Source: an uncultured Spirochaetota bacterium
GTDB taxonomy: Bacteria; Spirochaetota; Spirochaetia; SZUA-6; Fen-1364
Direction: 5' to 3'
Length of the DNA stretch: 55,342 bases
Assembly: GCA_963745235.1 (NCBI GenBank)
Contig: CAVUXE010000069.1
Location: 1-55,342, forward strand
Positions 1 to 55,342 of the stretch are shown here, one piece after another. The translations under genes were made by a program, and so were the position numbers. The notes below the pieces were generated by a model, which was not told where the DNA came from, did not search any database, and saw only the letters and a list, made by a program, of their open reading frames with translations. The number at the start of each line of letters is the position of its first letter. Positions within the stretch are counted from its first letter, which is position 1.

Positions 1-596
1 GATATTGCCGACGTACCAGTCCTCCTCGAAGTGCGCGGCAAACGGCGTAATGTGCTCCGCGGTGAACGCGCGCACCAGAGAAGCAAGCTGGGGTGTCGTG
101 GTCGGGGGCCGGAGGTGATAGCGGTCGAAGAGGTCCTTGTTGAAGAACACGCCCTGGTAGAACGCGTTATACGGAAGGCCGTAGACGCGGCCCTTCACGG
201 TGACCGCGGGCAGGGCCACGGGGCTGATGTACTGCACGAGGGGGCCGGCGCGGGGGCGATGTTCCCCGTGGGGACATACGTCGCCACGTCCTGGGCCTTG
301 CCGACCATGATGTCGGGGACCTCGCCCGAGGCCAGCTTGGCCTGCATCTGGGCCTCGAATCGCTCGCCCCAGTCCATGCGCTCCCACTCCAGCTCCACGT
401 CGGGGTCGCGGCTCCTCAACAAGTCGTTGATCATCTCTTCTATGCCGGCATCGGAGGTGGACTGCCCGGCCAGCACAGTCAGCAGGACCTTGCGGATCGG
501 GGTGTCGCCCTGAGCGGGCCCGGCCTTGCGGGGAGTGCAGGCAACCACGAAGAGACAGCTCAGCGCGAGGGCCGCGGGGAGGAAGGCCCGCTTCAT
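1..596 (-). CDS. Carbohydrate ABC transporter substrate-binding lipoprotein; frameshift near 240-257; runs off the window start
   Basis: Lipoprotein-type signal (MKRAFL...VVAC) and ASGEVPDI motif. After the G/C-rich tract another frame continues as LVQYISPVALPAVTVKGRVYGLPYNAFYQGVFFNKDLF, a typical family-1 SBP segment. Confidence 0.85.
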
Positions 597-2221
597 GGCC
601 GCTTACCTGTCTCCACGCCGGATTTGTATTCCCGGGGGCTGACGCCGGTGATCTTGCGAAAGACGCGGTTGAAGTAGGCGTACTCCTCGTACCCGACCAG
701 TGACGAGATGTCCGCTAGGCTCAGGTCGCGCCGGGAGGAAGGATCCCCCGTTCGGATGTACTCCTGGGCCTTCTCGATGCGCTTCCTGGCAATGGCCAGC
801 ATCAGGTTGAGTCCCGTGACCTGCTTGAAGGCCCTGGAGAGATACGAGCGTTCGACCCGGAACAGCCCGGCCAGGGAGGTGAGGGAAAGATCCCGGAAGT
901 ACTTCTCTTCGATGTACGCCTGCACCCGGCGGACCACCGTCTGCATGGATTCGCTTGTCCCCGAGTCCCCGGCGTCCGGCAGCGCTTCCTCCAGCGCCTG
1001 CTCGACAAGGCTGCACATCTCCCCCGCGTCCTGGGACTCGAGCGCCTCCTCCAGGAGGTACGTGAAGTTCTCCGTCGATACCACAGAGGCGGCACCCGCG
1101 GCGGCGTTGTGAAAGATCAGGGCGGCCAGGTACTCGACGGTTTCCTTCGCCTCGGCCAGCGGCCAGTGGTCCTTGCTGCACGACCCGAGGCCGACCTGGT
1201 CGAAGATCACCTCCCGCGCCAGGGTCCGGTTGTTCGACTGGAGGGCGTAGACCAGCCTGTTTTCCTGCTCCGGGGTCGTCCGTCGTTGCAAGGAGCGCTT
1301 TCGGGCGTCTTCCACCCGGATCGCGGCGGAGTCCCCGTGGAGGGGGCACGCCAGGATCGCGGAACGCGCTTCCCAGTAGGCGGAGCGCAGCCGCGTGAAC
1401 GAGAAGCAGGAGCCACTGACGGCGACGGTTGAGCGGGAGCCCGTGCGCCGCTGCAGAAGACCCGGGAGCTCCCGGCACAGTCGCGCAAGGCCGTCCTCGT
1501 GGAGGTTGGAAATGACGACGAACTCGTTTCGCGCGTAGACGTTGTGGAACACCAGGGAACCGGGCGCCGTCTGGGCGATGAGATTCTTGATCTCGTGCGC
1601 GCGCCTCGGATCGTCCGCAATTGGTTTTCGGGGCGATGAGGCAAACCGTGTGAGCTTGACCAGCACGAGGCGGAACGCCGCGTGGCTCAGCTCGAGCTCG
1701 GAGATCAGAGCTTCGGAGGACGGCGAGGTCTCCTCCTCCGCGATGAGCGCGCTCAACTCGCGATCGCGCAGGAACGAGGAAGCGCTGAGCAGCTTCTCGC
1801 TGAGCTCCACCTCCGCAGCTTCCCGTGCCCTGAGGTTGCCCAGGGCGGCGATGGCTTTCTCCAGCGCCCCCAGCAGGGCGCTCTTGGAGACCGGCTTGAG
1901 CAGGTAGTCCACGGCGCCGCACATCAGCGCCTCCCGGACAAAGGCAAAGTCGCTGTAGCCGCTGAGCACGATGACCGCGGTCTGCGGGTAGCGCTGCTTC
2001 ACGCTGCGGATGACGTCGTTGCCGGAAACGAAGGGCATGTTGATGTCGGTGATGAGGATGTCGGGCCGACCGGACTCGACCTTGCGGAGAGCATCCTCTC
2101 CGTCCACGGCCGGGTCCAGGGGCTCGATCATCAGGTCCTGCCAGTCCAGGACGTGCATGAGGTTCTCGCGCACCCAGTGCTCGTCGTCTGCGATCAGGAG
2201 GCGAAAGGAGCTGTCACTCAC
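593..2221 (-). CDS. Response regulator, REC + AraC HTH (YesN-like)
   Basis: LLIADDE...DILITDINMP...DYLLKP receiver; C-terminal YLSRAFK and YFNRVFRKITGVSPREYK. Likely GTG start at 2221 overlaps the kinase stop. Confidence 0.92.
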   Translation of the reverse strand: MSDSSFRLLIADDEHWVRENLMHVLDWQDLMIEPLDPAVDGEDALRKVESGRPDILITDINMPFVSGNDVIRSVKQRYPQTAVIVLSGYSDFAFVREALMCGAVDYLLKPVSKSALLGALEKAIAALGNLRAREAAEVELSEKLLSASSFLRDRELSALIAEEETSPSSEALISELELSHAAFRLVLVKLTRFASSPRKPIADDPRRAHEIKNLIAQTAPGSLVFHNVYARNEFVVISNLHEDGLARLCRELPGLLQRRTGSRSTVAVSGSCFSFTRLRSAYWEARSAILACPLHGDSAAIRVEDARKRSLQRRTTPEQENRLVYALQSNNRTLAREVIFDQVGLGSCSKDHWPLAEAKETVEYLAALIFHNAAAGAASVVSTENFTYLLEEALESQDAGEMCSLVEQALEEALPDAGDSGTSESMQTVVRRVQAYIEEKYFRDLSLTSLAGLFRVERSYLSRAFKQVTGLNLMLAIARKRIEKAQEYIRTGDPSSRRDLSLADISSLVGYEEYAYFNRVFRKITGVSPREYKSGVETGKRP

Positions 2222-3998
2222 GAGGCGCCCCGGCCCGAGGGACGGCCAGCGTAACCGTGCTTCCCTCCCCGGGGGCGCTCTGGACCACCACGCCGTACTT
2301 CTCTCCGAAGAGAAGCCGCGTGCGGGCGTGGATGTTGCCCAGACCCACCGAGGAGATGTTGTCAAGCGCCTCAGCCGGCCCCCCGGTTTGCAGCTGCCGG
2401 TTGACCTCATCCGCGTCCATGCCCACGCCGTTGTCGCTCACCGAAAGCACGATGCTGCCGTCCTGGATAGCGCCGGAAATGACGATCTTCTTCGGACCCC
2501 GCTTGTTCTTCAGGCCGTGCGTGAAGGAGTTCTCTACCAGCGGCTGCAGGGAAAGTCTGGGGACGCGCTCCTGCAACAGCTCGTCATGGACGCGCAACTC
2601 CAGCTCGACGCCGTTGTGCGTGCGCACGTTCATGACGTACGTGTAGTTCTTGATATGAAGGATCTCTTCCTCCACCGTCGCGAGGGGATCCTTCATGTCG
2701 ATGCTGTAGCGGAAGATGTTGGACAGCGCCTGGCACATGGCGGCCACAGTGTGGCACTGCTGTGAGGCGGCCACGTCCCGCATGGCTTCCAGCGAGTTGT
2801 ACAGGAAGTGCGGGTTTACCTGGGCCTGCAGGGCCTTGTACTCGGCCTGCCTCAAGAGCAGCGTGACCTTGTACTCCTCCGCGATGAGCGCCTGGATGCG
2901 GTCCAGCATCTCGTTGATGGTCTGGCCCAGGCTGCCGATCTCGTCCCGCTTCAGCCCGGTGAGCCTCATGTCGATGGCGCCGCCCTTGATCTGGCGGAGG
3001 CTGCGCACGATACGGGAGAGTGGCGTGGTGAGGGACCGCGTCAGCAGGGTGGCGGAAACGATGGCCACTGTCACGAGGATCAGCGCGATGATCAGCATGT
3101 TTCGCCGCAGGACCGACTGGCTCTCCTGCAGGAGGTACTGCGGCGTCAGAGAGTAGGCCATGAGGTCATACTTGCGCTGCGGCACCTGGAAGAGGACCGA
3201 GTCCCCGATCTTCTGCGCGCCGCTTTCGGTCCCGGCCGCGCCGGCCTTCCGAGAGGTGAGGGTCTGGTACACCTGCGTGTCACGCGGATTGGGGTTGCCG
3301 AAGGAGACAGCAGGGCGGTCCCCCGCGGGCTGCAGCCACACCAGCTGGCGGTCCGAATACACGTATTTCTCCATGATACGAGAGAAGCTTCCGCTGTCCA
3401 CGTCGCACACCACGAAGCCGATCTTCTTCGTCACGTTGTTGGCGTAGATCTTCAGGACGAAGCGGACGATGTCTTTCGCCCGGCTCGTGTTGAGGTAACT
3501 GGAGACGAGCATGACCCGTCTATCGGACTGCACGTAGGAGGTGACGGCATCAGCGTTGTCCTGGTAGGGGGCCTGGTAGATGTCCTCGGGGTAGTTGAAC
3601 CGGGGCGTGTTCGCACTGCGGTAGTAGGACACCAATCCCTGCTTCATCGTGTACACGTACAGCGCGTTCACGTTCTGAGCCGGGTCGAAGACCGTGAGCG
3701 CCAGGTCGTAGGCGACGCGGTCGTAGCGGCGGTGAAGCTCCTCCGGCGGCAGGGCCGCCCCCAGGTCGCGGATGAGCTCCGTCTGGTTGTAGATCTTGAT
3801 GAGGTTGTTCTCGTAGGACTTGATCCACGTGTACAGCTCATCCTGCATGTGCTCCAGCGACTTCTGGCTGGCTCCCTGCTCCTGGCCGTAGATGATCGAC
3901 GATGCGGAGTATTGAAAGAACAGCGTCTGCAGAACGAGTGCCGCGAGCGTGCAGGAGATGCAGAGGATCAGAATTTTCGTGCGTACGCCAAGCGTCAT
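2214..3998 (-). CDS. Sensor histidine kinase, YesM/LytS-type (2 TM, HAMP, His_kinase, HATPase)
   Basis: ALQAQVNPHFLYNSL, LQPLVENSFTHG, DNGVG and GLGNIHAR motifs. Start could also be 4061. Confidence 0.92.
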   Translation of the reverse strand: MTLGVRTKILILCISCTLAALVLQTLFFQYSASSIIYGQEQGASQKSLEHMQDELYTWIKSYENNLIKIYNQTELIRDLGAALPPEELHRRYDRVAYDLALTVFDPAQNVNALYVYTMKQGLVSYYRSANTPRFNYPEDIYQAPYQDNADAVTSYVQSDRRVMLVSSYLNTSRAKDIVRFVLKIYANNVTKKIGFVVCDVDSGSFSRIMEKYVYSDRQLVWLQPAGDRPAVSFGNPNPRDTQVYQTLTSRKAGAAGTESGAQKIGDSVLFQVPQRKYDLMAYSLTPQYLLQESQSVLRRNMLIIALILVTVAIVSATLLTRSLTTPLSRIVRSLRQIKGGAIDMRLTGLKRDEIGSLGQTINEMLDRIQALIAEEYKVTLLLRQAEYKALQAQVNPHFLYNSLEAMRDVAASQQCHTVAAMCQALSNIFRYSIDMKDPLATVEEEILHIKNYTYVMNVRTHNGVELELRVHDELLQERVPRLSLQPLVENSFTHGLKNKRGPKKIVISGAIQDGSIVLSVSDNGVGMDADEVNRQLQTGGPAEALDNISSVGLGNIHARTRLLFGEKYGVVVQSAPGEGSTVTLAVPRAGAPRE

Positions 3999-4224
3999 GA
4001 TCCCGTTCGTCCGAGGTATCGGGTTTTCTCGCGGCCCGGGCCGCTGTTTCAAGCTCGTCATAGACGCATGTTGATCGTATCGCTCCCGAGGGTGAGCAAC
4101 AAGCTCCTCTTTTCACAAATCTGAGCTGGCGCGCAAGTTGCTGCAGCAAGTGGGCATCACAAAGGAAGTCTTATCGACTCGCGAACCAACCGGCTTGAAA
4201 CTGAGGACAGTCCTTCGCACACTC

Positions 4225-6252
4225 CTATCCCACCTGGAAAGCCTTGCCGATGGCTGTAGCCTCAACCTGGATCCCTAGAAGAACCTCATTCCCGTCCGAC
4301 GCCTTCGGGGCGCTGATGCGCACATCAGTAGTTACCGTGATCTCGCCATGGGCTCCGCGGCGGATGGCTTCCTCCACAGCCGCTTCCCGGGCGGCCCTCC
4401 GGGCCTCCTCGATGGCTGCCGTCTGGTCCCCAATATGGATCGCCCCAGATTCTCCGAAGACCGCATAGCCCATTAGCCCGTCGATGGAATACTGCGGCTT
4501 GATCTCCACCCTGCGGGTCGCGCGGATGCTCCCCACGATCGCGCCCAGCGCGTTGGCCACCCCCGCGTTCTCGGGAATCACGCACCGTGTTCCCAAAGCC
4601 TCGGCCACGGGGGGTAGGAAAAGGTGAATGGGCGCCCCGACGCCCACGAGCGCTGCCGAGGTGTCGAAACTGAATCCCAGCAGATTTCGTCTCTTGCCAT
4701 GACGGGCCATGTCCCAGCTCGTCGCAATAAGCTGATCCAGGCCGTCGGAAGAAGCGGAAAGGGAGCCGGCAAGAAATGCGTACTGGTCTTCCAGGAGCAC
4801 CGTGACCACAGCCCGGTATAGCCTGCGCTGCACCTCATCGTATACCATCTCCTGGAGGGTGGCGGAAGTAACCGCGAGGCAGGAGGCGAAGAAGGAGGCG
4901 CCCAGCGCCGCGGCCTCGGTGTCGAACCGGGTGAAATCCCCCCGCAAGTGCATGATGTCCGTCGGCGTGAGGCCGCTGCGCAGGATCACCCCTTCCTCTT
5001 CAAGCCGGCGCACATCCAGGTTATAGGGGCTCGTGCCGGCCGCCTCAGCCGCCTCCGCGAACGAAAGCGGGCCGTCCCGGAGGGCTTGGCAGAAGCTCTT
5101 TTCCGCGCTTGTGTAGGCGGAACTGGCGGAGATGTCCTTTGGCGAGCAGAAGAACTCGTGCAGGGGAAGCGGGTGGCCCGCAGGCCTGCGCCGGACCAGG
5201 TCAGCCAGCTTCGCAGTGACCGACGGCCACGTGGAAGCCGCTACGGACAGCGGCAGAAGCCTCGCTGGTTCCAGCCGCATGACGCCGTGGCCGTCCAAGC
5301 GTACCGCGCTGTCTCCACCAAGCCCGAATGACCGCACGGAGAGCCCCTTCACGAACGTTTTCCACTTGCCGACGTGCACGCCCTCGCTTGCCTTGCGAGG
5401 AACGCCGCCAGTGACGATGGCGATGTCCGTCGTGGTCCCTCCCATGTCGATGACGAGGCAGTCTTTCTCCCCGGCAAGGGCGAGGCCGCCCATGACGCTC
5501 GCGGCCGGGCCGCAAACGAGCGTCTCCACCGGCCGGTGCTCAGCGTAGCGTCCGGACATGAGGCTGCCGTCGCTCCTCATGATGACCACCGGGGCGGTGA
5601 TGGAGCGCTGGCGTAGTGCGGTGCTCGTGGCAAGGAGGAACTCGTTGATGAGGGGAACAAGCCGGGCGTTAAGGAGCACACTGGATCCCCGGCGTAGAGA
5701 GTTGAGGTCCGAGAACAGTTCGTGGCCGCAGACCACGGGTATGTTGAAAGCGGTGCTAAGGAACACGCTGGCCTGCTTCTCCAGCGCGCCGCCGTTGTCC
5801 ATGGCGTCGATATCCACGATGCCTGCACCGCAGGCGTCCTTGATCCATGCTCCACCGGCCCGAAGGAACGAGTCCCAGTCCGGGGTCCGCACGATCTCTC
5901 CCGCGGTGGTGGTCTTGGCGTCCACGTGGAAGATCTCGCCGTCCGACGGCAGGCCGTACTCCGCGCCGTAGCGCTCCACGATCCAGGGCTGCACGCCGAT
6001 GAACAGGAGCCTGGCGCGCCCACCCTTGTCCTCCACGCACGCGTTGGTGGCCAGCGTAGTGGACAGGGAGATCATCTCCGCACTGCGCACGAGATCCAGT
6101 GGGAGGGCATCCAGTGCGGCGCCGATGCCCACAGACAAGTCCGCCTTAGTGGTCTGGGCCTTGGCGGCCGCCAGTACCCGCTGAGCGTCGAAGTCGTATG
6201 CGACGGCATCAGTGTAGGTTCCGCCCGTGTCGATGCCGATTCCGATTCCCAT
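4225..6252 (-). CDS. Hydantoinase/oxoprolinase family protein (A-type subunit, stand-alone)
   Basis: GIDTGGTYTD, LSTTLATNA, CGPAASVMG, IDMGGTTTDIA, GLGGDS and VANALGA motifs. Confidence 0.9.
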   Translation of the reverse strand: MGIGIGIDTGGTYTDAVAYDFDAQRVLAAAKAQTTKADLSVGIGAALDALPLDLVRSAEMISLSTTLATNACVEDKGGRARLLFIGVQPWIVERYGAEYGLPSDGEIFHVDAKTTTAGEIVRTPDWDSFLRAGGAWIKDACGAGIVDIDAMDNGGALEKQASVFLSTAFNIPVVCGHELFSDLNSLRRGSSVLLNARLVPLINEFLLATSTALRQRSITAPVVIMRSDGSLMSGRYAEHRPVETLVCGPAASVMGGLALAGEKDCLVIDMGGTTTDIAIVTGGVPRKASEGVHVGKWKTFVKGLSVRSFGLGGDSAVRLDGHGVMRLEPARLLPLSVAASTWPSVTAKLADLVRRRPAGHPLPLHEFFCSPKDISASSAYTSAEKSFCQALRDGPLSFAEAAEAAGTSPYNLDVRRLEEEGVILRSGLTPTDIMHLRGDFTRFDTEAAALGASFFASCLAVTSATLQEMVYDEVQRRLYRAVVTVLLEDQYAFLAGSLSASSDGLDQLIATSWDMARHGKRRNLLGFSFDTSAALVGVGAPIHLFLPPVAEALGTRCVIPENAGVANALGAIVGSIRATRRVEIKPQYSIDGLMGYAVFGESGAIHIGDQTAAIEEARRAAREAAVEEAIRRGAHGEITVTTDVRISAPKASDGNEVLLGIQVEATAIGKAFQVG

Positions 6253-6803
6253 TTTTGCACGCGCCTCCAGACCTTCGATGGTTTCTGGAAGGTTAGCATT
6301 GGAACGGTCGAGGCGCCAATGGCCTTAAGTCGGCGGGGCATCGGCGGAAATAAGCAGGGAGTGTCAAATGACGTTGGCGAAGTCGGACCTGGTGGCGGCG
6401 TTCTCCCGTCAGCAGAAAGGCAATCCCAATGTCCGCCTCGTTGGGTGACGATCCCGAGGCAGCGGGTATACGCCGCTCGGCCGGTGTCCCTGAAGGGCAA
6501 GTGTCAGATCGAGTCTAAGCAATCACACTTAGGGGGATCTCCTCTTACCTGCAGTCGAAGCCCTCTCCTGTGTTGCGGAGCAAAGTGTTTGCTTGCAGTC
6601 ATATTGCGCTACAGTTCCAGTTGAAAGAAGGCGCCACGGCTTATCCCTGGATGTAGTCGCAGGTGGCGGGCAGTACGAAAGCCGCAAGCAAGGGACGCGC
6701 TCGGCCGCAACCGGCCGGCGGACCGCTCAGCACGCCGCCGCCCGGACCGCTCCCGGTCTCCCGAGCGAGACAGAGGTGGCACCTTCGTCCGGTCCCCCCA
6801 ATC

Positions 6804-7571
6804 CTACTCTCCGGCGAGCTTCCCTGCCGACTCCGGGTCCAGGTACATCGTGGCGTTCTCCTTTTCCTTCAGGATCGAGGCCGGAAGATCCGGAGAAACG
6901 GAGGCATGCATCAGGCGCGCAACGATCGCCGCTTTGATGGCGTAGGGGACCACCACGAGGATCACTGATGCCGCCATCAGGGTGGGCATGGTGATCGTGA
7001 ATCCGGAATCGGGGATGGCGCTGAGCGCTTTGAAGTTGGGGTCCTGCTCGAGCTGCCGCTTGCTCTCATCGACAACCTTGACGAACCTCACCCTCTGCGG
7101 GTCGTGGAAGTTGGTGTGCCCAGGTTCGTTCAAGGCGATGTGACCCGAGATGCCGATGCCGAGACAGGAGATGTGCGGCGGGCGGGCGGCGATGAGCGCC
7201 TCGTAGCGCAGCCGCTCGGCCTCGATGTCCTTGGCGGCGTAGTCGATCACGTTGACGCTTTTCGGAGAGACGTGCTCGTACAGGTCTCGGGTGGGCTGGG
7301 CGCTCACCGTGTTCTCCGCGTGCATGCCCGGCGCGTAGAACTCGTCCACGGAAAACGCGTTGATCCGGCTCCAGTCGATGTCAGCGCGGGCGCGCAGCGA
7401 GCGGTGAAACACCGACTGCGACTCCGCGCCGGAGAACACGACGTTGATTTCCGGGTTCGACCGCAGCAGCGCGGCCGCACCCGCGGCAAAGTCCGTAGCG
7501 GCTTTCTCCGCCATCTGGGACGTCGAGTCAGCGGCAAGGACCTTCATCCTGCCGCAGGCGAACTCCCTCAT
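6804..7571 (-). CDS. Glucosamine-6-phosphate deaminase-like protein (NagB/6PGL fold)
   Basis: IDWSRINAFSVDEF, LGIGISGHIALNEPG, PASILK and YLDPESA motifs. The phosphate loop (SGAESQ) differs from canonical NagB. Confidence 0.85.
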   Translation of the reverse strand: MREFACGRMKVLAADSTSQMAEKAATDFAAGAAALLRSNPEINVVFSGAESQSVFHRSLRARADIDWSRINAFSVDEFYAPGMHAENTVSAQPTRDLYEHVSPKSVNVIDYAAKDIEAERLRYEALIAARPPHISCLGIGISGHIALNEPGHTNFHDPQRVRFVKVVDESKRQLEQDPNFKALSAIPDSGFTITMPTLMAASVILVVVPYAIKAAIVARLMHASVSPDLPASILKEKENATMYLDPESAGKLAGE

Positions 7572-7590
7572 GCTTGTCCTCCATCACGTC

Positions 7591-8859
7591 TCACGCCGGA
7601 CCACCAAGCTCCACGCGGGGTTGTGGAGCGTAGTAGATCCGGGCGGGGGCACCGTCGTGCAGGATGGAGAGCCGGGCAGCCTCCACGACGAGCTCATTGG
7701 TCCAACTGTTCGACGGGGTGGCCAGGAGGCCCCTCTCGTCTGCCTGGCGCGCCCGGCTGCGCCGTGCCTCCAGCGCCAGTTCCGACGGCAGGCCGTCGGC
7801 CTCTCGTTCCATGTCCACGATGGTGTGTACAATGGAAGCAATAGAGTCGTACCCGTAGCCGACGGGCCGGTCCCCCTGCCCTTCCCAAGGCACGAGGCGG
7901 AAGAAATCCGGGCTGACATAGTTGAACGCCGACCCTCCGGGGCCGATGCCGTCCAGGTAGGCGTAGCTGACGCCGCGGTTGTGGTCGTCATGCCGGATCA
8001 TGCCGGAGCGACCCTCGCCCTCGCAGAACAAGATGAGCCCCTGGTCGTTGCTGCCCGCAGCCTGGTCCGGGTAGCCTAACCCGTTGGAGACCGCGAGGAG
8101 CGCGCCGTTTTCCCACCGGACCGTCCCCAGCGACCAGAGGAAACCCTCTTTCCCATTGGGGAAACGCCGGGCCACGCCCTGGAGACGGACCTCCGTCGGG
8201 CGGAGGCCCGTGATGAAGGACACCAGGTCCACGTAGTGGCAGCCGATGTACGTGAAGGGATCCGACTGGTCGCAGGTGAACCAGTTCTGGAAGTTGGACT
8301 GGCGATAGTACCAGGGCTCGATCAACTTGGCTTCCCCAAACACGAACTCGCCGAACTGGCCGCGCCGGTAGGCCGAGCGGGCAACCAGGGAACGACGGTC
8401 GAACCGCTTGTGATACTCCACTCCCACGAACAGCCCGCGCTCCCTGGCGGCCTTCTCTATCTCCATGGCCTGGGAGACCTTCAGCACCAGCGGCTTCACG
8501 CACAGCACGTGCTGGTTGGACTCGAGCGCCGCCATGACCACCTCGTAGTGGAGTTGGTCTGGCACCGCCACCACGACGAGCTGGTGCGGCGGAAGGCGCG
8601 AGATGACCTGGCGGTACAGGTTGGGATCTGCACGGTCTTCCGGCTGGTCCAGCGGCGGGCTGGGAACGAAGGACTGGCCGGGGAAGCTGCGCGAGATGTC
8701 GGGGTTGGACGCCAGGACCGATAGGGGGCGCGAGCTGAGCGCGGAAATCGTGATGTCGGAGATCACGCCCGTCCGCTGGAGGTGGTAGAGGCTCGGCAGG
8801 ATCAGGTCGGCGGTGATCATCCCGCCCCCCACGATCACGGTCTTCAATGCGTTGGCCAT
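7591..8859 (-). CDS. Gfo/Idh/MocA family oxidoreductase
   Basis: IVGGGMI Rossmann motif, VAVPDQLH, HVLCVKPL, YHKRFD and GCHYVD. Confidence 0.9.
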   Translation of the reverse strand: MANALKTVIVGGGMITADLILPSLYHLQRTGVISDITISALSSRPLSVLASNPDISRSFPGQSFVPSPPLDQPEDRADPNLYRQVISRLPPHQLVVVAVPDQLHYEVVMAALESNQHVLCVKPLVLKVSQAMEIEKAARERGLFVGVEYHKRFDRRSLVARSAYRRGQFGEFVFGEAKLIEPWYYRQSNFQNWFTCDQSDPFTYIGCHYVDLVSFITGLRPTEVRLQGVARRFPNGKEGFLWSLGTVRWENGALLAVSNGLGYPDQAAGSNDQGLILFCEGEGRSGMIRHDDHNRGVSYAYLDGIGPGGSAFNYVSPDFFRLVPWEGQGDRPVGYGYDSIASIVHTIVDMEREADGLPSELALEARRSRARQADERGLLATPSNSWTNELVVEAARLSILHDGAPARIYYAPQPRVELGGPA

Positions 8860-8880
8860 CTCCGTCCTCCAGGGGTCGAT

Positions 8881-10275
8881 CTATCGGAAGGTGTCATCCA
8901 TCGCCTCGGCGAGCGCGTTGAGCCCGTCCTCCAGCGCGTCCCGCGGGATGTCCAGCGACGGCGCGATCTTGATGCACTCACCTGCCACCCCCACCGGGGC
9001 GAACATGAGCAGCCCCTTCTGGAAGCAGTGGAGGTTGACGGCCAGCGCCGCCTCGGGGTCGGGTGTCCGGGTTCCCTCCTTCACGATCTGGATGCCGGCC
9101 ACGAGGCCCTTGCTATGCACGCATCCGGCCCGGCCCGGGTGGCGCTTCTGGATATTCAGGAGCCCTTCCCGAAGAACCGGGTCCAGCGCGCGGGCGTTGT
9201 CCAGGAAGCCGCCCTTTTTCAGCGCGTGGATGTTCGCCACCGCGCTGGCAACCGGCAGCGGGGAGCCGGAGTGGGTGGATGTCATGGAGCCGGGCGGGTA
9301 CAGCTCCATGACGTCCGGGCGGCCGATGACCGCGGACAGCGGGAGGGAGCCGGATATCCCCTTGCCGCACGCCACCAGGTCGGGAACGATCCCGTAGTTC
9401 TCGAACGCAAACCACGTCCCGGTCCGGCCGAAGCCGGCCTGGACCTCGTCCATGATCAGGAGCACATCGTGGTCCCGGCACCACTTCTCCAGTGCCCTGG
9501 CGTACTCCACGGGCATGAAGTCGGGCCCCACGCCCTGGAAGGTCTCCGTCAGGACGGCGCAGATCTCGTCCGGCGCGGCGCCCTGCCGGGCAAGGCTTTC
9601 CAGGAAGAGCTCGAAGCGCACGTCCAGGTTCTTGTACCCGTCCGGGAAGGGAACCTGGATGAAGTCCGGATGTGAGCCGCCCAGCCACTTCTTCTGTCCC
9701 TGCATTCCGCCGGCAAGCTGTGATCCCATGGTGCGGCCGTGGAACGCGTTCTGAAACGACACGACTTTCCGCCGAGCGGGCCCGTGTCGCTCCAGGCCGT
9801 AGGTGCGGGCGAGCTTGATGGTGTTCTCCACGGCCTCCGAGCCGGTGGACAGGAGGAACACCTTGCCGTCCGGAATGGGGCAGATGCCGGCCAGGAGCTC
9901 CGCCAGCTCCGCGCGGCTCTCATGGGCAAACACGTAGGCGCTGAGCAGCGGCAGGTCCAGCATGCGGCGCAGCGCCGCGACAACGGTGGGATTGGCGTTG
10001 CCAGCGTTGGAGATGAGCACGCCGCTGGACCAGTCCAGCCACTTGTTCCCCCAGCGGTCGTACACACAGATGCCCTGGGCGTGGTCCACGACCACTGGCG
10101 GCTGGCCCTGCATGGACGAGGGCTCAAAGCGCTCGAGCTTCTCGAAAATCGGGATGGACTCGGGTACAGGCAGGGACGTGGCGATCCGGCGGTACGGGGT
10201 CTCCACCGGCGGAACGGCAACAGGGACCAGGGAATACTTTCTCTTGTGCATGGACTGCTCTCTCATGGATGTCAT
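8881..10275 (-). CDS. Class III PLP-dependent aminotransferase
   Basis: STGSEAVE, AFHGRT and DEVQAGFGRTG...PDLVACGKG (PLP lysine). Start is the ATGA overlap at 10275 or the ATG at 10251; the longer track ORF extends into mttB. Confidence 0.92.
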   Translation of the reverse strand: MTSMREQSMHKRKYSLVPVAVPPVETPYRRIATSLPVPESIPIFEKLERFEPSSMQGQPPVVVDHAQGICVYDRWGNKWLDWSSGVLISNAGNANPTVVAALRRMLDLPLLSAYVFAHESRAELAELLAGICPIPDGKVFLLSTGSEAVENTIKLARTYGLERHGPARRKVVSFQNAFHGRTMGSQLAGGMQGQKKWLGGSHPDFIQVPFPDGYKNLDVRFELFLESLARQGAAPDEICAVLTETFQGVGPDFMPVEYARALEKWCRDHDVLLIMDEVQAGFGRTGTWFAFENYGIVPDLVACGKGISGSLPLSAVIGRPDVMELYPPGSMTSTHSGSPLPVASAVANIHALKKGGFLDNARALDPVLREGLLNIQKRHPGRAGCVHSKGLVAGIQIVKEGTRTPDPEAALAVNLHCFQKGLLMFAPVGVAGECIKIAPSLDIPRDALEDGLNALAEAMDDTFR

Positions 10276-11744
10276 GCCGGCAGGTGGGCCGCCGCGTGAG
10301 CCACCACGCGGTCGATCTCTTTCATGGTTGCCGAGTCCACCACCGGCTCGGGTTTCTCTTCCCACAGCGAGCGCGCAAGCTCCCTCGCGCGCTCCTCCAT
10401 GCCCTTCGTGCTGGCGCCGTGGGCGGCGTCCCACTTCACCGTCTCGAAGAGGTTGGAGAAAAACAGCTCGTCTCGGAAATGGTCCACGGTGTGCTGCTCC
10501 CCCAGGAAGTTGCCTCCGATGCCGACCTTCTCTATGGTGTCCAGCGCCAGCGTATCGTCGTTGACCTCGATAGGCTTGAGGATCCTCCTCATGCCGCGAA
10601 AGATCTCGTTGTCGATGACGAGCTGCTGCGGAGAAAAAGTTACCGCATTCTCCAGGTGTCCGACCACCCCGATCCCGACCGCCCCCGCGAGAACGGGAAA
10701 CACGGTGCTCATGGTCTTGTCGATGCCGGCCTGGACGTTGACGAAGCAGCTGTCGGTCTTGGCCCCGTGCACGCCGCTGGGGCACCCGTAGTATTCCGAG
10801 ATCATCTGCACCCGGGCTACCAGCAGCGGCATGCGGTCCGCGCTTGCGTAGCGGAACAGGCCGCTCGCCATGTCGCAGTACGAGGGAATGATGTCCACGC
10901 CGACAACCGCGTTCTCATCGATGGCGTAGGCCAGCACGAGCCCGCCGAGGGTTTCCGCCACGCCCACCACGAGGGTGCCTGCGGCCGTGGCGGGCGCGGT
11001 GGCACCGCCGTTGGGCATGGTGTCCAGCGTCTGGGGGAGTCCCCGCTCTATGTACTCCACGAAAATGTCCGCCATGTTGGAATCGAGGCAGAGAGGGGAC
11101 TTTGCTTCCGAGTAGCCCACCAGGATCGGTTCCCTCTTGAGCGCTTCCAGGCCGCCCTTGACGATGGAACCGATCTCGATGAGGTAAGGGACGTCCTCCG
11201 GCCGGAAGGTTTCCACCCCGCCGAACTTCGTCGTGTACTTGGCCAGCTCGGCCGCCATGCGGACCGGGCGCAACCGGAAAGGGACCTCCTGGTCGGACAC
11301 GGGGAGGCCGGTGTAGTCGATGTCGGTGAGCCGGTTCACCAGGTGGATGGACCGGTGCACGTCGTCCATGGTGGCCGGCCGCCGGCGCCCCTGGAAATCC
11401 CATATGTAGACGCAGAAGCCCCCGGCGCTGGTGGTGAAGTCCGGGTGAATGCGGTGCGGCTCCTTGCGGAACCGGATGTGCGCGTAGCGCACCGACATCC
11501 GCGCGGGAAGGCGGTCCGGGTTGTCGTAGGCCCGGCGCATCCGGTCCACGGCGTCCTGGACGATGCGCTTCGGGAACTTCACTACGCAGGACTGCTCGTC
11601 CACGGAGCAGCCGGCCTTGCGCAGATACGCCAGGGCCCGGGTGCTCTCGAAGCGCATGCCCACACGCTCCAGGACGTGCAGCGCGCCCTCGTGGATCCGC
11701 TCCATTTCCGCCATGGACAGCACACGAATCGGTTCCAAGAACAT
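10272..11744 (-). CDS. Trimethylamine methyltransferase (MttB) superfamily protein, non-pyrrolysine
   Basis: IHEGALHVLERVGMRF, GATAPATAAGTLV, QAGIDKT, FSPQQLVIDNEI, TLALDTIEKVGIGGNFL and QHT motifs; no in-frame UAG. Confidence 0.92.
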   Translation of the reverse strand: MFLEPIRVLSMAEMERIHEGALHVLERVGMRFESTRALAYLRKAGCSVDEQSCVVKFPKRIVQDAVDRMRRAYDNPDRLPARMSVRYAHIRFRKEPHRIHPDFTTSAGGFCVYIWDFQGRRRPATMDDVHRSIHLVNRLTDIDYTGLPVSDQEVPFRLRPVRMAAELAKYTTKFGGVETFRPEDVPYLIEIGSIVKGGLEALKREPILVGYSEAKSPLCLDSNMADIFVEYIERGLPQTLDTMPNGGATAPATAAGTLVVGVAETLGGLVLAYAIDENAVVGVDIIPSYCDMASGLFRYASADRMPLLVARVQMISEYYGCPSGVHGAKTDSCFVNVQAGIDKTMSTVFPVLAGAVGIGVVGHLENAVTFSPQQLVIDNEIFRGMRRILKPIEVNDDTLALDTIEKVGIGGNFLGEQHTVDHFRDELFFSNLFETVKWDAAHGASTKGMEERARELARSLWEEKPEPVVDSATMKEIDRVVAHAAAHLPA

Positions 11745-11768
11745 CGACTTCCTCCCGTTGTGCGCGCT

Positions 11769-13022
11769 CTATCGAAGCCGGCGGAGAACCTCGCTCGCGG
11801 TGAGGAGGTTCTTTCCGGAGTGGAACTCCGGGTCCTGGAACTTGCAGGCCGGAACGATGTCCACCGGCGCGCCAGTCCGACCATCGATGTTCTGGAACGG
11901 TCCCCAGTCGGTGCGGGGATTCATATAGGTGCTAAAGTACGTGTCATGAGCCTGGCGGTAGACGTCCAGGAACCGGGAATCCCCGGTCCCTTCGTACGCC
12001 AGGAGCACCGCGAGGATGGTCTCCGGCAGGATCCACCAGGGCATGGTCTCGTTGATCGGCTTCGTGGACTTCGCGTCGATGGTCTTGTAGATGCCGGGGT
12101 GCGCCCGGTTCCAGCCGTGATCGAGGTTCCACCGGATCACCCGGGGAGCTATCTCGTTGACCCGCTGGCGGAGGGCCTCATGCCGTCCCTCCTTCTCCGA
12201 CAGCCGCGAGAACTCCAGCGCGAAGCTGCAGAACTCTATGGCGTGGCCGGGGTCCGCGGTCTCCATCCCGTGCTCGTCGACGAACGGCTCGCCGGCGGGC
12301 GTGACGTACTCCACGAAGGCGCCCCGGTCCGCGCGGTAGTAGCGGTCCAGCAGGTGCGCAGTGAGCTCCGCGCCCACGTCCAGGTAGGCGGCGTCGTGAA
12401 GCTGCTTGGCAAACTCATTGGCGAGGTCCAGGGCCACGGAGAACGGGTTCTCCAGGACCCGGTCCGAGGGCGTCAGGTCCGGTTCCGTGACAAAACGGTT
12501 CTCCCTCAGCGCCTGGACGGTCTCCTGGAATATCTCCCGGGCGGTCTGGATTCTCTTGCGGTCCCCGAACGTGGCGCCGAACTCCAGGAATCCCATCCCG
12601 ACGTAGAGGTCGCTGTAGCTCTTATGTCCCTTGGGCTTGGGCTGGCCCACCACCTTTTCCTTGCCGTCGAGATCCACGAGGAAAGGAAACGAATCGCCGT
12701 TGGACCGGTAGTGTTGCTCCAGCGTCTCGATCACCGCGGCGGCATAGGCATGCAGTTCCCTGGCGAGGTTCGGGAAAAACCGTGAGAACCTTGCGAACAC
12801 GCAGGCGCCCCTGCCGTTGATCCAGGAATAGGAAAGCAGGTCGCTGGCGGCGAACTCCGCGCCCGTGATGGAGTTGTAGCCGGTCTGCACGCCGGGGAAG
12901 TCGGCGAACGTCTGTTTCCTCTGCAGGAAGAACCTGATACGCGCTTCGCAATAGTCCAAGTACTGGCTGCTTGTGGACTCGAGTTTCTTCGGGTCTGCTG
13001 GCGAGACGCTTGGCGGCATCAT
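11769..13022 (-). CDS. AGE family epimerase (N-acylglucosamine 2-epimerase-like)
   Basis: WINGR, PGHAIE, WWILPE and EFH motifs, so both catalytic His positions are present. Start moved to 13022 because the ATG at 13046 overlaps the -10 box and an AAGGA RBS precedes 13022. Confidence 0.87.
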   Translation of the reverse strand: MMPPSVSPADPKKLESTSSQYLDYCEARIRFFLQRKQTFADFPGVQTGYNSITGAEFAASDLLSYSWINGRGACVFARFSRFFPNLARELHAYAAAVIETLEQHYRSNGDSFPFLVDLDGKEKVVGQPKPKGHKSYSDLYVGMGFLEFGATFGDRKRIQTAREIFQETVQALRENRFVTEPDLTPSDRVLENPFSVALDLANEFAKQLHDAAYLDVGAELTAHLLDRYYRADRGAFVEYVTPAGEPFVDEHGMETADPGHAIEFCSFALEFSRLSEKEGRHEALRQRVNEIAPRVIRWNLDHGWNRAHPGIYKTIDAKSTKPINETMPWWILPETILAVLLAYEGTGDSRFLDVYRQAHDTYFSTYMNPRTDWGPFQNIDGRTGAPVDIVPACKFQDPEFHSGKNLLTASEVLRRLR

Positions 13023-13044
13023 GGTTTTGTCCTTTCGTGCGAGC

Positions 13045-13073
13045 ATCGTACCATATGGCTGTTAGTTTGTCAA
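13045..13073 (-). promoter_or_regulatory. Sigma70-type promoter for the catabolic operon
   Basis: TTGACA-N17-TACGAT on the minus strand, with an extended TGn. Confidence 0.75.
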
Positions 13074-13182
13074 ATTATTGGATAATTAAGTCTCATATGT
13101 ACCAATTAAATGTGTCAAAAATCGCTAAAACAGGCATTTTGAGGCTCCATAGTAATGGTTAAAGAAAATATTTCAAAAAAAC

Positions 13183-13221
13183 TTGACGAATACGGACTTT
13201 CATTTATACTGGGCTAAGTCC
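13183..13221 (+). promoter_or_regulatory. Sigma70-type promoter for the transport operon with overlapping inverted repeat
   Basis: TTGACG-N16-TATACT; GGACTT-N16-AAGTCC (13194-13221) brackets the -10. Confidence 0.65.
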
Positions 13222-13281
13222 AAATGGTCACCTGTCTCCCCGTCGGGGAGGGCGTGAGCAAGCGACATTAGGAGGCATCGC

Positions 13282-14538
13282 ATGAGAAACAAGTTCCTTC
13301 TCGTGGCGATCGGTTTTCTGCTGGCTGCCGGCGTGGCATTCGCCGGTGGAGCGGGAGAATCGAAAGCCACCGCTGGCACCACCATCAAGTACATGGCGGT
13401 AGCCGAGCCGATTTCCGATTTCATCCGAACGGAAATCATTCCCGGCTTTACGAAGGAAACCGGCATCAACGTGCAGATCGACACGACGGACTATGTCAAG
13501 CTGCACGACAAGGAGGTGCTCGAGCTCCTGGCAGGCAACTATGATGTCTACCAGATCGACCAGATCTGGGTGAAGAACTACATCAAGAACAAGTGGGTGG
13601 AGCCCCTGGATCCCCTCATCAAATCCGCCAACATCAACGTGGCGGCCTACTATGCCTCCCTGATGTCGATCTGCCAGGACGGGGGCACGACCTACGCGCT
13701 GCCCCTCTCGGCCATCCCCGTCGACTACTACTACAACAAGGATATGCTCGCGGCGGCCGGAGTGCAGCCGCCGGATACGTGGCAGGACGTGCTGGACATC
13801 GCCAAGAAGCTCAACAATCCTCCCGGCCAGTGGGGCGTGGCCATCCGCGGAGAGCGGGGAAACCCGATCACCTGGACGTTCCTCCCCATCTTCTGGTCCT
13901 ACGGCGCCAAGATCTTCGACGCCAACATGAAACCGGTGTACAACAGCCCCGAGGGCGTGGCGGCCCTCACGTTCTTCAAGGAGCTGTACCAGTACTCCTC
14001 CCCGGGCTGGCACAGCGCCCAGGAAATCGCCACCATGATGCAGCAGGGCCAGACGGCGCAGATGACGCTCATGTCCGTGTACAACGCCGCCATGGATGAC
14101 CCGTCCCAGTCCAAGGTGGTGGGCAAGGTGATGTTCAAGGACATGCCCAAGGGCCCGACCGGAAACCGCGCCTCCATCCTGGGGATGTGGACCATCGGCA
14201 TCGGATCCAAGTCCACCAAGAAACCCGCTGCCGCGGCGTTCCTCGCCTACATCTCGCGGCCCGAGATTGCCAAGAAGCTCGCCTTCAGCGGCACCGTGGG
14301 CGCGACCATGCCGGCCACGTACAAGGATCCGCAGGCGCCCCGGTTCTACCCGGTGCTGGGCAGCGTGCTGAACTACGTGCAGGCGCCGCCGCTCATTCCC
14401 GAGGCCGAGCAGTGGTTCCTCAGCTTCGGAACCGCGCTCCAGGACGCGCTGTCGGGAGCCAAGACCCCGCAGCAGGCCATGGATGACTCGGTGGCGGAGA
14501 TCACAAAGGTCATGACGGACGCCGGCTACTACAAGTAG
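13282..14538 (+). CDS. Sugar ABC transporter substrate-binding protein (CUT1)
   Basis: AGGAGG RBS, signal peptide ...AFAGGAGES, YALP...YYNKDML...PPDTW motif. Confidence 0.93.
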   Translation: MRNKFLLVAIGFLLAAGVAFAGGAGESKATAGTTIKYMAVAEPISDFIRTEIIPGFTKETGINVQIDTTDYVKLHDKEVLELLAGNYDVYQIDQIWVKNYIKNKWVEPLDPLIKSANINVAAYYASLMSICQDGGTTYALPLSAIPVDYYYNKDMLAAAGVQPPDTWQDVLDIAKKLNNPPGQWGVAIRGERGNPITWTFLPIFWSYGAKIFDANMKPVYNSPEGVAALTFFKELYQYSSPGWHSAQEIATMMQQGQTAQMTLMSVYNAAMDDPSQSKVVGKVMFKDMPKGPTGNRASILGMWTIGIGSKSTKKPAAAAFLAYISRPEIAKKLAFSGTVGATMPATYKDPQAPRFYPVLGSVLNYVQAPPLIPEAEQWFLSFGTALQDALSGAKTPQQAMDDSVAEITKVMTDAGYYK

Positions 14539-14577
14539 TCGAGCGGTACCGCCTACAGACAGTCGACAGTTGCCTTT

Positions 14578-14618
14578 GAAGAGCCCCGGCCCGGCCGGGG
14601 CTCTTCGCGGACTTTTTT
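14578..14618 (+). terminator. Intergenic stem-loop after the SBP gene (partial terminator or mRNA stabiliser)
   Basis: GAAGAGCCCCGGC-CCG-GCCGGGGCTCTTC perfect 13-bp stem, with a T6 run 6 nt downstream. Confidence 0.7.
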
Positions 14619-14633
14619 CGGAGGTACAAGGAG

Positions 14634-15380
14634 ATGACGCACAAGGTGTGGGATGTCTGCGCCCAGATGGGGACGGGGGACAGGAAAGGTGACGTGCTGG
14701 AATCGGCAATCACCGCGGAGCGCATCCTGGAGAACATGGACGCGGGCGGCGTGCAGCGTTCCGTGATCTATCCCGTCACGTGGAATCACTACGTGGAGAA
14801 ATCCAACCGGGAGATCGCGGATGCCGCGGCGAAGCACCCCGGGCGGTTCATCGGCCTTGCGCGCGTGAACCCCGTCAGCACGGGCGGCATCGCCCTGCTG
14901 GAAAAGGCGCTCAGCCTGAAGGGAATGGCCGGCATCCGGCTGCGCCCGTTCAATGACAAGTTCTCTCTTTCCGACCCCTCGGTGGAGAGGGTCTTCTCCC
15001 TGGCGGAAGAACGGAAAATCCCGATCGCCGTGGACGGGGAGAAGGACAAGGAGGCGTTCGTCTCCCTGCTGAAGAAGCACACGAAGGTGCCGGTGATCCT
15101 GATGCACCTGGGAGATTTCGGGAACTGGGTCTGGCAGAACGGGAAAGCCTACATGGAGCTGCTGGAGCAGGTTCCTCACTTCTACATGGCCACCTGCTTC
15201 GAGATCATCCACTTCTTCCTGGAGGAGGCCATCCGGCGCGCGCCGCGCAAGGTGGTGTTTGGCAGCGACTCCCCGAGCCTTCCTCCTTCCATGGAGCTGA
15301 AGAAGATCGAGGTGATGAAGCTCCCCGACGAGGACCTGGCGCGCGTGGTGGGGGGCAATCTGTCCGGCATTTTCGGTTGA
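14634..15380 (+). CDS. Amidohydrolase family protein (Amidohydro_2-like) with degenerate metal site
   Basis: HPGRFIGLARVNP, LMHLG and FGSDSP motifs; the N-terminal HxH is replaced by C-A-Q. Confidence 0.85.
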   Translation: MTHKVWDVCAQMGTGDRKGDVLESAITAERILENMDAGGVQRSVIYPVTWNHYVEKSNREIADAAAKHPGRFIGLARVNPVSTGGIALLEKALSLKGMAGIRLRPFNDKFSLSDPSVERVFSLAEERKIPIAVDGEKDKEAFVSLLKKHTKVPVILMHLGDFGNWVWQNGKAYMELLEQVPHFYMATCFEIIHFFLEEAIRRAPRKVVFGSDSPSLPPSMELKKIEVMKLPDEDLARVVGGNLSGIFG

Positions 15381-15405
15381 TGCGGCAAGGAAGGAGAGAA
15401 CGCGC

Positions 15406-16137
15406 ATGATCATTGATTCACACGCCCACATGGGCAAGGGCTTCTACATGAATGATCCCATCCAGTCCAACATCCCGCCGGAGAGGGTGCTGAAGATGTC
15501 CCGGGAGGCGGGCGTGGACAAGACCATCATCTTCCCCGTGAACTACCCCGAGTACTCCGGCGCCATGAAGGAGATCTTCGAGGCGGTCCAGAAGTATCCC
15601 AACGAGCTGATCGGCTACGCGCGCGTCAACCCGGAGAACGACAACGCGCTGGACGTGCTCACCAACGCTATCGAGAACTACCACTTCAAGGGTCTAAAGC
15701 TGCACCCTGGCAACGACAAGTGGAAGGTCAACAGCCCGCATACCCGCAAGTGCCTGGACCGGGCCCGGGACTACAAGATCCCCGCGCTGTTCGATCCGGT
15801 GGTCCAGCTGGACGACATCTTCGCCCTCACGCGTGAGTACCCCACGCTGAACTTCATCATCGCGCACATGGGCGGATTCTACGACTGGCAGACGCAGACC
15901 CGCTGCATCGCGCTGGCGGAGGAGCTGCCGAACGTCTACCTGGATACGCCGTTCGCCTTCGTGCACGCCATGCTCAAGGAAGGCGGGAAGCGTATTCCGC
16001 GCAAGATCCTGTTCGGTACCGACGCGCCGGCAATCCACGCCTCGGTGGAGATGGAGAAGATCCGGTCTCTGAAGCTCGGCAAGGCGGTCGAGGAGGACAT
16101 CCTCGGGGGAAACGTCGCGCGCCTGCTGCGGCTATAG
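15406..16137 (+). CDS. Amidohydrolase family protein (Amidohydro_2-like)
   Basis: IIDSHAH, GLKLHP, IAHMGG, PNVYLD and FGTDAP motifs. Confidence 0.9.
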   Translation: MIIDSHAHMGKGFYMNDPIQSNIPPERVLKMSREAGVDKTIIFPVNYPEYSGAMKEIFEAVQKYPNELIGYARVNPENDNALDVLTNAIENYHFKGLKLHPGNDKWKVNSPHTRKCLDRARDYKIPALFDPVVQLDDIFALTREYPTLNFIIAHMGGFYDWQTQTRCIALAEELPNVYLDTPFAFVHAMLKEGGKRIPRKILFGTDAPAIHASVEMEKIRSLKLGKAVEEDILGGNVARLLRL

Positions 16138-16235
16138 GAGAGAGTCTTGAGCGCATGGGGGAATTGTGAGACCCTCAATCCGCCGCCGTCGCCCGGGCCG
16201 GCTCCGAACGGGACAGCGGCGGGGGGGAGTCAGGC

Positions 16236-17144
16236 GTGAGCGCGCGCACCGCATCCAAGGCGGGTTCCGACGGGTGGTTCATCACTGCACTTCTCGCTCC
16301 CGCGGCCATCACCATCTTCCTGGTGGTCCTGGTCCCGCTCGGCTACGCGCTGCGGGACAGCCTCTACCGCATCAACATCTCGATGCTGTACCAGGGGGAG
16401 AAATTCCTCGGCCTCGGCAACTACGTCCAGGCGCTGAAGGACCCTGATTTCTACAACTCCCTGGTGGTGACCACCGTGATCACGGTGCTCGGGGTGGCGG
16501 TGGAGCTTGTCCTGGGCCTGATGTTGGCCCTTCTGCTCAACCGCCCGCTGGAAAGCGTGCACTTCCGCGGCAAGCGCGTGTTCCGCACCCTCGTGATCCT
16601 CCCCGTGATCCTGCCGCCGGTGGTCGTGGGCCTGATGTGGCGGTTCATTTTCCAGTACTCCGGCGTCATCAACTTTCTCCTGATATCCATGGGCCTCCAT
16701 TCAGTGGACTGGACGACTCAGTACACCGGCGTGATCACCATCATCACCACGGTGGTATGGCAGAACGTGCCGTTCTCGTTCCTGCTCATCCTGGCGGGAC
16801 TGCAGTCGGTGCCGCCAGACCTCATAGAGAGCTCCATGGTGGACGGGGCGTCAGGCCGGCAGCGGCTTTTCCACATCTACCTGCCGCTGATCAAGCCCAT
16901 CATCTTCCTCATCCTGACCATCCGGACCATGGACGCCTTCCGGACGTTCGACGAGGCGTTCATCCTCACTGGCGGCGGACCGGGCCGATCCACGGAGACT
17001 GTGAGCCTCTTCATTTACCGCAACTCGTTCTCCTTCTTCGACGTCGGCTACGGGAGCGCCCTCTCCATCCTGCTTTTGCTGCTGCTCATGGTCATTACAG
17101 TGTTCTACATGCGGCTGATCTACGCCGGGCGGGGGGCAAAATGA
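16236..17144 (+). CDS. Sugar ABC transporter permease (MalF-type)
   Basis: FLGLGNY, LAGLQSVP...ESSMVDGAS (EAA loop), LTGGGPG. Confidence 0.93.
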   Translation: MSARTASKAGSDGWFITALLAPAAITIFLVVLVPLGYALRDSLYRINISMLYQGEKFLGLGNYVQALKDPDFYNSLVVTTVITVLGVAVELVLGLMLALLLNRPLESVHFRGKRVFRTLVILPVILPPVVVGLMWRFIFQYSGVINFLLISMGLHSVDWTTQYTGVITIITTVVWQNVPFSFLLILAGLQSVPPDLIESSMVDGASGRQRLFHIYLPLIKPIIFLILTIRTMDAFRTFDEAFILTGGGPGRSTETVSLFIYRNSFSFFDVGYGSALSILLLLLLMVITVFYMRLIYAGRGAK

Positions 17145-17989
17145 CAATCCGACCCGCAATTACCCTCCGACAGGGCGGCCGCCTGCTCGTGCTCTACATC
17201 GGGCTGATTCTGCTCGTCCTGATCATCCTGGGACCGATCCTGTGGCTGCTCATCAACTCGTTCAAGACGAACGTGGATGCTCTTTCCGTCCCGCCCAAGC
17301 TGATCTTCAAGCCGTTGTTCAGCAACTACCCGAAGGTCATCATCCGAAACCCCGACTTCCTGAAGGACTTGATGAACAGCATTGTCACCATGGTCCTCAG
17401 CACGGGCGTCGTGCTGGTGCTGGGCATGCCGGCGGCGTACGTGCTGGCGAGGTTCCGTTTCGTCGGCAGCGTCATCCTGTCTTTCGTCATCCTGGCCACC
17501 CGCATGGTGCCGCGCGTGGCCATCGGCATCCCCACGTACCTGATCATGATGAGGATCGGCGTGCTGGACACGTACTTCGCCGTCATCGTCAGCTTTGTCG
17601 CGTACAACCTTCCCTTCGGCATCTGGCTGCTCATGGGGTTCGTACAGATGATCCCGCGGGAGCTTGAAGAGGCGGCCATCATAGACGGCGCCAGCAAGAT
17701 ACAGGCCTTCCTCCGCATGATCGTCCCCCTGGTCCTGCCGGGGCTTGTGGCCGTGGGCATCCTCGTGATGATCGTCTGCTGGCGGGAGTTCTTCCTTCCG
17801 CTCATCCTCACGTCCCACAACGCCAAGACGATCTCCGTGCTTGCCGGCACGTTCATGACAGAGTACGGCATCGACTGGGGACAGCTGAGCGCGTTCTCCA
17901 TCATCACTTTCCTGCCCGTGATCGCCATCGCTGTGTACGCACAGAAGTACCTGATCAGCGGGCTCACGATGGGTGCGGTCAAGGAATGA
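17141..17989 (+). CDS. Sugar ABC transporter permease (MalG-type)
   Basis: ATGA overlap at 17141; NSFKT, IPRELEEAAIIDGAS and GLTMGAVK motifs. Confidence 0.93.
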   Translation: MTIRPAITLRQGGRLLVLYIGLILLVLIILGPILWLLINSFKTNVDALSVPPKLIFKPLFSNYPKVIIRNPDFLKDLMNSIVTMVLSTGVVLVLGMPAAYVLARFRFVGSVILSFVILATRMVPRVAIGIPTYLIMMRIGVLDTYFAVIVSFVAYNLPFGIWLLMGFVQMIPRELEEAAIIDGASKIQAFLRMIVPLVLPGLVAVGILVMIVCWREFFLPLILTSHNAKTISVLAGTFMTEYGIDWGQLSAFSIITFLPVIAIAVYAQKYLISGLTMGAVKE

Positions 17990-19272
17990 CGGAACGCGGC
18001 GCCGGAGACGGACCGGACACGGCCATGCCGGGACCGGAGGAAAACGGCGGCCGCCGCCCGGTGGACATCACCCAGTACTTCCGGAAGGACAACAAGGAAC
18101 GCTACGCGTCCATCAAGGACATCAACTACGTCAAGATCATGGACCTCATCCACTCCGTGCGTTCCATCTCCCGAAGTGATATCGCCTTCCGCCTGAACCT
18201 CAGCAAAACCACCGTCACCTCCGTGGTCAACCGGCTCATGAGCGACAACGTCGTCCACGAGGTGGGCAAAGGAGACGCGGTCAAGGGGCGCAAGCCCCGC
18301 ATGCTGGAGTTCAACAAGGAGATCAAGGTTTCCGTCGGCGTGGAGATCGGGGACACGGAGTGCATCGGCATCTTGACGGACATGTACGCGCACCCCATCG
18401 ACGACCCCGTCATCACGCCCATCAGCCGCGAGGCCTCCCGTGACGGGTGGAAGGGCCGCACCGCAGTGCTTGAAACCATCCGGCGGCTGACCGAGAACGC
18501 CCAGCACGACACCGTGCTGGGCGTGGGGATCGGCATCCCGGGGATCTACGACGTGCGCCACCACTCCATCCGCATCGCGGAGAGCCTCGGCCTGGAGAAC
18601 TTCTCCACGCGGAAGCTGGAGGAATCCCTGGGCTTCCCGGTGAAAGTCGTCAACCGCGCCAACGCCGCGGCGCTTGGGGAAAAGTGGTACCGCGCGGACC
18701 CCAAGTGCCAGAACCTGCTCTACGTCTCCATCGGGGACGGCGTGGGCGCGGGCATCATCCAGAACGGCCAGCTTCTCATAGGCGCCACCGGAAGCGCCGG
18801 CGAGATCGGGCACATGAACGTCATGCCTTATGGCCCCCTGTGCCGCTGCGGCAGCAGCGGGTGCCTGGAGAGCCTGGTGTCCCGCAACATCATCATCGCG
18901 CGCGCCAAGGACCTCATCCTGAAAAACCGCCACAGCATCCTCCGGAGGGTGGTGGGGGAGCAGGTGGACTCGATCGACCTCGAGGCCATTCTCCGGGCTG
19001 CGCAGGAGGGGGACGAGGACATCATCAAGCTTCTCCAGCAGCAGGCCGAGTACGTGGGGCTCGCCCTGGCCAATGCCATCAGCATGGTGGACCCGCAGGT
19101 GGTGATCATCGGAGGGGAGACCGGCATGCTGTTCGGCGAAATGCTCCTCCCGACGATCACGCGCGTGGTCGCGGAGCGCGCGCGCTACTTCCGGGAGGTT
19201 GAGGTGATCATTTCTCCGCTTGGCCGGCTGGCATCCTGCGTCGGCGCCTCAGCCTACGTCCTTTCCACCTGA
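17986..19272 (+). CDS. ROK family transcriptional regulator
   Basis: N-terminal HTH (ISRSDIA...LSKTTVT, GRKP); GSAGEIGH...CRCGSSGCLE ROK signature. Confidence 0.93.
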   Translation: MTERGAGDGPDTAMPGPEENGGRRPVDITQYFRKDNKERYASIKDINYVKIMDLIHSVRSISRSDIAFRLNLSKTTVTSVVNRLMSDNVVHEVGKGDAVKGRKPRMLEFNKEIKVSVGVEIGDTECIGILTDMYAHPIDDPVITPISREASRDGWKGRTAVLETIRRLTENAQHDTVLGVGIGIPGIYDVRHHSIRIAESLGLENFSTRKLEESLGFPVKVVNRANAAALGEKWYRADPKCQNLLYVSIGDGVGAGIIQNGQLLIGATGSAGEIGHMNVMPYGPLCRCGSSGCLESLVSRNIIIARAKDLILKNRHSILRRVVGEQVDSIDLEAILRAAQEGDEDIIKLLQQQAEYVGLALANAISMVDPQVVIIGGETGMLFGEMLLPTITRVVAERARYFREVEVIISPLGRLASCVGASAYVLST

Positions 19273-19701
19273 AGTGATCCATGCGCCACCTTGTCATCCC
19301 CCCTGACGGGGACTGCCGGTTCGACTTCCTCTTTCTCGGGACCGTCGTGCAGCCTCTGGATCCGGGGCTCGCGCCGCTGGAAGAAGCCTCTCGGTTCGTC
19401 TGCTTCGCACCTTGAGTTGTTGAATCTTGTGCCGTCAAAGACTGCGAGAAAGGAATGAGATTGTTGAAGGCTATTCCTGAAGTGCGCGTTGCTGTAGAAC
19501 GCAAGGAAGTCACAGACAGGCGAAGAATGGGAGAAAGAAACGGGAGCTCGCATTTGTATCTCGCCATCTTCAGGGTCGACGGGGCGACATTTCAATCCGG
19601 TCGCCGCCGCGGCGGCCCGCGCCGCAGGTCTTGTCACGGGCGTTCCCGTCGACCGCGGGTTCCTGGTGGACAATATCTGAGAGAGGGAATGGTGGTAGAG
19701 T

Positions 19702-20976
19702 TCAGCCGCTGAAGCGTTTCCGGGAGGACCATAGACCGACGGCGGGATTGGACACGTAGTAGATCCGTTCACCTTCGCCCAATGTATTCCATCCGTCCAC
19801 GAGCTTCTGCGGGTTGTAGCGTTGCGTCATCTCCGCCAGGACGCCGTAATGAAAGCCTGCCTTCTCCACCTCGGCGCGCAAAAGACCTCCCGGGCAGTAC
19901 GTCACGTCGAAGCGGCCCTCCGTGGAGCCGTGGATCAGGTGAGCCGCGACGCTAAGGTTTTCCCGCAGATCCTCGTTCTCCTCCACGAGCTGGAGGACGC
20001 GCGGTGTGCCGAAGTAGCCGTACTTCCTGATCAGCGCGTCGATGACCGGATCCTCCCCGAACTGCCGCACACCGGGCGCGAGGATGATGAGCTCCCCCCT
20101 GTCCGCGAGCGCCATGCGCGTGCGGTAGATCGCCTTGTTGCCCAGCCACGTGCTCTTGAACTCGTCGGGCTGCAGGTACACCACCACGCGGGGGAAGGGC
20201 TCGTCGACCATCGTGAAGTTCACTTTCAGGGAGAGCTCCGCGGCTTTGAGGAATGTCTCGATGTCGTCGCCCACGAAAAGGCCTTTCAGGGCGAGACTGC
20301 CGTCGTCCTGCCTGCCGACAACGGTGTGGATGTAGACGATGGGCAGGTGCCGCGCAAAGTGGTCGGCGGCGTAGTTGAGAACGGCCCGTACCGGCGTGTC
20401 GGCGCGTCCCATCATGCGCTCCATCCCGTAGACGGCGCCCAGGTAGTGGCTCTTGTTGATGGCCTCCCGGCCGCCGGCGCCTATGAGGAGATTCTTCGTG
20501 TAGCCGGCCATGCCGATAACCTCGTGCGGCACGACTTGGCCGATGGAGAGGATCAGGTCATGCCCGCCCGTAACGATGAGCGAGTCGACCTGGGCCGGCC
20601 AGTCGAAGCAGAGCTTTCCTTCCGAGACGTCCTGAATAAACCCCACGGGCACCCGGCCGAGTGTCTCGAGGTTCTCCTTCCAGCGATGCACCCGGAAAAG
20701 CGAGGCCGGCACCTTTCCGAACATCGTGAGCTTTTCCTGGTCGGACACGGGAAAGTGCGTCCCCGTTGCAGGCAGTACGTCGGAGAGCGCCGCCCCGTAG
20801 TAGTCCCAGACCATCTCGGTGATGCGTCCCGCCCGGGAGTGGAACCGGGTGAAGTCGGGCGGCACGGCAAGGACCTTCCCCCGCTTTCCTATCTTGCCGA
20901 GGGCGTCGGCGAGGGCGGAGCGCAGCTCCCCATCGGAAATCACCTCTCGCTCAGAGCCCCGTGCGTAATACGTCAT
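19702..20976 (-). CDS. LarA (lactate racemase, DUF2088) superfamily protein, probable sugar-acid 2-epimerase
   Basis: PPDFTR, ATGTH and VVPHEVIGMAGYTKN, which keeps the His/Lys spacing of the LarA EPHFFAGFSGGRK motif. Confidence 0.82.
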   Translation of the reverse strand: MTYYARGSEREVISDGELRSALADALGKIGKRGKVLAVPPDFTRFHSRAGRITEMVWDYYGAALSDVLPATGTHFPVSDQEKLTMFGKVPASLFRVHRWKENLETLGRVPVGFIQDVSEGKLCFDWPAQVDSLIVTGGHDLILSIGQVVPHEVIGMAGYTKNLLIGAGGREAINKSHYLGAVYGMERMMGRADTPVRAVLNYAADHFARHLPIVYIHTVVGRQDDGSLALKGLFVGDDIETFLKAAELSLKVNFTMVDEPFPRVVVYLQPDEFKSTWLGNKAIYRTRMALADRGELIILAPGVRQFGEDPVIDALIRKYGYFGTPRVLQLVEENEDLRENLSVAAHLIHGSTEGRFDVTYCPGGLLRAEVEKAGFHYGVLAEMTQRYNPQKLVDGWNTLGEGERIYYVSNPAVGLWSSRKRFSG

Positions 20977-20990
20977 TGGTTTGCATGAGA

Positions 20991-21019
20991 ATAATACAGG
21001 CAGCGGAGGAGACGGTCAA
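20991..21019 (-). promoter_or_regulatory. Sigma70-type promoter 14 nt upstream of the LarA-family start codon
   Basis: TTGACC-N17-TATTAT on the minus strand. Confidence 0.65.
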
Positions 21020-21312
21020 CGAACCCGTTTCAGGCGGGGACCCACGGGAAGGTCTGCCAGCCGCACGAAGCGAAGCCCAGCTTCTCGATCTGGCACCGCT
21101 CCCTGCCGGCCGCTGTAAATTGGCAAGGTGGGTGATCCCCCCTCCGTCAGTCGGGTGCCCCCCTCTGCGGCACGAAAGTGCCCCCCGACAGCAATTCACG
21201 GCTGACTAACAGTATTCCCTACACGACGTGGGTCCTAAACGTCAAAACAACCTGAACTTGTTGGATAGTCCGAAACAGGAAATCCTGAGCGGCAAGACTT
21301 GGCAGGTTCTCG

Positions 21313-21880
21313 ATGGAAGAAATGGCGGCCAAGACGCGCGAATCCTGGTGCCGTGAACAGCGTGTGGGCAAGGAATCGCTGAGGCGATGGACAAAACGCT
21401 TGGGGAGAACAGAGCCAAGCGCCGCGTTTGTCGAGATCCCGCGTGGAGCTGCAGCTTCGTATTCGAGTAAACGGCGACGTGGAGCTTCTCGGAGAGTTCG
21501 ACGACGAGACCTTTCGAGGTGTTTTGCGCGCTGCGGGGGAAGTGGCGCACGTTCTTTGACTGGGGGAAGGTAAAGATCTTCGTTCGTCCAGGGGCCACGG
21601 ACTTGAGAAAGCAAAACAACGGGTTGTCGGCCATGGCTCAATGTCTCATGGGGCAGATCTGTACCTGTTCAGCAATCAGGAACGACGGCTGTTGAACGCG
21701 TTATACCGGGAATGCAACGGCTTCTGTTCATGGCAGAAGCGGCTGGAGCGAGACAAGTCCCTTGGCCGCGAACCCCTCGAGACAGCCCGAGAGATCAGCG
21801 TCGAGCAACTGCGCATGCTGTTGAACGGAATTGGTTTATGGAATGCTCATCAGAGCCTTGCTTATCGCAGTGTGGTGTAG
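21313..21880 (+). mobile_element. Degenerate IS66-family remnant (tnpA and frameshifted tnpB/orf2; no intact tnpC)
   Basis: ESWCREQRVGKESLRRWTKRL...FVEI resembles TnpA. KIFVRPGATDLRKQNNGL, LYLFSNQERRLLNALY...NGFCSWQKRLE and ISVEQLRMLLNGI match IS66 Orf2 across frames. Ends not defined. Confidence 0.82.
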
Positions 21881-22371
21881 CGCAGGGTCTGCCGGTGATC
21901 GAAATACTCGTCATAGAGTACAGAGGTGAATGAAAAACTGGGAGAGCTTCAAAGTAGCATAGCCTTGAAAAGGAAAGCGCGGAGAAGATCGAGTATCAAC
22001 ACGACGCGATGAAGCATTTTGAATGGCGCTCTCCTTAGCGAACGCGTTCACGCGTAGGGTGATCACCGCTCGTCCTTCTTCGTGCTTCTGTTTACCGGTC
22101 TTGGCGCGATATCGCGACGCAAGTCCTCTGCAGAGGAGTCCTTAGCCCTCGCAATAATAGCATAACATATCAATTCAAAAGATGATAATACATGTCGTAT
22201 CTGTGAAAATATATCGCCATTCGTCAACAACTCTCATGGAGCGACTAAACAATCGAAGGAGAAACTCCTTAAGTTATGGTTCGAATAATTACCTATATAC
22301 AAACAAGTTAAGCTAGTTTCTTCTCGCGACAAGTATAGCAATAGCCTCTGCGGCTGAATCGCGACTACCTA

Positions 22372-22400
22372 TTGACAATTACTGATAAAGTAAATAGAGT
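22372..22400 (+). promoter_or_regulatory. Sigma70-type promoter for the first monosaccharide ABC operon
   Basis: TTGACA-N17-TAGAGT in an AT-rich intergenic region. Confidence 0.65.
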
Positions 22401-22568
22401 GTTGATGTTTAGTGACACTTGGGATCGCCCGAAAGCTGAGTTCCCGGAGGGCGAAGTCGAGCGCGCACGACGGGTCCGAGGGCGCCGGGACAGGCACAGG
22501 GAGTGTGGGATGCACCGTCTGTTAGCAAAACCAGCGAGCGCAGAGAGGGGCGCCGCGAGCCTCGCCAA

Positions 22569-24083
22569 GTGAGTGGTCAACTCCTTTCCGCGAGAAAAAT
22601 CGACAAGCGATTCACGGGCGTTCAAGCGCTTAAGCAGGTCGACTTCGATCTCGACGCGGGCGAAATCCATGCGCTGGTCGGGGAGAACGGGGCCGGCAAG
22701 TCGACGCTCATGAAGGCGCTCGTTGGTATTGCCCCCAAGGACTCCGGCGAAATCCGCTACCTCGAGCACCCGTTCAATCCGCGCGACCCGAAGCACTCGC
22801 TGGAGATGGGCATCGGCATCATCCATCAGGAATTGAACATGATGGAGCACCTTACCGTGGCCGAAAACATCTTCATCGGCCGCGAGTCCACACGCGGGCT
22901 GTTCCTCGACAAACGCGCGCAGAACGAGCGGACCGCAGAGCTGTTTCGCCGGCTGAAGATGGACATCGACCCCGCCGAGCCATTGTCGAAGCTCACCGTG
23001 GGCAAGCAGCAGATGGTGGAGATCGCTAAAGCGGTGTCGCATCGCCTGCGCATTCTCATCCTCGATGAGCCGACCGCCGCCCTGACCGACGCCGAGATCG
23101 GCGAGCTGTTCGCCATCATGAGGGACCTCGCGTCTCGCGGCGTGGGGATGATCCATATCTCGCACCGGCTGGACGAGATCCACCGTATTGCTGACCGAGT
23201 CACCGTCTTGCGGGACGGCGAGAGGATGGGCACCCACAAGACCGCCGAAGTGAGCCGGCAGGAGATTATCAACATGATGGTCGGCCGGGTCATCTCATTC
23301 CAGCCCAAGACCCGCAGCGACGTCTCGCCGAATGCCCTGATCGTCCTGAAAGTAAGCCACCTGAACGCGGGACGGCTGGTGAGAGACATCAGCTTTGAGC
23401 TGCGCCAGGGTGAGATTCTCGGCATCGCCGGCCTCATGGGGTCTGGGCGCACCGAGACGGTACGGGCTATCTTCGGCGCCGACAAGGTCCAGAGCGGGAC
23501 GCTCGAAGTCCGCGGGAGGCGCGTGCTCATCAAGAGTCCCAAGAACGCCGTGGCGAACGGGATCGGGTACCTGTCTGAAGACCGCAAGCGCTTCGGCCTC
23601 GCGGTCAACCTGAACGTGCGGGACAACCTCGCCATGGCCACCTATGAGCGCTACCAGAAGGGCCTGTTCATCCAGGCCTCGGCGGTCCGACAGGTCACGC
23701 AGGAGTACATCCAGAAGCTGAACATCAAGACGCCTTCCCTGGAGCAGCTGCTCCGAAACCTTTCCGGCGGCAACCAGCAGAAGGTCGTCATCGCGAAGTG
23801 GTTGATCCGCGCGTGTGACATCCTCATTTTCGACGAGCCGACCCGGGGCATCGACGTGGGTGCAAAAAAAGAAATCTACGCCCTGATGGTAAGGCTCACG
23901 CGGGAAGGCAAGTCGATCATCATGATCTCTTCGGAGTTGCCCGAGATCCTGCGCATGAGCGACCGCATCGTCGTCATGTCGGAAGGCCGCATCACAGGGG
24001 AGCTTCCCATCGAGAAGGCGAGCCAGGAAGCCATCATGGAGCTCGCAACCATCGGGCACCAGGCCGCCCTGAGCGGGAGCTGA
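22569..24083 (+). CDS. Monosaccharide ABC transporter ATP-binding protein (RbsA/MglA-like)
   Basis: GENGAGKST, LDEPT and LSGGNQQK; two ATPase domains. Start uncertain (22503 or 22569). Confidence 0.95.
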   Translation: MSGQLLSARKIDKRFTGVQALKQVDFDLDAGEIHALVGENGAGKSTLMKALVGIAPKDSGEIRYLEHPFNPRDPKHSLEMGIGIIHQELNMMEHLTVAENIFIGRESTRGLFLDKRAQNERTAELFRRLKMDIDPAEPLSKLTVGKQQMVEIAKAVSHRLRILILDEPTAALTDAEIGELFAIMRDLASRGVGMIHISHRLDEIHRIADRVTVLRDGERMGTHKTAEVSRQEIINMMVGRVISFQPKTRSDVSPNALIVLKVSHLNAGRLVRDISFELRQGEILGIAGLMGSGRTETVRAIFGADKVQSGTLEVRGRRVLIKSPKNAVANGIGYLSEDRKRFGLAVNLNVRDNLAMATYERYQKGLFIQASAVRQVTQEYIQKLNIKTPSLEQLLRNLSGGNQQKVVIAKWLIRACDILIFDEPTRGIDVGAKKEIYALMVRLTREGKSIIMISSELPEILRMSDRIVVMSEGRITGELPIEKASQEAIMELATIGHQAALSGS

Positions 24084-24086
24084 CGC

Positions 24087-25382
24087 ATGGCGGATTCGAC
24101 GGTAGAAAGCCGGTTGCAGCATTTCCGTGAACGCGGCCTGAAATGGGCGCTGGCTCCGGGCGCGCTTGTGATCCTGTACCTGTTCTTCGGCGTGTTCGGG
24201 ATCAACTACTTCTCCTATTCCACGTTGGTGAACATCGTCGACGCGGCCTACTATTTCGGGTTTATCGCCATGGGGGTGACATTCGTCATCATCAGTGGCG
24301 GGATCGACCTGTCCATTGGAACGGTCATGATGTGCGCCGCGATCGCCGGCGGCACGGCGCTCAAACACGGCTTTCCAATGCTTCCCTCGCTCCTGCTCAT
24401 CATCGCCGTGGGACTCGCGTTCGGCGCGTTTAACGGCTTGTTCGTCTCCCGACTGAAGATGCCTCCGTTTATCGTGACGCTCGGCACCATGATGATCTCC
24501 ATGGGCGTAGGTTCCATCGTCTCCAACGTTGCCAGCGCGACCTTCCCCATACGCGGTCAGCCTGGCGGTTGGTTCAAGAGCATCTTCCTCTATCTGGGAG
24601 ACAATGGGGCGGCCATTCCCACCGGCGCGCTCCTCCTCGCGGTCGTGGCAGTTGTCTGCCACCTGATGCTGTCTAGCACAAAGCTCGGCCGCTACACCTA
24701 CGCGATCGGGAGCAACCTGGAGGCCGCGCGGCTGTCCGGCGTCGACGTGAAGAAGTGGCAGATGCTTGTTTACGTCATCGCCGGCGGCACGGCTGGTATC
24801 GGTGGCATCTCCTACGCCGCCATCTACACCACGGTGCTGCCGGCGCAAGGGCAGGGATTCGAGCTGACCGCCATCGCGGCCGCGGTCATCGGGGGCACGT
24901 CCCTGTCAGGGGGAATCGGGACGATCTGGGGAACCATCATCGGCGTGTTCATCATGTCGGTGCTGGCCACCGGCCTTCCGTCCCTGAACTTGGAAGCCCA
25001 TTACCAGACATTCTTCACGGGAATCATCGTGATCGGGGCCGTGCTGCTTGACATGTACCGCATGCGCAAGGCTGCAGAGGTGCGTATCGAGACACCTGCT
25101 GACCTCTATCGGGCATCCATGCTCGAAAAAATCGCCGCCATGCGAAGGGAGCTCTCTACCGGCAAGAGCGGTGGGAACGGGCAGGCAGCGGCGCTGAGGG
25201 CCCAGATCGAGCGGGCCAGGAGCGAGCTGAGAGCGAACTTCGCGCAGATGAAGGCGCACGAGCGGACTGAGCAGGCTCGCCTCCAGGCAGAGGAAAGGGC
25301 GGCCGATCACGCATTTGCAGAAAAAGAGCTTTCGCGCCAGGAAGACCCGGAGCGTGGGTCCAAGTCACGAAAACATCCCTGA
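24087..25382 (+). CDS. Monosaccharide ABC permease (RbsC-like) with ~100-aa charged C-terminal extension
   Basis: GGIDLSIG, PPFIVTLG, AIGSNLEAARLSG and IGGTSLSGGIG motifs, then a soluble helical tail. Confidence 0.93.
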   Translation: MADSTVESRLQHFRERGLKWALAPGALVILYLFFGVFGINYFSYSTLVNIVDAAYYFGFIAMGVTFVIISGGIDLSIGTVMMCAAIAGGTALKHGFPMLPSLLLIIAVGLAFGAFNGLFVSRLKMPPFIVTLGTMMISMGVGSIVSNVASATFPIRGQPGGWFKSIFLYLGDNGAAIPTGALLLAVVAVVCHLMLSSTKLGRYTYAIGSNLEAARLSGVDVKKWQMLVYVIAGGTAGIGGISYAAIYTTVLPAQGQGFELTAIAAAVIGGTSLSGGIGTIWGTIIGVFIMSVLATGLPSLNLEAHYQTFFTGIIVIGAVLLDMYRMRKAAEVRIETPADLYRASMLEKIAAMRRELSTGKSGGNGQAAALRAQIERARSELRANFAQMKAHERTEQARLQAEERAADHAFAEKELSRQEDPERGSKSRKHP

Positions 25383-25419
25383 ACGCATGTTCGGGGCGGA
25401 AACTCAAAGGGAGGTGCTT

Positions 25420-26556
25420 ATGAGCATTTCTGTGCGAAGAGGCGTGCTGCTAGTGGCGACGGCGGTGTTGCTTTTCGCCCTTGCCCTGCCAGTGTTTGCC
25501 GGAGGGCAGAAGGAAGGAGGAGCGGCGCAGGGAGCTACTGCAGCTGGGGGGAAAATTTACATCCCCATTATTTGCAAGGGCTTCCAGCACCAGTTCTGGC
25601 AGACGGTGAAGAAGGGTGCGGAAGCTGCTGCGGCGCAGTTGGGCGTGCAGATGACCTTTGAAGGGCCTCCGTCGGAAGCAGATATCCAGCCCCAGGTGCA
25701 GATGCTGACCAACGACATGGCGAAGAACCCCGCGGCGATCTGCCTGGCGGCGCTGGACACCAACTCGGTCATGGACCAGCTCAACCAGGCCATCAAAAGG
25801 AAGATCCCGATCATCGGGTTCGACTCTGGGGTGCCCAACGCGCCCAAGGGGGCCATTTACGCGACGGCGGCTACCAACAGCTACGCAGCCGCCGGACTGG
25901 CCGCCGACAAGATGTTCGCGGCCCTCAAGGACAAGATCGTGGCGGCCAGTGACTCAGGCCCAGTGACGATTGTGGAGTGCCAGCAAGACGTTACAAGCCA
26001 GTCGATAACTGACCGGGGGAAGGGATTCCGCGACGAGATGATAAAGTTGATCACGACGCAGACCAACCACACGAAGGCAGACATTCGGGTGCAAGGCAAC
26101 CCTGCGTACATCGCACCGGATAGCCCGACGAGCGGGAAGGCCATCATCATCAGCGTGGTGGTCCCTGCTACAGCGAAAGATCCTGACGTTGCGGCTGCAG
26201 TCCATGCGATGCTGAACCGGGTGAAGTCCGAGAACATCATCGGGGTATTCTGCTCCAATGAAGGCACTGTGAAGGGGATGATTACATCGACCAATGACGG
26301 TAGCGCCCTGCCGACTGAGTACCCCGGCTTGATCGTGATAGGCTTCGATGCCGGCAAGCTGCAGAAGCAGGCGGTGCGTAGCAAGTACTTCCTGGGGTCT
26401 ATCACGCAGGACCCGTACAACATCGGTTTTCAGGCTGTGACTTTGGCGTACAAGGCTGTCAAGGGCGAGCCGGTTGCGGACGTGGACACGGGCGCCAAGT
26501 TCTACGACTCGACCAACATGGACGAGGCTGATATCGCTCAGCTGCTTTACGATTGA
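25420..26556 (+). CDS. Monosaccharide ABC substrate-binding protein (RbsB-like)
   Basis: GGAGGT RBS, ...VFAGGQKE signal, KGFQHQFWQ, IGFDSG and ITQDPYNIG motifs. Confidence 0.93.
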   Translation: MSISVRRGVLLVATAVLLFALALPVFAGGQKEGGAAQGATAAGGKIYIPIICKGFQHQFWQTVKKGAEAAAAQLGVQMTFEGPPSEADIQPQVQMLTNDMAKNPAAICLAALDTNSVMDQLNQAIKRKIPIIGFDSGVPNAPKGAIYATAATNSYAAAGLAADKMFAALKDKIVAASDSGPVTIVECQQDVTSQSITDRGKGFRDEMIKLITTQTNHTKADIRVQGNPAYIAPDSPTSGKAIIISVVVPATAKDPDVAAAVHAMLNRVKSENIIGVFCSNEGTVKGMITSTNDGSALPTEYPGLIVIGFDAGKLQKQAVRSKYFLGSITQDPYNIGFQAVTLAYKAVKGEPVADVDTGAKFYDSTNMDEADIAQLLYD

Positions 26557-26578
26557 AAGGGGAACGCCCCTGAGAGAA

Positions 26579-26609
26579 GCAGAGGCCCACCTGAACGGCG
26601 GGCCTCTGC
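26579..26609 (+). terminator. Stem-loop after the SBP gene (no U-tract)
   Basis: GCAGAGGCCC-N11-GGGCCTCTGC, a 10-bp stem. Confidence 0.45.
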
Positions 26610-27043
26610 CTAAGAGGCATGGTACGCCCATCCCGGCGAAAGATTCGTTCTGCAGCCGTCCATCAACTGTCGACCTCTTTGGAATCTCTCCCGCTACCCT
26701 CGTGATGGCGAGGGAATCGAGAAAATCGCCGCAGGGTGAACGTTGCCCGGACACCTTGCCGAGTTCATTCTCATCACTGAAGAGGCTCTTGGAGCGGGCT
26801 GTCTGCTTCCTATGGGGGGACACCCAATTGCTCTTGGGATGCTCCCGGAGCTTTCATCCGCGCGCCGTCTCGTTTTGTCCGCTTTCCCCCCGCCCCTATT
26901 CAACCCAAAGGACCGAGCAGGTTGTGACGGTGCCTACCAACGATACTTGGCGACCACCGGACAGAAGGTATCCACGAGGGCGCAGTAGGTCACATCGCCT
27001 TGCCTCTTTCGGGCCTTATTCCTCTCCAGGCGAGGCCGAATGA

Positions 27044-27934
27044 TCAGCTGGCTTCGTGTGAAGTCACGACTACCTTGACACCGCTCTCCTCAAGTTCGGC
27101 CTTCTCTTCATTCGACATATGATCCGTGATCAGGACGTCTATTCTATCGGTGGGTACCGATTGGGCGAAAGACGTCTTGCCGATCTTAGTATGGTCACAG
27201 AGTAGTACAACTCTCTTGGCGCATTCAATCATCTTACTCCTGATCTCAGCCTGTTGAATATCCGGAGAAGTTGCTCCTTTCTGAGCCGAGAAACTATTGG
27301 TTCCCATGAACGCCGTGTCCACGGTTATCTTGGAAAGGAGGTCGGTGCCCAAAGTCCCCACTACACAGTGGAAGTTCTGTCTAAGCAAGCCGCCGATCAG
27401 AAAGACGCTCATCCCCGGAATCTTTTCGAGAAAATCTGCAGTACGCGTGTCATTTGTGACGATATTCAGGCTCCGGCGCGACCCAAGAATCTTGGCCAAC
27501 TCGAAGACGGTCGTGCCGGCGTCCAGCAAGATGACGTCGCCGTCTTCAATCAGCTTCAATGCCTCCTTAGCGATACTTTGCTTGGCTGCCAGCTCGTCTA
27601 TTTCTCGCTCACCCGTTTTGGGCTCAAAGGCCGCTTTGGTGTGCCTGATGGCCCCGCCATGAGTCTTGATGAGCAGTCCAGAAACATCGAGGTCATTGAG
27701 GTCGCTCCGAATCGTGCCGCCGGAAACGTTGAACAACTTACACAATTCGGCTACTGTGAGCTTCTCACGCTCGGAAAGCAATTCGAGGATTTTAGCCTTC
27801 CGCTCCTCGACAAAGAGTGACTTGATTTGGCTGTCCGCGTGAGTCCCCTGTCTCCCCATGATTGGAGTTCCAGTTTTGCTTTTCCTTGCGGCTGCGTTTT
27901 GAGAGCCCGCTTGGCGATCAGGCAAAGGCTTCAT
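27044..27934 (-). CDS. DeoR/GlpR family transcriptional regulator
   Basis: EERKAKIL...FNVSGGTIRSDL...THGGA HTH; LDAGTT, VTND and DHTKIG sensor domain. The true start may be internal. Confidence 0.93.
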   Translation of the reverse strand: MKPLPDRQAGSQNAAARKSKTGTPIMGRQGTHADSQIKSLFVEERKAKILELLSEREKLTVAELCKLFNVSGGTIRSDLNDLDVSGLLIKTHGGAIRHTKAAFEPKTGEREIDELAAKQSIAKEALKLIEDGDVILLDAGTTVFELAKILGSRRSLNIVTNDTRTADFLEKIPGMSVFLIGGLLRQNFHCVVGTLGTDLLSKITVDTAFMGTNSFSAQKGATSPDIQQAEIRSKMIECAKRVVLLCDHTKIGKTSFAQSVPTDRIDVLITDHMSNEEKAELEESGVKVVVTSHEAS

Positions 27935-29139
27935 GCTCCTCCCGACTTCGGCGCTGACTCCAGTAAAGTGTCTATCCGCTTGCCATCTTCAGGCACCCAG
28001 CAGCGCCAGTAGCGGACCGAGTCTGCAAGCTGTTGCAGCAGCTTGCGGGGATGCACCTCAGGGCGTCCAAAGATCTCCAGTGTGAGAAAGATTGATTCGC
28101 AAGGCGGGGGAAGACTAGGGTCAATCGCCGACTCGTAGCACGCTGCGATGGACTGCAGGACCTTGCCGGGGTCGATCGCACCTTTCGGGTTCAACTCTGG
28201 CGTGAACGGTTCATGGGCCGAGGAGTTTTTCGTCACTTGTTGGAGGTGTACAATGGGCGAGTATGCTCCCAGGGCTGACAACCACGCATACGGATCACCA
28301 TCTTCGCTTTCAGAGAACAGATAAGGGTGCGCATGCATGCTATCAACTACTTCCAAGAGTCTCTCTTCTCGTTCGATCAAGTCTTTTTCCTTGGCTGCCC
28401 GGAGAAAACTCGCCCGTGTGGCTTCTGATCCCAGCCACAAGCCTGAGGTCGTCGCGGCTTCTGGCATATTCTGCGCTGCTTTCCGCAATTCAGAAACCGT
28501 TGGCCGTCCGAAGCTTCGCTGTCCAAACGCATGGCCTGTGTCCACTGTAACATACATCGGCGCGCCGGCGCGACTATGCACCTCTCTCATCAACTCCTTT
28601 GTTCCCGCGATAGTCCATGGGGTCTGGTGCGGGGCATACATTTGCTCAACTGAAACATAGTGAATTCCGCGTTGCCCCGCAAATGCTGCGACCTCTGCCA
28701 GCGAGTCGAAGAGGAGCATCCTCGCCGTCTCGTACAACTGAGGCTCCTGCAGCGTCGCGTGCGGGAATCCATGGCAATAAAACCCAAACCCCGCCCCCAG
28801 ATCGGCGGCGGTCTCTATCATTGGTTTGATCCAATCTTTCTGCATGCGATCTCGAATCCGTCGATCGGGGTGACCGAGCCCGAGTGTTGCGTATGTGCCG
28901 TGGCCGGAGTAGAGATTGACGACATCAACACCTATCTCTGTGGAGGCAGTCTTGACGTCTCGCCTCCAGTCCAGCATGTAGTCGGAGCCATTGAAGAGTG
29001 GATCTGCTTCCGTGTCGCTACTTGCTTCAACCTTTCTTAGACCAAAGTCCGCGACGAGACCCAGCCATTCTCGGGGTAGTATCCAACGCTTGGAAGCAAA
29101 ACAGTTGTCGATAGCAAGGTAGATTCTCGGCAGTTTCAT
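27931..29139 (-). CDS. Xylose-isomerase-like TIM-barrel epimerase, EryC (D-erythrulose-1-phosphate 3-epimerase)-like
   Basis: GHPDRRIR, EQM, DTGH, DPYAW, SPIVHLQQ, HEPFT...NPKG, LEI and SVRYW occur in the order I recall for Brucella EryC. Confidence 0.75.
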   Translation of the reverse strand: MKLPRIYLAIDNCFASKRWILPREWLGLVADFGLRKVEASSDTEADPLFNGSDYMLDWRRDVKTASTEIGVDVVNLYSGHGTYATLGLGHPDRRIRDRMQKDWIKPMIETAADLGAGFGFYCHGFPHATLQEPQLYETARMLLFDSLAEVAAFAGQRGIHYVSVEQMYAPHQTPWTIAGTKELMREVHSRAGAPMYVTVDTGHAFGQRSFGRPTVSELRKAAQNMPEAATTSGLWLGSEATRASFLRAAKEKDLIEREERLLEVVDSMHAHPYLFSESEDGDPYAWLSALGAYSPIVHLQQVTKNSSAHEPFTPELNPKGAIDPGKVLQSIAACYESAIDPSLPPPCESIFLTLEIFGRPEVHPRKLLQQLADSVRYWRCWVPEDGKRIDTLLESAPKSGGA

Positions 29140-29304
29140 TTAGATCGACCTCTTGGAAACAGCGAGTGAGCTTTTTTGACTATGTGCGAATCGGGCCCGC
29201 GGGCAGTGGGGACGATCAGACTCCGAGGCGACCACCTGTCCGCCTGAGACAAATCTTTTTGCGAGGGCGAAGGCGCACATGATTCGTGAACCATATGGTA
29301 CGGC

Positions 29305-29333
29305 AGTATGTCGCATTCGTCATCATATGTCAA
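29305..29333 (-). promoter_or_regulatory. Sigma70-type promoter for eryC-like/deoR
   Basis: TTGACA-N17-CATACT on the minus strand. Confidence 0.6.
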
Positions 29334-29345
29334 TTAAGGTACAGT

Positions 29346-29360
29346 AGTATTGACAATACT
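29346..29360. promoter_or_regulatory. Perfect palindrome, candidate operator
   Basis: AGTATTG-A-CAATACT between the divergent operons. Confidence 0.45.
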
Positions 29361-29670
29361 TGGCAAATGAAATTGTGAGATAACCGTCAATCATTTCTTC
29401 TGAGGGTCAAAGAGGCCAAATCGACAACGGATCTTATTTATTTGTCTATTAAATAGTTAAAGGTAGGAAACTCCTTTCCATGCCGGAATTCAAGCTCAAA
29501 ACCAAAGCGAGGCTGCAGGCGGCCGTCCTGATTATTACGCATGATATATAATGATATTTATTGACAAATCTTGATGAATGTGGGAAGATGCGTCACTGAT
29601 GGAGGACGCGAGGACGCTGGCTGACGCCGCCGACTCGACGGGTCCATCAAAGACTTCCAAGGAGGAGAAC

Positions 29671-30672
29671 ATGAAGATCAAAACGATCCTCGGTGTCGTG
29701 CTTTCCCTGGTGATCTTGAGCGCCGCGACGGCAAGCGCCCAGGCCTCGGAACCAAAGACCATCACAATTGGTCTTTCGTGGAACGAGAAGATGCAATCCC
29801 TGGTCCAGGCCTGGGACGACTACATGAAGCAATATGCCTCGGAATATGGGGCCAAGAACGGAATCACAATCAAATGGATCACCAATGTCGCGGACAGCGA
29901 TCCTTCGCAGCAGGCTTCCAACATTGAAGATCTGATCAGCCAAAAGGTCGACGTAATCATCGCGCGTCCCCACGACGCTGCAGCGATCGGTGCGTCGATT
30001 ACAGCGGCGCATAAGGCAGGGATCAAGTTCATTACTTTCGACAGGAAATCTTCGGGGGCACAACCAGACGCCCATGTGGGTGCGGACAGCTACAACCAGG
30101 CGATAACGACGGCGCAGGCATTTGCGAAGATTTTGAAAGACGCGGGTATCAAGGGAAAAGCTATTGAGCTAATGGGCGACTTGCGCGACATGAACGCCGT
30201 TCAGCGCTCGCAAGGCTGGCACAAAGTCGAAAACGATCTGCATCAGTGGCAGACGGTGATCCAAGTGCCCACTGAATGGAACCCAGAGAAGTTCCTGACA
30301 GGCACGACCAACGCTCTCCAGGCTCATCCTGAGGCAAATTGCATTTTCGTGGCGAGCGATTTCTGCTTTTCCGCGGTGGAGACTGCTCTCAAGAACGCGA
30401 ATCGGTGGGCTCCGGTTGGCGACCCGAATCATGTGTATATCGCGGCGCAGGACGTGAATCCACAAGGCTACGAGGCTATGAAGGGCGGCTACATCGATGT
30501 AGCAACTACCTACGACGCCTATTTCCATGCGGTGGAGCTGGTCAAGGTCGCTGTTCGGCTCGCCTCAGGCGAGGACCTCAAGGGCAAGGACTTCCTAGTG
30601 CCTGGCCGTGTCGCAACACCGGCCAACGTTGAGAAGCTCAACAACATGTGGGCTCGCGACTACAAGGATTGA
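29671..30672 (+). CDS. Monosaccharide/polyol ABC substrate-binding protein
   Basis: AGGAGG RBS, signal peptide, QQASNIEDLISQKVDVII and ITFDR motifs. Confidence 0.92.
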   Translation: MKIKTILGVVLSLVILSAATASAQASEPKTITIGLSWNEKMQSLVQAWDDYMKQYASEYGAKNGITIKWITNVADSDPSQQASNIEDLISQKVDVIIARPHDAAAIGASITAAHKAGIKFITFDRKSSGAQPDAHVGADSYNQAITTAQAFAKILKDAGIKGKAIELMGDLRDMNAVQRSQGWHKVENDLHQWQTVIQVPTEWNPEKFLTGTTNALQAHPEANCIFVASDFCFSAVETALKNANRWAPVGDPNHVYIAAQDVNPQGYEAMKGGYIDVATTYDAYFHAVELVKVAVRLASGEDLKGKDFLVPGRVATPANVEKLNNMWARDYKD

Positions 30673-30752
30673 GACCTTCGCGCGTTCCGACAGTCCGGCG
30701 CCATTCAAGCAGCGCCGGACTGCAACGCAATTTTCCGCATGGAGAGTCTCCA

Positions 30753-31724
30753 ATGGCAAACACGACACTAGAGGCGAAAGCGAACGCCGATCTGGGACGC
30801 TCCCGACTTGTGCTCCGTTTCATACCGGTTGCTCTTTTCGTTGCTGTGATCGTGTTTCTGGGATTTGCGGTCGATCGGTTCTTCACCGCCAACAACCTGC
30901 TGAATATTCTGATGCAATCGTCAGCGCTTGGATTCATGGCCATTGGCATGACCGCAGTCTTGCTAACAGGAGGAATCGACCTTTCTATCCCGGCCATTAT
31001 GGCATTTGCCGGAATCCTCGGCTCAATGTACATGCGCGAGGGTGGCAATCCGCTGATCGCCGCGGCCATCATGATAGGTGCAGGTGTGGCGGGGGGGGCG
31101 CTCAACGGTCTTGCTGTGGCCTTTCTAGGCATGATCCCCTTCGTCGTCACACTTTCCACCCAGGCGATAGCCATGGGCGCCTGCGTCATGATCACCAACT
31201 CAGTCAGTGTTCTCGGGCTGAAGCAGTCGTTTCTTGACACCGTTATGTCCAGAATACTGCAGATCCCAACGCCGATTGTGGCTCTCGGGACGGTGACGCT
31301 AATTGTAGGCGTCTTGTCAAAGAAGAGTTTCGTTGGGCGCTGGCTCTATGCTGTCGGAATGAACTCGGAAACTGCTCGCGTGAGTGGGGTTCCCAAGGGC
31401 CGAGTTCTTTTTGGCTCCTACGCATTTGCTGGTCTTTTCGCTGGCCTCGCTGCAATCGTCGTGACCGCGAGGCTTGCTTCTGCCTCACCAACGATGGGGG
31501 AGGAGGGCGTAGTTCTCAATGTCGTCGGCTCGGCCGTCGTCGGTGGAGTAAGCATTTATGGAGGGGCAGGGTCATTCGCCGGGGCGGTTGTCGGAGCTGT
31601 CATCATAACGATGATCAGCAACATAATGAACATGGCACATCTCTCATACTATGCCACTCTAATCGTTAAGGGGCTCGTGATAATTACTGTCGTTGCGATT
31701 GATTCGCGCTCTAGGAGGGCGTAG
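30753..31724 (+). CDS. Monosaccharide ABC permease
   Basis: TGGIDLSI, IPFVVTL and VVGGVSIYGGAG motifs. Confidence 0.92.
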   Translation: MANTTLEAKANADLGRSRLVLRFIPVALFVAVIVFLGFAVDRFFTANNLLNILMQSSALGFMAIGMTAVLLTGGIDLSIPAIMAFAGILGSMYMREGGNPLIAAAIMIGAGVAGGALNGLAVAFLGMIPFVVTLSTQAIAMGACVMITNSVSVLGLKQSFLDTVMSRILQIPTPIVALGTVTLIVGVLSKKSFVGRWLYAVGMNSETARVSGVPKGRVLFGSYAFAGLFAGLAAIVVTARLASASPTMGEEGVVLNVVGSAVVGGVSIYGGAGSFAGAVVGAVIITMISNIMNMAHLSYYATLIVKGLVIITVVAIDSRSRRA

Positions 31725-31727
31725 GGG

Positions 31728-33251
31728 GTGATTGTGTCCTCGGCATGTTTGAAACTTGTCGAAATTCGAAAGAGATTCCCCGGCGTAGTGGCTCTCAACG
31801 GCATCAATCTGGAATTGCAATGCAATGAAGTGCTTGCGCTCATCGGTGCCAACGGGGCAGGCAAGAGCACTCTTATGAACGTGCTTGGCGGAATCGTCCG
31901 GATGGACTCCGGCCTGATCGAGATAGATGGAAAAGCGGTTGAGCTCAGGAATCCCCTTGACGCCAAGCAAAGGGGCATTGCCTTTGTACACCAGGAAATG
32001 GCTCTTCTCCCCTCGATGAGCATAGCCGACAACATGTACATCTCGGACTTCCCAAAGACAAGGAGAGGCCTCATTGACTATGAGACGATTGAATCGCGCT
32101 GTTTGAAGGTGCTCAGGACTCTTGGCTGCTCTCTCTCGCCGCGGGCGAGAATCCGAAGTCTCGGAGCCGGCGACCGCCAAATCGTCGAGATCGCTCGAGC
32201 CTTGCTGTCAGCACCAAGGATCATAATATTTGACGAGCCTACGTCCTCACTATCAGGCACGGAGAAGATTAAGCTTTTCGAGGTCATTCATTCTCTCAGG
32301 AATGGTGGATGCGCAATTATCTATATAACTCATTTTCTAGACGAGATCTTCACGCTCTGCGACAGGGCTCTTGTCCTTCGAAACGGGGAGATAGCAGGAG
32401 GAGGGAAGATCTCGGAGCTCGATTACGAGAAGGTCGTCAAGCTCATGCTCGGCAGTTCCGATCTCGCGCTGTCGAGGGCGAACGCGAGGAAGGAACGGAG
32501 GATAGGAGAAATCAGGCTCAAGGTGACCAACTTGGAACAGAAAGGATCGTTTGAAGGTGTGAACCTTGCGCTGCATTCTGGGGAAGTCGTCGGTCTTTGG
32601 GGCCTTCTTGGTTCTGGGCGAAGCGAGCTCGCACGAGCCATAGCAGGCCTCGACACCATCGACCGCGGAGTCATAGAAGTGCGGGTGCAAGGAAAACTTC
32701 GAAAGATAAAGCGCCGAGCGGCGAAAAAGTGGATTGGCATGATCACGGAAAACCGGCGAGAGGATGGACTCTTGGGGGGGGCGTCCGTTCGGAAGAACAT
32801 TTCTCTCGCGAGTCTTCCGTCCTTATTGTCTGCTATTTGGCCGTTCATAGATGAGCGAAGAGAGAAGGCCGAGGCGCGCAAACTTGTCGAGAAGCTGGGG
32901 GTGAAGAGCACAAGCATAGAGCAGACAGTCGCGACACTGAGCGGCGGCAATCAACAGAAAGTCATCCTTAGTCGTTGGCTTCAGAGAGACCCTCCTATCC
33001 TGATTATGGACGAGCCAACGAGGGGTCTGGACGTCGGGGCGAAGTTGGAAATTCAGTCAGAGATATCTTCAGTGGCAGCGAAAGGCTCCGCGATTCTGGT
33101 CATCTCGTCGGAGATTGAAGAAATAATGAGCGTCAGCGATCGCTATATCGTGCTTCATCGGGGGCGCGTTGTTGCAGAACTTGGTCCGGAGGCGAACAAG
33201 GAGAGCCTTCTCAGCGCGGCAGTTGGCATCGCTCAGGGGGGGCTTAGGTGA
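31728..33251 (+). CDS. Monosaccharide ABC ATP-binding protein
   Basis: GANGAGKST, FDEPT and LSGGNQQK motifs. Confidence 0.94.
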   Translation: MIVSSACLKLVEIRKRFPGVVALNGINLELQCNEVLALIGANGAGKSTLMNVLGGIVRMDSGLIEIDGKAVELRNPLDAKQRGIAFVHQEMALLPSMSIADNMYISDFPKTRRGLIDYETIESRCLKVLRTLGCSLSPRARIRSLGAGDRQIVEIARALLSAPRIIIFDEPTSSLSGTEKIKLFEVIHSLRNGGCAIIYITHFLDEIFTLCDRALVLRNGEIAGGGKISELDYEKVVKLMLGSSDLALSRANARKERRIGEIRLKVTNLEQKGSFEGVNLALHSGEVVGLWGLLGSGRSELARAIAGLDTIDRGVIEVRVQGKLRKIKRRAAKKWIGMITENRREDGLLGGASVRKNISLASLPSLLSAIWPFIDERREKAEARKLVEKLGVKSTSIEQTVATLSGGNQQKVILSRWLQRDPPILIMDEPTRGLDVGAKLEIQSEISSVAAKGSAILVISSEIEEIMSVSDRYIVLHRGRVVAELGPEANKESLLSAAVGIAQGGLR

Positions 33252-34261
33252 AACCAAGCGGAACTTGGTTGGATGAATGCATCGAGTTTCTCCGCGAGTA
33301 CGGTTTTGTCGCTATATTGATGAGTGTCATTGTCATATTCTCGGTATTGTCGAAGACATTCCTTTCGTTGACCAATATCCTTGGACTGTTGCACACCTCT
33401 GTGCCTCTGATAATAGTCGCTGCGGGGCTGGCTTTGGTAGTCATGACGGGGAAGCTTGACATATCGATAGGATCAGCGTCCTTCCTGAGCGGCGCGGTTG
33501 GCGCAATACTCATGACTCGACTTCATGTTTCGCCCGCGATAGGTCTGCCCGTCGTCATTGCGACGGGAGCTTTGTGTGGCACAGTCAATGGAGTGTTGTG
33601 CGTCTATTTGCGCGTCAATCCGCTCATTACCACAATGGGATCCATGTTTGTTTTCCGGGGCATGGCTTTGCAGCTCACGGGCTCTCGGGCGATTAGTGTC
33701 TCTCAAGGGTTGCGCGATTTTGGGAATTACAGGATCGGACCTGTTTTTGTCGACATACTTATTGCCGGCTTCTTTCTGCTGCTCATCCACACCCTGCATA
33801 CACGAACGGCCTTTGGCAGACGCGTCATGGCTATTGGCACCAACGCCGAGACTGCGTCAAAGCTTGGCGTGCGGGTACGTGAGGTGAGCCTCGTAACTTT
33901 TGTGATCTCAGGACTTTGCGCAGGAATTGGGGGCCTTTTCTCAGTCTTTCAGATCGGAGCCGTGACGAATCAGATGGGCTCGGGGCTTGAGTTCACCGCA
34001 ATTGCAGCGATTGTGATCGGTGGGATAAGCCTTTTTGGTGGCGACGGAGCCATTCTCCCTAACTACCTTCTCGGCGTGCTGACATTGGGGATAATCGAGA
34101 ATGGGCTTAATCACATAGGCGCGTCGCCCTATCTTTATCCGTTTGTTCGTGGAGGCATCATATTGGTGGCGATGTACGCGGACTCCCTCAAAAGAAGACG
34201 GAAGCGACTTGCGGCAGCAAGCTCGATGGCTTCGCAGGAATCGATGACATCCGCCAGGTAG
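33248..34261 (+). CDS. Monosaccharide ABC permease
   Basis: TGKLDISIG, AIGTN and VIGGISLFGG motifs. The tail overlaps the antisense HEPN remnant. Confidence 0.92.
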   Translation: MKPSGTWLDECIEFLREYGFVAILMSVIVIFSVLSKTFLSLTNILGLLHTSVPLIIVAAGLALVVMTGKLDISIGSASFLSGAVGAILMTRLHVSPAIGLPVVIATGALCGTVNGVLCVYLRVNPLITTMGSMFVFRGMALQLTGSRAISVSQGLRDFGNYRIGPVFVDILIAGFFLLLIHTLHTRTAFGRRVMAIGTNAETASKLGVRVREVSLVTFVISGLCAGIGGLFSVFQIGAVTNQMGSGLEFTAIAAIVIGGISLFGGDGAILPNYLLGVLTLGIIENGLNHIGASPYLYPFVRGGIILVAMYADSLKRRRKRLAAASSMASQESMTSAR

Positions 34262-34281
34262 GCGCGCTGGTCACGTGGCAT
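34207..34281 (-). pseudogene. 5' fragment of a HEPN (DUF86-type) toxin gene
   Basis: An ATG overlapping the MNT end reads MPRDQRAYLADVIDSCEAIELAAAS, a DUF86-like N-terminus. It then runs into permease antisense sequence and has no RxxxxH motif. Confidence 0.72.
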
Positions 34282-34579
34282 GGAGCAGCTGCTTTGTACG
34301 CTCAATATCGCGGGCGAGGTAGGGGTTCTTGACCGCGCCGACCATTACAAGGTCGATGTTCCCCTGCAACAAGGACCGCAGTTCTTCCAGGAGTCCGAAA
34401 TAGGCTTCGACGCGCGCGTAGGGGTGCATTGGCCTAAAGTCAACCAGGAGGTCAAGGTCACTTTCTCCAAGCTTGAAGTCCTGACGAAGTGCCGAGCCGA
34501 AGGCTTCCAACGTGGCCACATGGTGGCGCGCGCAGGCGGCGACAATTGCGGCATGGCTCCTCTGCAATACCTCAACCAC
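34271..34579 (-). CDS. Minimal nucleotidyltransferase (MNT) antitoxin
   Basis: 102 aa; AFGSALRQDF...SDLDLLV, IDLV and KNPY motifs. Confidence 0.9.
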   Translation of the reverse strand: MVEVLQRSHAAIVAACARHHVATLEAFGSALRQDFKLGESDLDLLVDFRPMHPYARVEAYFGLLEELRSLLQGNIDLVMVGAVKNPYLARDIERTKQLLHAT

Positions 34580-34698
34580 TGTGACCCTCCGACACGAAAC
34601 GCGTATTGAGGTGGCGGGCCTCTATGTGACCTCACAGATGCAAGGTACCCGGGCGCGTGCCTCCACTTCGAGTTTACAAGCTCAAACAGTTTGGAGGG

Positions 34699-35037
34699 TC
34701 ACTTGCCGGCGATCTTTTTGGTCCCTTCGCCACCAACCTTGATAACGACCTTCACCGCATCTTCCATCGGGTCTTTGAAGGGCACCTCGATTCGAAGCAG
34801 TCCGTGCTCGTATGTCGCCTCGGCTTTGTCAGGTTTCACCGCCCAGCCCAAAGCCAAGGATGCAACATACTCGACGTCCCTCGCCAGCGCTGACAGATGG
34901 ACACTGTCCTCCAGCATCTTGAGATCGATGGTATCCGCCGGCGCTCCTGGGATGGCGAACTCCAGTATCAGCTTGCGGTTCTCCGGGTCAGCATACGCCA
35001 CATTGTCAGGGGCAACTTTCATTCGATTTTCGGGCAT
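34699..35037 (-). CDS. Hsp20/alpha-crystallin family small heat-shock protein
   Basis: AIPGA...IDL and AEATYEHGLLRIEVP motifs; AAGGAGG RBS. Confidence 0.88.
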   Translation of the reverse strand: MPENRMKVAPDNVAYADPENRKLILEFAIPGAPADTIDLKMLEDSVHLSALARDVEYVASLALGWAVKPDKAEATYEHGLLRIEVPFKDPMEDAVKVVIKVGGEGTKKIAGK

Positions 35038-35217
35038 CTATGTACCCTCCTTTTTTATCTAGATACAATGTAACCATGGTGAGGGCAAAAAGATAGGAAC
35101 TTCGAATAGCCGCTGCCTTGAGCCGAATGATCTGCGACCACGAGAACTCCGGTCCGTTTGGGAACAACGGTCAGAGCTATCACGCTAGTGGGGCTTGGAG
35201 GCCAAAGGAGATCAAAG

Positions 35218-35622
35218 ATGAAAGCGAAAGTGGGCTTGTGGATTGATCACAGGAAGGCGATTGTAGTCGCTGTCACTGACAAAGGCGAAGAGACAGGACT
35301 GGTGATATCTGCGATTGAAAAACAGGCCCGTCGTTCTCAAAGTTCGCGCCATTTGGGTCACTACGAACCACAACAAGTACCGGCAGACGATAGTCGACAG
35401 AAAGCCTTTACGGGACATCTCAACATCTACTACGATGCGGTCATCGCGAGCATTCGTGCTGCGGAATCCATTCTGATCTTCGGTCCTGGTGAGGCAAAGG
35501 GCGAACTGAAAAAACGTCTTGAAAGAATCAACCTTGGCGGACGCATCATAAGTGTTGAAACAGTTGACAAGATGACGGATCGGCAGATTGCGGCGAAAGT
35601 TCGACGGTACTTTGCCAAATAG
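35218..35622 (+). CDS. Small protein resembling a single eRF1/pelota-type (baeRF-like) domain
   Basis: GLWIDHRKAIVV, ILIFGPGEAKGELKKRL and ETVDKMTDRQIAAKVRRYF motifs; AAGGAG RBS. Confidence 0.65.
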   Translation: MKAKVGLWIDHRKAIVVAVTDKGEETGLVISAIEKQARRSQSSRHLGHYEPQQVPADDSRQKAFTGHLNIYYDAVIASIRAAESILIFGPGEAKGELKKRLERINLGGRIISVETVDKMTDRQIAAKVRRYFAK

Positions 35623-35786
35623 CATTCAAGAAAGGAACTGATGCACTCGGCCTAGAGATTGTTTGGGACAACTAAACGCCGTACGCCGATTTTTCCGGCC
35701 ACCTCAACCCCGCTCAGCCCGCCTTTTCCCCTTCGCATAGTCCGCGGTCACCCGAGCCTCTTGGATTGTTGCCCGCACGAAAGCCG

Positions 35787-37184
35787 TCACGTCCGCGAGC
35801 GCTGAGGCATGAACTGCTGCCATTTTTCGGCAGTGGATGGCTTGGATAGGAAGCTCACCACGACCAACACGACAAACGATACGGCAACGCCGATGAAGGC
35901 CGGCTCGAACCAGGAGTCCGAAGGCGGAGTCAGCTTGGGCAGCACCAGGAAGTGCCACAGCACCGATGCCGCCACTCCGACCAAGGACGAAAGCAGCGCG
36001 CCGACCGCGGTCGCCCTTTTCCAGTAGAAAGCGGCCAGGGTCGGGATGAAAGTCGCCGGTATGAAGATGCGGAAGGTAAGCTCGGTCAGCGAGACGACGT
36101 TCGGGTCGAGCCACGCAAAGAGCAATCCGAGCACACCCATCAAGGCGCTTATCCAGCGCACCTTGTTCATGCTCACCCGCTTCTGCGGCCAGATGCCCCT
36201 GACAAGCTGTGTCGCGGCCACAATCTGGAATATCACCACCGCAATGGCGCTGCCACTCAACATCGCAATGGCCACCAGGCCCCGCAGCCCCGGCGCCAGG
36301 GTTGCCGCCAGAGTGGGCATGGCCGCCTCGGGGTCAATCTTGGGAAAGAGGACGCTGGCGCCCATGCCGATGAAAGCGGCCGCCAACCCCACCACGGCGA
36401 TGATGACCCCGGCGAAGCTCAGTCCCACCTTGGCGGCGCGCGCGTTTTTTGCGGAGAAAACGAGCTGGTAGATATCCGCTGCCACCCACATGCTCAGGGT
36501 CATCACCCAGAAGAAGGCCCAGACGAACGGCCACGCGCCCGCCGAAAAGAGGTTGAAGGAGCCCGGCGGCAGAGCGGCCGTGAGGTGCGCCCAGCCGCCT
36601 GCCCTCGAGATAGCGAAGGAAACCAGGATCACAAGCCCCACAAAAAGGATGCAGAACTTGATGATGTTGGTTACGGCAGACGCCCACAACCCACCCAGCG
36701 CCGTATAGGTGATGAACGGGACCGCCATGATGAGCATGGCCGGGAACAGAGGGATATTGAACAGCGATTTGAGCACCTGGCCTCCGCCGACAAAGCCGAT
36801 GCTTAGGAGAATAACGTAGGCGATGGTGCCGAGAATGGAAAGGGTGACGCGCGCGCGAGCGTCGTATCTCATATTGAACACATCGATCAGGGAGTATTGA
36901 GCCAACGCTCGCAGCCTACCGGCCACTGTGAGAAGGAGAATCCAGGCGCCAACCGCCAGCATGATAAAGAACCATGCGCCAACCATCCCAAACGAGTATC
37001 CTAACCCTGCGACACCCACTGTGGCGCTCGAAATGCCCGCCGCGATTGTCATAGCGATGAAGAACGCGTTGAACTTGCGCCCTGCAACCAGATAATCATC
37101 GTAGTTGCTGGAGCGCCTGTACATCATTACGCCGATCACAAAAATGACGACGAAGTAGACAACAACCAGAATCGTGTCAATCAC
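35787..37184 (-). CDS. Sodium:solute symporter (SSS) family transporter
   Basis: DYLVAGR, YTALGGLWAS and YWKRATAVGA motifs; about 13 hydrophobic segments; GGAGGT RBS with GTG start. Confidence 0.92.
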   Translation of the reverse strand: MIDTILVVVYFVVIFVIGVMMYRRSSNYDDYLVAGRKFNAFFIAMTIAAGISSATVGVAGLGYSFGMVGAWFFIMLAVGAWILLLTVAGRLRALAQYSLIDVFNMRYDARARVTLSILGTIAYVILLSIGFVGGGQVLKSLFNIPLFPAMLIMAVPFITYTALGGLWASAVTNIIKFCILFVGLVILVSFAISRAGGWAHLTAALPPGSFNLFSAGAWPFVWAFFWVMTLSMWVAADIYQLVFSAKNARAAKVGLSFAGVIIAVVGLAAAFIGMGASVLFPKIDPEAAMPTLAATLAPGLRGLVAIAMLSGSAIAVVIFQIVAATQLVRGIWPQKRVSMNKVRWISALMGVLGLLFAWLDPNVVSLTELTFRIFIPATFIPTLAAFYWKRATAVGALLSSLVGVAASVLWHFLVLPKLTPPSDSWFEPAFIGVAVSFVVLVVVSFLSKPSTAEKWQQFMPQRSRT

Positions 37185-37206
37185 GGCAATCCACCTCCCT
37201 TAGGCC

Positions 37207-37244
37207 AAAAAAAACCCTGAGCTCCGATAAATCGGAACCCAGGG
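37207..37244 (-). terminator. Intrinsic terminator (riboswitch expression platform)
   Basis: CCCTGGGTTCCGA-TTTA-TCGGAGCTCAGGG followed by T8, between the aptamer and the RBS. Confidence 0.88.
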
Positions 37245-37269
37245 ATTTGCCATCTCCCGAGGCCACGTT

Positions 37270-37442
37270 CAACGATCGGCAGGTCTTCTGGCTCTAGTTC
37301 ACCCTACTCTCCGGCCTTCCCATCCCGATTGGTCGTGGACAGTGGCATACGCGGATTTCGTCCCTATTACAGCGGCGGGACCGCGCCCGGCTTCAACGGG
37401 CTTCCCTATTAAGTCCCGATTCTATCGGGACGCCGATCGTTG
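37270..37442 (-). ncRNA. Cobalamin (B12) riboswitch
   Basis: P1 CAACGATCGGC/GCCGATCGTTG; core AATAGGGAA-GCCCGTTGAAGCCGGGC-GCGGTCCCGCCGCTGTAA; GCCACTG...GGGAAGGC; B12 box GAGCCAGAAGACCTGCC. Confidence 0.95.
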
Positions 37443-37461
37443 GATCGTCAAATGTGCATAG

Positions 37462-37490
37462 GGTTTACAGCGTTGGTGGTTTCCTGTCAA
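37462..37490 (-). promoter_or_regulatory. Probable promoter for the riboswitch-SSS transcript
   Basis: TTGACA-N17-TAAACC, about 20 nt upstream of P1. Confidence 0.55.
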
Positions 37491-37622
37491 GAGTGGGTTT
37501 CAGAAGCCACGATGACCGTGGACCCGTGATGGGGGCAGTTCCTATTCCCACGGCATGCGCGAGCCCTTGAGTGCCCAATCTGGCCAGAATACGTCATAAC
37601 GAGCATCCCGCAATCCCTGTGA

Positions 37623-38193
37623 GTGCTCGGTGGCGGTATCGGACTGGGCGTGGTCGCGGCTGTACTATCGATTCTTTGCAGCATCGTTTACCTCGCCTCG
37701 AAGGGAGTCGTTCCATGGGGACTTGACCTCAACGATTTGCCTCCTCCTGTGGACAGTGGCCGCCCTTCCCGTCGCCCGGCTAACCGGGAGGCAACGGAAG
37801 GTCAACGAAGAGCTGACTCTGTTCTGTTCGCTCGTCGACCATACGAGCGACGCCATTCATGTAATAGACCCGAAAACGGGCCGGTTCCTGGATGTGAACA
37901 TGAAAGCCCGCGTCACTTACGGCTACACCCGGCGGGAATACCTGTCGTTCGGAACTTGCGATATCGATATCCTGGGTGAACAGCCCTGGCAAAAGGTCGC
38001 GGAGAAGATCCGACGCGATGGACACTGTGAGGTGGAGAGTCGTCATCGACGTAATGACGGCTTAACGTTTCCTGTAGAAGTCAGTTTCGTCTACATCCAT
38101 TTGAACCGTGACTACATCATAGCTGTCGCACGGGACACCAGCGACAGAAAACGAGCGGAGGCCGCGCTGCGTCTGCATGACCGGGCCATCCAA
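37623..38193 (+). pseudogene. Fragment of a membrane PAS-domain sensor (frameshifted, truncated)
   Basis: GGGIGLGVVAAVLS TM segment in one frame; PAS/PAC (LVDHTSDAIHVID...FPVEVS...ARDTSDRKRAE) in another; no output domain. Confidence 0.65.
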
Positions 38194-38318
38194 GGGGAGG
38201 AACGCCACGCCATCGGGCTCGGTCGCCCGCAAGGTCTCGGTACAAAGCTCGCATCGCGAGGATCATCCTCGACGTCTATCATACCCGCGCGTGACCTCGT
38301 TGCATGCTCACCACGTCT

Positions 38319-41300
38319 CTACGTCTTGTCAGGAGCCGCCACTGGAAGCCAGACCCGGAAGGTTGTCCCCACCCCCTTCGTGCTCTCCACCTCGATCCGC
38401 CCGCCGCTTTCCGCAACGGTGCTCTGACAGACGGAAAGGCTCAGGCCGATTCCCTTCACCCGCGCCTGCGTGGATCCCGGTTCTGCCCATTCGCCTTTCG
38501 TCGTGAAGAAAGGGGTGAAAATCCGCGGAGTGTTTTCAGGGGAAATCCCGCATCCGGTGTCGCTCACTTCCAGGGATGAGAAGCCGCCAGCCGCGCGGGT
38601 GCGCACCGTGATTGTCGGGGATGCGCGGCCCATGAGGGCATGGACGGAATTGGAGATGAGGCTCGTCAGGACGAAGCTCAGCATCCCATGAGACGCCAGG
38701 ACCGGGGCGGTCTGGCCCAGATCCACGGTCATGGAAATCCCCTCTTCCTCCATCTGCTTCTGGAACAGGGGAAGCATGGTCCGTACCGCCTCATCCAGCT
38801 TCATCTGCTCGGGGGATGAGGCAGAGGCGCTCGTCAGACCCTGGAGGCGCTCAGTGATGTCCACTGCACGCTGCACGGCCTTCAAGGCTTCCCGGATGTA
38901 CGACCTCGTGCTGGCGGCGAGGCTCTGATCCCGGGCGACGAAATCGAGGTACCCCTTGGCCGCCGTGTTGATGTTGTTGAACTGGTGCGCGATGCCGGCA
39001 GCCAGCGTCCCGAGGCTTTCAAGCCTTTGCGCCCTGATGATCTGAACCTGCATCGCCTTCTGAGCGGTCACGTCGCGGGAAATGCAGGTGATTCCGGCCG
39101 TCTGTCCCGATGCATCCTTGACGAGAGAGATCGAGGTGGAAACAAACACCGTCTGCCCATCTTTCCGCGTGACAGTGCTTTCCAGGTGCTGCAGCTCGCC
39201 CTCCTGCCTGACGAGTTCCCTGATCTCGGGTTCCCGGGCCATGAGCTCGGGAGAAAGAAGCTGGGTGATCGGGCTGCCGATCATTTCCTCACCCGTGTAC
39301 CCGAAGATCTTTTCCGCTCCCTTGTTCCAGCTCGTCACCGAGTAGGCCGTGTCCATGCCGATGATCGCGTCGTTGGAAGAATCCACCATCTCCGCAAGGC
39401 GGACGTTCCTCTCTTCCATCTGGCGGCGGTCCGTGATATCGCGAGATATCCCGAAGGTGCCGATGATCTCTCCCTTTGCATCGCGCAGGGGCATCTTTGT
39501 GGCGGAGATCCACAGCGGGTCGCTCCCGGCCCACAACTCTTGCCCCACGGCGTCGATGAGCGGCACTCCCGCAGCGATGATTCGCTGCTCGTCCTCGAAC
39601 GCCTTCCGGGCGAGAGGAAGGGGGAAGTAGTCGAAATCCGTCTTCCCCAGCATTTCCGAGGGATCCGCGGCTCCCAGGTCCTTTGCGTGAGCCTTGTTGA
39701 GCAGGATGAACCTGCTTTCCCGATCCTTGAAATAGATGTGATCCGGGACGGTGTCCATCAGCGCAGTCAGGAAGGCCCTTTCTCGAGCCAGAGCGGTTTC
39801 AGCCTCGATTCGCTCGGTGATGTCTTCCACGAATCCCTCGAGCTCTTTCCGGGAGGAATCAGGGTCGATGCGGACACGGGTCATCAGGTTCACGACGACC
39901 ACCCGACCGTCACGGTGCCGGTAGCGGTTCTGGATCTTGAGCCACCCGGAAGAGCGCTCGATGTCCTCGATCACGTGCGATCTTCGCGTGGGGTCCGCGT
40001 AGACGACCTCCGCGGCACTCTTCTGATTGACGGTCTCGATGAGATGCTCCGGGGAATCGTAACCGAGCATTCGGGCAAAGGCGGGATTGACGCTGATGAG
40101 CTTGCCATCAAAGGTCGAGCGGAAGATCCCCACCGGCGCCTCCATGAAAATGGAGCGGTACTCCTCCTCGCTCTGGCGGCGGGCGGTTTCAGCCTCGATT
40201 CGCTCGGTGATGTCTTCCACGAATCCCTCGAGCTCTTTCCGGGAGGAATCAGGGTTGATGCGGACACGGGTCATCAGGTTCACGACGACCACCCGACCAT
40301 CACGGTGCCGGTAGCGGTTCTGGATCTTGAGCCAGCCGGGAGAGCGCTCCATGTCCTCGACCACGTGCGATCTTCGCGTGGGGTCTGCGTAGACTACCTC
40401 CGCGGCACTTTTTGCGTTGACGGTCTCGATGAGATGCTCCGGGGAATCGTAACCGAGCATTCGGGCAAAGGCGGGATTGACGCTGATGAGCTTGCCATCA
40501 AAGGTCGAGCGGAAGATCCCCACCGGCGCCTCCATGAAAATGGAGCGGTACTCTTTCTCGCTCTGGCGGAGAGCCTCCTCGACATGCTTGAGAGAACTGA
40601 CGTCCCGGGTGATTCCGACCACGTTGGTGACCTTGCCTTGCGCATTGCGGACCGGCACCTTTGTCGTCAGGATGGAGCGCAGCTCGCCTCCGACGTTCTT
40701 GGGCTCTTCCTTGTTGATGAGTCTCTTCCCCTCTCGAATAATCTCCTGGTCATCCCTTTCGAACTCAGCGGCCAGGTCCCAGGGGTAGAAATCGTAATCC
40801 GTTTTCCCGATGAGCTCCTCCGGCGCGCCTGCTTGCATGACTTCCGCAATGGCCCTGTTGGCCACGATGAACCGCCCTTCCCTGTCCTTCAGGAAGAGGC
40901 CGTCCGGAACGTTGGTGATGACCTCCCGCAGGAGCGATCTTTCCTCTTCGATCCTGCGCTGGAGGTCTCTCCGCTCCGTTATGTCACGGACCACGCCGAC
41001 AATCCCGGTGATCCGCCCGGAGGAATCCCTGAGCGGAACCTTCGTGGTGAGGGCCCAGCCCTGCGCTCCATCGGCAGAGACAATCTCTTCCTCGAAGTTG
41101 GTCCTGGTTGCCCCGGTCCTCAACATCTCCTTGTCTTCAGCACGGAATCCGTCTGCCACTGACTTCGGGAAGAAATCATGCTCTGTCTTTCCGATGATGT
41201 CCTCGGGCGATTCTTTCCCCATGCGGTTCACGAGAGTCCGGTTGACGAGGGTGAACCTCCCGGCCCTGTCCTTGACGAAAATCTGGTCCGGCACCGTGTC

Positions 41301-41837
41301 TATGACGGTGCGGACCATCGATTGCTCACGAACGAGCTTATCCTGGAGCTCCTTGAGCTCCGTGATGTCGATGACGTTGACGAGCATGTATTGATAGGCG
41401 TCTTTCTCTCCCGGGATGATGGCACGAACAAGGATGGAAAGCTTTTTCCCGCTGAGTGTGAGAGCAGTGCTTTCCTGTTCGAGCAGAGTACGGCCCTCCG
41501 CGACCGCCGTGAACAGCTCGATGAAATCTTCGAGCGACTCGGGGTCCAGAGTGGTGTCCAGTGGTCCCCGGAGATCCTTCCTGCTCTTCGCGCCGTACAG
41601 TCGAACGGCGGCGTCGTTGACGTCCACTACGCGAACAGCCCTGATGCCCTTTCGGATCAGGGTATGATTCGCTCGAAGATAGGTGCGCAGGTCAGGGATC
41701 CTGCGGGACGACCACTCCCGCAGGAGGGCGCGCAGGCCCGAAATGTCCTCTTCCCACAGGGAAACTGCGGAATGCTCGAAGATGCTGCGGTCCTTGCCCG
41801 CGGTGCGTTTCGGCGAACGGGGTGAGGCTTTCGGCAT
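38319..41837 (-). CDS. Cytoplasmic multi-PAS (7 PAS) sensor histidine kinase
   Basis: Seven PAS/PAC repeats, most ending in DIT/DVT-type motifs; AAGIAHQFNN H-box; DTGCG, IFTPFFTTK and GLSLS. No TM segment. Confidence 0.92.
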   Translation of the reverse strand: MPKASPRSPKRTAGKDRSIFEHSAVSLWEEDISGLRALLREWSSRRIPDLRTYLRANHTLIRKGIRAVRVVDVNDAAVRLYGAKSRKDLRGPLDTTLDPESLEDFIELFTAVAEGRTLLEQESTALTLSGKKLSILVRAIIPGEKDAYQYMLVNVIDITELKELQDKLVREQSMVRTVIDTVPDQIFVKDRAGRFTLVNRTLVNRMGKESPEDIIGKTEHDFFPKSVADGFRAEDKEMLRTGATRTNFEEEIVSADGAQGWALTTKVPLRDSSGRITGIVGVVRDITERRDLQRRIEEERSLLREVITNVPDGLFLKDREGRFIVANRAIAEVMQAGAPEELIGKTDYDFYPWDLAAEFERDDQEIIREGKRLINKEEPKNVGGELRSILTTKVPVRNAQGKVTNVVGITRDVSSLKHVEEALRQSEKEYRSIFMEAPVGIFRSTFDGKLISVNPAFARMLGYDSPEHLIETVNAKSAAEVVYADPTRRSHVVEDMERSPGWLKIQNRYRHRDGRVVVVNLMTRVRINPDSSRKELEGFVEDITERIEAETARRQSEEEYRSIFMEAPVGIFRSTFDGKLISVNPAFARMLGYDSPEHLIETVNQKSAAEVVYADPTRRSHVIEDIERSSGWLKIQNRYRHRDGRVVVVNLMTRVRIDPDSSRKELEGFVEDITERIEAETALARERAFLTALMDTVPDHIYFKDRESRFILLNKAHAKDLGAADPSEMLGKTDFDYFPLPLARKAFEDEQRIIAAGVPLIDAVGQELWAGSDPLWISATKMPLRDAKGEIIGTFGISRDITDRRQMEERNVRLAEMVDSSNDAIIGMDTAYSVTSWNKGAEKIFGYTGEEMIGSPITQLLSPELMAREPEIRELVRQEGELQHLESTVTRKDGQTVFVSTSISLVKDASGQTAGITCISRDVTAQKAMQVQIIRAQRLESLGTLAAGIAHQFNNINTAAKGYLDFVARDQSLAASTRSYIREALKAVQRAVDITERLQGLTSASASSPEQMKLDEAVRTMLPLFQKQMEEEGISMTVDLGQTAPVLASHGMLSFVLTSLISNSVHALMGRASPTITVRTRAAGGFSSLEVSDTGCGISPENTPRIFTPFFTTKGEWAEPGSTQARVKGIGLSLSVCQSTVAESGGRIEVESTKGVGTTFRVWLPVAAPDKT
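39793..40569. repeat. Tandem 390-bp in-frame duplication (one PAS/PAC unit)
   Basis: 39793-40179 versus 40183-40569; about 15 mismatches in 387 nt by manual count. Confidence 0.95.
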
Positions 41838-41865
41838 AGGTGAGTCCTTGCGGCGTGATTGGCCA

Positions 41866-42015
41866 TGTGACGGGCCCCGGCTGGAGAACCGTGCCTTATG
41901 GGATGACAACGATTCCTTCCCTGACGGAGTGAGTCCTGAAGTCTCCGTCCCGATGGAGGAAGGGGTCGATGCCGATCCGGCTATTGTCGCCAAATGTGTG
42001 CGTTCTCGTCACGGC
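41866..42015 (-). pseudogene. glgC: 3' remnant of glucose-1-phosphate adenylyltransferase (glgC-like)
   Basis: Reads DENAHI/GDNSRIGIDPFLHRDGDFRTHSVREGIVVIP*GTVLQPG, with one frameshift and one stop. This matches my recollection of the GlgC C-terminus (DKNARIG...GIIVIPK...PGTVI). Confidence 0.6.
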
Positions 42016-42243
42016 AACCTGGTTCATACGGGGAGGCAAACGAAGCCCCAAGCGATGTGGCGCCCTCCTACACATAGGATACAATGGCGTACAGCGGCCC
42101 GTCCTCCAGCACGAAGTGCAGTAGCGTGGGCAACCATCTCGTAACCCTTCCCAGGAAGGTGCGCAGAGAATTGCCAAGGGAACTGCGTGAACATAGCTGG
42201 AAGTGAAGAGCTATGATCGTCTGTGACTGGAATCGCGCGGGGT

Positions 42244-43830
42244 TCACAAAGTCTTCCGTGGCTCAGAGAAACGAGCGCGCACAGTAGTGCCCCGGCCCTG
42301 TGCCGACTCGATTGACAGCGACCCACCAGCCAGGGAGGCTCGCTCTTCCATCGTCAGCAATCCCTGGCTGGCTCCCGCGATGGCGCTTGCGCGGGCTGAT
42401 TGAACATCGAACCCGCTGCCGTCGTCTCGGACCACCAACTCCACCTCGTTCGAGACGACTCGAAGAGAAACGCCGACCCAGCGGGCGTTCGCATGGCGGA
42501 CGACATTTGTCAACGCCTCCTGCGCAACGCGGAAGCATGTCGTCTCGACAGCGGGCAAGAGGCGTTGCTCGAGCTCGATGTCGATCTCGAAAGCGAGTCC
42601 CGCCCGCTTTCCCTCACGCTCGACGTACCAGCGGAGGGCCGCGGCCAGCCCGAGGTCGTCAAGCACAGGTGGACGTAGATCGAATGCGAGGTTGCGCAAC
42701 CGGTCTATCGCGGCGTCAATCAGCGCGACATTCTCGGCCCTGCTCTGGGCCGGAGAGGCTCCGTCGCGTTGCAGGTTTGTGCGGAGGGCAGTAAGCACCT
42801 GGCCGAAGTCGTCGTGCAGCTCCCGGGCGATGGCTCGCCGCTCGGCCTCCTGCGCTTCGATCAGCTTGCGGGAAAGCACGCTGAGCTGCTCGCGCTTTTC
42901 CAGCAGCTCCGCTGACGCCCGCGCGTGCTCGATGGCAGCGGTGAGCACGTTGGCAATCGACTGCAGAAAGTTGATGTCCTCCTGGGCGAAAGCCCGACGG
43001 GTCTTGGAGTGGAAGCCCAGGACCCCGAAGGGCTTCCTGTCACCCTTGATGAGCACGCTCACCCCGCTCACGATCCCCTGCTCAAGGAGCAGCGGGTCGG
43101 CGGAGAAGCGCGCGTCGGTTGATAGATCCTCCATGACGCAAGGCTCGTCGGACACCAGTGTGTAGGCACACTGTGACCCGCTGCCCGCAGGCAGAGTGAC
43201 GCTCCCCACCAGTCCCGCTTTCCACCCGATTGCGGCACGCAGAAGCAGTGTGTCGTTCCCAAGAAGCTCAGCAACCTCGGCGATCTCGACCGAGCACGTG
43301 CGCACCACGAGCGCAAGCGCTTCGTCAAAAAGTGCCTGGATGTCACCGCCCTGCAGCGCGCTCTGGCCGAGCTGCGCCACCGCGGCCTGCTGCCGTACGC
43401 GTCTGCCCAGCTCATCCTCGGCGCGCCTGCGATCGGTGAGGTCGACGTTCGTGCCGAAAGCGCGTACTGGGGTGCCATTCGCGTCGTGGACAACCCGCTG
43501 GAGGCCGCGGATCACGCGCACCTCGCCGTCAGGCAGGATGATCCTGTACTCGATTTCCGGCGATCCCGTTCCGCGGAGCAATTCTTCACGGCGTTTGAGC
43601 ACCCACGCTCGATCGTCAGGATGGACAGCCTCGGAGTATTCCTCGAAGCGTGCGCCCTGGGAGGCGTCGTCACCGAAGAACAGCCTGCGGTTCCCTCCTG
43701 TCGTGATGACGTCGCCGGTTACGAGGTCGATCTCCCAGCTCCCGATCTGCCCGATTGATTCTGCGTCGAGCAGAAGCCGGTGGCTCTTCCGCAGCTCCTC
43801 CTCGTCGTGCTCGGGCTTGATTTCACCCAT
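42244..43830 (-). CDS. PAS-GAF histidine kinase, HisKA_3 (NarX/UhpB-type)
   Basis: IGSWEID PAS, a GAF domain, ERRAIARELHDDFGQ, QEALTNVVRH and DDGSGF. Confidence 0.92.
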   Translation of the reverse strand: MGEIKPEHDEEELRKSHRLLLDAESIGQIGSWEIDLVTGDVITTGGNRRLFFGDDASQGARFEEYSEAVHPDDRAWVLKRREELLRGTGSPEIEYRIILPDGEVRVIRGLQRVVHDANGTPVRAFGTNVDLTDRRRAEDELGRRVRQQAAVAQLGQSALQGGDIQALFDEALALVVRTCSVEIAEVAELLGNDTLLLRAAIGWKAGLVGSVTLPAGSGSQCAYTLVSDEPCVMEDLSTDARFSADPLLLEQGIVSGVSVLIKGDRKPFGVLGFHSKTRRAFAQEDINFLQSIANVLTAAIEHARASAELLEKREQLSVLSRKLIEAQEAERRAIARELHDDFGQVLTALRTNLQRDGASPAQSRAENVALIDAAIDRLRNLAFDLRPPVLDDLGLAAALRWYVEREGKRAGLAFEIDIELEQRLLPAVETTCFRVAQEALTNVVRHANARWVGVSLRVVSNEVELVVRDDGSGFDVQSARASAIAGASQGLLTMEERASLAGGSLSIESAQGRGTTVRARFSEPRKTL

Positions 43831-44049
43831 GCAGACGCCGATCAACCGGAATGGTTAGAAAAGAGGGATATGGTATTGCTCAGGGAAGCACTGAACGCCA
43901 GTATCTCGGAACGCATATAGGTAATTATAGCAAAATTCGATGAAATGAAAAATGCCACGCTCAAATTGTTACTATTGTTACTAAAGGTATCTTATGCGAC
44001 GAGCCGCGTACGGAACTTCACCGCTCTCGGTCTGCTGACAGTGTCCGTG

Positions 44050-44682
44050 CTACGAAACGAGCCCGTGCTGAAGCGCATAGCGGATGAGCTGGGTGTTTGT
44101 CTCCATGCCCATCTTTGAGAGGATTCGTGATCGATAGGTGCTAACCGTCTTGATGCTGAGGTTCATCTCCTCCGCGATGTCCGACACCTGCTTCCCGGCT
44201 CCGATGAGAACGAGAACGCGCATCTCCCGGTCAGAGAGGCTTTCGTGCGGTGACTGCCGGCTCTCGTCCTCGACATAGGAGGCGAGCATGTCCGCTACCG
44301 AAGGAGTGATATACCTTCTGCCCGCCGCAACCGTCCTGATTGCCTCAAGCAGCTCTTCGGGCGGGCGTCCTTTTGTGAGGTACGCGGAAGCCCCGTCCCG
44401 AAGGCTGTGAATCGCGTATTGCGCTTCTGAATGCATGCTCAACACGAGCACTCTCAACTCGGGATTCTCCGCCTTGAGCTCCCGCAAGATGTCCAATCCA
44501 CCCCGGCCTGGCATCGTGATGTCCAATATGGCAACGTCGAACGGAAGGGAACGCACCAGCTCCAACGCCTCCTGCCCGGTCGCTGCTTCGCCGCCAACCT
44601 CTATATCAGGGCTGTCCGAAACGATCTGTACAATCCCTTTTCTGACGACGCTGTGGTCGTCGACCACCAGAACACGAATCAT
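44050..44682 (-). CDS. NarL/LuxR family response regulator
   Basis: VLVVDDH, LDITMP, LSMH; LSDRE...SIKTVSTYRSRI HTH. Confidence 0.95.
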   Translation of the reverse strand: MIRVLVVDDHSVVRKGIVQIVSDSPDIEVGGEAATGQEALELVRSLPFDVAILDITMPGRGGLDILRELKAENPELRVLVLSMHSEAQYAIHSLRDGASAYLTKGRPPEELLEAIRTVAAGRRYITPSVADMLASYVEDESRQSPHESLSDREMRVLVLIGAGKQVSDIAEEMNLSIKTVSTYRSRILSKMGMETNTQLIRYALQHGLVS

Positions 44683-46247
44683 GATAGCTTTCCTTCCTCG
44701 GGAACAGGAACGCGTGCCAAAAGGACAGTCCCGGAACCCGGTTCCCCCCTGATCGAAAGATCTCCTCCCAATTCCACAACACTCTCGCGCAAGCCGATAA
44801 GGCCATAGGAGTCAGGCGCCGCCGCTTTCTGAGCCGTAATTCCAATTCCGTCGTCTTCAATCTGGAGATTCAGCATGCCGTCTCCGACGAACGCGTGAAC
44901 GGCGGCATGATCCGCGCGGGAATGCCGCCCGATGTTTGCCAGAGCCTCCTGGGTGAATCTGTACAAGACCGTCGCGGCGTTTTTTCCAACCATCCCTTGG
45001 GGAATATCCGTGGTTACCTTGCAAGTGATCTTCGTTCGTCGCATGAAATCGGTGCATAGCCAATCCAGGGCCGCCTCCAGCCCGAGATCATCAAGCATCC
45101 GCGGGCGCAAATCCGAAGCAAGACGCCGCACAGTACTGATGGCCTGCTCCCCGAGCTCTATCGTTCCCGCAATCTTTTCACGCAAAGATGCCGTGTCTCC
45201 CCCCAGATGCTTCGCCACCCAGTGCAGGTCCATTTTGAGAGCAATGAGTGTCTGGCCGAACTCGTCATGAAGCTCCTGGGCAATCTTGCGGCGTTCCTCT
45301 TCCCTGACACGGAGGAGATTGGTTGCAAGATTCCTCATCTCCAGGCGCGAGAGCTCCAGCTTCTTGTTTGTCTCCGCAAGTGCCTTCGTTCGGACCTTCA
45401 CCTGGTCATCGAGATGCAAGCGAAACAACTCACTCAGGTACTCGGGAAGGGTTGTCCCATGAATCCTCGTTTCCCAGATTCCCGCCATGATCGCTGCAAG
45501 AAAATAGAAATCCGCAAAATACCTGGAAATTGTTCCCACCCAGCTGAGAAGACTGTCGAATGGGATCGGGCTCAAAAGGGTCAGAATCCCGAGTCCTGTG
45601 AGGAACAAGCCGTTGGAATAAAGGCTGAGAAACCGCATTCGCGTCCGGCCGTGAAGGGAGACGAGGAGGACTGCACTTATGGCATACGCCATCCCTGCGA
45701 GTGTCATCACCACCTGGCGACTCATGGTCGGGCCTTGGCGTTGGTCTAGAAAAATCAGGAACGCGCCCTTGATCGCGAGAAACGAAATCAGCAGCAGAGC
45801 CAGCGCAGCACCCAGATAGACTGCGACGCACGTCAAAACTGCGCTTCGCTTCGAGGATCGCACGTTCGCGGTAGAACCAAAAGTCAATAAGGCGACGCCG
45901 CTGAGATGATAAACGGAGCTAAGGAGCATGCTGCTGTCAAAAAGGGTGGAGGTAAAGTTTGCACCGTATTTCGGGAGCCCCCAGATGCTCACTATGTCCC
46001 CTAATCCGATGGCCAACATGCCGCACCCAAAGAGAAGGAATATGCGCGACCCGCGATGCACATAACTTCTCGCGGCCAGGAAGGCAATAGCGAAAGGCAG
46101 TACAGCCAGTATGCTGTCAGACACACCTTCAAGAACGAGAGGTCTGGGAATCTGAGGCGAACGAAACCACGCGGATATGCCGGCTGCCGCAAGGCAGCAT
46201 AAGGTGGGAATTACGTGCGCGTATTCGCCAACGTAATCATTTTTCAT
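44679..46247 (-). CDS. Membrane multi-TM (MASE3-like) HisKA_3 histidine kinase
   Basis: About 8 hydrophobic segments; EERRKIAQELHDEFGQ, QEALANIGRH and DDGIG. Stop overlaps the regulator start. Confidence 0.88.
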   Translation of the reverse strand: MKNDYVGEYAHVIPTLCCLAAAGISAWFRSPQIPRPLVLEGVSDSILAVLPFAIAFLAARSYVHRGSRIFLLFGCGMLAIGLGDIVSIWGLPKYGANFTSTLFDSSMLLSSVYHLSGVALLTFGSTANVRSSKRSAVLTCVAVYLGAALALLLISFLAIKGAFLIFLDQRQGPTMSRQVVMTLAGMAYAISAVLLVSLHGRTRMRFLSLYSNGLFLTGLGILTLLSPIPFDSLLSWVGTISRYFADFYFLAAIMAGIWETRIHGTTLPEYLSELFRLHLDDQVKVRTKALAETNKKLELSRLEMRNLATNLLRVREEERRKIAQELHDEFGQTLIALKMDLHWVAKHLGGDTASLREKIAGTIELGEQAISTVRRLASDLRPRMLDDLGLEAALDWLCTDFMRRTKITCKVTTDIPQGMVGKNAATVLYRFTQEALANIGRHSRADHAAVHAFVGDGMLNLQIEDDGIGITAQKAAAPDSYGLIGLRESVVELGGDLSIRGEPGSGTVLLARVPVPEEGKLS

Positions 46248-46478
46248 GGCGGACAACGCGAGGCAGTCGTACCTCGCTGATCGGGTTTGCCGGATCTAGA
46301 GTCTCAAACTGCTCGGAAAGAAGATGACTGGGCGGCCTTGCAGATGGCCCAACTCGGCTCACAAGCATTCCATACGCTCCCGCAAACAGAATAGTACCAC
46401 CGTTCGCCATCGAAGGAAAATCGGGCCGGCGCTCAAGGGTGGGAGTGGCCCTCTCTCTCTGCAACCCCGATGCGAGAA

Positions 46479-46515
46479 ATCAAGGAGATTTCCCGATGTA
46501 GGACAAACACCGACA
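46479..46515. promoter_or_regulatory. Tandem imperfect palindromes, candidate NarL/LuxR-type regulator sites
   Basis: ATCAAG-N7-CCCGAT and TGTAGG-N7-CCGACA between the divergent kinase and chemosensory operons. Confidence 0.4.
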
Positions 46516-46594
46516 AAACCTTTGCCGTCACTCTGACAAATAATTCAGACGACGCTGACCGTCAATTTTGACCCATTCGATATAAACTGGCGAG

Positions 46595-46966
46595 ATGAAG
46601 GTTCTTTTCATCGCAGGCGCCTCTCCGACCAGAGAGCGTTTGGCGGAGGTAATCTCGGAATTGTCGGGGGTGCAAGTTGAGATCTGTGAGCCTGATGGGC
46701 TGAAAGACCGAAAGATCATGGAAGTCCATCCCGACGTTATCCTGATCGATATGGATCAATCGCGCGGCCGCGGTCTCGAAACTATCAGACAATTCCGCAA
46801 GCTACCGAGAGAACGTGTTCCTGTCATTATGGCGATTGGCAGCATCGCTTCGCTGCAATACCGGGCGAGCTGCGCGGAGGCTGGGGCAATGTACTTCTTT
46901 GATCGTGTACGCGAGCAAGACTGGCTTATTGATTCCCTCGCTTCAATCCGTGAACAGCTGACGTAA
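46595..46966 (+). CDS. Atypical single-domain response regulator
   Basis: PDVILIDM...GLETIR...AGAMYFFDR receiver pattern; the acidic DD pair is absent and Lys is replaced by Arg. Confidence 0.75.
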   Translation: MKVLFIAGASPTRERLAEVISELSGVQVEICEPDGLKDRKIMEVHPDVILIDMDQSRGRGLETIRQFRKLPRERVPVIMAIGSIASLQYRASCAEAGAMYFFDRVREQDWLIDSLASIREQLT

Positions 46967-46992
46967 GCGGACGGATGAGGGAGACCGGTGAG

Positions 46993-47472
46993 ATGAGCCA
47001 GAGCGTCGTTTTCTCCCTGGACACGCGGCTTTATGCGATTAGCCTTTCTGCCGTACGACGCGTCGTGCAAGCCGTTGAGCTCACCCCTCTGCCGAATGCT
47101 CCTCCTATTGTGAAAGGAGTCATCAACCTCGGCGGACTGATAATTCCCGTTGTTAATATTCGCCGGCGGTTCCGGCTCCCCGAGCGCGAGTTGGAGCTCT
47201 CCGACCAGTTTATTGTGGCCACGGCCCTCAGGCGTGACTTGCACGAAGACGGCGGCCGGCTTCTCGCATTGGTTGTAGATACGGTGGTCGGTGTGCGCGA
47301 AATCTTGGCGCAGGAAACGACTTCTGCAGCGGCGATACTGCCGGGCCTGGAACATCTGGAAGGGGTGGCAAGGACCGACGATGGACTGATTCTGATCCAC
47401 GACCTCGGAACCTTCCTCTCCCCGGAGGAAGAAGATGCCCTCGAGGCGATCCTGCCAGTGAGTATTCAATGA
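46993..47472 (+). CDS. cheW: CheW coupling protein (WspB-like position)
   Basis: LTPLPNAP...GVINLGG...ALVVDTV. Confidence 0.9.
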   Translation: MSQSVVFSLDTRLYAISLSAVRRVVQAVELTPLPNAPPIVKGVINLGGLIIPVVNIRRRFRLPERELELSDQFIVATALRRDLHEDGGRLLALVVDTVVGVREILAQETTSAAAILPGLEHLEGVARTDDGLILIHDLGTFLSPEEEDALEAILPVSIQ

Positions 47473-48851
47473 GCGCTATTCCTCCTTTCCTTCTGGAGCG
47501 GCTCAGCCAGTTTGTTGCTGCGCGCATGGGGCTGCATTTCCCGCAGGAACGATGGGGAGACCTCGCGAACGGCCTCGCTTTGGCAGCTAGGGAGCATGGG
47601 CTGAAGGATGTAGAGGAATACGCTCAGTGGCTCTTGTCGGCCGCACTCACACGGCGCGAGATCGAAACTCTGGCGAGCCACCTGACTGTGGGCGAAACGT
47701 ACTTTTTCCGCGAGAAAAGGAGCTTCGAGATTCTCGAAGATGAGGTCATCCCGGAGCTGATCCGAGCTCACCAAAGGGGCGATCAGAGGCTGCGGATCTG
47801 GAGCGCGGGATGCTGTACCGGAGAAGAGGCCTATTCGGTCGCAATGCTCCTGGACAAGATGATTCCAAACCTTTTCGACTGGAACGTTACCATCCTTGCA
47901 ACGGACATCAACCCAAAGTTCCTCGAATCGGCCTCTCTCGGCATCTACGGGGAATGGTCTTTCCGGGCAATTCCTCCGGGCATCAGAGAACGCCACTTTT
48001 TGTCACTGTCCGATGGAAAGACGCAGATATCACGGCGGATTCGCCACATGGTGAGCTTCTCCTTACTCAACCTTGCCGAAGACCTCTACCCTTCCCTGCT
48101 GAACAACACGAATGCCATGGACGTCGTGCTGTGTCGGAATGTTCTCATGTATTTCACCGCGGAACATGCCGCCCGGGTCGTTGAAAATCTCCACGCTGCG
48201 CTCGTCGACAACGGATGGCTGCTTGTCGCGCCGAGTGAAACGTCGCAGATCCTTTTCTCACGCTTCACGATCGTCAACTTTCCCGATGCGATTTTCTATC
48301 GCAAGTCTTCGCTCTCTCCTCCCAGCTTCGCGAACCCCGATGCCGCACCGTCCACTGTCGTTGAACCCTCCGCTCTTCCGAAGCCGACGCCCTCTCCCGG
48401 CGTGAGTCGGCGTGAAGAACGCTATTTCTCCGCCGGCCCTCGGGATACGGACCCTCCGATTCTAATGGCACAGATTCTGGCAAATCGTGGAGAGCTCACG
48501 GAAGCGCTCGCATGGTGCGATCGGGCCATATCAGGCGATGTCCTGAACCCCACGCACCGCTTCCTGCGTGCGATAGTAGCGCAAGAGTTGGGAAGGCTCG
48601 ATGAGGCAAAGAGGTCCCTCGAACAGGCGTTGTACCTTGATCAGGATTTCGTCATGGCGCACTTCGCGCTTGGCAACCTCACGAAGAGAATTGGCCGACA
48701 CGTGCTTTCGCGGAAGCATTTCCGCTCCGCTTTGAGACTGCTGCAACGACTGGAACCGGATGCGCCGGTACCCGAATCCGCCGGGCTTACCGCAAGCCGG
48801 TTGACCGAGATCATGCAATCGACGTCGGAGGGAGTTACGGAAATCTCATGA
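47469..48851 (+). CDS. cheR: CheR methyltransferase with TPR (WspC-like)
   Basis: TVGETYFFR, WSAGCCTGEEAYS and CRNVLMYF; C-terminal TPRs (ALYLDQDFVMAH). Confidence 0.93.
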   Translation: MSAIPPFLLERLSQFVAARMGLHFPQERWGDLANGLALAAREHGLKDVEEYAQWLLSAALTRREIETLASHLTVGETYFFREKRSFEILEDEVIPELIRAHQRGDQRLRIWSAGCCTGEEAYSVAMLLDKMIPNLFDWNVTILATDINPKFLESASLGIYGEWSFRAIPPGIRERHFLSLSDGKTQISRRIRHMVSFSLLNLAEDLYPSLLNNTNAMDVVLCRNVLMYFTAEHAARVVENLHAALVDNGWLLVAPSETSQILFSRFTIVNFPDAIFYRKSSLSPPSFANPDAAPSTVVEPSALPKPTPSPGVSRREERYFSAGPRDTDPPILMAQILANRGELTEALAWCDRAISGDVLNPTHRFLRAIVAQELGRLDEAKRSLEQALYLDQDFVMAHFALGNLTKRIGRHVLSRKHFRSALRLLQRLEPDAPVPESAGLTASRLTEIMQSTSEGVTEIS

Positions 48852-49450
48852 GCGCACAAAGAATCGATTGGGCGGAGATCCATCAGCGGATGGCGGCGGC
48901 TGAGGCGGCGATCGCGCGCAATGGACACGCCACGCACGATGAAACCCTGGCGATTCTGAAGGCGCGGGCAAAAGCCCTTGCGCGCAAGATCGAGGGAAGT
49001 TCACGGGAAGAGGCGTCGCTCGAGGTAGTGTGCTTCCTACTTGGGCAGGAAAAATATGGCATCGAATCGCGCTACGTTCGTGAGGTGTGCCCATTGAATG
49101 ATCTGACACTTCTGCCCGGAGCGCCGTCCTTCGTCCTGGGCATTGTAAACATGCATGGGAAAGTCCTTTCCGTCATTGACATCCGGGAGTTCTTCGATCT
49201 GCCGCAAAGAGGAGTAGGCGATCTGGACCGGCTCATCGTTCTCCAACACGGCTCGATGGAGTTCGCTCTCTTTTGCAATGCAATCCTCGGGGTCGTCGAA
49301 GTCCCAACGAGTGAGTTGCAGTCCGGCCTTCCCACGTTGACAGATCTTCGCGCGAAATATCTCAAGGGAGTCACCGGGGATCGCGTAGCCATACTTGACG
49401 GAGCGAAGCTTCTCTCAGACGAAAAGATGATCGTGCGGGAAGAAGCATGA
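48848..49450 (+). CDS. cheW: CheW coupling protein (WspD-like position)
   Basis: ILKARAKALA N-terminal helix; LPGAPSFVLGIVNMHG. Confidence 0.9.
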   Translation: MSAQRIDWAEIHQRMAAAEAAIARNGHATHDETLAILKARAKALARKIEGSSREEASLEVVCFLLGQEKYGIESRYVREVCPLNDLTLLPGAPSFVLGIVNMHGKVLSVIDIREFFDLPQRGVGDLDRLIVLQHGSMEFALFCNAILGVVEVPTSELQSGLPTLTDLRAKYLKGVTGDRVAILDGAKLLSDEKMIVREEA

Positions 49451-49495
49451 GTTGCGTCCCTCTTATTGGCGGACGGCAAGGCAAGGAGCGGGGAA

Positions 49496-51250
49496 ATGAA
49501 ATGGTCGATCGGCGCAAAAATCAGTGGCGGCTTCGCGCTAGGCTTGGCGATCCTGGTCGTTCTGGGTGTGGTCTCGTATCGAGATTCGAAAGGGCTGATC
49601 GCCTCGGCCGACTGGGTCACGCATACCTATCAAGTCCTTGCTGGGCTGGAGCGGATTATCAAGTTGATGGACGACGCGGGGACGAGCGAGCGCGGCTTTG
49701 TCATTACGGGGGCTGACCTATTTTTGGAGCCCTATACCGCCGGGAGCGCGAATGTCGGAGCGCTCGTGAAGGAAGTGCGTCAGCTGACCTCCGACAACCC
49801 TGCCCAGCAGAAACGGCTGGATGCGCTGGAGCCGCTTATCGCCTCACGGCTGGAAAACGTCAAAGCCATTGTCGACGCCCGGCGAACGGCTGGTTTCAAA
49901 GCTGCGCAGGAGATGGTCGCCACAGGACAAGGCGAAAGGATCATGGACGAGATCCGACAGATGATCGCGGCGATGGCCGACGAGGAGAATGGTCTGCTGA
50001 AAGAGCGGGACGCGGCGTCAAAGGCAAGCGCCGGTGTGACCGTGTCGGTCATTCTGTACGGCATCCCGCTTGCATTCCTTCTCCTGGCCGTCGTGGCCGT
50101 GCTCCTGATCCGCAACATCTCGATTCCTCTTGGGAATATCACGAGAACGGCAGAGAAAATCGCCCGAGGCGACCTTCAAGGCACGATTGATTTGCCGGAA
50201 CGGCAGGATGAGATCGGCATTCTCTCTCGGACATTCCGTAGGATGGCTGTCTTCCTTCAGGAGAAGGCGGAGTCGGCAAGGCAGATCGCCGAAGGCAACC
50301 TCACCACCAGGGTCAACTCTCTTTCCGACAGTGATGTACTGGGGAGGGCTTTTGCCGACATGGTGGCAAACCTCCGGCGCATGACGCGCGAGCTGCAGGA
50401 GGGGATCGGGACGTTGGGGACCTCAGCAAGTGAGATTCTGGCTACCACGACGCAGATTGCCACCGGAGCCGCGGAGACGGCCACTGGGGTCAGCGAGACG
50501 ACCACCACGATGGAAGAGGTCAAGCAGACGGCACAGGTTGCAAGCCAGAAGGCGAAGTCAGTGATGGATGGGGCGCAGCGCTCAGTGCAGGTCTCCCAGG
50601 CAGGCAAAAAGGCAGTGGAAGAGACACAGGGGGGGATGAACCGCATTCAGGAACAGATGGAGCTCATCGCGGGCAGCATCGTGCGGCTGAGCGAGCAGAG
50701 CCAGGCCATCGGGGAGATCATCGCCACGGTGAACGACCTTGCTGAGCAGTCGAATCTGCTTGCAGTGAACGCGGGTATCGAAGCGGCGAAGGCAGGGGAA
50801 CAAGGCAAGGGATTTGCGGTGGTGGCGCAGGAGGTCAAGAGCCTCGCGGCCCAGTCCAAGCAGGCCACGGCGCAGGTGCGGGGGATCCTGGGGGAAGTGC
50901 AGAAGGCAACCAGCGCTGCGGTGATGGCCACTGAGCAGGGCAGCAAGGTGGTGGAGGCGGGGGTGAAGCAATCGGCGGAAGTGAGTGAGGCCATTCGACA
51001 GCTGAGTGAGAGCATCGCCGAGGCGGCGCAGTCCTCGACACAGATTGCGGCCTCCAGCCAGCAGCAGGTGGTGGGTATGGACCAGGTGGCGCACGCGATG
51101 GAGAGCATCAAGGTGGCAAGTGCACAGAATGTTGCAGGCACGAAGCAGGCGGCGGTGGCGGCGCAGCAGCTTCACGACTTGGGAGAGAGGCTGAAGCAAC
51201 TCGTGGCACGATACCGGCTGGAGGAGCCAGGGGATGCCCGAGCCGGATAG
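49496..51250 (+). CDS. Methyl-accepting chemotaxis protein, CHASE3-HAMP
   Basis: WVTHTYQV...ERGFVITG...FLEPY...LTSDNPAQQ (CHASE3); [27 protein letters not shown]. Confidence 0.94.
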
Positions 51251-53460
51251 GGAGTTTCAGCAGCGACTCCTGGCGACCTTCAGGGGAGAAGCCGAGGAGC
51301 ACGTACGCGCCATCTCCGGCGGTTTGATTGAACTTGAGCAGACGCCCAGGCTCGCCGATCAGGCGGCGATCGTCGAGAAGATTTTTCGAGAAGCCCACAG
51401 CCTCAAAGGTGCTGCGCGGGCGGTCAACCTGAAGGAAATCGAGACTATCTGCCAGTCCCTGGAGGAGGTTTTCGCCCGGGCGAAGCGCCAGGAAATCGAG
51501 CTTTCAGCTGAAGCGCTTGACGTGACGCACCGCGCAGTGGATGAGATTGAACGCCTCATAGGGGAGCCTGGGCAGCAAGGGCTCGAGCAGGGGCCGCGAA
51601 GCAGTCGTGATCTGCCGGACCAGTTGCTATCCCTCTCCCGCGGCCCGGCTGGGATCGAGGCGCCCGCTGGACCTAGGATTGAGGTTACCATGCCTTCGGC
51701 AGGACAGGAGCCGAAAGTCGCAGCAGAGACCGTCAGAGTCCCCTCGGACCAGCTAGACCGACTGCTTCTCCAGGTGGAGGAACTTGTCCCGGAGAGCATG
51801 GGAGTGGCGCACAGCTCGGCCAGACTGCGGGAGCTGTTGGCCGACGTCTCACTGTGGAAACATGAATGGGCGAAGGTGCAGTTTGCCGCCAAAGCCCTGG
51901 ACAGACGGGGCACCGGACTGCGGAGGCTCTTCGAGTTCCTGGAATGGAATGACGAGTTTTTCAAGACCTTGGAAAGGAAGTTGAACAGTCTCTCCCGATC
52001 TTCGGAGCGTGATCAGCGCTCCCTGGGCGCGATGGTGGATTCCCTCCTTCGCGACACGAAACTGCTCCTCCTGCGTCCCTTTTCCTCGCTTACCGAAAAC
52101 TTCCCCAAGATCGCGCGGGACCTCTGCCACCAACAGGGCAAAGAGGTGTCACTCAGAGTGCGGGGCGCAGACATCGAAATTGACCGCAGGATCCTGCAGG
52201 AGATCAAGGATCCGCTCATCCATATTTTGCGTAACTGCATCGACCACGGTGTTGAGAAGCCCGAGGATCGCACGCGCGCAAAAAAAGCGCCGCAAGGCGC
52301 TATCATTATCGCTATCGAACAGAAGAGCGCCAATAGGGTGGAGATCGCGATCTCCGACGATGGTGCAGGGATAGATCCGCAGAGCGTGAGGGATGCGGCA
52401 GTGAGAGCGGGAGCGGTCTCCGCCGAATCCGTGCACGACCTTCGGGAGTCGGAAATCTTGCAATTCATTTTTCAGTCAGGCGTCTCGACAAGCCCGATTG
52501 TCACGGACATCTCGGGTCGAGGGCTGGGTATGGCGATCGTTCGCGAAAAGGTGGAGAGGCTCGGAGGAGAGGTCACCCTGGATACGCGCGTGGGGGCAGG
52601 CACCACGATTCGGCTATCGCTTCCCCTCACCGTAAGCACGGTGCGAGGACTCCTGATCCGCGTGGGAGAACAGAACTTCGTTATCCCCGTGACCTTTGTG
52701 GAAAGAGTCGCGTCGATGAGAAAGGAGTCGATTCAGACAGTCGAGAACCGGGCAACGGTGATGGTGGGAGGCCAGGCAGTGTCGTTTGTCCGCCTTCACG
52801 ATGTCCTGGACCTTTCTCCACCTGGATCGGGACGCGAAGACCCTGGGAGCCTGTCGATGGTCGTCCTTGCCGCCTCCGAGATGCGCATTGCCTTCTTGGT
52901 GGACGAGGTGATTGGCGAGGAGGAGGTCCTCATGAAGAGCCTCGGACCGCAGCTCGTGCGGGTGCGGAATCTTGGAGGAGCGGCTGTTCTGGATACGGGG
53001 AAGCTCGTGCCCATCCTGAACGTCGCCGATCTCATGAAGTCCGCCATCAAGACGACATCCCTGCCCGCTTCCCCGCAGGAGGTCCCGGCTTCCCGTAGAG
53101 GCTCGATTCTGGTCGTGGATGACTCTATCACTGCACGGACACTCTTGAAGAGCATCCTTGAGGCTGCTGGGTACCTGGTCAGGACGGCAGTGGATGGAGC
53201 GGAAGCCTTTGCGACCCTTCGCGAAATGGAGTTCGATGTCCTTGTCTCTGACGTCGATATGCCACGATTGAACGGCTTCGACTTGACCGCAAGGATCCGC
53301 TCGGATAAGAAACTGGCCGACCTCCCCGTGATCCTGGTCACCGCGCTGGAATCCCGAGCAGGACCGGGAGAGAGGAATTGATGTGGGAGCCAACGCCTAT
53401 ATCGTGAAGAGCAACTTCGAGCAAAGCAACCTACTCGAAGCCTTGCGTCGATATGTCTAG
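51234..53460 (+). CDS. cheA: Hybrid CheA (Hpt-HATPase-CheW-REC, WspE-like); 1-nt frameshift near 53355
   Basis: [21 protein letters not shown] and ILVVDDS. The shifted frame completes the receiver: [32 protein letters not shown]. Confidence 0.92.
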
Positions 53461-53465
53461 TCGAA

Positions 53466-54605
53466 ATGCGGGATGGGGAGGCCCGGCACGTGAAACCGAA
53501 ATTTCGGGTCTTGATCGTCGACGACTCGGTGGTCTATCGCGAGTTTCTCGCGCACATTCTCGCCTCCGATCCGCAGATCGAGATTGCGGGGGCAGTGCAG
53601 GACGGTGCGGAAGCGCTCGAGGCGGTGACCACCTTGCGGCCTGACGTGATCACCATGGACATAAACATCCCGGGGATGGACGGCTACGACGTCACCCGAA
53701 GGATCATGGAATCATCCCCGACACCGATCGTTGTGGTGAGCGCGGCTGATGACACTGGGGAAGTGGAAATGAGCTTCCGAGCCATGGAGTCGGGAGCTCT
53801 GGCGGTGGTCCCCAAGCCGCGCGGGGGCGATTCTCCCGTCTCTGTGTCGCAATCCAGGGAATTGGTCCTGATGGTAAAACTCATGGCAGAAGTGAAGGTC
53901 GTTCGGCGGTGGTCGCGAAAGATAGCTCCGCCGGCCGCGGTGACTGGTCCACAGGTTGCACGAGGCCTGGACGGAACGTTGCCCCGTCCGCAGCGAATGC
54001 AAAACGGCTCATGGCCATGCGAGGCGGTCCTGATCGGCGCCTCCACCGGCGGACCTCTTCCAATCAAGACAATCCTCTCTGTTTTGCCATTTGACTTCCC
54101 GGCGGCAGTGCTCGTGGTCCAGCACATTGCCGCAGGCTTCGGAGTTGGCTTCGCTGAGTGGCTGGGGGGCGAGTCACGACTCCCCGTACACGTCGCTCTT
54201 GAGGGAGAGCCCATCATGTCCGGCCACGTCTACATCGCCCCGGATGAGGCGCACATGGGAGTACGAGAGGGACCGCGCATCATCCTAGGGCATGGGGAGC
54301 CGGAGAATGGGCTGCGTCCCTCCGTCTCTCATCTTTTCCGATCTGCGGCGAAGATATACGGGAGAAAAGCAGTGGGCATCCTTCTATCGGGTATGGGCAG
54401 GGACGGTGCTGAGGAGTTGAAAGGTCTCAGAGACATAGGGGCCGTGACCTTCATACAGGATCGGGAGTCTTGTGTGGTTTTCGGAATGCCCGGCGAGGCA
54501 GCGAGGTTGGGCGGAGCATCGTACACCATGTCGCCGGAAGCCATTGCTTCGGCCATCGTGAACCTTGCAGAGTCGGGAAGCTTGATGGGGGGGACGGCAA
54601 TATGA
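53466..54605 (+). CDS. cheB: CheB methylesterase with REC (WspF-like)
   Basis: VLIVDDS; GASTGG, VQHI and GMGRDG catalytic Ser/His/Asp. Confidence 0.94.
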   Translation: MRDGEARHVKPKFRVLIVDDSVVYREFLAHILASDPQIEIAGAVQDGAEALEAVTTLRPDVITMDINIPGMDGYDVTRRIMESSPTPIVVVSAADDTGEVEMSFRAMESGALAVVPKPRGGDSPVSVSQSRELVLMVKLMAEVKVVRRWSRKIAPPAAVTGPQVARGLDGTLPRPQRMQNGSWPCEAVLIGASTGGPLPIKTILSVLPFDFPAAVLVVQHIAAGFGVGFAEWLGGESRLPVHVALEGEPIMSGHVYIAPDEAHMGVREGPRIILGHGEPENGLRPSVSHLFRSAAKIYGRKAVGILLSGMGRDGAEELKGLRDIGAVTFIQDRESCVVFGMPGEAARLGGASYTMSPEAIASAIVNLAESGSLMGGTAI

Positions 54606-54622
54606 GCGCGGAGTAGAAAGGT

Positions 54623-55342
54623 GTGACCACAACCGAGATCCTCATCGTGGAGGACAGCACGACACAGGCAGCGCAGCTCTCACACACACTGGAACAGGCC
54701 GGCTACATGGTTCGCGTTCCGGCAACGGAGCAGAGGCCCTCCAGGCGGTTCGGGAGGCTCGTCCCCACATCATCATCAGCGACGCAGTGATCCGGTCATG
54801 GACGGATACACAATGTGTCGAACAATCAAAGATGACGTGTCTCTCTGCCAGATACCCGTGATTCTCCTTACCTCACTTTCGGATCCCCAGGATGTCATCC
54901 ACGGAATCGAGGCCGGAGTCGACCACTATCTGACAAAGCCATATCAGACCGAGGCGCTCCTTTCCAAACTTGAAGCTGTGCTTTCCTTCACTCCGAACAG
55001 TTGCGATGCGGAAGAGCAGTTTAGCGTCACAGTCGCGGGCAGCACGCGCACGGTGCGATCCAGCCACCGTCGGCTGGTCAATTTGCTGCTGTCCACCTAC
55101 GAGAGTGCCGTTCGGCGCAACAAGGAGCTGATCGAAGCACAGGCGGAGCTGGAGGCCGCCAATAAGGAGCTCGAGGCCTTCGCATACGCGGTCTCGCATG
55201 ACCTTCGTGCGCCGCTGCGAGCACTCAGCGGCTTCAGCCATGCGTTGCGTGAAGATTACGGAGCAGATTTGAAAGGGGAAGCTCGCGGGTTCCTTGATCA
55301 AATCACCTTGGCCTGCGCGAAGATGGGCGAGCTGATCGACGG
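54623..55342 (+). CDS. REC-histidine kinase hybrid, partial; two apparent 1-nt deletions; not in the ORF track
   Basis: ILIVEDSTTQA / GNGAEAL...IIISDAV / PVMDGY...YLTKP...NKELEAFAYAVSHDLRAPL. Frame breaks at about 54719 and 54791; runs off the window end. Confidence 0.85.

Follow-up and report, generated by a model that had tools for sequence, protein, structure and literature searches.

A sugar-linked MttB-family gene cluster in a bacterium from soil or peat

Gene content and layout of the locus

The window analysed here, a 55,342-nucleotide stretch of DNA from a spirochaete of soil or peat, contains two divergent operons: five tightly packed genes on the minus strand (6804-13046) and, on the plus strand (13282-19272), genes for a binding protein, two amidohydrolases, two permeases and a ROK regulator, in that order. 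All of the genes named in a preliminary description of this DNA were present where it had placed them (ORF list, Pfam and NCBIfam):

6804-7571, minus: NagB/6-phosphogluconolactonase-like protein of 255 aa, closing the operon; PF01182, 69.7 bits
7591-8859, minus: Gfo/Idh/MocA NAD(P) oxidoreductase (422 aa); PF01408 and PF22725
8881-10275, minus: class-III (GABA-aminotransferase-like) PLP enzyme; PF00202, 279 bits
[quoted passage not shown]
11769-13046, minus: isomerase/epimerase of the AGE superfamily, an (alpha/alpha)6-barrel of 425 aa that opens the operon; PF07221, 63.2 bits
13047-13281, no strand: divergent promoter region between the operons, with sigma-70-like sites
13282-14538, plus: CUT1-type solute-binding protein of 418 aa with a lipoprotein-like N-terminus; PF01547 (SBP_bac_1), 136.6 bits
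14577-14607, plus: strong hairpin of 14 pairs, 3' of the binding-protein gene; terminator-like site
14634-15380, plus: Amidohydro_2 protein 1 (248 aa); PF04909, 72.5 bits
15406-16137, plus: Amidohydro_2 protein 2 (243 aa); PF04909, 74.3 bits
16236-17144, plus: CUT1 ABC permease 1, UgpA-/GlcT-like; PF00528 (BPD_transp_1)
17141-17989, plus: CUT1 ABC permease 2, GlcU-/MalG-like; PF00528 (BPD_transp_1)
17986-19272, plus: ROK-family regulator with an N-terminal winged helix-turn-helix; PF00480, 177.8 bits

Minus-strand genes are separated by 24, 21 and 19 nt, and at the fourth junction the aminotransferase start (ATG at 10275; alternatives at 10266 and 10251) overlaps the MttB stop as ATGA; we therefore regard the five as one operon. 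The permease 2 ATG at 17141 likewise overlaps the stop of permease 1. Between 6100 and 19800 there are three sigma-70-like promoter sites, compared to 1.9 +/- 1.6 expected for the whole stretch, and all three fall inside the spacer at 13047-13281 (minus strand, 13073-13045 and 13176-13149; plus strand, 13183-13210); no inverted repeat of at least 10 nt was found in this spacer. Terminator-like sites numbered 7, against 8.3 expected from shuffles, and the hairpin at 14577-14607 is mentioned only as a remark.

The CUT1 system, of sugar/polyol type, is the sole importer in the locus; an ABC ATPase is absent from its operon. Among solved structures the binding protein is closest to a trehalose/maltose-binding protein (E 6e-33), followed by binders of sugar, sorbitol and sulfoquinovosyl-glycerol. 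Amidohydro_2 protein 1 has an N-terminus without an HxH motif and no NCBIfam match, while protein 2 carries an N-terminal DSHAH motif and has a single solved relative, the predicted amidohydrolase 3cjp (E 1e-21). The preliminary description had built a deacylation step on this pair, but both belong to PF04909, whose characterised members are known as decarboxylases, lactonases and hydratases, and not to the NagA/PF01979 deacetylase type. The regulator matched MarR/HTH_24 at residues 50-95 and NagC-/Mlc-like models below their cut-offs.

The NagB-like protein scored 74.8 bits against the NagB equivalog TIGR00502 (cut-off 236.9), its best solved relative being the B. subtilis-type GlcN6P deaminase 2bkv (E 9e-18); NagB enzymes act on phosphosugars. 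Similarly, the AGE-fold protein reached 76 bits against the AGE equivalog NF052547 (cut-off 600) and E 1e-11 against AGEs in the PDB. The Gfo oxidoreductase gave weak matches only, to IolG, levoglucosan dehydrogenase and others (best PDB E 1e-11), and the solved proteins most similar to the aminotransferase (E 8e-62 to 1e-54) were an amino-acid racemase of broad specificity and GABA transaminases. As the preliminary description had stated, scans of the window turned up neither a corrinoid protein nor an activase nor a sugar kinase.

The MttB-family protein and its predicted pocket

The ORF at 10272-11744 has no in-frame stop, and PF06253 spans its product full-length. The score against TIGR02369 was 301.6 bits (cut-off 525); the best solved relative was MttB (7xcl/7xcm, E 5e-45), followed by MtgB (9yce/2qne, E 1e-40). 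Sequence comparisons place the protein in a distinct clade, in which the substrate pocket appears remade and the corrin-facing Gly and Met are kept. In Methanosarcina barkeri MttB, Gly110 bonds to the corrin through its cis-peptide N-H, and Met249 is mobile and corrin-facing, according to excerpts of PMC9842639; their equivalents, G109 and M243, are invariant in a 20-sequence alignment (A1) and in the clade signature, and E365 aligns with Glu370. The glycine betaine pocket of MtgB comprises the carboxylate-binding Arg312 and His348, plus Phe356 (PMC13080624, in part). The clade has invariant G324, G359 and A367 at these positions, so that three of the four MtgB substrate-binding residues are replaced, as is MttB Tyr364 (by Gly). 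An aromatic residue is retained at the MtgB Y97 position (F110), and F370 is invariant. K329, which occupies the pyrrolysine position (Pyl334), was found in 80 of 81 orthologues, and D241, H326, H/Q363 and N366 are clade-specific. Two paralogues in the same genome carry different residues at the clade-specific positions and adjoin Opp-type ABC transporters. These residue patterns support the view that the MttB homologue is not a betaine-type enzyme.

Gene neighbourhoods and corrinoid components

We compared 80 fetched loci holding the clade (1.2 Mb, about ten phyla, including Spirochaetota, Planctomycetota, Verrucomicrobiota/Kiritimatiellae, Acidobacteriota and Chloroflexota). Recurrent near, co-directional neighbours were MtaA/CmuA-like methyltransferases (the commonest), GH4, Gfo, xylose-isomerase-like barrels, AGE and CUT1 importers. 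Recurrent families were concentrated close to the MttB gene, with 29.3 per 100 kb up to a distance of 1.5 kb versus 6.8 per 100 kb between 4 and 8 kb away, and most ran in its direction (URO-D 14/16, GH4 13/13, Gfo 6/7, AGE 4/4). Within 4 kb, 47 loci had one or more genes from a strict carbohydrate set, 18 had a URO-D-family gene and 54 had either; the remaining 26 had neither within that distance, some of them being short contigs and 93 ORFs at 1.4-3 kb lying outside the scan. The clade is thus tied to sugar genes across phyla, and the lack of conserved association that the preliminary description had named as one refutation was not observed. By sequence, the URO-D proteins next to MttB resemble methyltransferases: MtaA/CmuA models fitted best in 14/14 (best E 2.6e-48, short of the curated cut-offs), the HemE model matched 9/14 and more weakly, and an LHxCGNT motif is common to them.

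Conservation did not extend to the whole gene set. AGE was present in 4/80 loci (L013, L015, L016, L018), in each case as an orthologue of 50-60% identity that immediately follows MttB, the aminotransferase in 2/80 (57% identity; L029, L048) and a NagB-like gene in 4/80 at only 32-33% identity, and counterparts of the binding protein, the amidohydrolases and a LarA-like gene in none of the 80. Gfo orthologues of 60-65% identity adjoin the clade in L029, L045 and L048, so that the trio of Gfo, class-III aminotransferase and MttB recurs in two distant loci (L029 and L048; 57-65% identity). A layout of Gfo, xylose-isomerase-like barrel and MttB was seen again in L053, L056 and L070. Of the transporters seen next to the clade, none was of BCCT, OpuA or Opp type, in contrast to those of the two paralogues in the window's genome. 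The N-methylamino-sugar route of the preliminary description was borne out only in part: the trio fits a sequence of demethylation, transamination and reduction, but most clade loci lack a nearby enzyme that handles nitrogen, and an N-methyl substrate is therefore not implied for the whole clade.

Corrinoid proteins and RACo are often adjacent in characterised methyltransferase systems. Neither was found in any of the 80 loci (tblastn, E <= 1e-3), which counts against a corrinoid-dependent function. The corrinoid protein and activase that the preliminary description had expected to act in trans have candidates on other contigs of the same genome, a MAG of 85.7% completeness and 5.9% contamination. 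Contig C35 encodes two stand-alone corrinoid proteins (B12-binding_2 plus B12-binding; 228 and 235 aa), one of which shares an operon with MTHFR and its C-terminal-domain protein, and contig C15 encodes a RamA/RACo-type activase; the genome also holds a pterin-binding protein (282-aa frame) and 27 URO-D matches. Small corrinoid proteins occurred in 5/5 clade-holding genomes, next to RACo in three. RACo was present in 43/45 clade-holding genomes (5/5 and 38/40), compared to 18/120 other genomes of one phylum and 1/14 control genomes, a co-occurrence that could reflect other methyltransferase genes (such as the 27 URO-D matches) and that was counted over related, non-independent genomes. PMC12478193 and PMC12155760 give precedent for genes of the MttB family that lie apart from the gene of their corrinoid protein.

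A candidate demethylation pathway and its alternatives

We tentatively interpret the cluster as serving B12-dependent demethylation of an imported methylated, carbohydrate-type compound (probability about 0.45). The CUT1 transporter would bring in this compound and the MttB-family enzyme would remove its methyl group, passing it to Co(I) of a trans-encoded corrinoid protein, for which the two C35 proteins are candidates. The C15 activase would hold that protein reduced, and the methyl group would then move to tetrahydrofolate. The demethylated skeleton may be turned into a mainstream sugar by the aminotransferase, Gfo, AGE-fold and NagB/Pgl-like enzymes, with both operons under ROK control. 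Because the trio is conserved, an N-methylamino sugar or aminocyclitol is the leading single guess for the substrate of the window's operon, albeit a long way from probable, with an O-methyl sugar or cyclitol close behind. Counted against the demethylation reading are the 26 loci with neither a sugar gene nor URO-D, the placement of the trans components on other contigs of an incomplete and slightly contaminated MAG, the lack of a sugar kinase despite the phosphosugar substrates of NagB enzymes, and the likeness of the aminotransferase to GABA transaminases and amino-acid racemases and not to known sugar aminotransferases.

An unlikely alternative is that the clade abandoned methyl transfer and was recruited to sugar operons as a TIM-barrel sugar enzyme that needs no cofactor or depends on a metal, whether an isomerase, a lyase, an aldolase-like enzyme with Lys329 as Schiff-base former, or a methanol-eliminating lyase. 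The missing corrinoid genes, the replaced MtgB and MttB residues, the ordinary sugar enzymes nearby and an invariant Lys/His/Asp/Glu/Asn set that would be typical of sugar-handling barrels are consistent with such a change, whereas the invariant corrin-contacting Gly and mobile Met, the MtaA/CmuA-like neighbours and the excess of RACo argue for retained methyl transfer. Somewhat less plausible is a corrinoid-dependent methyltransferase for a non-sugar methylated amine without a carboxylate, such as a cationic osmolyte, choline-like or other, or a methylated omega-amino compound whose product would pass to the GABA-transaminase-like enzyme, the sugar genes being simply co-located or co-regulated. 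The retained aromatic F110, the invariant F370 and the likeness of the aminotransferase to GABA transaminases would suit this, as would family precedent that is wholly of N-methyl ammonium compounds in the excerpted text of PMC12155760; against it stand the solely CUT1 importer, the absence of BCCT, OpuA and Opp-type transporters among the neighbours seen, and sugar genes that directly adjoin it, co-directionally, across many phyla. Finally, the operon might be biosynthetic: an oxidoreductase paired with an aminotransferase is classic in amino-sugar biosynthesis, and Gfo and the aminotransferase might supply an amino sugar for the MttB homologue to methylate by working in reverse. We consider this very improbable, as the locus lies opposite genes for an ABC importer and a ROK repressor, contains no glycosyltransferase, nucleotidyltransferase or exporter, and has glycoside hydrolases and catabolic regulators as neighbours elsewhere.

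Demethylation as a gateway to catabolism has parallels. The Sinorhizobium moc system catabolizes the rhizopine 3-O-methyl-scyllo-inosamine with an oxygen-dependent Rieske demethylase; by description it combines a binding protein, a Gfo/Idh/MocA dehydrogenase, a xylose-isomerase-like barrel and demethylation of a methylated aminocyclitol, a set that the Gfo, barrel and MttB layout of L053, L056 and L070 resembles. Here a B12-type methyltransferase would stand for the Rieske system. Acetogen MtvB/OdmB-type corrinoid enzymes O-demethylate aryl methyl ethers, and a marine-bacterial P450 demethylase of 6-O-methyl-galactose needs oxygen; in both, methyl removal opens the remaining skeleton to catabolism, although the acetogen enzymes belong to other MT1 families with other substrates.

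Within its own family, the clade shares with Desulfitobacterium hafniense MtgB the superfamily, TIM-barrel length, lack of pyrrolysine and Y97-position aromatic; it differs in its pocket residues, in having no adjacent corrinoid protein or MT2, and in a context of sugar rather than betaine genes. The MttB/MttC/MtbA system of M. barkeri (7xcl-7xcn) is matched at Gly110, Met249 and Glu370, and the pairing of MttB with MtbA is mirrored by the 18 loci with an MtaA/MtbA-like URO-D gene; however, the clade has Lys for pyrrolysine, Gly for Tyr364 and a sub-cut-off TIGR02369 score, and the window protein is bacterial and sugar-linked with no mttC neighbour. Eubacterium limosum MthB, MtpB, MtcB and MtyB, compared by description, are likewise non-pyrrolysine members; they share corrinoid proteins and the activase RamQ, encoded apart from some MT1 genes, but every one of their substrates is an acidic quaternary amine (PMC12155760). 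The same excerpts list six known family substrates, all trimethylamine or acidic quaternary amines and including phosphocholine (MthB), which the list in the preliminary description had omitted; for none of the characterised enzymes they cover is the substrate a sugar, secondary amine or ether. Full-text literature searches found no published description of the system proposed here. If the demethylation reading is correct, removal of a methyl group from a sugar-like substrate would be a reaction not yet described for the MttB family.

Gene content of the two divergent operons

Gene calls from the ORF list, Pfam and NCBIfam bore out the gene content that the preliminary description had listed: a minus-strand operon of five genes, faced by a plus-strand operon built around a CUT1 sugar importer. 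The features discussed here are as follows.

4225-6252, minus: ASKHA protein of 675 aa, with Hydantoinase_A and MutL/GlmL-like N-terminal matches
6804-7571, minus: NagB/6-phosphogluconolactonase-like protein
7591-8859, minus: Gfo/Idh/MocA oxidoreductase
8881-10275, minus: class-III aminotransferase
10272-11744, minus: MttB-family protein
11769-13046, minus: AGE-fold protein
13282-14538, plus: CUT1 binding protein, first gene of the facing operon
14634-15380 and 15406-16137, plus: tandem PF04909 amidohydrolases; the same operon continues with a pair of permeases and a winged-helix ROK protein
19702-20976, minus: LarA-like protein
47469-54605, plus: complete chemotaxis cluster (CheR-TPR, CheW, CHASE3-MCP, CheA-CheW-receiver, CheB)

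A third-position G+C of 0.85-0.90 set the true genes apart from numerous antisense ORFs. The minus-strand operon is tightly packed: the start codon of the aminotransferase (ATG, 10275) and the stop codon of MttB share the sequence ATGA, and the remaining intergenic gaps measure 24, 21 and 19 nt. All three promoter-like sites of the 6100-19800 region fall within the 235-nt spacer between the operons. That spacer holds no inverted repeat of at least 10 nt, and thus no operator could be named for the ROK protein.

The catalytic genes of both operons matched families only at the superfamily level, none reaching an NCBIfam equivalog cut-off, and their closest solved relatives are remote. The AGE-fold protein scored 76.3 bits against the AGE equivalog NF052547 (cut-off 600) and 63 bits against PF07221, with a best PDB E-value of 1e-11; the NagB-like protein scored 74.8 bits against TIGR00502 (cut-off 236.9) and also matched a 6-phosphogluconolactonase model. 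Scans of the window found no kinase or PTS gene to supply a phosphosugar. The importer comprises an SBP_bac_1 binding protein and two BPD_transp_1 permeases; its operon has no ATPase gene, and CUT1 systems usually share an ATPase encoded in trans.

A NagA-type deacetylase identity (Amidohydro_1, PF01979) was rejected for both amidohydrolases, which match only Amidohydro_2 (PF04909) and no NCBIfam model. A DSHAH motif of metal-binding type occurs at the N-terminus of the second protein only, that of the first having no HxH. The deacylation step in the preliminary description was not supported: these PF04909 proteins and the LarA-like protein, which exceeds the curated cut-off for NF052594, 'nickel-dependent putative hexonate epimerase' (623 versus 500 bits), suggest, going by what is known of these families, lactone or sugar-acid steps instead. 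The LarA-like gene comes directly after the ROK gene, and similar genes lie 4-8 kb from MttB-clade members in three other loci.

The surroundings, as read from Pfam and NCBIfam, form a sugar-use island with a YesM/YesN-like two-component pair, the LarA-like gene, two CUT2 ABC systems, a DeoR regulator and a xylose-isomerase-like barrel. The last two and the second CUT2 system sit at 26000-36000, where G+C drops to 0.53-0.56 from about 0.62 elsewhere; this stretch may be a separate acquisition.

A distinct MttB clade with a remodelled pocket

Membership of the MttB superfamily is clear (PF06253, 227.7 bits against a gathering score of 25; profile positions 30-497 of 500). The protein falls short of the pyrrolysine-type equivalog TIGR02369 (301.6 bits, cut-off 525), its ORF has no internal stop, and its Lys329 aligns with the X/K at the Pyl334 position of 7xcl/7xcm. 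Relatives with 56-98% identity occur in more than 120 database clusters, under the automatic name 'trimethylamine-corrinoid protein Co-methyltransferase'. We mapped residues of known role by HMMER alignments of the window protein to solved MttB and MtgB.

Active-site residues of MttB and MtgB and their counterparts in the window protein (roles as stated in PMC9842639 and PMC13080624)
MttB Gly110, corrin bonded by a cis-peptide (PMC9842639): G109, kept
MttB Met249, shifts aside for substrate (PMC9842639): M243, kept
MttB Pyl334, forms the substrate adduct: K329
MttB Tyr364, pyrrolysine activation, and MtgB His348, carboxylate binding (PMC13080624): G359
MtgB Arg312, shared by every member whose function is known (PMC13080624): G324
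MtgB Phe356, cation-pi contact with the amine (PMC13080624): A367
MtgB Tyr97, cation-pi contact with the amine (PMC13080624): F110, the sole position of the MtgB set tested that is still aromatic

The window protein therefore does not carry the signature of characterised acidic quaternary-amine enzymes (Arg312, His348, Phe356). The corrin-facing G109 and M243 are invariant in a 20-sequence alignment and in the clade signature. The 81 orthologues (one set from 80 related loci, together with the window protein) never depart from G324, H326 and G359; 80 of them have K329, position 363 is occupied by 62 His, 18 Gln and a single Lys, and most have Ala at position 367. By these sequence criteria the protein belongs to a distinct clade. 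On the residue mapping, the part of its barrel that meets the corrinoid is kept, and the part that holds the substrate is predicted to be rebuilt as a polar pocket without a carboxylate clamp. A Cys-based zinc site as in MtaB was considered and rejected, C321 and C333 being variable (C/V and C/R).

Two other MttB paralogues in the same genome have different residues at the signature sites and adjoin Opp-type peptide/betaine-style ABC transporters. In four related loci (L numbers denote fetched loci) the sugar-clade copy has close by it another, divergent member of the MttB family whose pocket signature differs (L013:3759-5207, L016:6797-8251, L043:5705-7144 and L087:5177-6949).

Genomic neighbourhoods and corrinoid machinery

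A pattern scan at one genome per species yielded 113 confirmed relatives; we carried forward the best 80 (48-73% identity), each with up to 10 kb of flanking DNA. Their record titles span Spirochaetales, Pirellulales and other Planctomycetota, Kiritimatiellae/Verrucomicrobiota, Acidobacteriota/Terriglobia, Chloroflexota, Armatimonadota and others. The full gene set proved not to be a conserved unit, because tblastn (E <= 1e-10) recovered only some of the window's proteins beside the clade. AGE recurred in four of the 80 loci at 50-60% identity (L013, L015, L016, L018), the Gfo orthologue in three at 60-65% (L029, L045, L048), the aminotransferase in two at 57% (L029, L048), the NagB-like protein in four at 32-33%, the CUT1 permeases in 14 and ROK in six at 27-37%. 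At the same threshold the binding protein, the amidohydrolases and the LarA-like protein recurred in none. The window looks as if an MttB-AGE module had been joined to a Gfo-aminotransferase-MttB module. On the clade tree it clusters with the AGE-linked loci, next to which stand spirochaete loci of the form URO-D, MttB, 2-hydroxyacid dehydrogenase, CUT1.

Neighbours were also surveyed without preselection: every ORF within 8 kb was clustered, and Pfam was run on cluster representatives and on the 132 nearest unclustered ORFs. URO-D-family genes were found 30 times in 25 loci (18 of these loci within 4 kb) and GH4 glycosidases in 13 loci; also recurrent were Gfo oxidoreductases, xylose-isomerase-like barrels, 2-hydroxyacid dehydrogenases, CUT1 transporters and LacI/GntR regulators, along with RhaT, sulfatases, fucosidase, fucose isomerase, GH141 and others. 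A gene from a strict carbohydrate set lay within 4 kb in 47 of the 80 loci, and such a gene or a URO-D gene in 54; some of the 26 loci with neither are short contigs, and the scan did not take in 93 ORFs that lie 1.4-3 kb away. As an internal control, the density of recurrent families fell with distance from MttB (per 100 kb, 29.3 in the nearest 1.5 kb, 10.4 at 1.5-4 kb and 6.8 at 4-8 kb), and the near genes are mostly on the same strand as MttB.

The commonest neighbour of the clade is, by its family matches, itself methyltransferase-like. Each of the 14 adjacent URO-D proteins tested had its best match in the MtaA/CmuA models (best E 2.6e-48, though short of the curated cut-offs), HemE matched nine of the 14 and more weakly, and an LHxCGNT motif is common to them. 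One such neighbour (L018:3466-4623) had no PDB sequence match at E <= 0.001. The window's own genome has 27 URO-D-family matches. We surveyed 20 of its regions (L093-L112; 114 of 156 called ORFs sent to Pfam) and confirmed a URO-D ORF in 15, 11 of them inside sugar-type loci with sugar ABC transporters, LacI/DeoR/GntR regulators, GH127, xylose-isomerase-like barrels, Gfo, FGGY/PfkB kinases or a class-III aminotransferase. This recurrence suggests that placing methyltransferase-like barrels in sugar loci is a general habit of the organism, with only two corrinoid proteins to serve them.

The window and all 80 related loci were without a corrinoid protein or activase. Known systems described in PMC12478193 and PMC12155760 also have MttB-family genes unlinked to the corrinoid protein they use. 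The expectation that these components would act in trans gained support from the window's own genome (a metagenome-assembled genome, 85.7% complete with 5.9% contamination), where the parts of a three-component system are present genome-wide: corrinoid protein, RamA/RACo activase and methyl-acceptor branch. Two stand-alone corrinoid proteins are encoded on contig C35 (G000:C35:96752-97459 and C35:245400-246086, minus strand), one of which shares its operon with MTHFR, with a protein of the MTHFR C-terminal domain and with Fe-S proteins, and contig C9 encodes a Pterin_bind protein (282-aa frame), a putative MT2. The C35 region L012:6542-10387 holds a corrinoid protein together with a nitrate-reductase-gamma-like membrane protein, a 4Fe-4S protein, the MTHFR C-terminal-domain protein and MTHFR, an arrangement that is reminiscent of acetogen methyl-branch modules. 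The RACo match (G000:C15:59778-60519, in this same genome) comes as two fragments that overlap but differ in frame (656 and 157 aa open), which suggests a frameshift or assembly error. Many RACo/RamA matches in genomes G002, G005 and G206-G245 contain a single in-frame stop (TAG, TGA or TAA).

RACo was found in 5/5 and 38/40 clade-holding genomes, against 18/120 other genomes of one phylum (that of genome G003) and 1/14 control genomes, counts in which related genomes are not independent and in genomes that also hold other RACo-needing methyltransferases. Small corrinoid proteins occur in 5/5 clade-holding genomes and adjoin RACo in three of these. Searches for clade members gave best matches of only 33% identity among 200 other genomes of the window's phylum and 30% among 120 of G003's phylum; the clade is too rare for a 2x2 co-occurrence comparison within a phylum.

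The ASKHA protein at 4225-6252 lies 550 nt downstream of the operon without a HyuB partner. GlmL-type proteins go together with B12 mutases. As a candidate activase it recurs in only one of the 80 loci, 8 kb off, and we did not count it in the system.

Candidate substrates and consequences

Our main reading, with a probability of roughly 45%, is that the operon would serve to import a non-acidic substrate of carbohydrate type and strip it of a methyl group in a B12-dependent reaction, passing the methyl to tetrahydrofolate. For the window operon, the N-methyl amino sugar or aminocyclitol favoured in the preliminary description is the likeliest single substrate, though at a low probability. Its N-demethylation would be followed by transamination to a ketone, reduction and AGE-type epimerisation; the Gfo-aminotransferase-MttB trio, conserved at 57-65% identity in one verrucomicrobial and one acidobacterial locus, fits the first three steps. 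The odds for an O-methyl sugar or cyclitol are only slightly lower. Most clade loci have no nitrogen-handling enzyme, and the pairs of Gfo and xylose-isomerase-like barrel beside the clade bring to mind inositol and rhizopine catabolism.

It is unlikely that the clade consists of sugar enzymes that work without a corrinoid; the empty tally for corrinoid genes at the related loci has to be set beside the invariant corrin-facing residues. That the substrate is a non-sugar cationic amine is quite improbable; F110 keeps one aromatic contact of the betaine site, and most of the related loci have carbohydrate genes nearby. A biosynthetic operon, sharing the same sugar-type enzymes and facing an importer, has very little probability. 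Returning to carbohydrate demethylation, we tentatively extend it to a system, found across phyla, with which organisms that degrade polysaccharides in peat, soil and sediment, whether anaerobic or facultative, might demethylate methylated sugars, amino sugars or cyclitols. Its three elements would be the sugar-specialised MttB clade (with Lys for pyrrolysine), MtaA/CmuA-like partners across sugar loci, and a shared RamA-corrinoid module, one per genome, that would channel sugar-borne methyl groups to tetrahydrofolate.

Polymers from plants, mosses, algae and microbes commonly contain methylated sugars and cyclitols (4-O-methyl-glucuronate, 2-O-methyl-fucose and -xylose, 3-O-methyl-rhamnose, 6-O-methyl-galactose and pinitol are examples), and the methyl group blocks ordinary catabolic routes. 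To our knowledge, all known demethylases of these compounds are oxygen-dependent. Operon DNA recurs in soil and peat metagenomes (seven runs with at least half of its words, from five studies), consistent with a part in turning over plant or moss polymers; no RNA run was among those listed. Full-text literature searches, with subscription journals and supplements outside their reach, returned no paper linking the MttB family or a corrinoid methyltransferase to sugars or cyclitols, and the six known substrates of the superfamily listed in PMC12155760 are trimethylamine and acidic quaternary amines. The clade is best filed as an MT1 family with a new pocket in a new genomic setting, with a realistic chance of a new substrate class.

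At stake is the fate of methylated sugars in anoxic peat and sediment communities. If the proposal is true, carbohydrates would join the substrates open to B12-dependent methylotrophy, there would be an oxygen-free counterpart to the P450 and Rieske enzymes that demethylate sugars, and the MttB superfamily would reach past trimethylamine and acidic quaternary amines. Metagenome surveys that count each non-pyrrolysine mttB as a quaternary-amine gene, as in PMC10805028, would need re-reading, and polysaccharide breakdown in soils would be coupled to C1/folate metabolism and B12 demand.

Follow-up and report, generated by a model that had tools for sequence, protein, structure and literature searches.

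Among the closest described systems is CblT, an ECF-type S component for alpha-ribazole that acts with the kinase CblS in Listeria and other Firmicutes. Of the known importers it alone is dedicated to the lower-ligand branch; a cytoplasmic activating enzyme traps its substrate, in organisms without base synthesis of their own, a description resting partly on the available portion of PMC6461909. The classical regulon of cobalamin riboswitches includes BtuB, BtuFCD, CbiMNQO, BtuM and CbrT; its cargoes are corrinoids or cobalt, and it has no member of the sodium:solute symporter (SSS) family. In the PnuC/NadR and PnuT-type systems, a carrier for a permeant vitamin precursor is joined to immediate cytoplasmic phosphoribosyl or phosphoryl trapping, with the genes coupled and under riboswitch or repressor control. 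For the SSS members PanF, PutP and SMVT (TC 2.A.21), a B12-riboswitch or cobT context was not reported in the literature searched, and no SSS transporter tied to a cobalamin riboswitch, 5,6-dimethylbenzimidazole (DMB) or cobT was found there. Subscription journals were largely outside the scope of this search, which also excluded the supplementary tables of PMC6461909, PMC6908642 and PMC9600662, where the subfamily described below could be listed. Cobamide biology has so far not addressed by what route free DMB or other lower-ligand bases get into cells. DMB, a small hydrophobic molecule, is generally taken to enter by diffusion. When Salmonella was selected for resistance to DMB, no DMB-uptake mutants were obtained (PMC10468695, accessible part), and free DMB exceeded cobalamin in soils according to the accessible part of PMC6908642.

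The locus analyzed here belongs to an uncultured Spirochaetota bacterium (GCA_963745235.1, contig CAVUXE010000069.1, positions 1-55,342, the whole stretch analyzed and called the window hereafter). Here it is proposed, as the reading judged probable by a modest measure, that its SSS transporter is a B12-repressed importer of a free benzimidazole base that is trapped by CobT; there are no uptake, binding or reporter data. The features of the locus are as follows.

37485..37490, minus strand: -35-like hexamer TTGACA of a putative promoter (perfect match, read from the sequence)
37261..37452, minus strand: cobalamin riboswitch aptamer RF00174, full length (covariance-model match)
37245..37260, minus strand: linker with a short alternative hairpin, candidate anti-terminator (sequence and covariation among leader types)
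37207..37244, minus strand: intrinsic terminator, 13-bp hairpin 37244-37215 plus T8 37214-37207 (terminator scan and folds)
37191..37200, minus strand: ribosome-binding site (RBS) AGGGAGGTGG, nine nucleotides upstream of the GTG at 37184
35787..37184, minus strand: SSS-family (PF00474) transporter gene, 465 aa (ORF, Pfam and subfamily comparison)

The sequence-only reading of this DNA had described a complete B12 aptamer, an intrinsic terminator, an RBS and an SSS gene, and had proposed a scan with the Rfam models. That scan of the window matched RF00174 at 37452-37261 (minus strand) with 117.7 bits against a gathering threshold of 31.5 (E 6e-29), aligned over model positions 1-189 of 189 without truncation, which bears out the full aptamer. 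It is the sole Rfam match in the whole window, and the 5.85-Mb genome holds only two RF00174 matches, one of them ahead of the transporter gene. The terminator was likewise recovered, with 8 G-C pairs in its 13-bp stem followed by T8, and its hairpin is present in both the minimum free energy and the centroid folds together with a closed aptamer. A scan of 35500-37800 gave a single terminator-like site, against a mean of 2.5 in shuffled sequence, and the number of sites by itself therefore carries no significance; the weight of the predicted terminator is in its placement between aptamer and RBS and in its conservation in orthologues, a hairpin with a run of at least five T having been flagged by script in 24 of 26 orthologous leaders. 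The RBS and the SSS gene also stood, with the core GGGAGG of AGGGAGGTGG placed ahead of the GTG start of the 465-aa ORF.

Between aptamer and terminator, the linker hairpin has a GGGA...UCCC stem and a conserved loop AUGG(C/U)AAAU; the 3' arm of this hairpin shares nucleotides with the 5' arm of the terminator, and the stem covaries among leader types (GGGA/UCCC versus AGAGA/UCUCU in the leader of L007). It is a candidate anti-terminator element whose role is inferred from these patterns. No convincing pairing or covariation of the L5 loops with the AUGG(U/C)AAAU loop or with CCGUGG segments was found in the leaders, so the ligand-dependent partner is unidentified and the OFF polarity stays an inference; this polarity, like cobamide binding itself, is inferred only from the precedent of the riboswitch family.

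The promoter of the earlier reading is only partly supported by its motifs. The TTGACA hexamer is perfect and CTTGACAG is unchanged in six of six close leaders, upstream of which the sequence is not alignable; however, the -10 candidate TAAACC (37467-37462, 17 nucleotides downstream of TTGACA) matches TATAAT at only three of six positions, and the promoter scan called no promoter on the minus strand here. The gene had also been called a lone one, and this held to the extent that no same-strand neighbor conserved among the bacterial orthologue loci was found; a 137-aa minus-strand ORF (35625-35212) nevertheless lies 161 nucleotides downstream of the transporter gene. At one orthologue locus (L013), an MtaA/URO-D-like gene is downstream.

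Four RNA-library runs matched the locus, all of them as assembled contigs, from which neither levels nor ends can be read, and with DNA carry-over not excluded. Contigs with the aptamer only (37261/2-37442, no differences) occur in two runs of one study, one of these contigs running on into dissimilar sequence. Two further studies hold contigs from relatives, 90-97% alike, that cover parts of the transporter coding sequence, and one relative's contig bridges aptamer, terminator and start codon (37116-37318). These contigs show presence in RNA libraries only, and the parts without cover (about 36645-36959) are not informative.

The 465-aa protein matches PF00474 (SSF) over residues 31-403 with 111.6 bits against a cut-off of 22.8 (E 5e-32). 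At E ≤ 0.01, Pfam gave nothing but SSF and all NCBIfam matches were SSS models, leaving the protein without membership, in these two collections, in the known B12-importer families BtuCDF, BtuM, CbrT, CblT and CbiMNQO. It shares the Pfam family and fold of PanF, PutP and SMVT; however, it scores under every NCBIfam equivalog cut-off, and TIGR00813 (105.9 bits, cut-off 184) is not reached either. The best equivalog match is PanF (TIGR02119, 100.2 versus 328), with PutP (TIGR02121, 86 versus 515.5) and ActP (TIGR02711, 47 versus 1099) also far from met; a grouping with characterized pantothenate or proline transporters, named beforehand as a result that would refute the idea, was therefore not seen. 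The AlphaFold model (pTM 0.77) has Foldseek TM-scores of 0.7-0.8 to SGLT1/2, SiaT, CHT1, NIS and SMCT1, at 15-21% identity to solved SSS structures; as modeled, the transporter is a LeuT-fold SSS secondary carrier with 13 helices. In its TM6, the residues W233, D237, Y239 and Q240 are invariant. The canonical Na2 Ser-Ser/Thr is not evident. The Na2-site serines of vSGLT, presumably S364/S365 on the TM8-equivalent helix, align by HMMER to the invariant V316/V317, so sodium coupling is doubtful; a shifted local alignment pairs them with S310/G311, position 310 being variable in the subfamily. Only generic SSS clusters were found in the ESM Atlas, and no fused transporter forms were found at E ≤ 1e-30 among proteins of 815-2325 aa, which is weak evidence.

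By sequence comparison the transporter belongs to a distinct, tight and rare SSS subfamily, with internal identities of 60-97% and then a drop to 36%. Membership was set at roughly 60% identity or more to the 465-aa protein (P0001), together with a cobalamin riboswitch in bacteria or with a cobT that overlaps the gene in archaea. The locus itself, 28 bacterial-type loci with riboswitch leaders and nine archaeal cobT loci qualify; L055, a fragment with a 58-residue partial match, is unresolved. Twelve of the orthologue loci are from species genomes. The gene occurs in one of 401 sampled Chloroflexota genomes, and that one is the centre genome itself, so no co-occurrence statistics are possible in this phylum; within the order of the archaeal carriers it was found in 5 of 201 genomes, and among relatives of the source genome in 2 of 41 (that genome and G613). 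A single origin of each label, riboswitch and cobT, is enough to account for the tree, so these labels are evidence of retention and not of repeated independent gain.

Retention of the riboswitch by orthologues, which had been set as a check, came out in favor of the proposal. The 14 genome loci scanned were 7 bacterial, 5 archaeal and 2 distant (25-28% identity), and RF00174 was upstream on the same strand in all seven bacterial ones. By cmscan it was also upstream in 19 of 26 metagenome loci, the remaining seven being four of archaeal type, L044 and L050, in which the 3' end of this leader, cut by the contig edge, was recognized by eye, and the partial match L055, in which no riboswitch was found. 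The leaders fall into at least three sequence types, with aptamer and terminator kept throughout.

The cobalamin riboswitch is absent from all archaeal orthologue loci (five genome, four metagenome). At each of these, the next gene overlaps the stop codon of the transporter gene (ATGA or TGATG). This gene encodes the archaeal CobT, TIGR00303 giving 401.5 bits for L009 and 391.2 for L008 (cut-off 240), the only two loci at which this model was scored; the other seven partner genes are 78-98% identical to the cobT of L009 (tblastn). In genome G004, the overlapping cobT is the only DBI_PRT match. Adjacency to cobT was among the checks suggested from the sequence alone and is thus positive, in archaea, and the overlap in all nine loci narrows the candidate building blocks listed at that stage toward a free base used by CobT. 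As a separate matter, an archaeal operator regulon was considered and rejected: the palindrome TACAATTGTA is upstream of all five SSS-cobT genome loci and is not enriched genome-wide, its counts with one mismatch were not above those of a reversed-pattern control, and the only other exact sites examined were inside coding region.

The tested carrier genomes all have cobT (5/5) and cobS (5/5), and BluB was not found above cut-off in any of ten carrier genomes. In the order of the archaeal carriers, the same model detects BluB in 95 of 201 genomes (0/5 carriers versus 95/196 others), a contrast that rests on one clade. ThiC-family copies number none in the source genome and one in each of the other four tested carriers, so there is no spare Bza paralogue. 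The de novo marker CbiC is missing in four of four bacterial carriers and present in the single archaeal carrier tested, and CbiB is missing in three of four bacterial carriers. Carriers hold only two to three cobalamin riboswitches, one ahead of the transporter gene, the others controlling BtuB (in the source genome) or BtuF-BtuC clusters that extend into cobT-cobS. In the source genome, the reading frames of cobT and cobU are interrupted, which could reflect an assembly error or decay. An MttB gene, reported in the earlier reading as a sign of corrinoid demand, was confirmed in the window (10287-11735, minus strand, 227 bits); with three MttB-family genes and five proteins with B12-binding domains, the source genome is, by its predicted gene content, that of a cobamide user. 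Seventeen of 20 congeners carry cobT. BluB occurs in none of the 41 relatives, so its absence is the norm of the lineage and not a carrier signature, and the complementarity with BluB considered among these relatives was uninformative. Most cobT-positive, BluB-negative congeners are without the transporter, and on this comparative ground the presumed lifestyle does not depend on the gene.

The locus may thus be a self-contained B12-regulated uptake module, in which a promoter would lead into a leader with an AdoCbl-type cobalamin riboswitch. With plentiful cobamide, the leader would most likely terminate at the hairpin and T8 (an OFF switch), and under scarcity read-through would continue into the transporter gene. 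From soil or peat water, the transporter would take up free DMB or related benzimidazoles; CobT in the cytoplasm would convert the base and NaMN to alpha-ribazole phosphate, that is, metabolic trapping, and CobS would join this product to salvaged corrinoid supplied by the second B12-regulated system (BtuB, BtuF). Import would not be strictly needed, because CobT could use endogenous purines. Substrate, transport direction, coupling ion and OFF polarity are all inferred, and nothing is experimental. The earlier inference that a cobamide building block is imported gains support from riboswitch retention and cobT overlap, again without an experiment. Compared with CblT, the proposed module would differ in using an SSS secondary carrier (only PF00474 matches) instead of an ECF/ABC module, the phosphoribosyltransferase CobT instead of the kinase CblS, and a presumed free base instead of a riboside. 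With PnuC/NadR and PnuT-type systems it would share transport with metabolic trapping, but the fold is unrelated, the vitamin is another one and there is no evidence of contact between transporter and CobT. With the classical B12 regulon it shares the RF00174 class and the regulon itself. Whether this SSS-fold carrier is the first dedicated high-affinity transporter for free lower-ligand bases, in a CobT-trapping, riboswitch-off module that crosses phyla and domains, is an evenly balanced question at present.

Other cargoes have to be weighed against the free base. An import of alpha-ribazole (the riboside of DMB) or another pre-activated form of the lower ligand, as an analogue of CblT with a different fold, would fit B12-riboswitch control and the B12 regulon context equally well; CblT/CblS is the only salvage importer for lower ligands named in the accessible parts of PMC6461909 and PMC8123684, alpha-ribazole is present in environmental dissolved organic matter (PMC9296465, accessible part), and sugars, sialic acid and other polar glycosides are among the cargoes of structural neighbors in the SSS family. 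It is nonetheless considered unlikely, as alpha-ribazole bypasses CobT and needs CblS, whereas the archaeal partner is the translationally coupled CobT itself and cobT is present in every tested carrier. Coupling to cobT and B12 regulation are also compatible with any CobT reactant, so that nicotinate, a phenolic or purine base, or the aminopropanol/threonine linker of the nucleotide-loop step could be carried; this is held to be quite unlikely. Nicotinate is a CobT by-product or NaMN precursor, and human SMCT1, whose structure neighbors the model, has been reported to carry it, but NaMN and nicotinate are general NAD intermediates whose control by B12 has no obvious reason. A linker precursor could not be used by three of four bacterial carriers, because CbiB is missing; phenolic lower ligands require an ArsAB-type CobT, and purine bases are made endogenously.

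Genes for B12-independent isozymes, metE for instance, are also found under cobalamin-riboswitch control, a precedent for import of a nutrient whose need shifts with B12 status, for example methionine or the substrate of a corrinoid methyltransferase. The MttB-family methyltransferases of the window and genome and the MtaA/URO-D-like gene at L013 are in line with this, and it would gain weight if the switch were ON instead of OFF; however, it leaves the cobT overlap in all nine archaeal loci unexplained, the bacterial downstream genes are not conserved, and the other riboswitches of the carriers all control corrinoid uptake or salvage, making it very unlikely. Transport of a corrinoid (cobinamide, cobalamin) or of cobalt appears most improbable. 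These are the classical cargoes of B12-riboswitch transporters (Rodionov-type regulons; PMC8123684, accessible part), but the carriers already hold riboswitch-controlled BtuB or BtuF-BtuC systems, and the absence of CbiC from all four bacterial carriers leaves them with little use for cobalt. The predicted fold is also that of an ordinary 465-aa SSS protein similar to SGLT, SiaT, CHT1 and NIS, and to our knowledge no member of this family is known to transport bare metal cations or substrates as large as about 1 kDa.

Which cobamide a cell produces, and which of its neighbors can use that cobamide, is set by the identity of the lower ligand. If import of the free base by this transporter is true, communities of soil, peat and hot springs would actively scavenge lower-ligand bases as public goods, instead of leaving their entry to diffusion, and some archaea of the carriers' order would complete a de novo corrinoid with an imported base and not with BluB. 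A defined base importer would provide a marker gene for guided biosynthesis and remodeling in metagenomes, as well as a tool for greater DMB uptake in production or bioremediation strains, such as cobalamin-needing Dehalococcoidia. Given the rarity of the subfamily, a modest role in ecology is probable. Its value would lie mainly in mechanism, as a clean example for testing how a riboswitch that responds to the completed cofactor governs uptake of one of its two halves, and in pointing to analogous transporters.

The 465-aa transporter P0001, of the sodium:solute symporter (SSS) family, is encoded behind an ordinary cobalamin riboswitch (RF00174), the sole Rfam match found by cmscan in the 55-kb window. 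The sequence-only reading had described a promoter, a B12 aptamer, a terminator and an SSS gene as one unit, and the aptamer, the terminator, AGGGAGGTGG and the SSS frame were all located, together with a promoter-like hexamer:

37490-37485, minus strand: TTGACA, a perfect -35-type hexamer, seen in the sequence
37452-37261, minus strand: cobalamin riboswitch aptamer RF00174, full length (model positions 1-189 of 189), 117.7 bits by cmscan against a gathering cut-off of 31.5
37244-37215, minus strand: G+C-rich terminator hairpin of 13 bp, starting 16 nt past the aptamer
37214-37207, minus strand: T8 run, directly 3' of the hairpin
37200-37191, minus strand: AGGGAGGTGG, between the T8 run and the GTG start
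37184-35787, minus strand: transporter frame of 465 codons, with GTG at 37184

The number of terminators that the scan called is not significant by itself (one found against a shuffle mean of 2.5). The hairpin and the closed aptamer occur together in both the MFE and the centroid folds, and 24 of 26 orthologous leaders have a hairpin with a T-run, the two exceptions (loci L031 and L036) keeping the hairpin with an interrupted T-run. These leaders belong to at least three sequence types, all retaining aptamer and terminator, which argues for selection on the arrangement and not for recent common descent alone. A small conserved hairpin, GGGA...UCCC, overlaps the 5' arm of the terminator, shows compensatory changes to AGAGA...UCUCU in the leader of L007, and is probably an anti-terminator. 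The ligand-dependent element displacing it was not identified, so the OFF polarity is inferred from precedent in the family and from the fact that folded aptamer and terminator are compatible. The promoter held only in part: TTGACA is perfect and CTTGACAG is invariant in the leaders of all six close relatives, with the sequence upstream of it no longer aligning, but the -10 candidate TAAACC is a poor match and a promoter scan called no site on the minus strand of this locus.

Assembled contigs of four RNA libraries match the transporter locus. Those from two runs of one study cover the aptamer only (window 37261-37442, no differences), possible explanations being a leader that is stable after termination or processing, and an artefact of assembly; one of these contigs runs on into unrelated sequence at the 3' end of the aptamer. 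In two other studies, contigs of relatives cover parts of the coding sequence, one of them spanning the stretch from the aptamer through the terminator to the start codon. Such contigs show presence in RNA libraries and nothing more, as DNA carry-over is not excluded.

A scan with one genome per species gave 14 loci, comprising 12 orthologues (60-94% identity) and two distant matches (25-28%). The expectation of the sequence-only reading that orthologues keep the B12 element was met in the bacteria, with RF00174 directly preceding the gene, on its own strand, in 7/7 orthologue loci; cmscan found none upstream of the five archaeal and the two distant loci. The riboswitch also lies upstream in 19 of 26 further metagenome loci, one of the 19 being cut by the contig end. 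The remaining seven include four of archaeal type, two with too little upstream sequence (L044 and L050), where the contig nevertheless visibly starts inside the same leader and shows the aptamer's B12-box end, the expression platform and the terminator, and L055, a 58-residue partial match without a riboswitch, whose orthology is not established. In a Chloroflexota MAG (L014:4001-5411) the SSS frame is interrupted, through either a frameshift or faulty assembly: read from the start of the match, it ends after 141 aa, and an ORF of 418 aa picks up again at 4155. The riboswitch of this locus is intact (121 bits).

P0001 matches PF00474 (sodium:solute symporter family; E 5e-32, residues 31-403) and falls far under the cut-offs of every named NCBIfam equivalog, including PanF (100 against 328), PutP (86 against 515) and ActP (47 against 1099). 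It belongs to the SSS superfamily, but not to any of the subfamilies characterised there. An AlphaFold model for which 19 members of the family were used (mean pLDDT 72.5, pTM 0.77) predicts an ordinary LeuT-fold SSS protein, with TM-scores of 0.7-0.8 to SGLT1/2, SiaT, CHT1, vSGLT, NIS and SMCT1 at 15-21% identity, none of which stands out. A search of 5.8 billion proteins returned a tight block of relatives at 60-97% identity, from Chloroflexota, Dehalococcoidia, a Spirochaetota-labelled MAG and Nitrososphaerales-labelled archaea, then a match at 36% and others at 30-33%; at the sequence level the block is a distinct subfamily. Many aromatic and charged membrane residues are invariant in it, such as W233, D237, Y239 and Q240. 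In a HMMER alignment the invariant V316/V317 lie opposite the two Na2-site serines of vSGLT, so that Na+ coupling of P0001 is uncertain.

In the archaea, the stop codon of the transporter overlaps the start of the next gene in all five genome loci (ATGA in L008, TGATG in L009-L012). This gene encodes archaeal CobT, with 401 and 391 bits to the TIGR00303 equivalog (cut-off 240) in the two loci scanned, which also matched PF02277. CobT is the NaMN-dependent phosphoribosyltransferase that activates the lower-ligand base. Adjacency to cobT, which the sequence-only reading had named as a point to check, was thus found: by tblastn, the CobT of L009 is present in 9 of 40 loci, namely L048, L049, L051, L054 and the five genome loci, and in each it immediately follows the transporter. 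The coupled cobT is the only DBI_PRT-family match in the archaeal carrier G004, and besides cobT no neighbouring gene is conserved in the archaeal loci. A palindrome, TACAATTGTA, followed by a TATA-like TTATAT, precedes the pair in 5/5 archaeal genome loci, about 55-60 nt upstream of the SSS start, and a small HTH_3 gene lies convergent just after cobT. TACAATTGTA was rejected as a regulon operator, since it was not enriched genome-wide and no regulon was found.

Among the genomes carrying a P0001 orthologue, the own genome of the organism (G000, 85.7% complete), four other bacteria (G001, G002, G003 and G009) and five archaea (G004-G008) were searched. Both cobT and cobS are present in 5/5 of G000-G004. 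BluB was not found over the 150-bit cut-off in any of the ten carriers (best 94 bits), although in the order of the archaeal carriers its model does detect archaeal BluB, with scores of 153-259 bits in 95 of 201 genomes. ThiC-family radical-SAM genes number none in G000 and one in each of four other carriers, leaving no spare BzaA/B/F-type paralogue. The corrin-ring marker CbiC was found in 0/4 bacteria and is present in G004, and CbiB was found in G001 and G004 only. The bacterial carriers therefore look like corrinoid salvagers, able to attach a lower ligand yet without a known route to benzimidazole; G004 builds its corrin ring de novo, and BluB was not detected in it.

Cobalamin riboswitches number only two or three per bacterial carrier, one controlling the P0001-type transporter and the others BtuB (G000) or BtuF-BtuC genes leading into cobT-cobS clusters. 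The aptamer before the SSS gene is long (about 180-190 nt, 104-121 bits) and that before btuF genes short (about 140-150 nt, 45-52 bits; L065, L066, L067 and L069 compared with L061-L064), and the two could sense different corrinoid forms. The salvage cluster of G000 (btuF, cobU, cobT, cobS; C37:68703-72079 = L029:6704-10080) has no riboswitch found in front of it and has interrupted cobU and cobT frames, cobT being in three pieces with one TGA. This reflects either assembly indels or gene decay; the same split recurs in several few-contig assemblies of the genus, which makes assembly error plausible without showing it. Two Chloroflexota carriers encode, between btuD and cobT of their salvage clusters, a protein of about 238 aa with weak similarity to QueG and reductive dehalogenases (L018:641-1357 and L020:534-1253).

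Around the transporter, a sugar-type ABC importer operon (29578-34261, plus strand; Peripla_BP_4 binding protein, two BPD_transp_2 permeases and a double ABC ATPase), about 1.5 kb away on the opposite strand, appears unrelated. Two long ORFs overlap on opposite strands (38319-41993, minus, 1224 aa; 38985-41162, plus, 725 aa), the plus-strand one without a Pfam match. In a 94%-identical relative, a TPP riboswitch (L003:5553-5665, plus strand, 68 bits) directly follows the SSS gene and precedes a cytosine/purine/thiamine-type permease gene (L003:5761-7119, plus strand), placing two vitamin-precursor uptake modules side by side, adjoining an integrase-like gene (L003:2301-3566). TPP riboswitches are absent from the window, and ThiC was not matched in the incomplete own genome.

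The subfamily is rare: the pattern scan of species genomes yielded 12 orthologue loci. It occurs in 5/201 genomes of the archaeal carriers' order, in 1/401 sampled Chloroflexota (the centre genome itself) and in 2/41 of the own genome and its relatives (G000 and G613). In a quick maximum-likelihood tree (36 rows with 33 distinct proteins, as some loci duplicate others), riboswitch-bearing bacterial and cobT-coupled archaeal rows fall on two sides of one branch (SH-aLRT 96), so that each association needs only one origin, and the own clade is nested among Chloroflexota rows. This is evidence of long retention, and of riboswitch and gene having been transferred together, as one module, into the own lineage. 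There, cobT is found in 17/20 congeners and BluB in 0/41 relatives, with the transporter missing in nearly all; it is an accessory gene, not a requirement, and a lack of BluB does not set carriers apart in this lineage. Within the archaeal order, 0/5 carriers have BluB against 95/196 non-carriers, but the five carriers are one clade.

The corrinoid demand that had been read from an MttB gene in the window is documented in G000 by three MttB-family methyltransferase genes (window 10287-11735, minus strand; C9:105652-107070; C54:74306-75727) and five B12-binding-domain proteins. Corrinoids or cobalt are unlikely as cargo, both for an SSS fold and because these needs are already met by other riboswitch-controlled systems. 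Alpha-ribazole is the substrate of the nearest functional precedent, CblT/CblS, which differs from P0001 in fold and partner enzyme (PMC6461909, PMC8123684). The free base is favoured over it because the conserved partner is CobT rather than a riboside kinase. The precursor-importer interpretation is supported and narrowed, and here it is proposed, with somewhat better than even confidence, that P0001 imports a free lower-ligand base and works with CobT. At low cobamide, RNA polymerase would pass the leader and the transporter would be made; the imported base would be turned by CobT and NaMN into alpha-ribazole phosphate, unable to exit the cell, which CobS would couple to an activated corrinoid that the Btu system brings in. 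When AdoCbl is plentiful, the aptamer would fold, the terminator would form and the gene would be off.

Pnu-type systems consist of a carrier and a trapping enzyme, and the logic of P0001 with CobT resembles them. A full-text search (supplements excluded, subscription journals mostly outside it) found no publication linking an SSS transporter to a cobalamin riboswitch, 5,6-dimethylbenzimidazole (DMB) or cobT. DMB is commonly held to be able to enter cells by diffusion. In agreement with this, none of the mutations of DMB-resistant Salmonella mapped to a carrier for DMB (PMC10468695), a caution that only at trace concentrations would a dedicated carrier matter. In soils, free DMB is more abundant than cobalamin (PMC6908642), so the proposed function has a rationale in ecology. 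The system is rare in nature, but it can be tested directly and is of real interest for work on cobamides.
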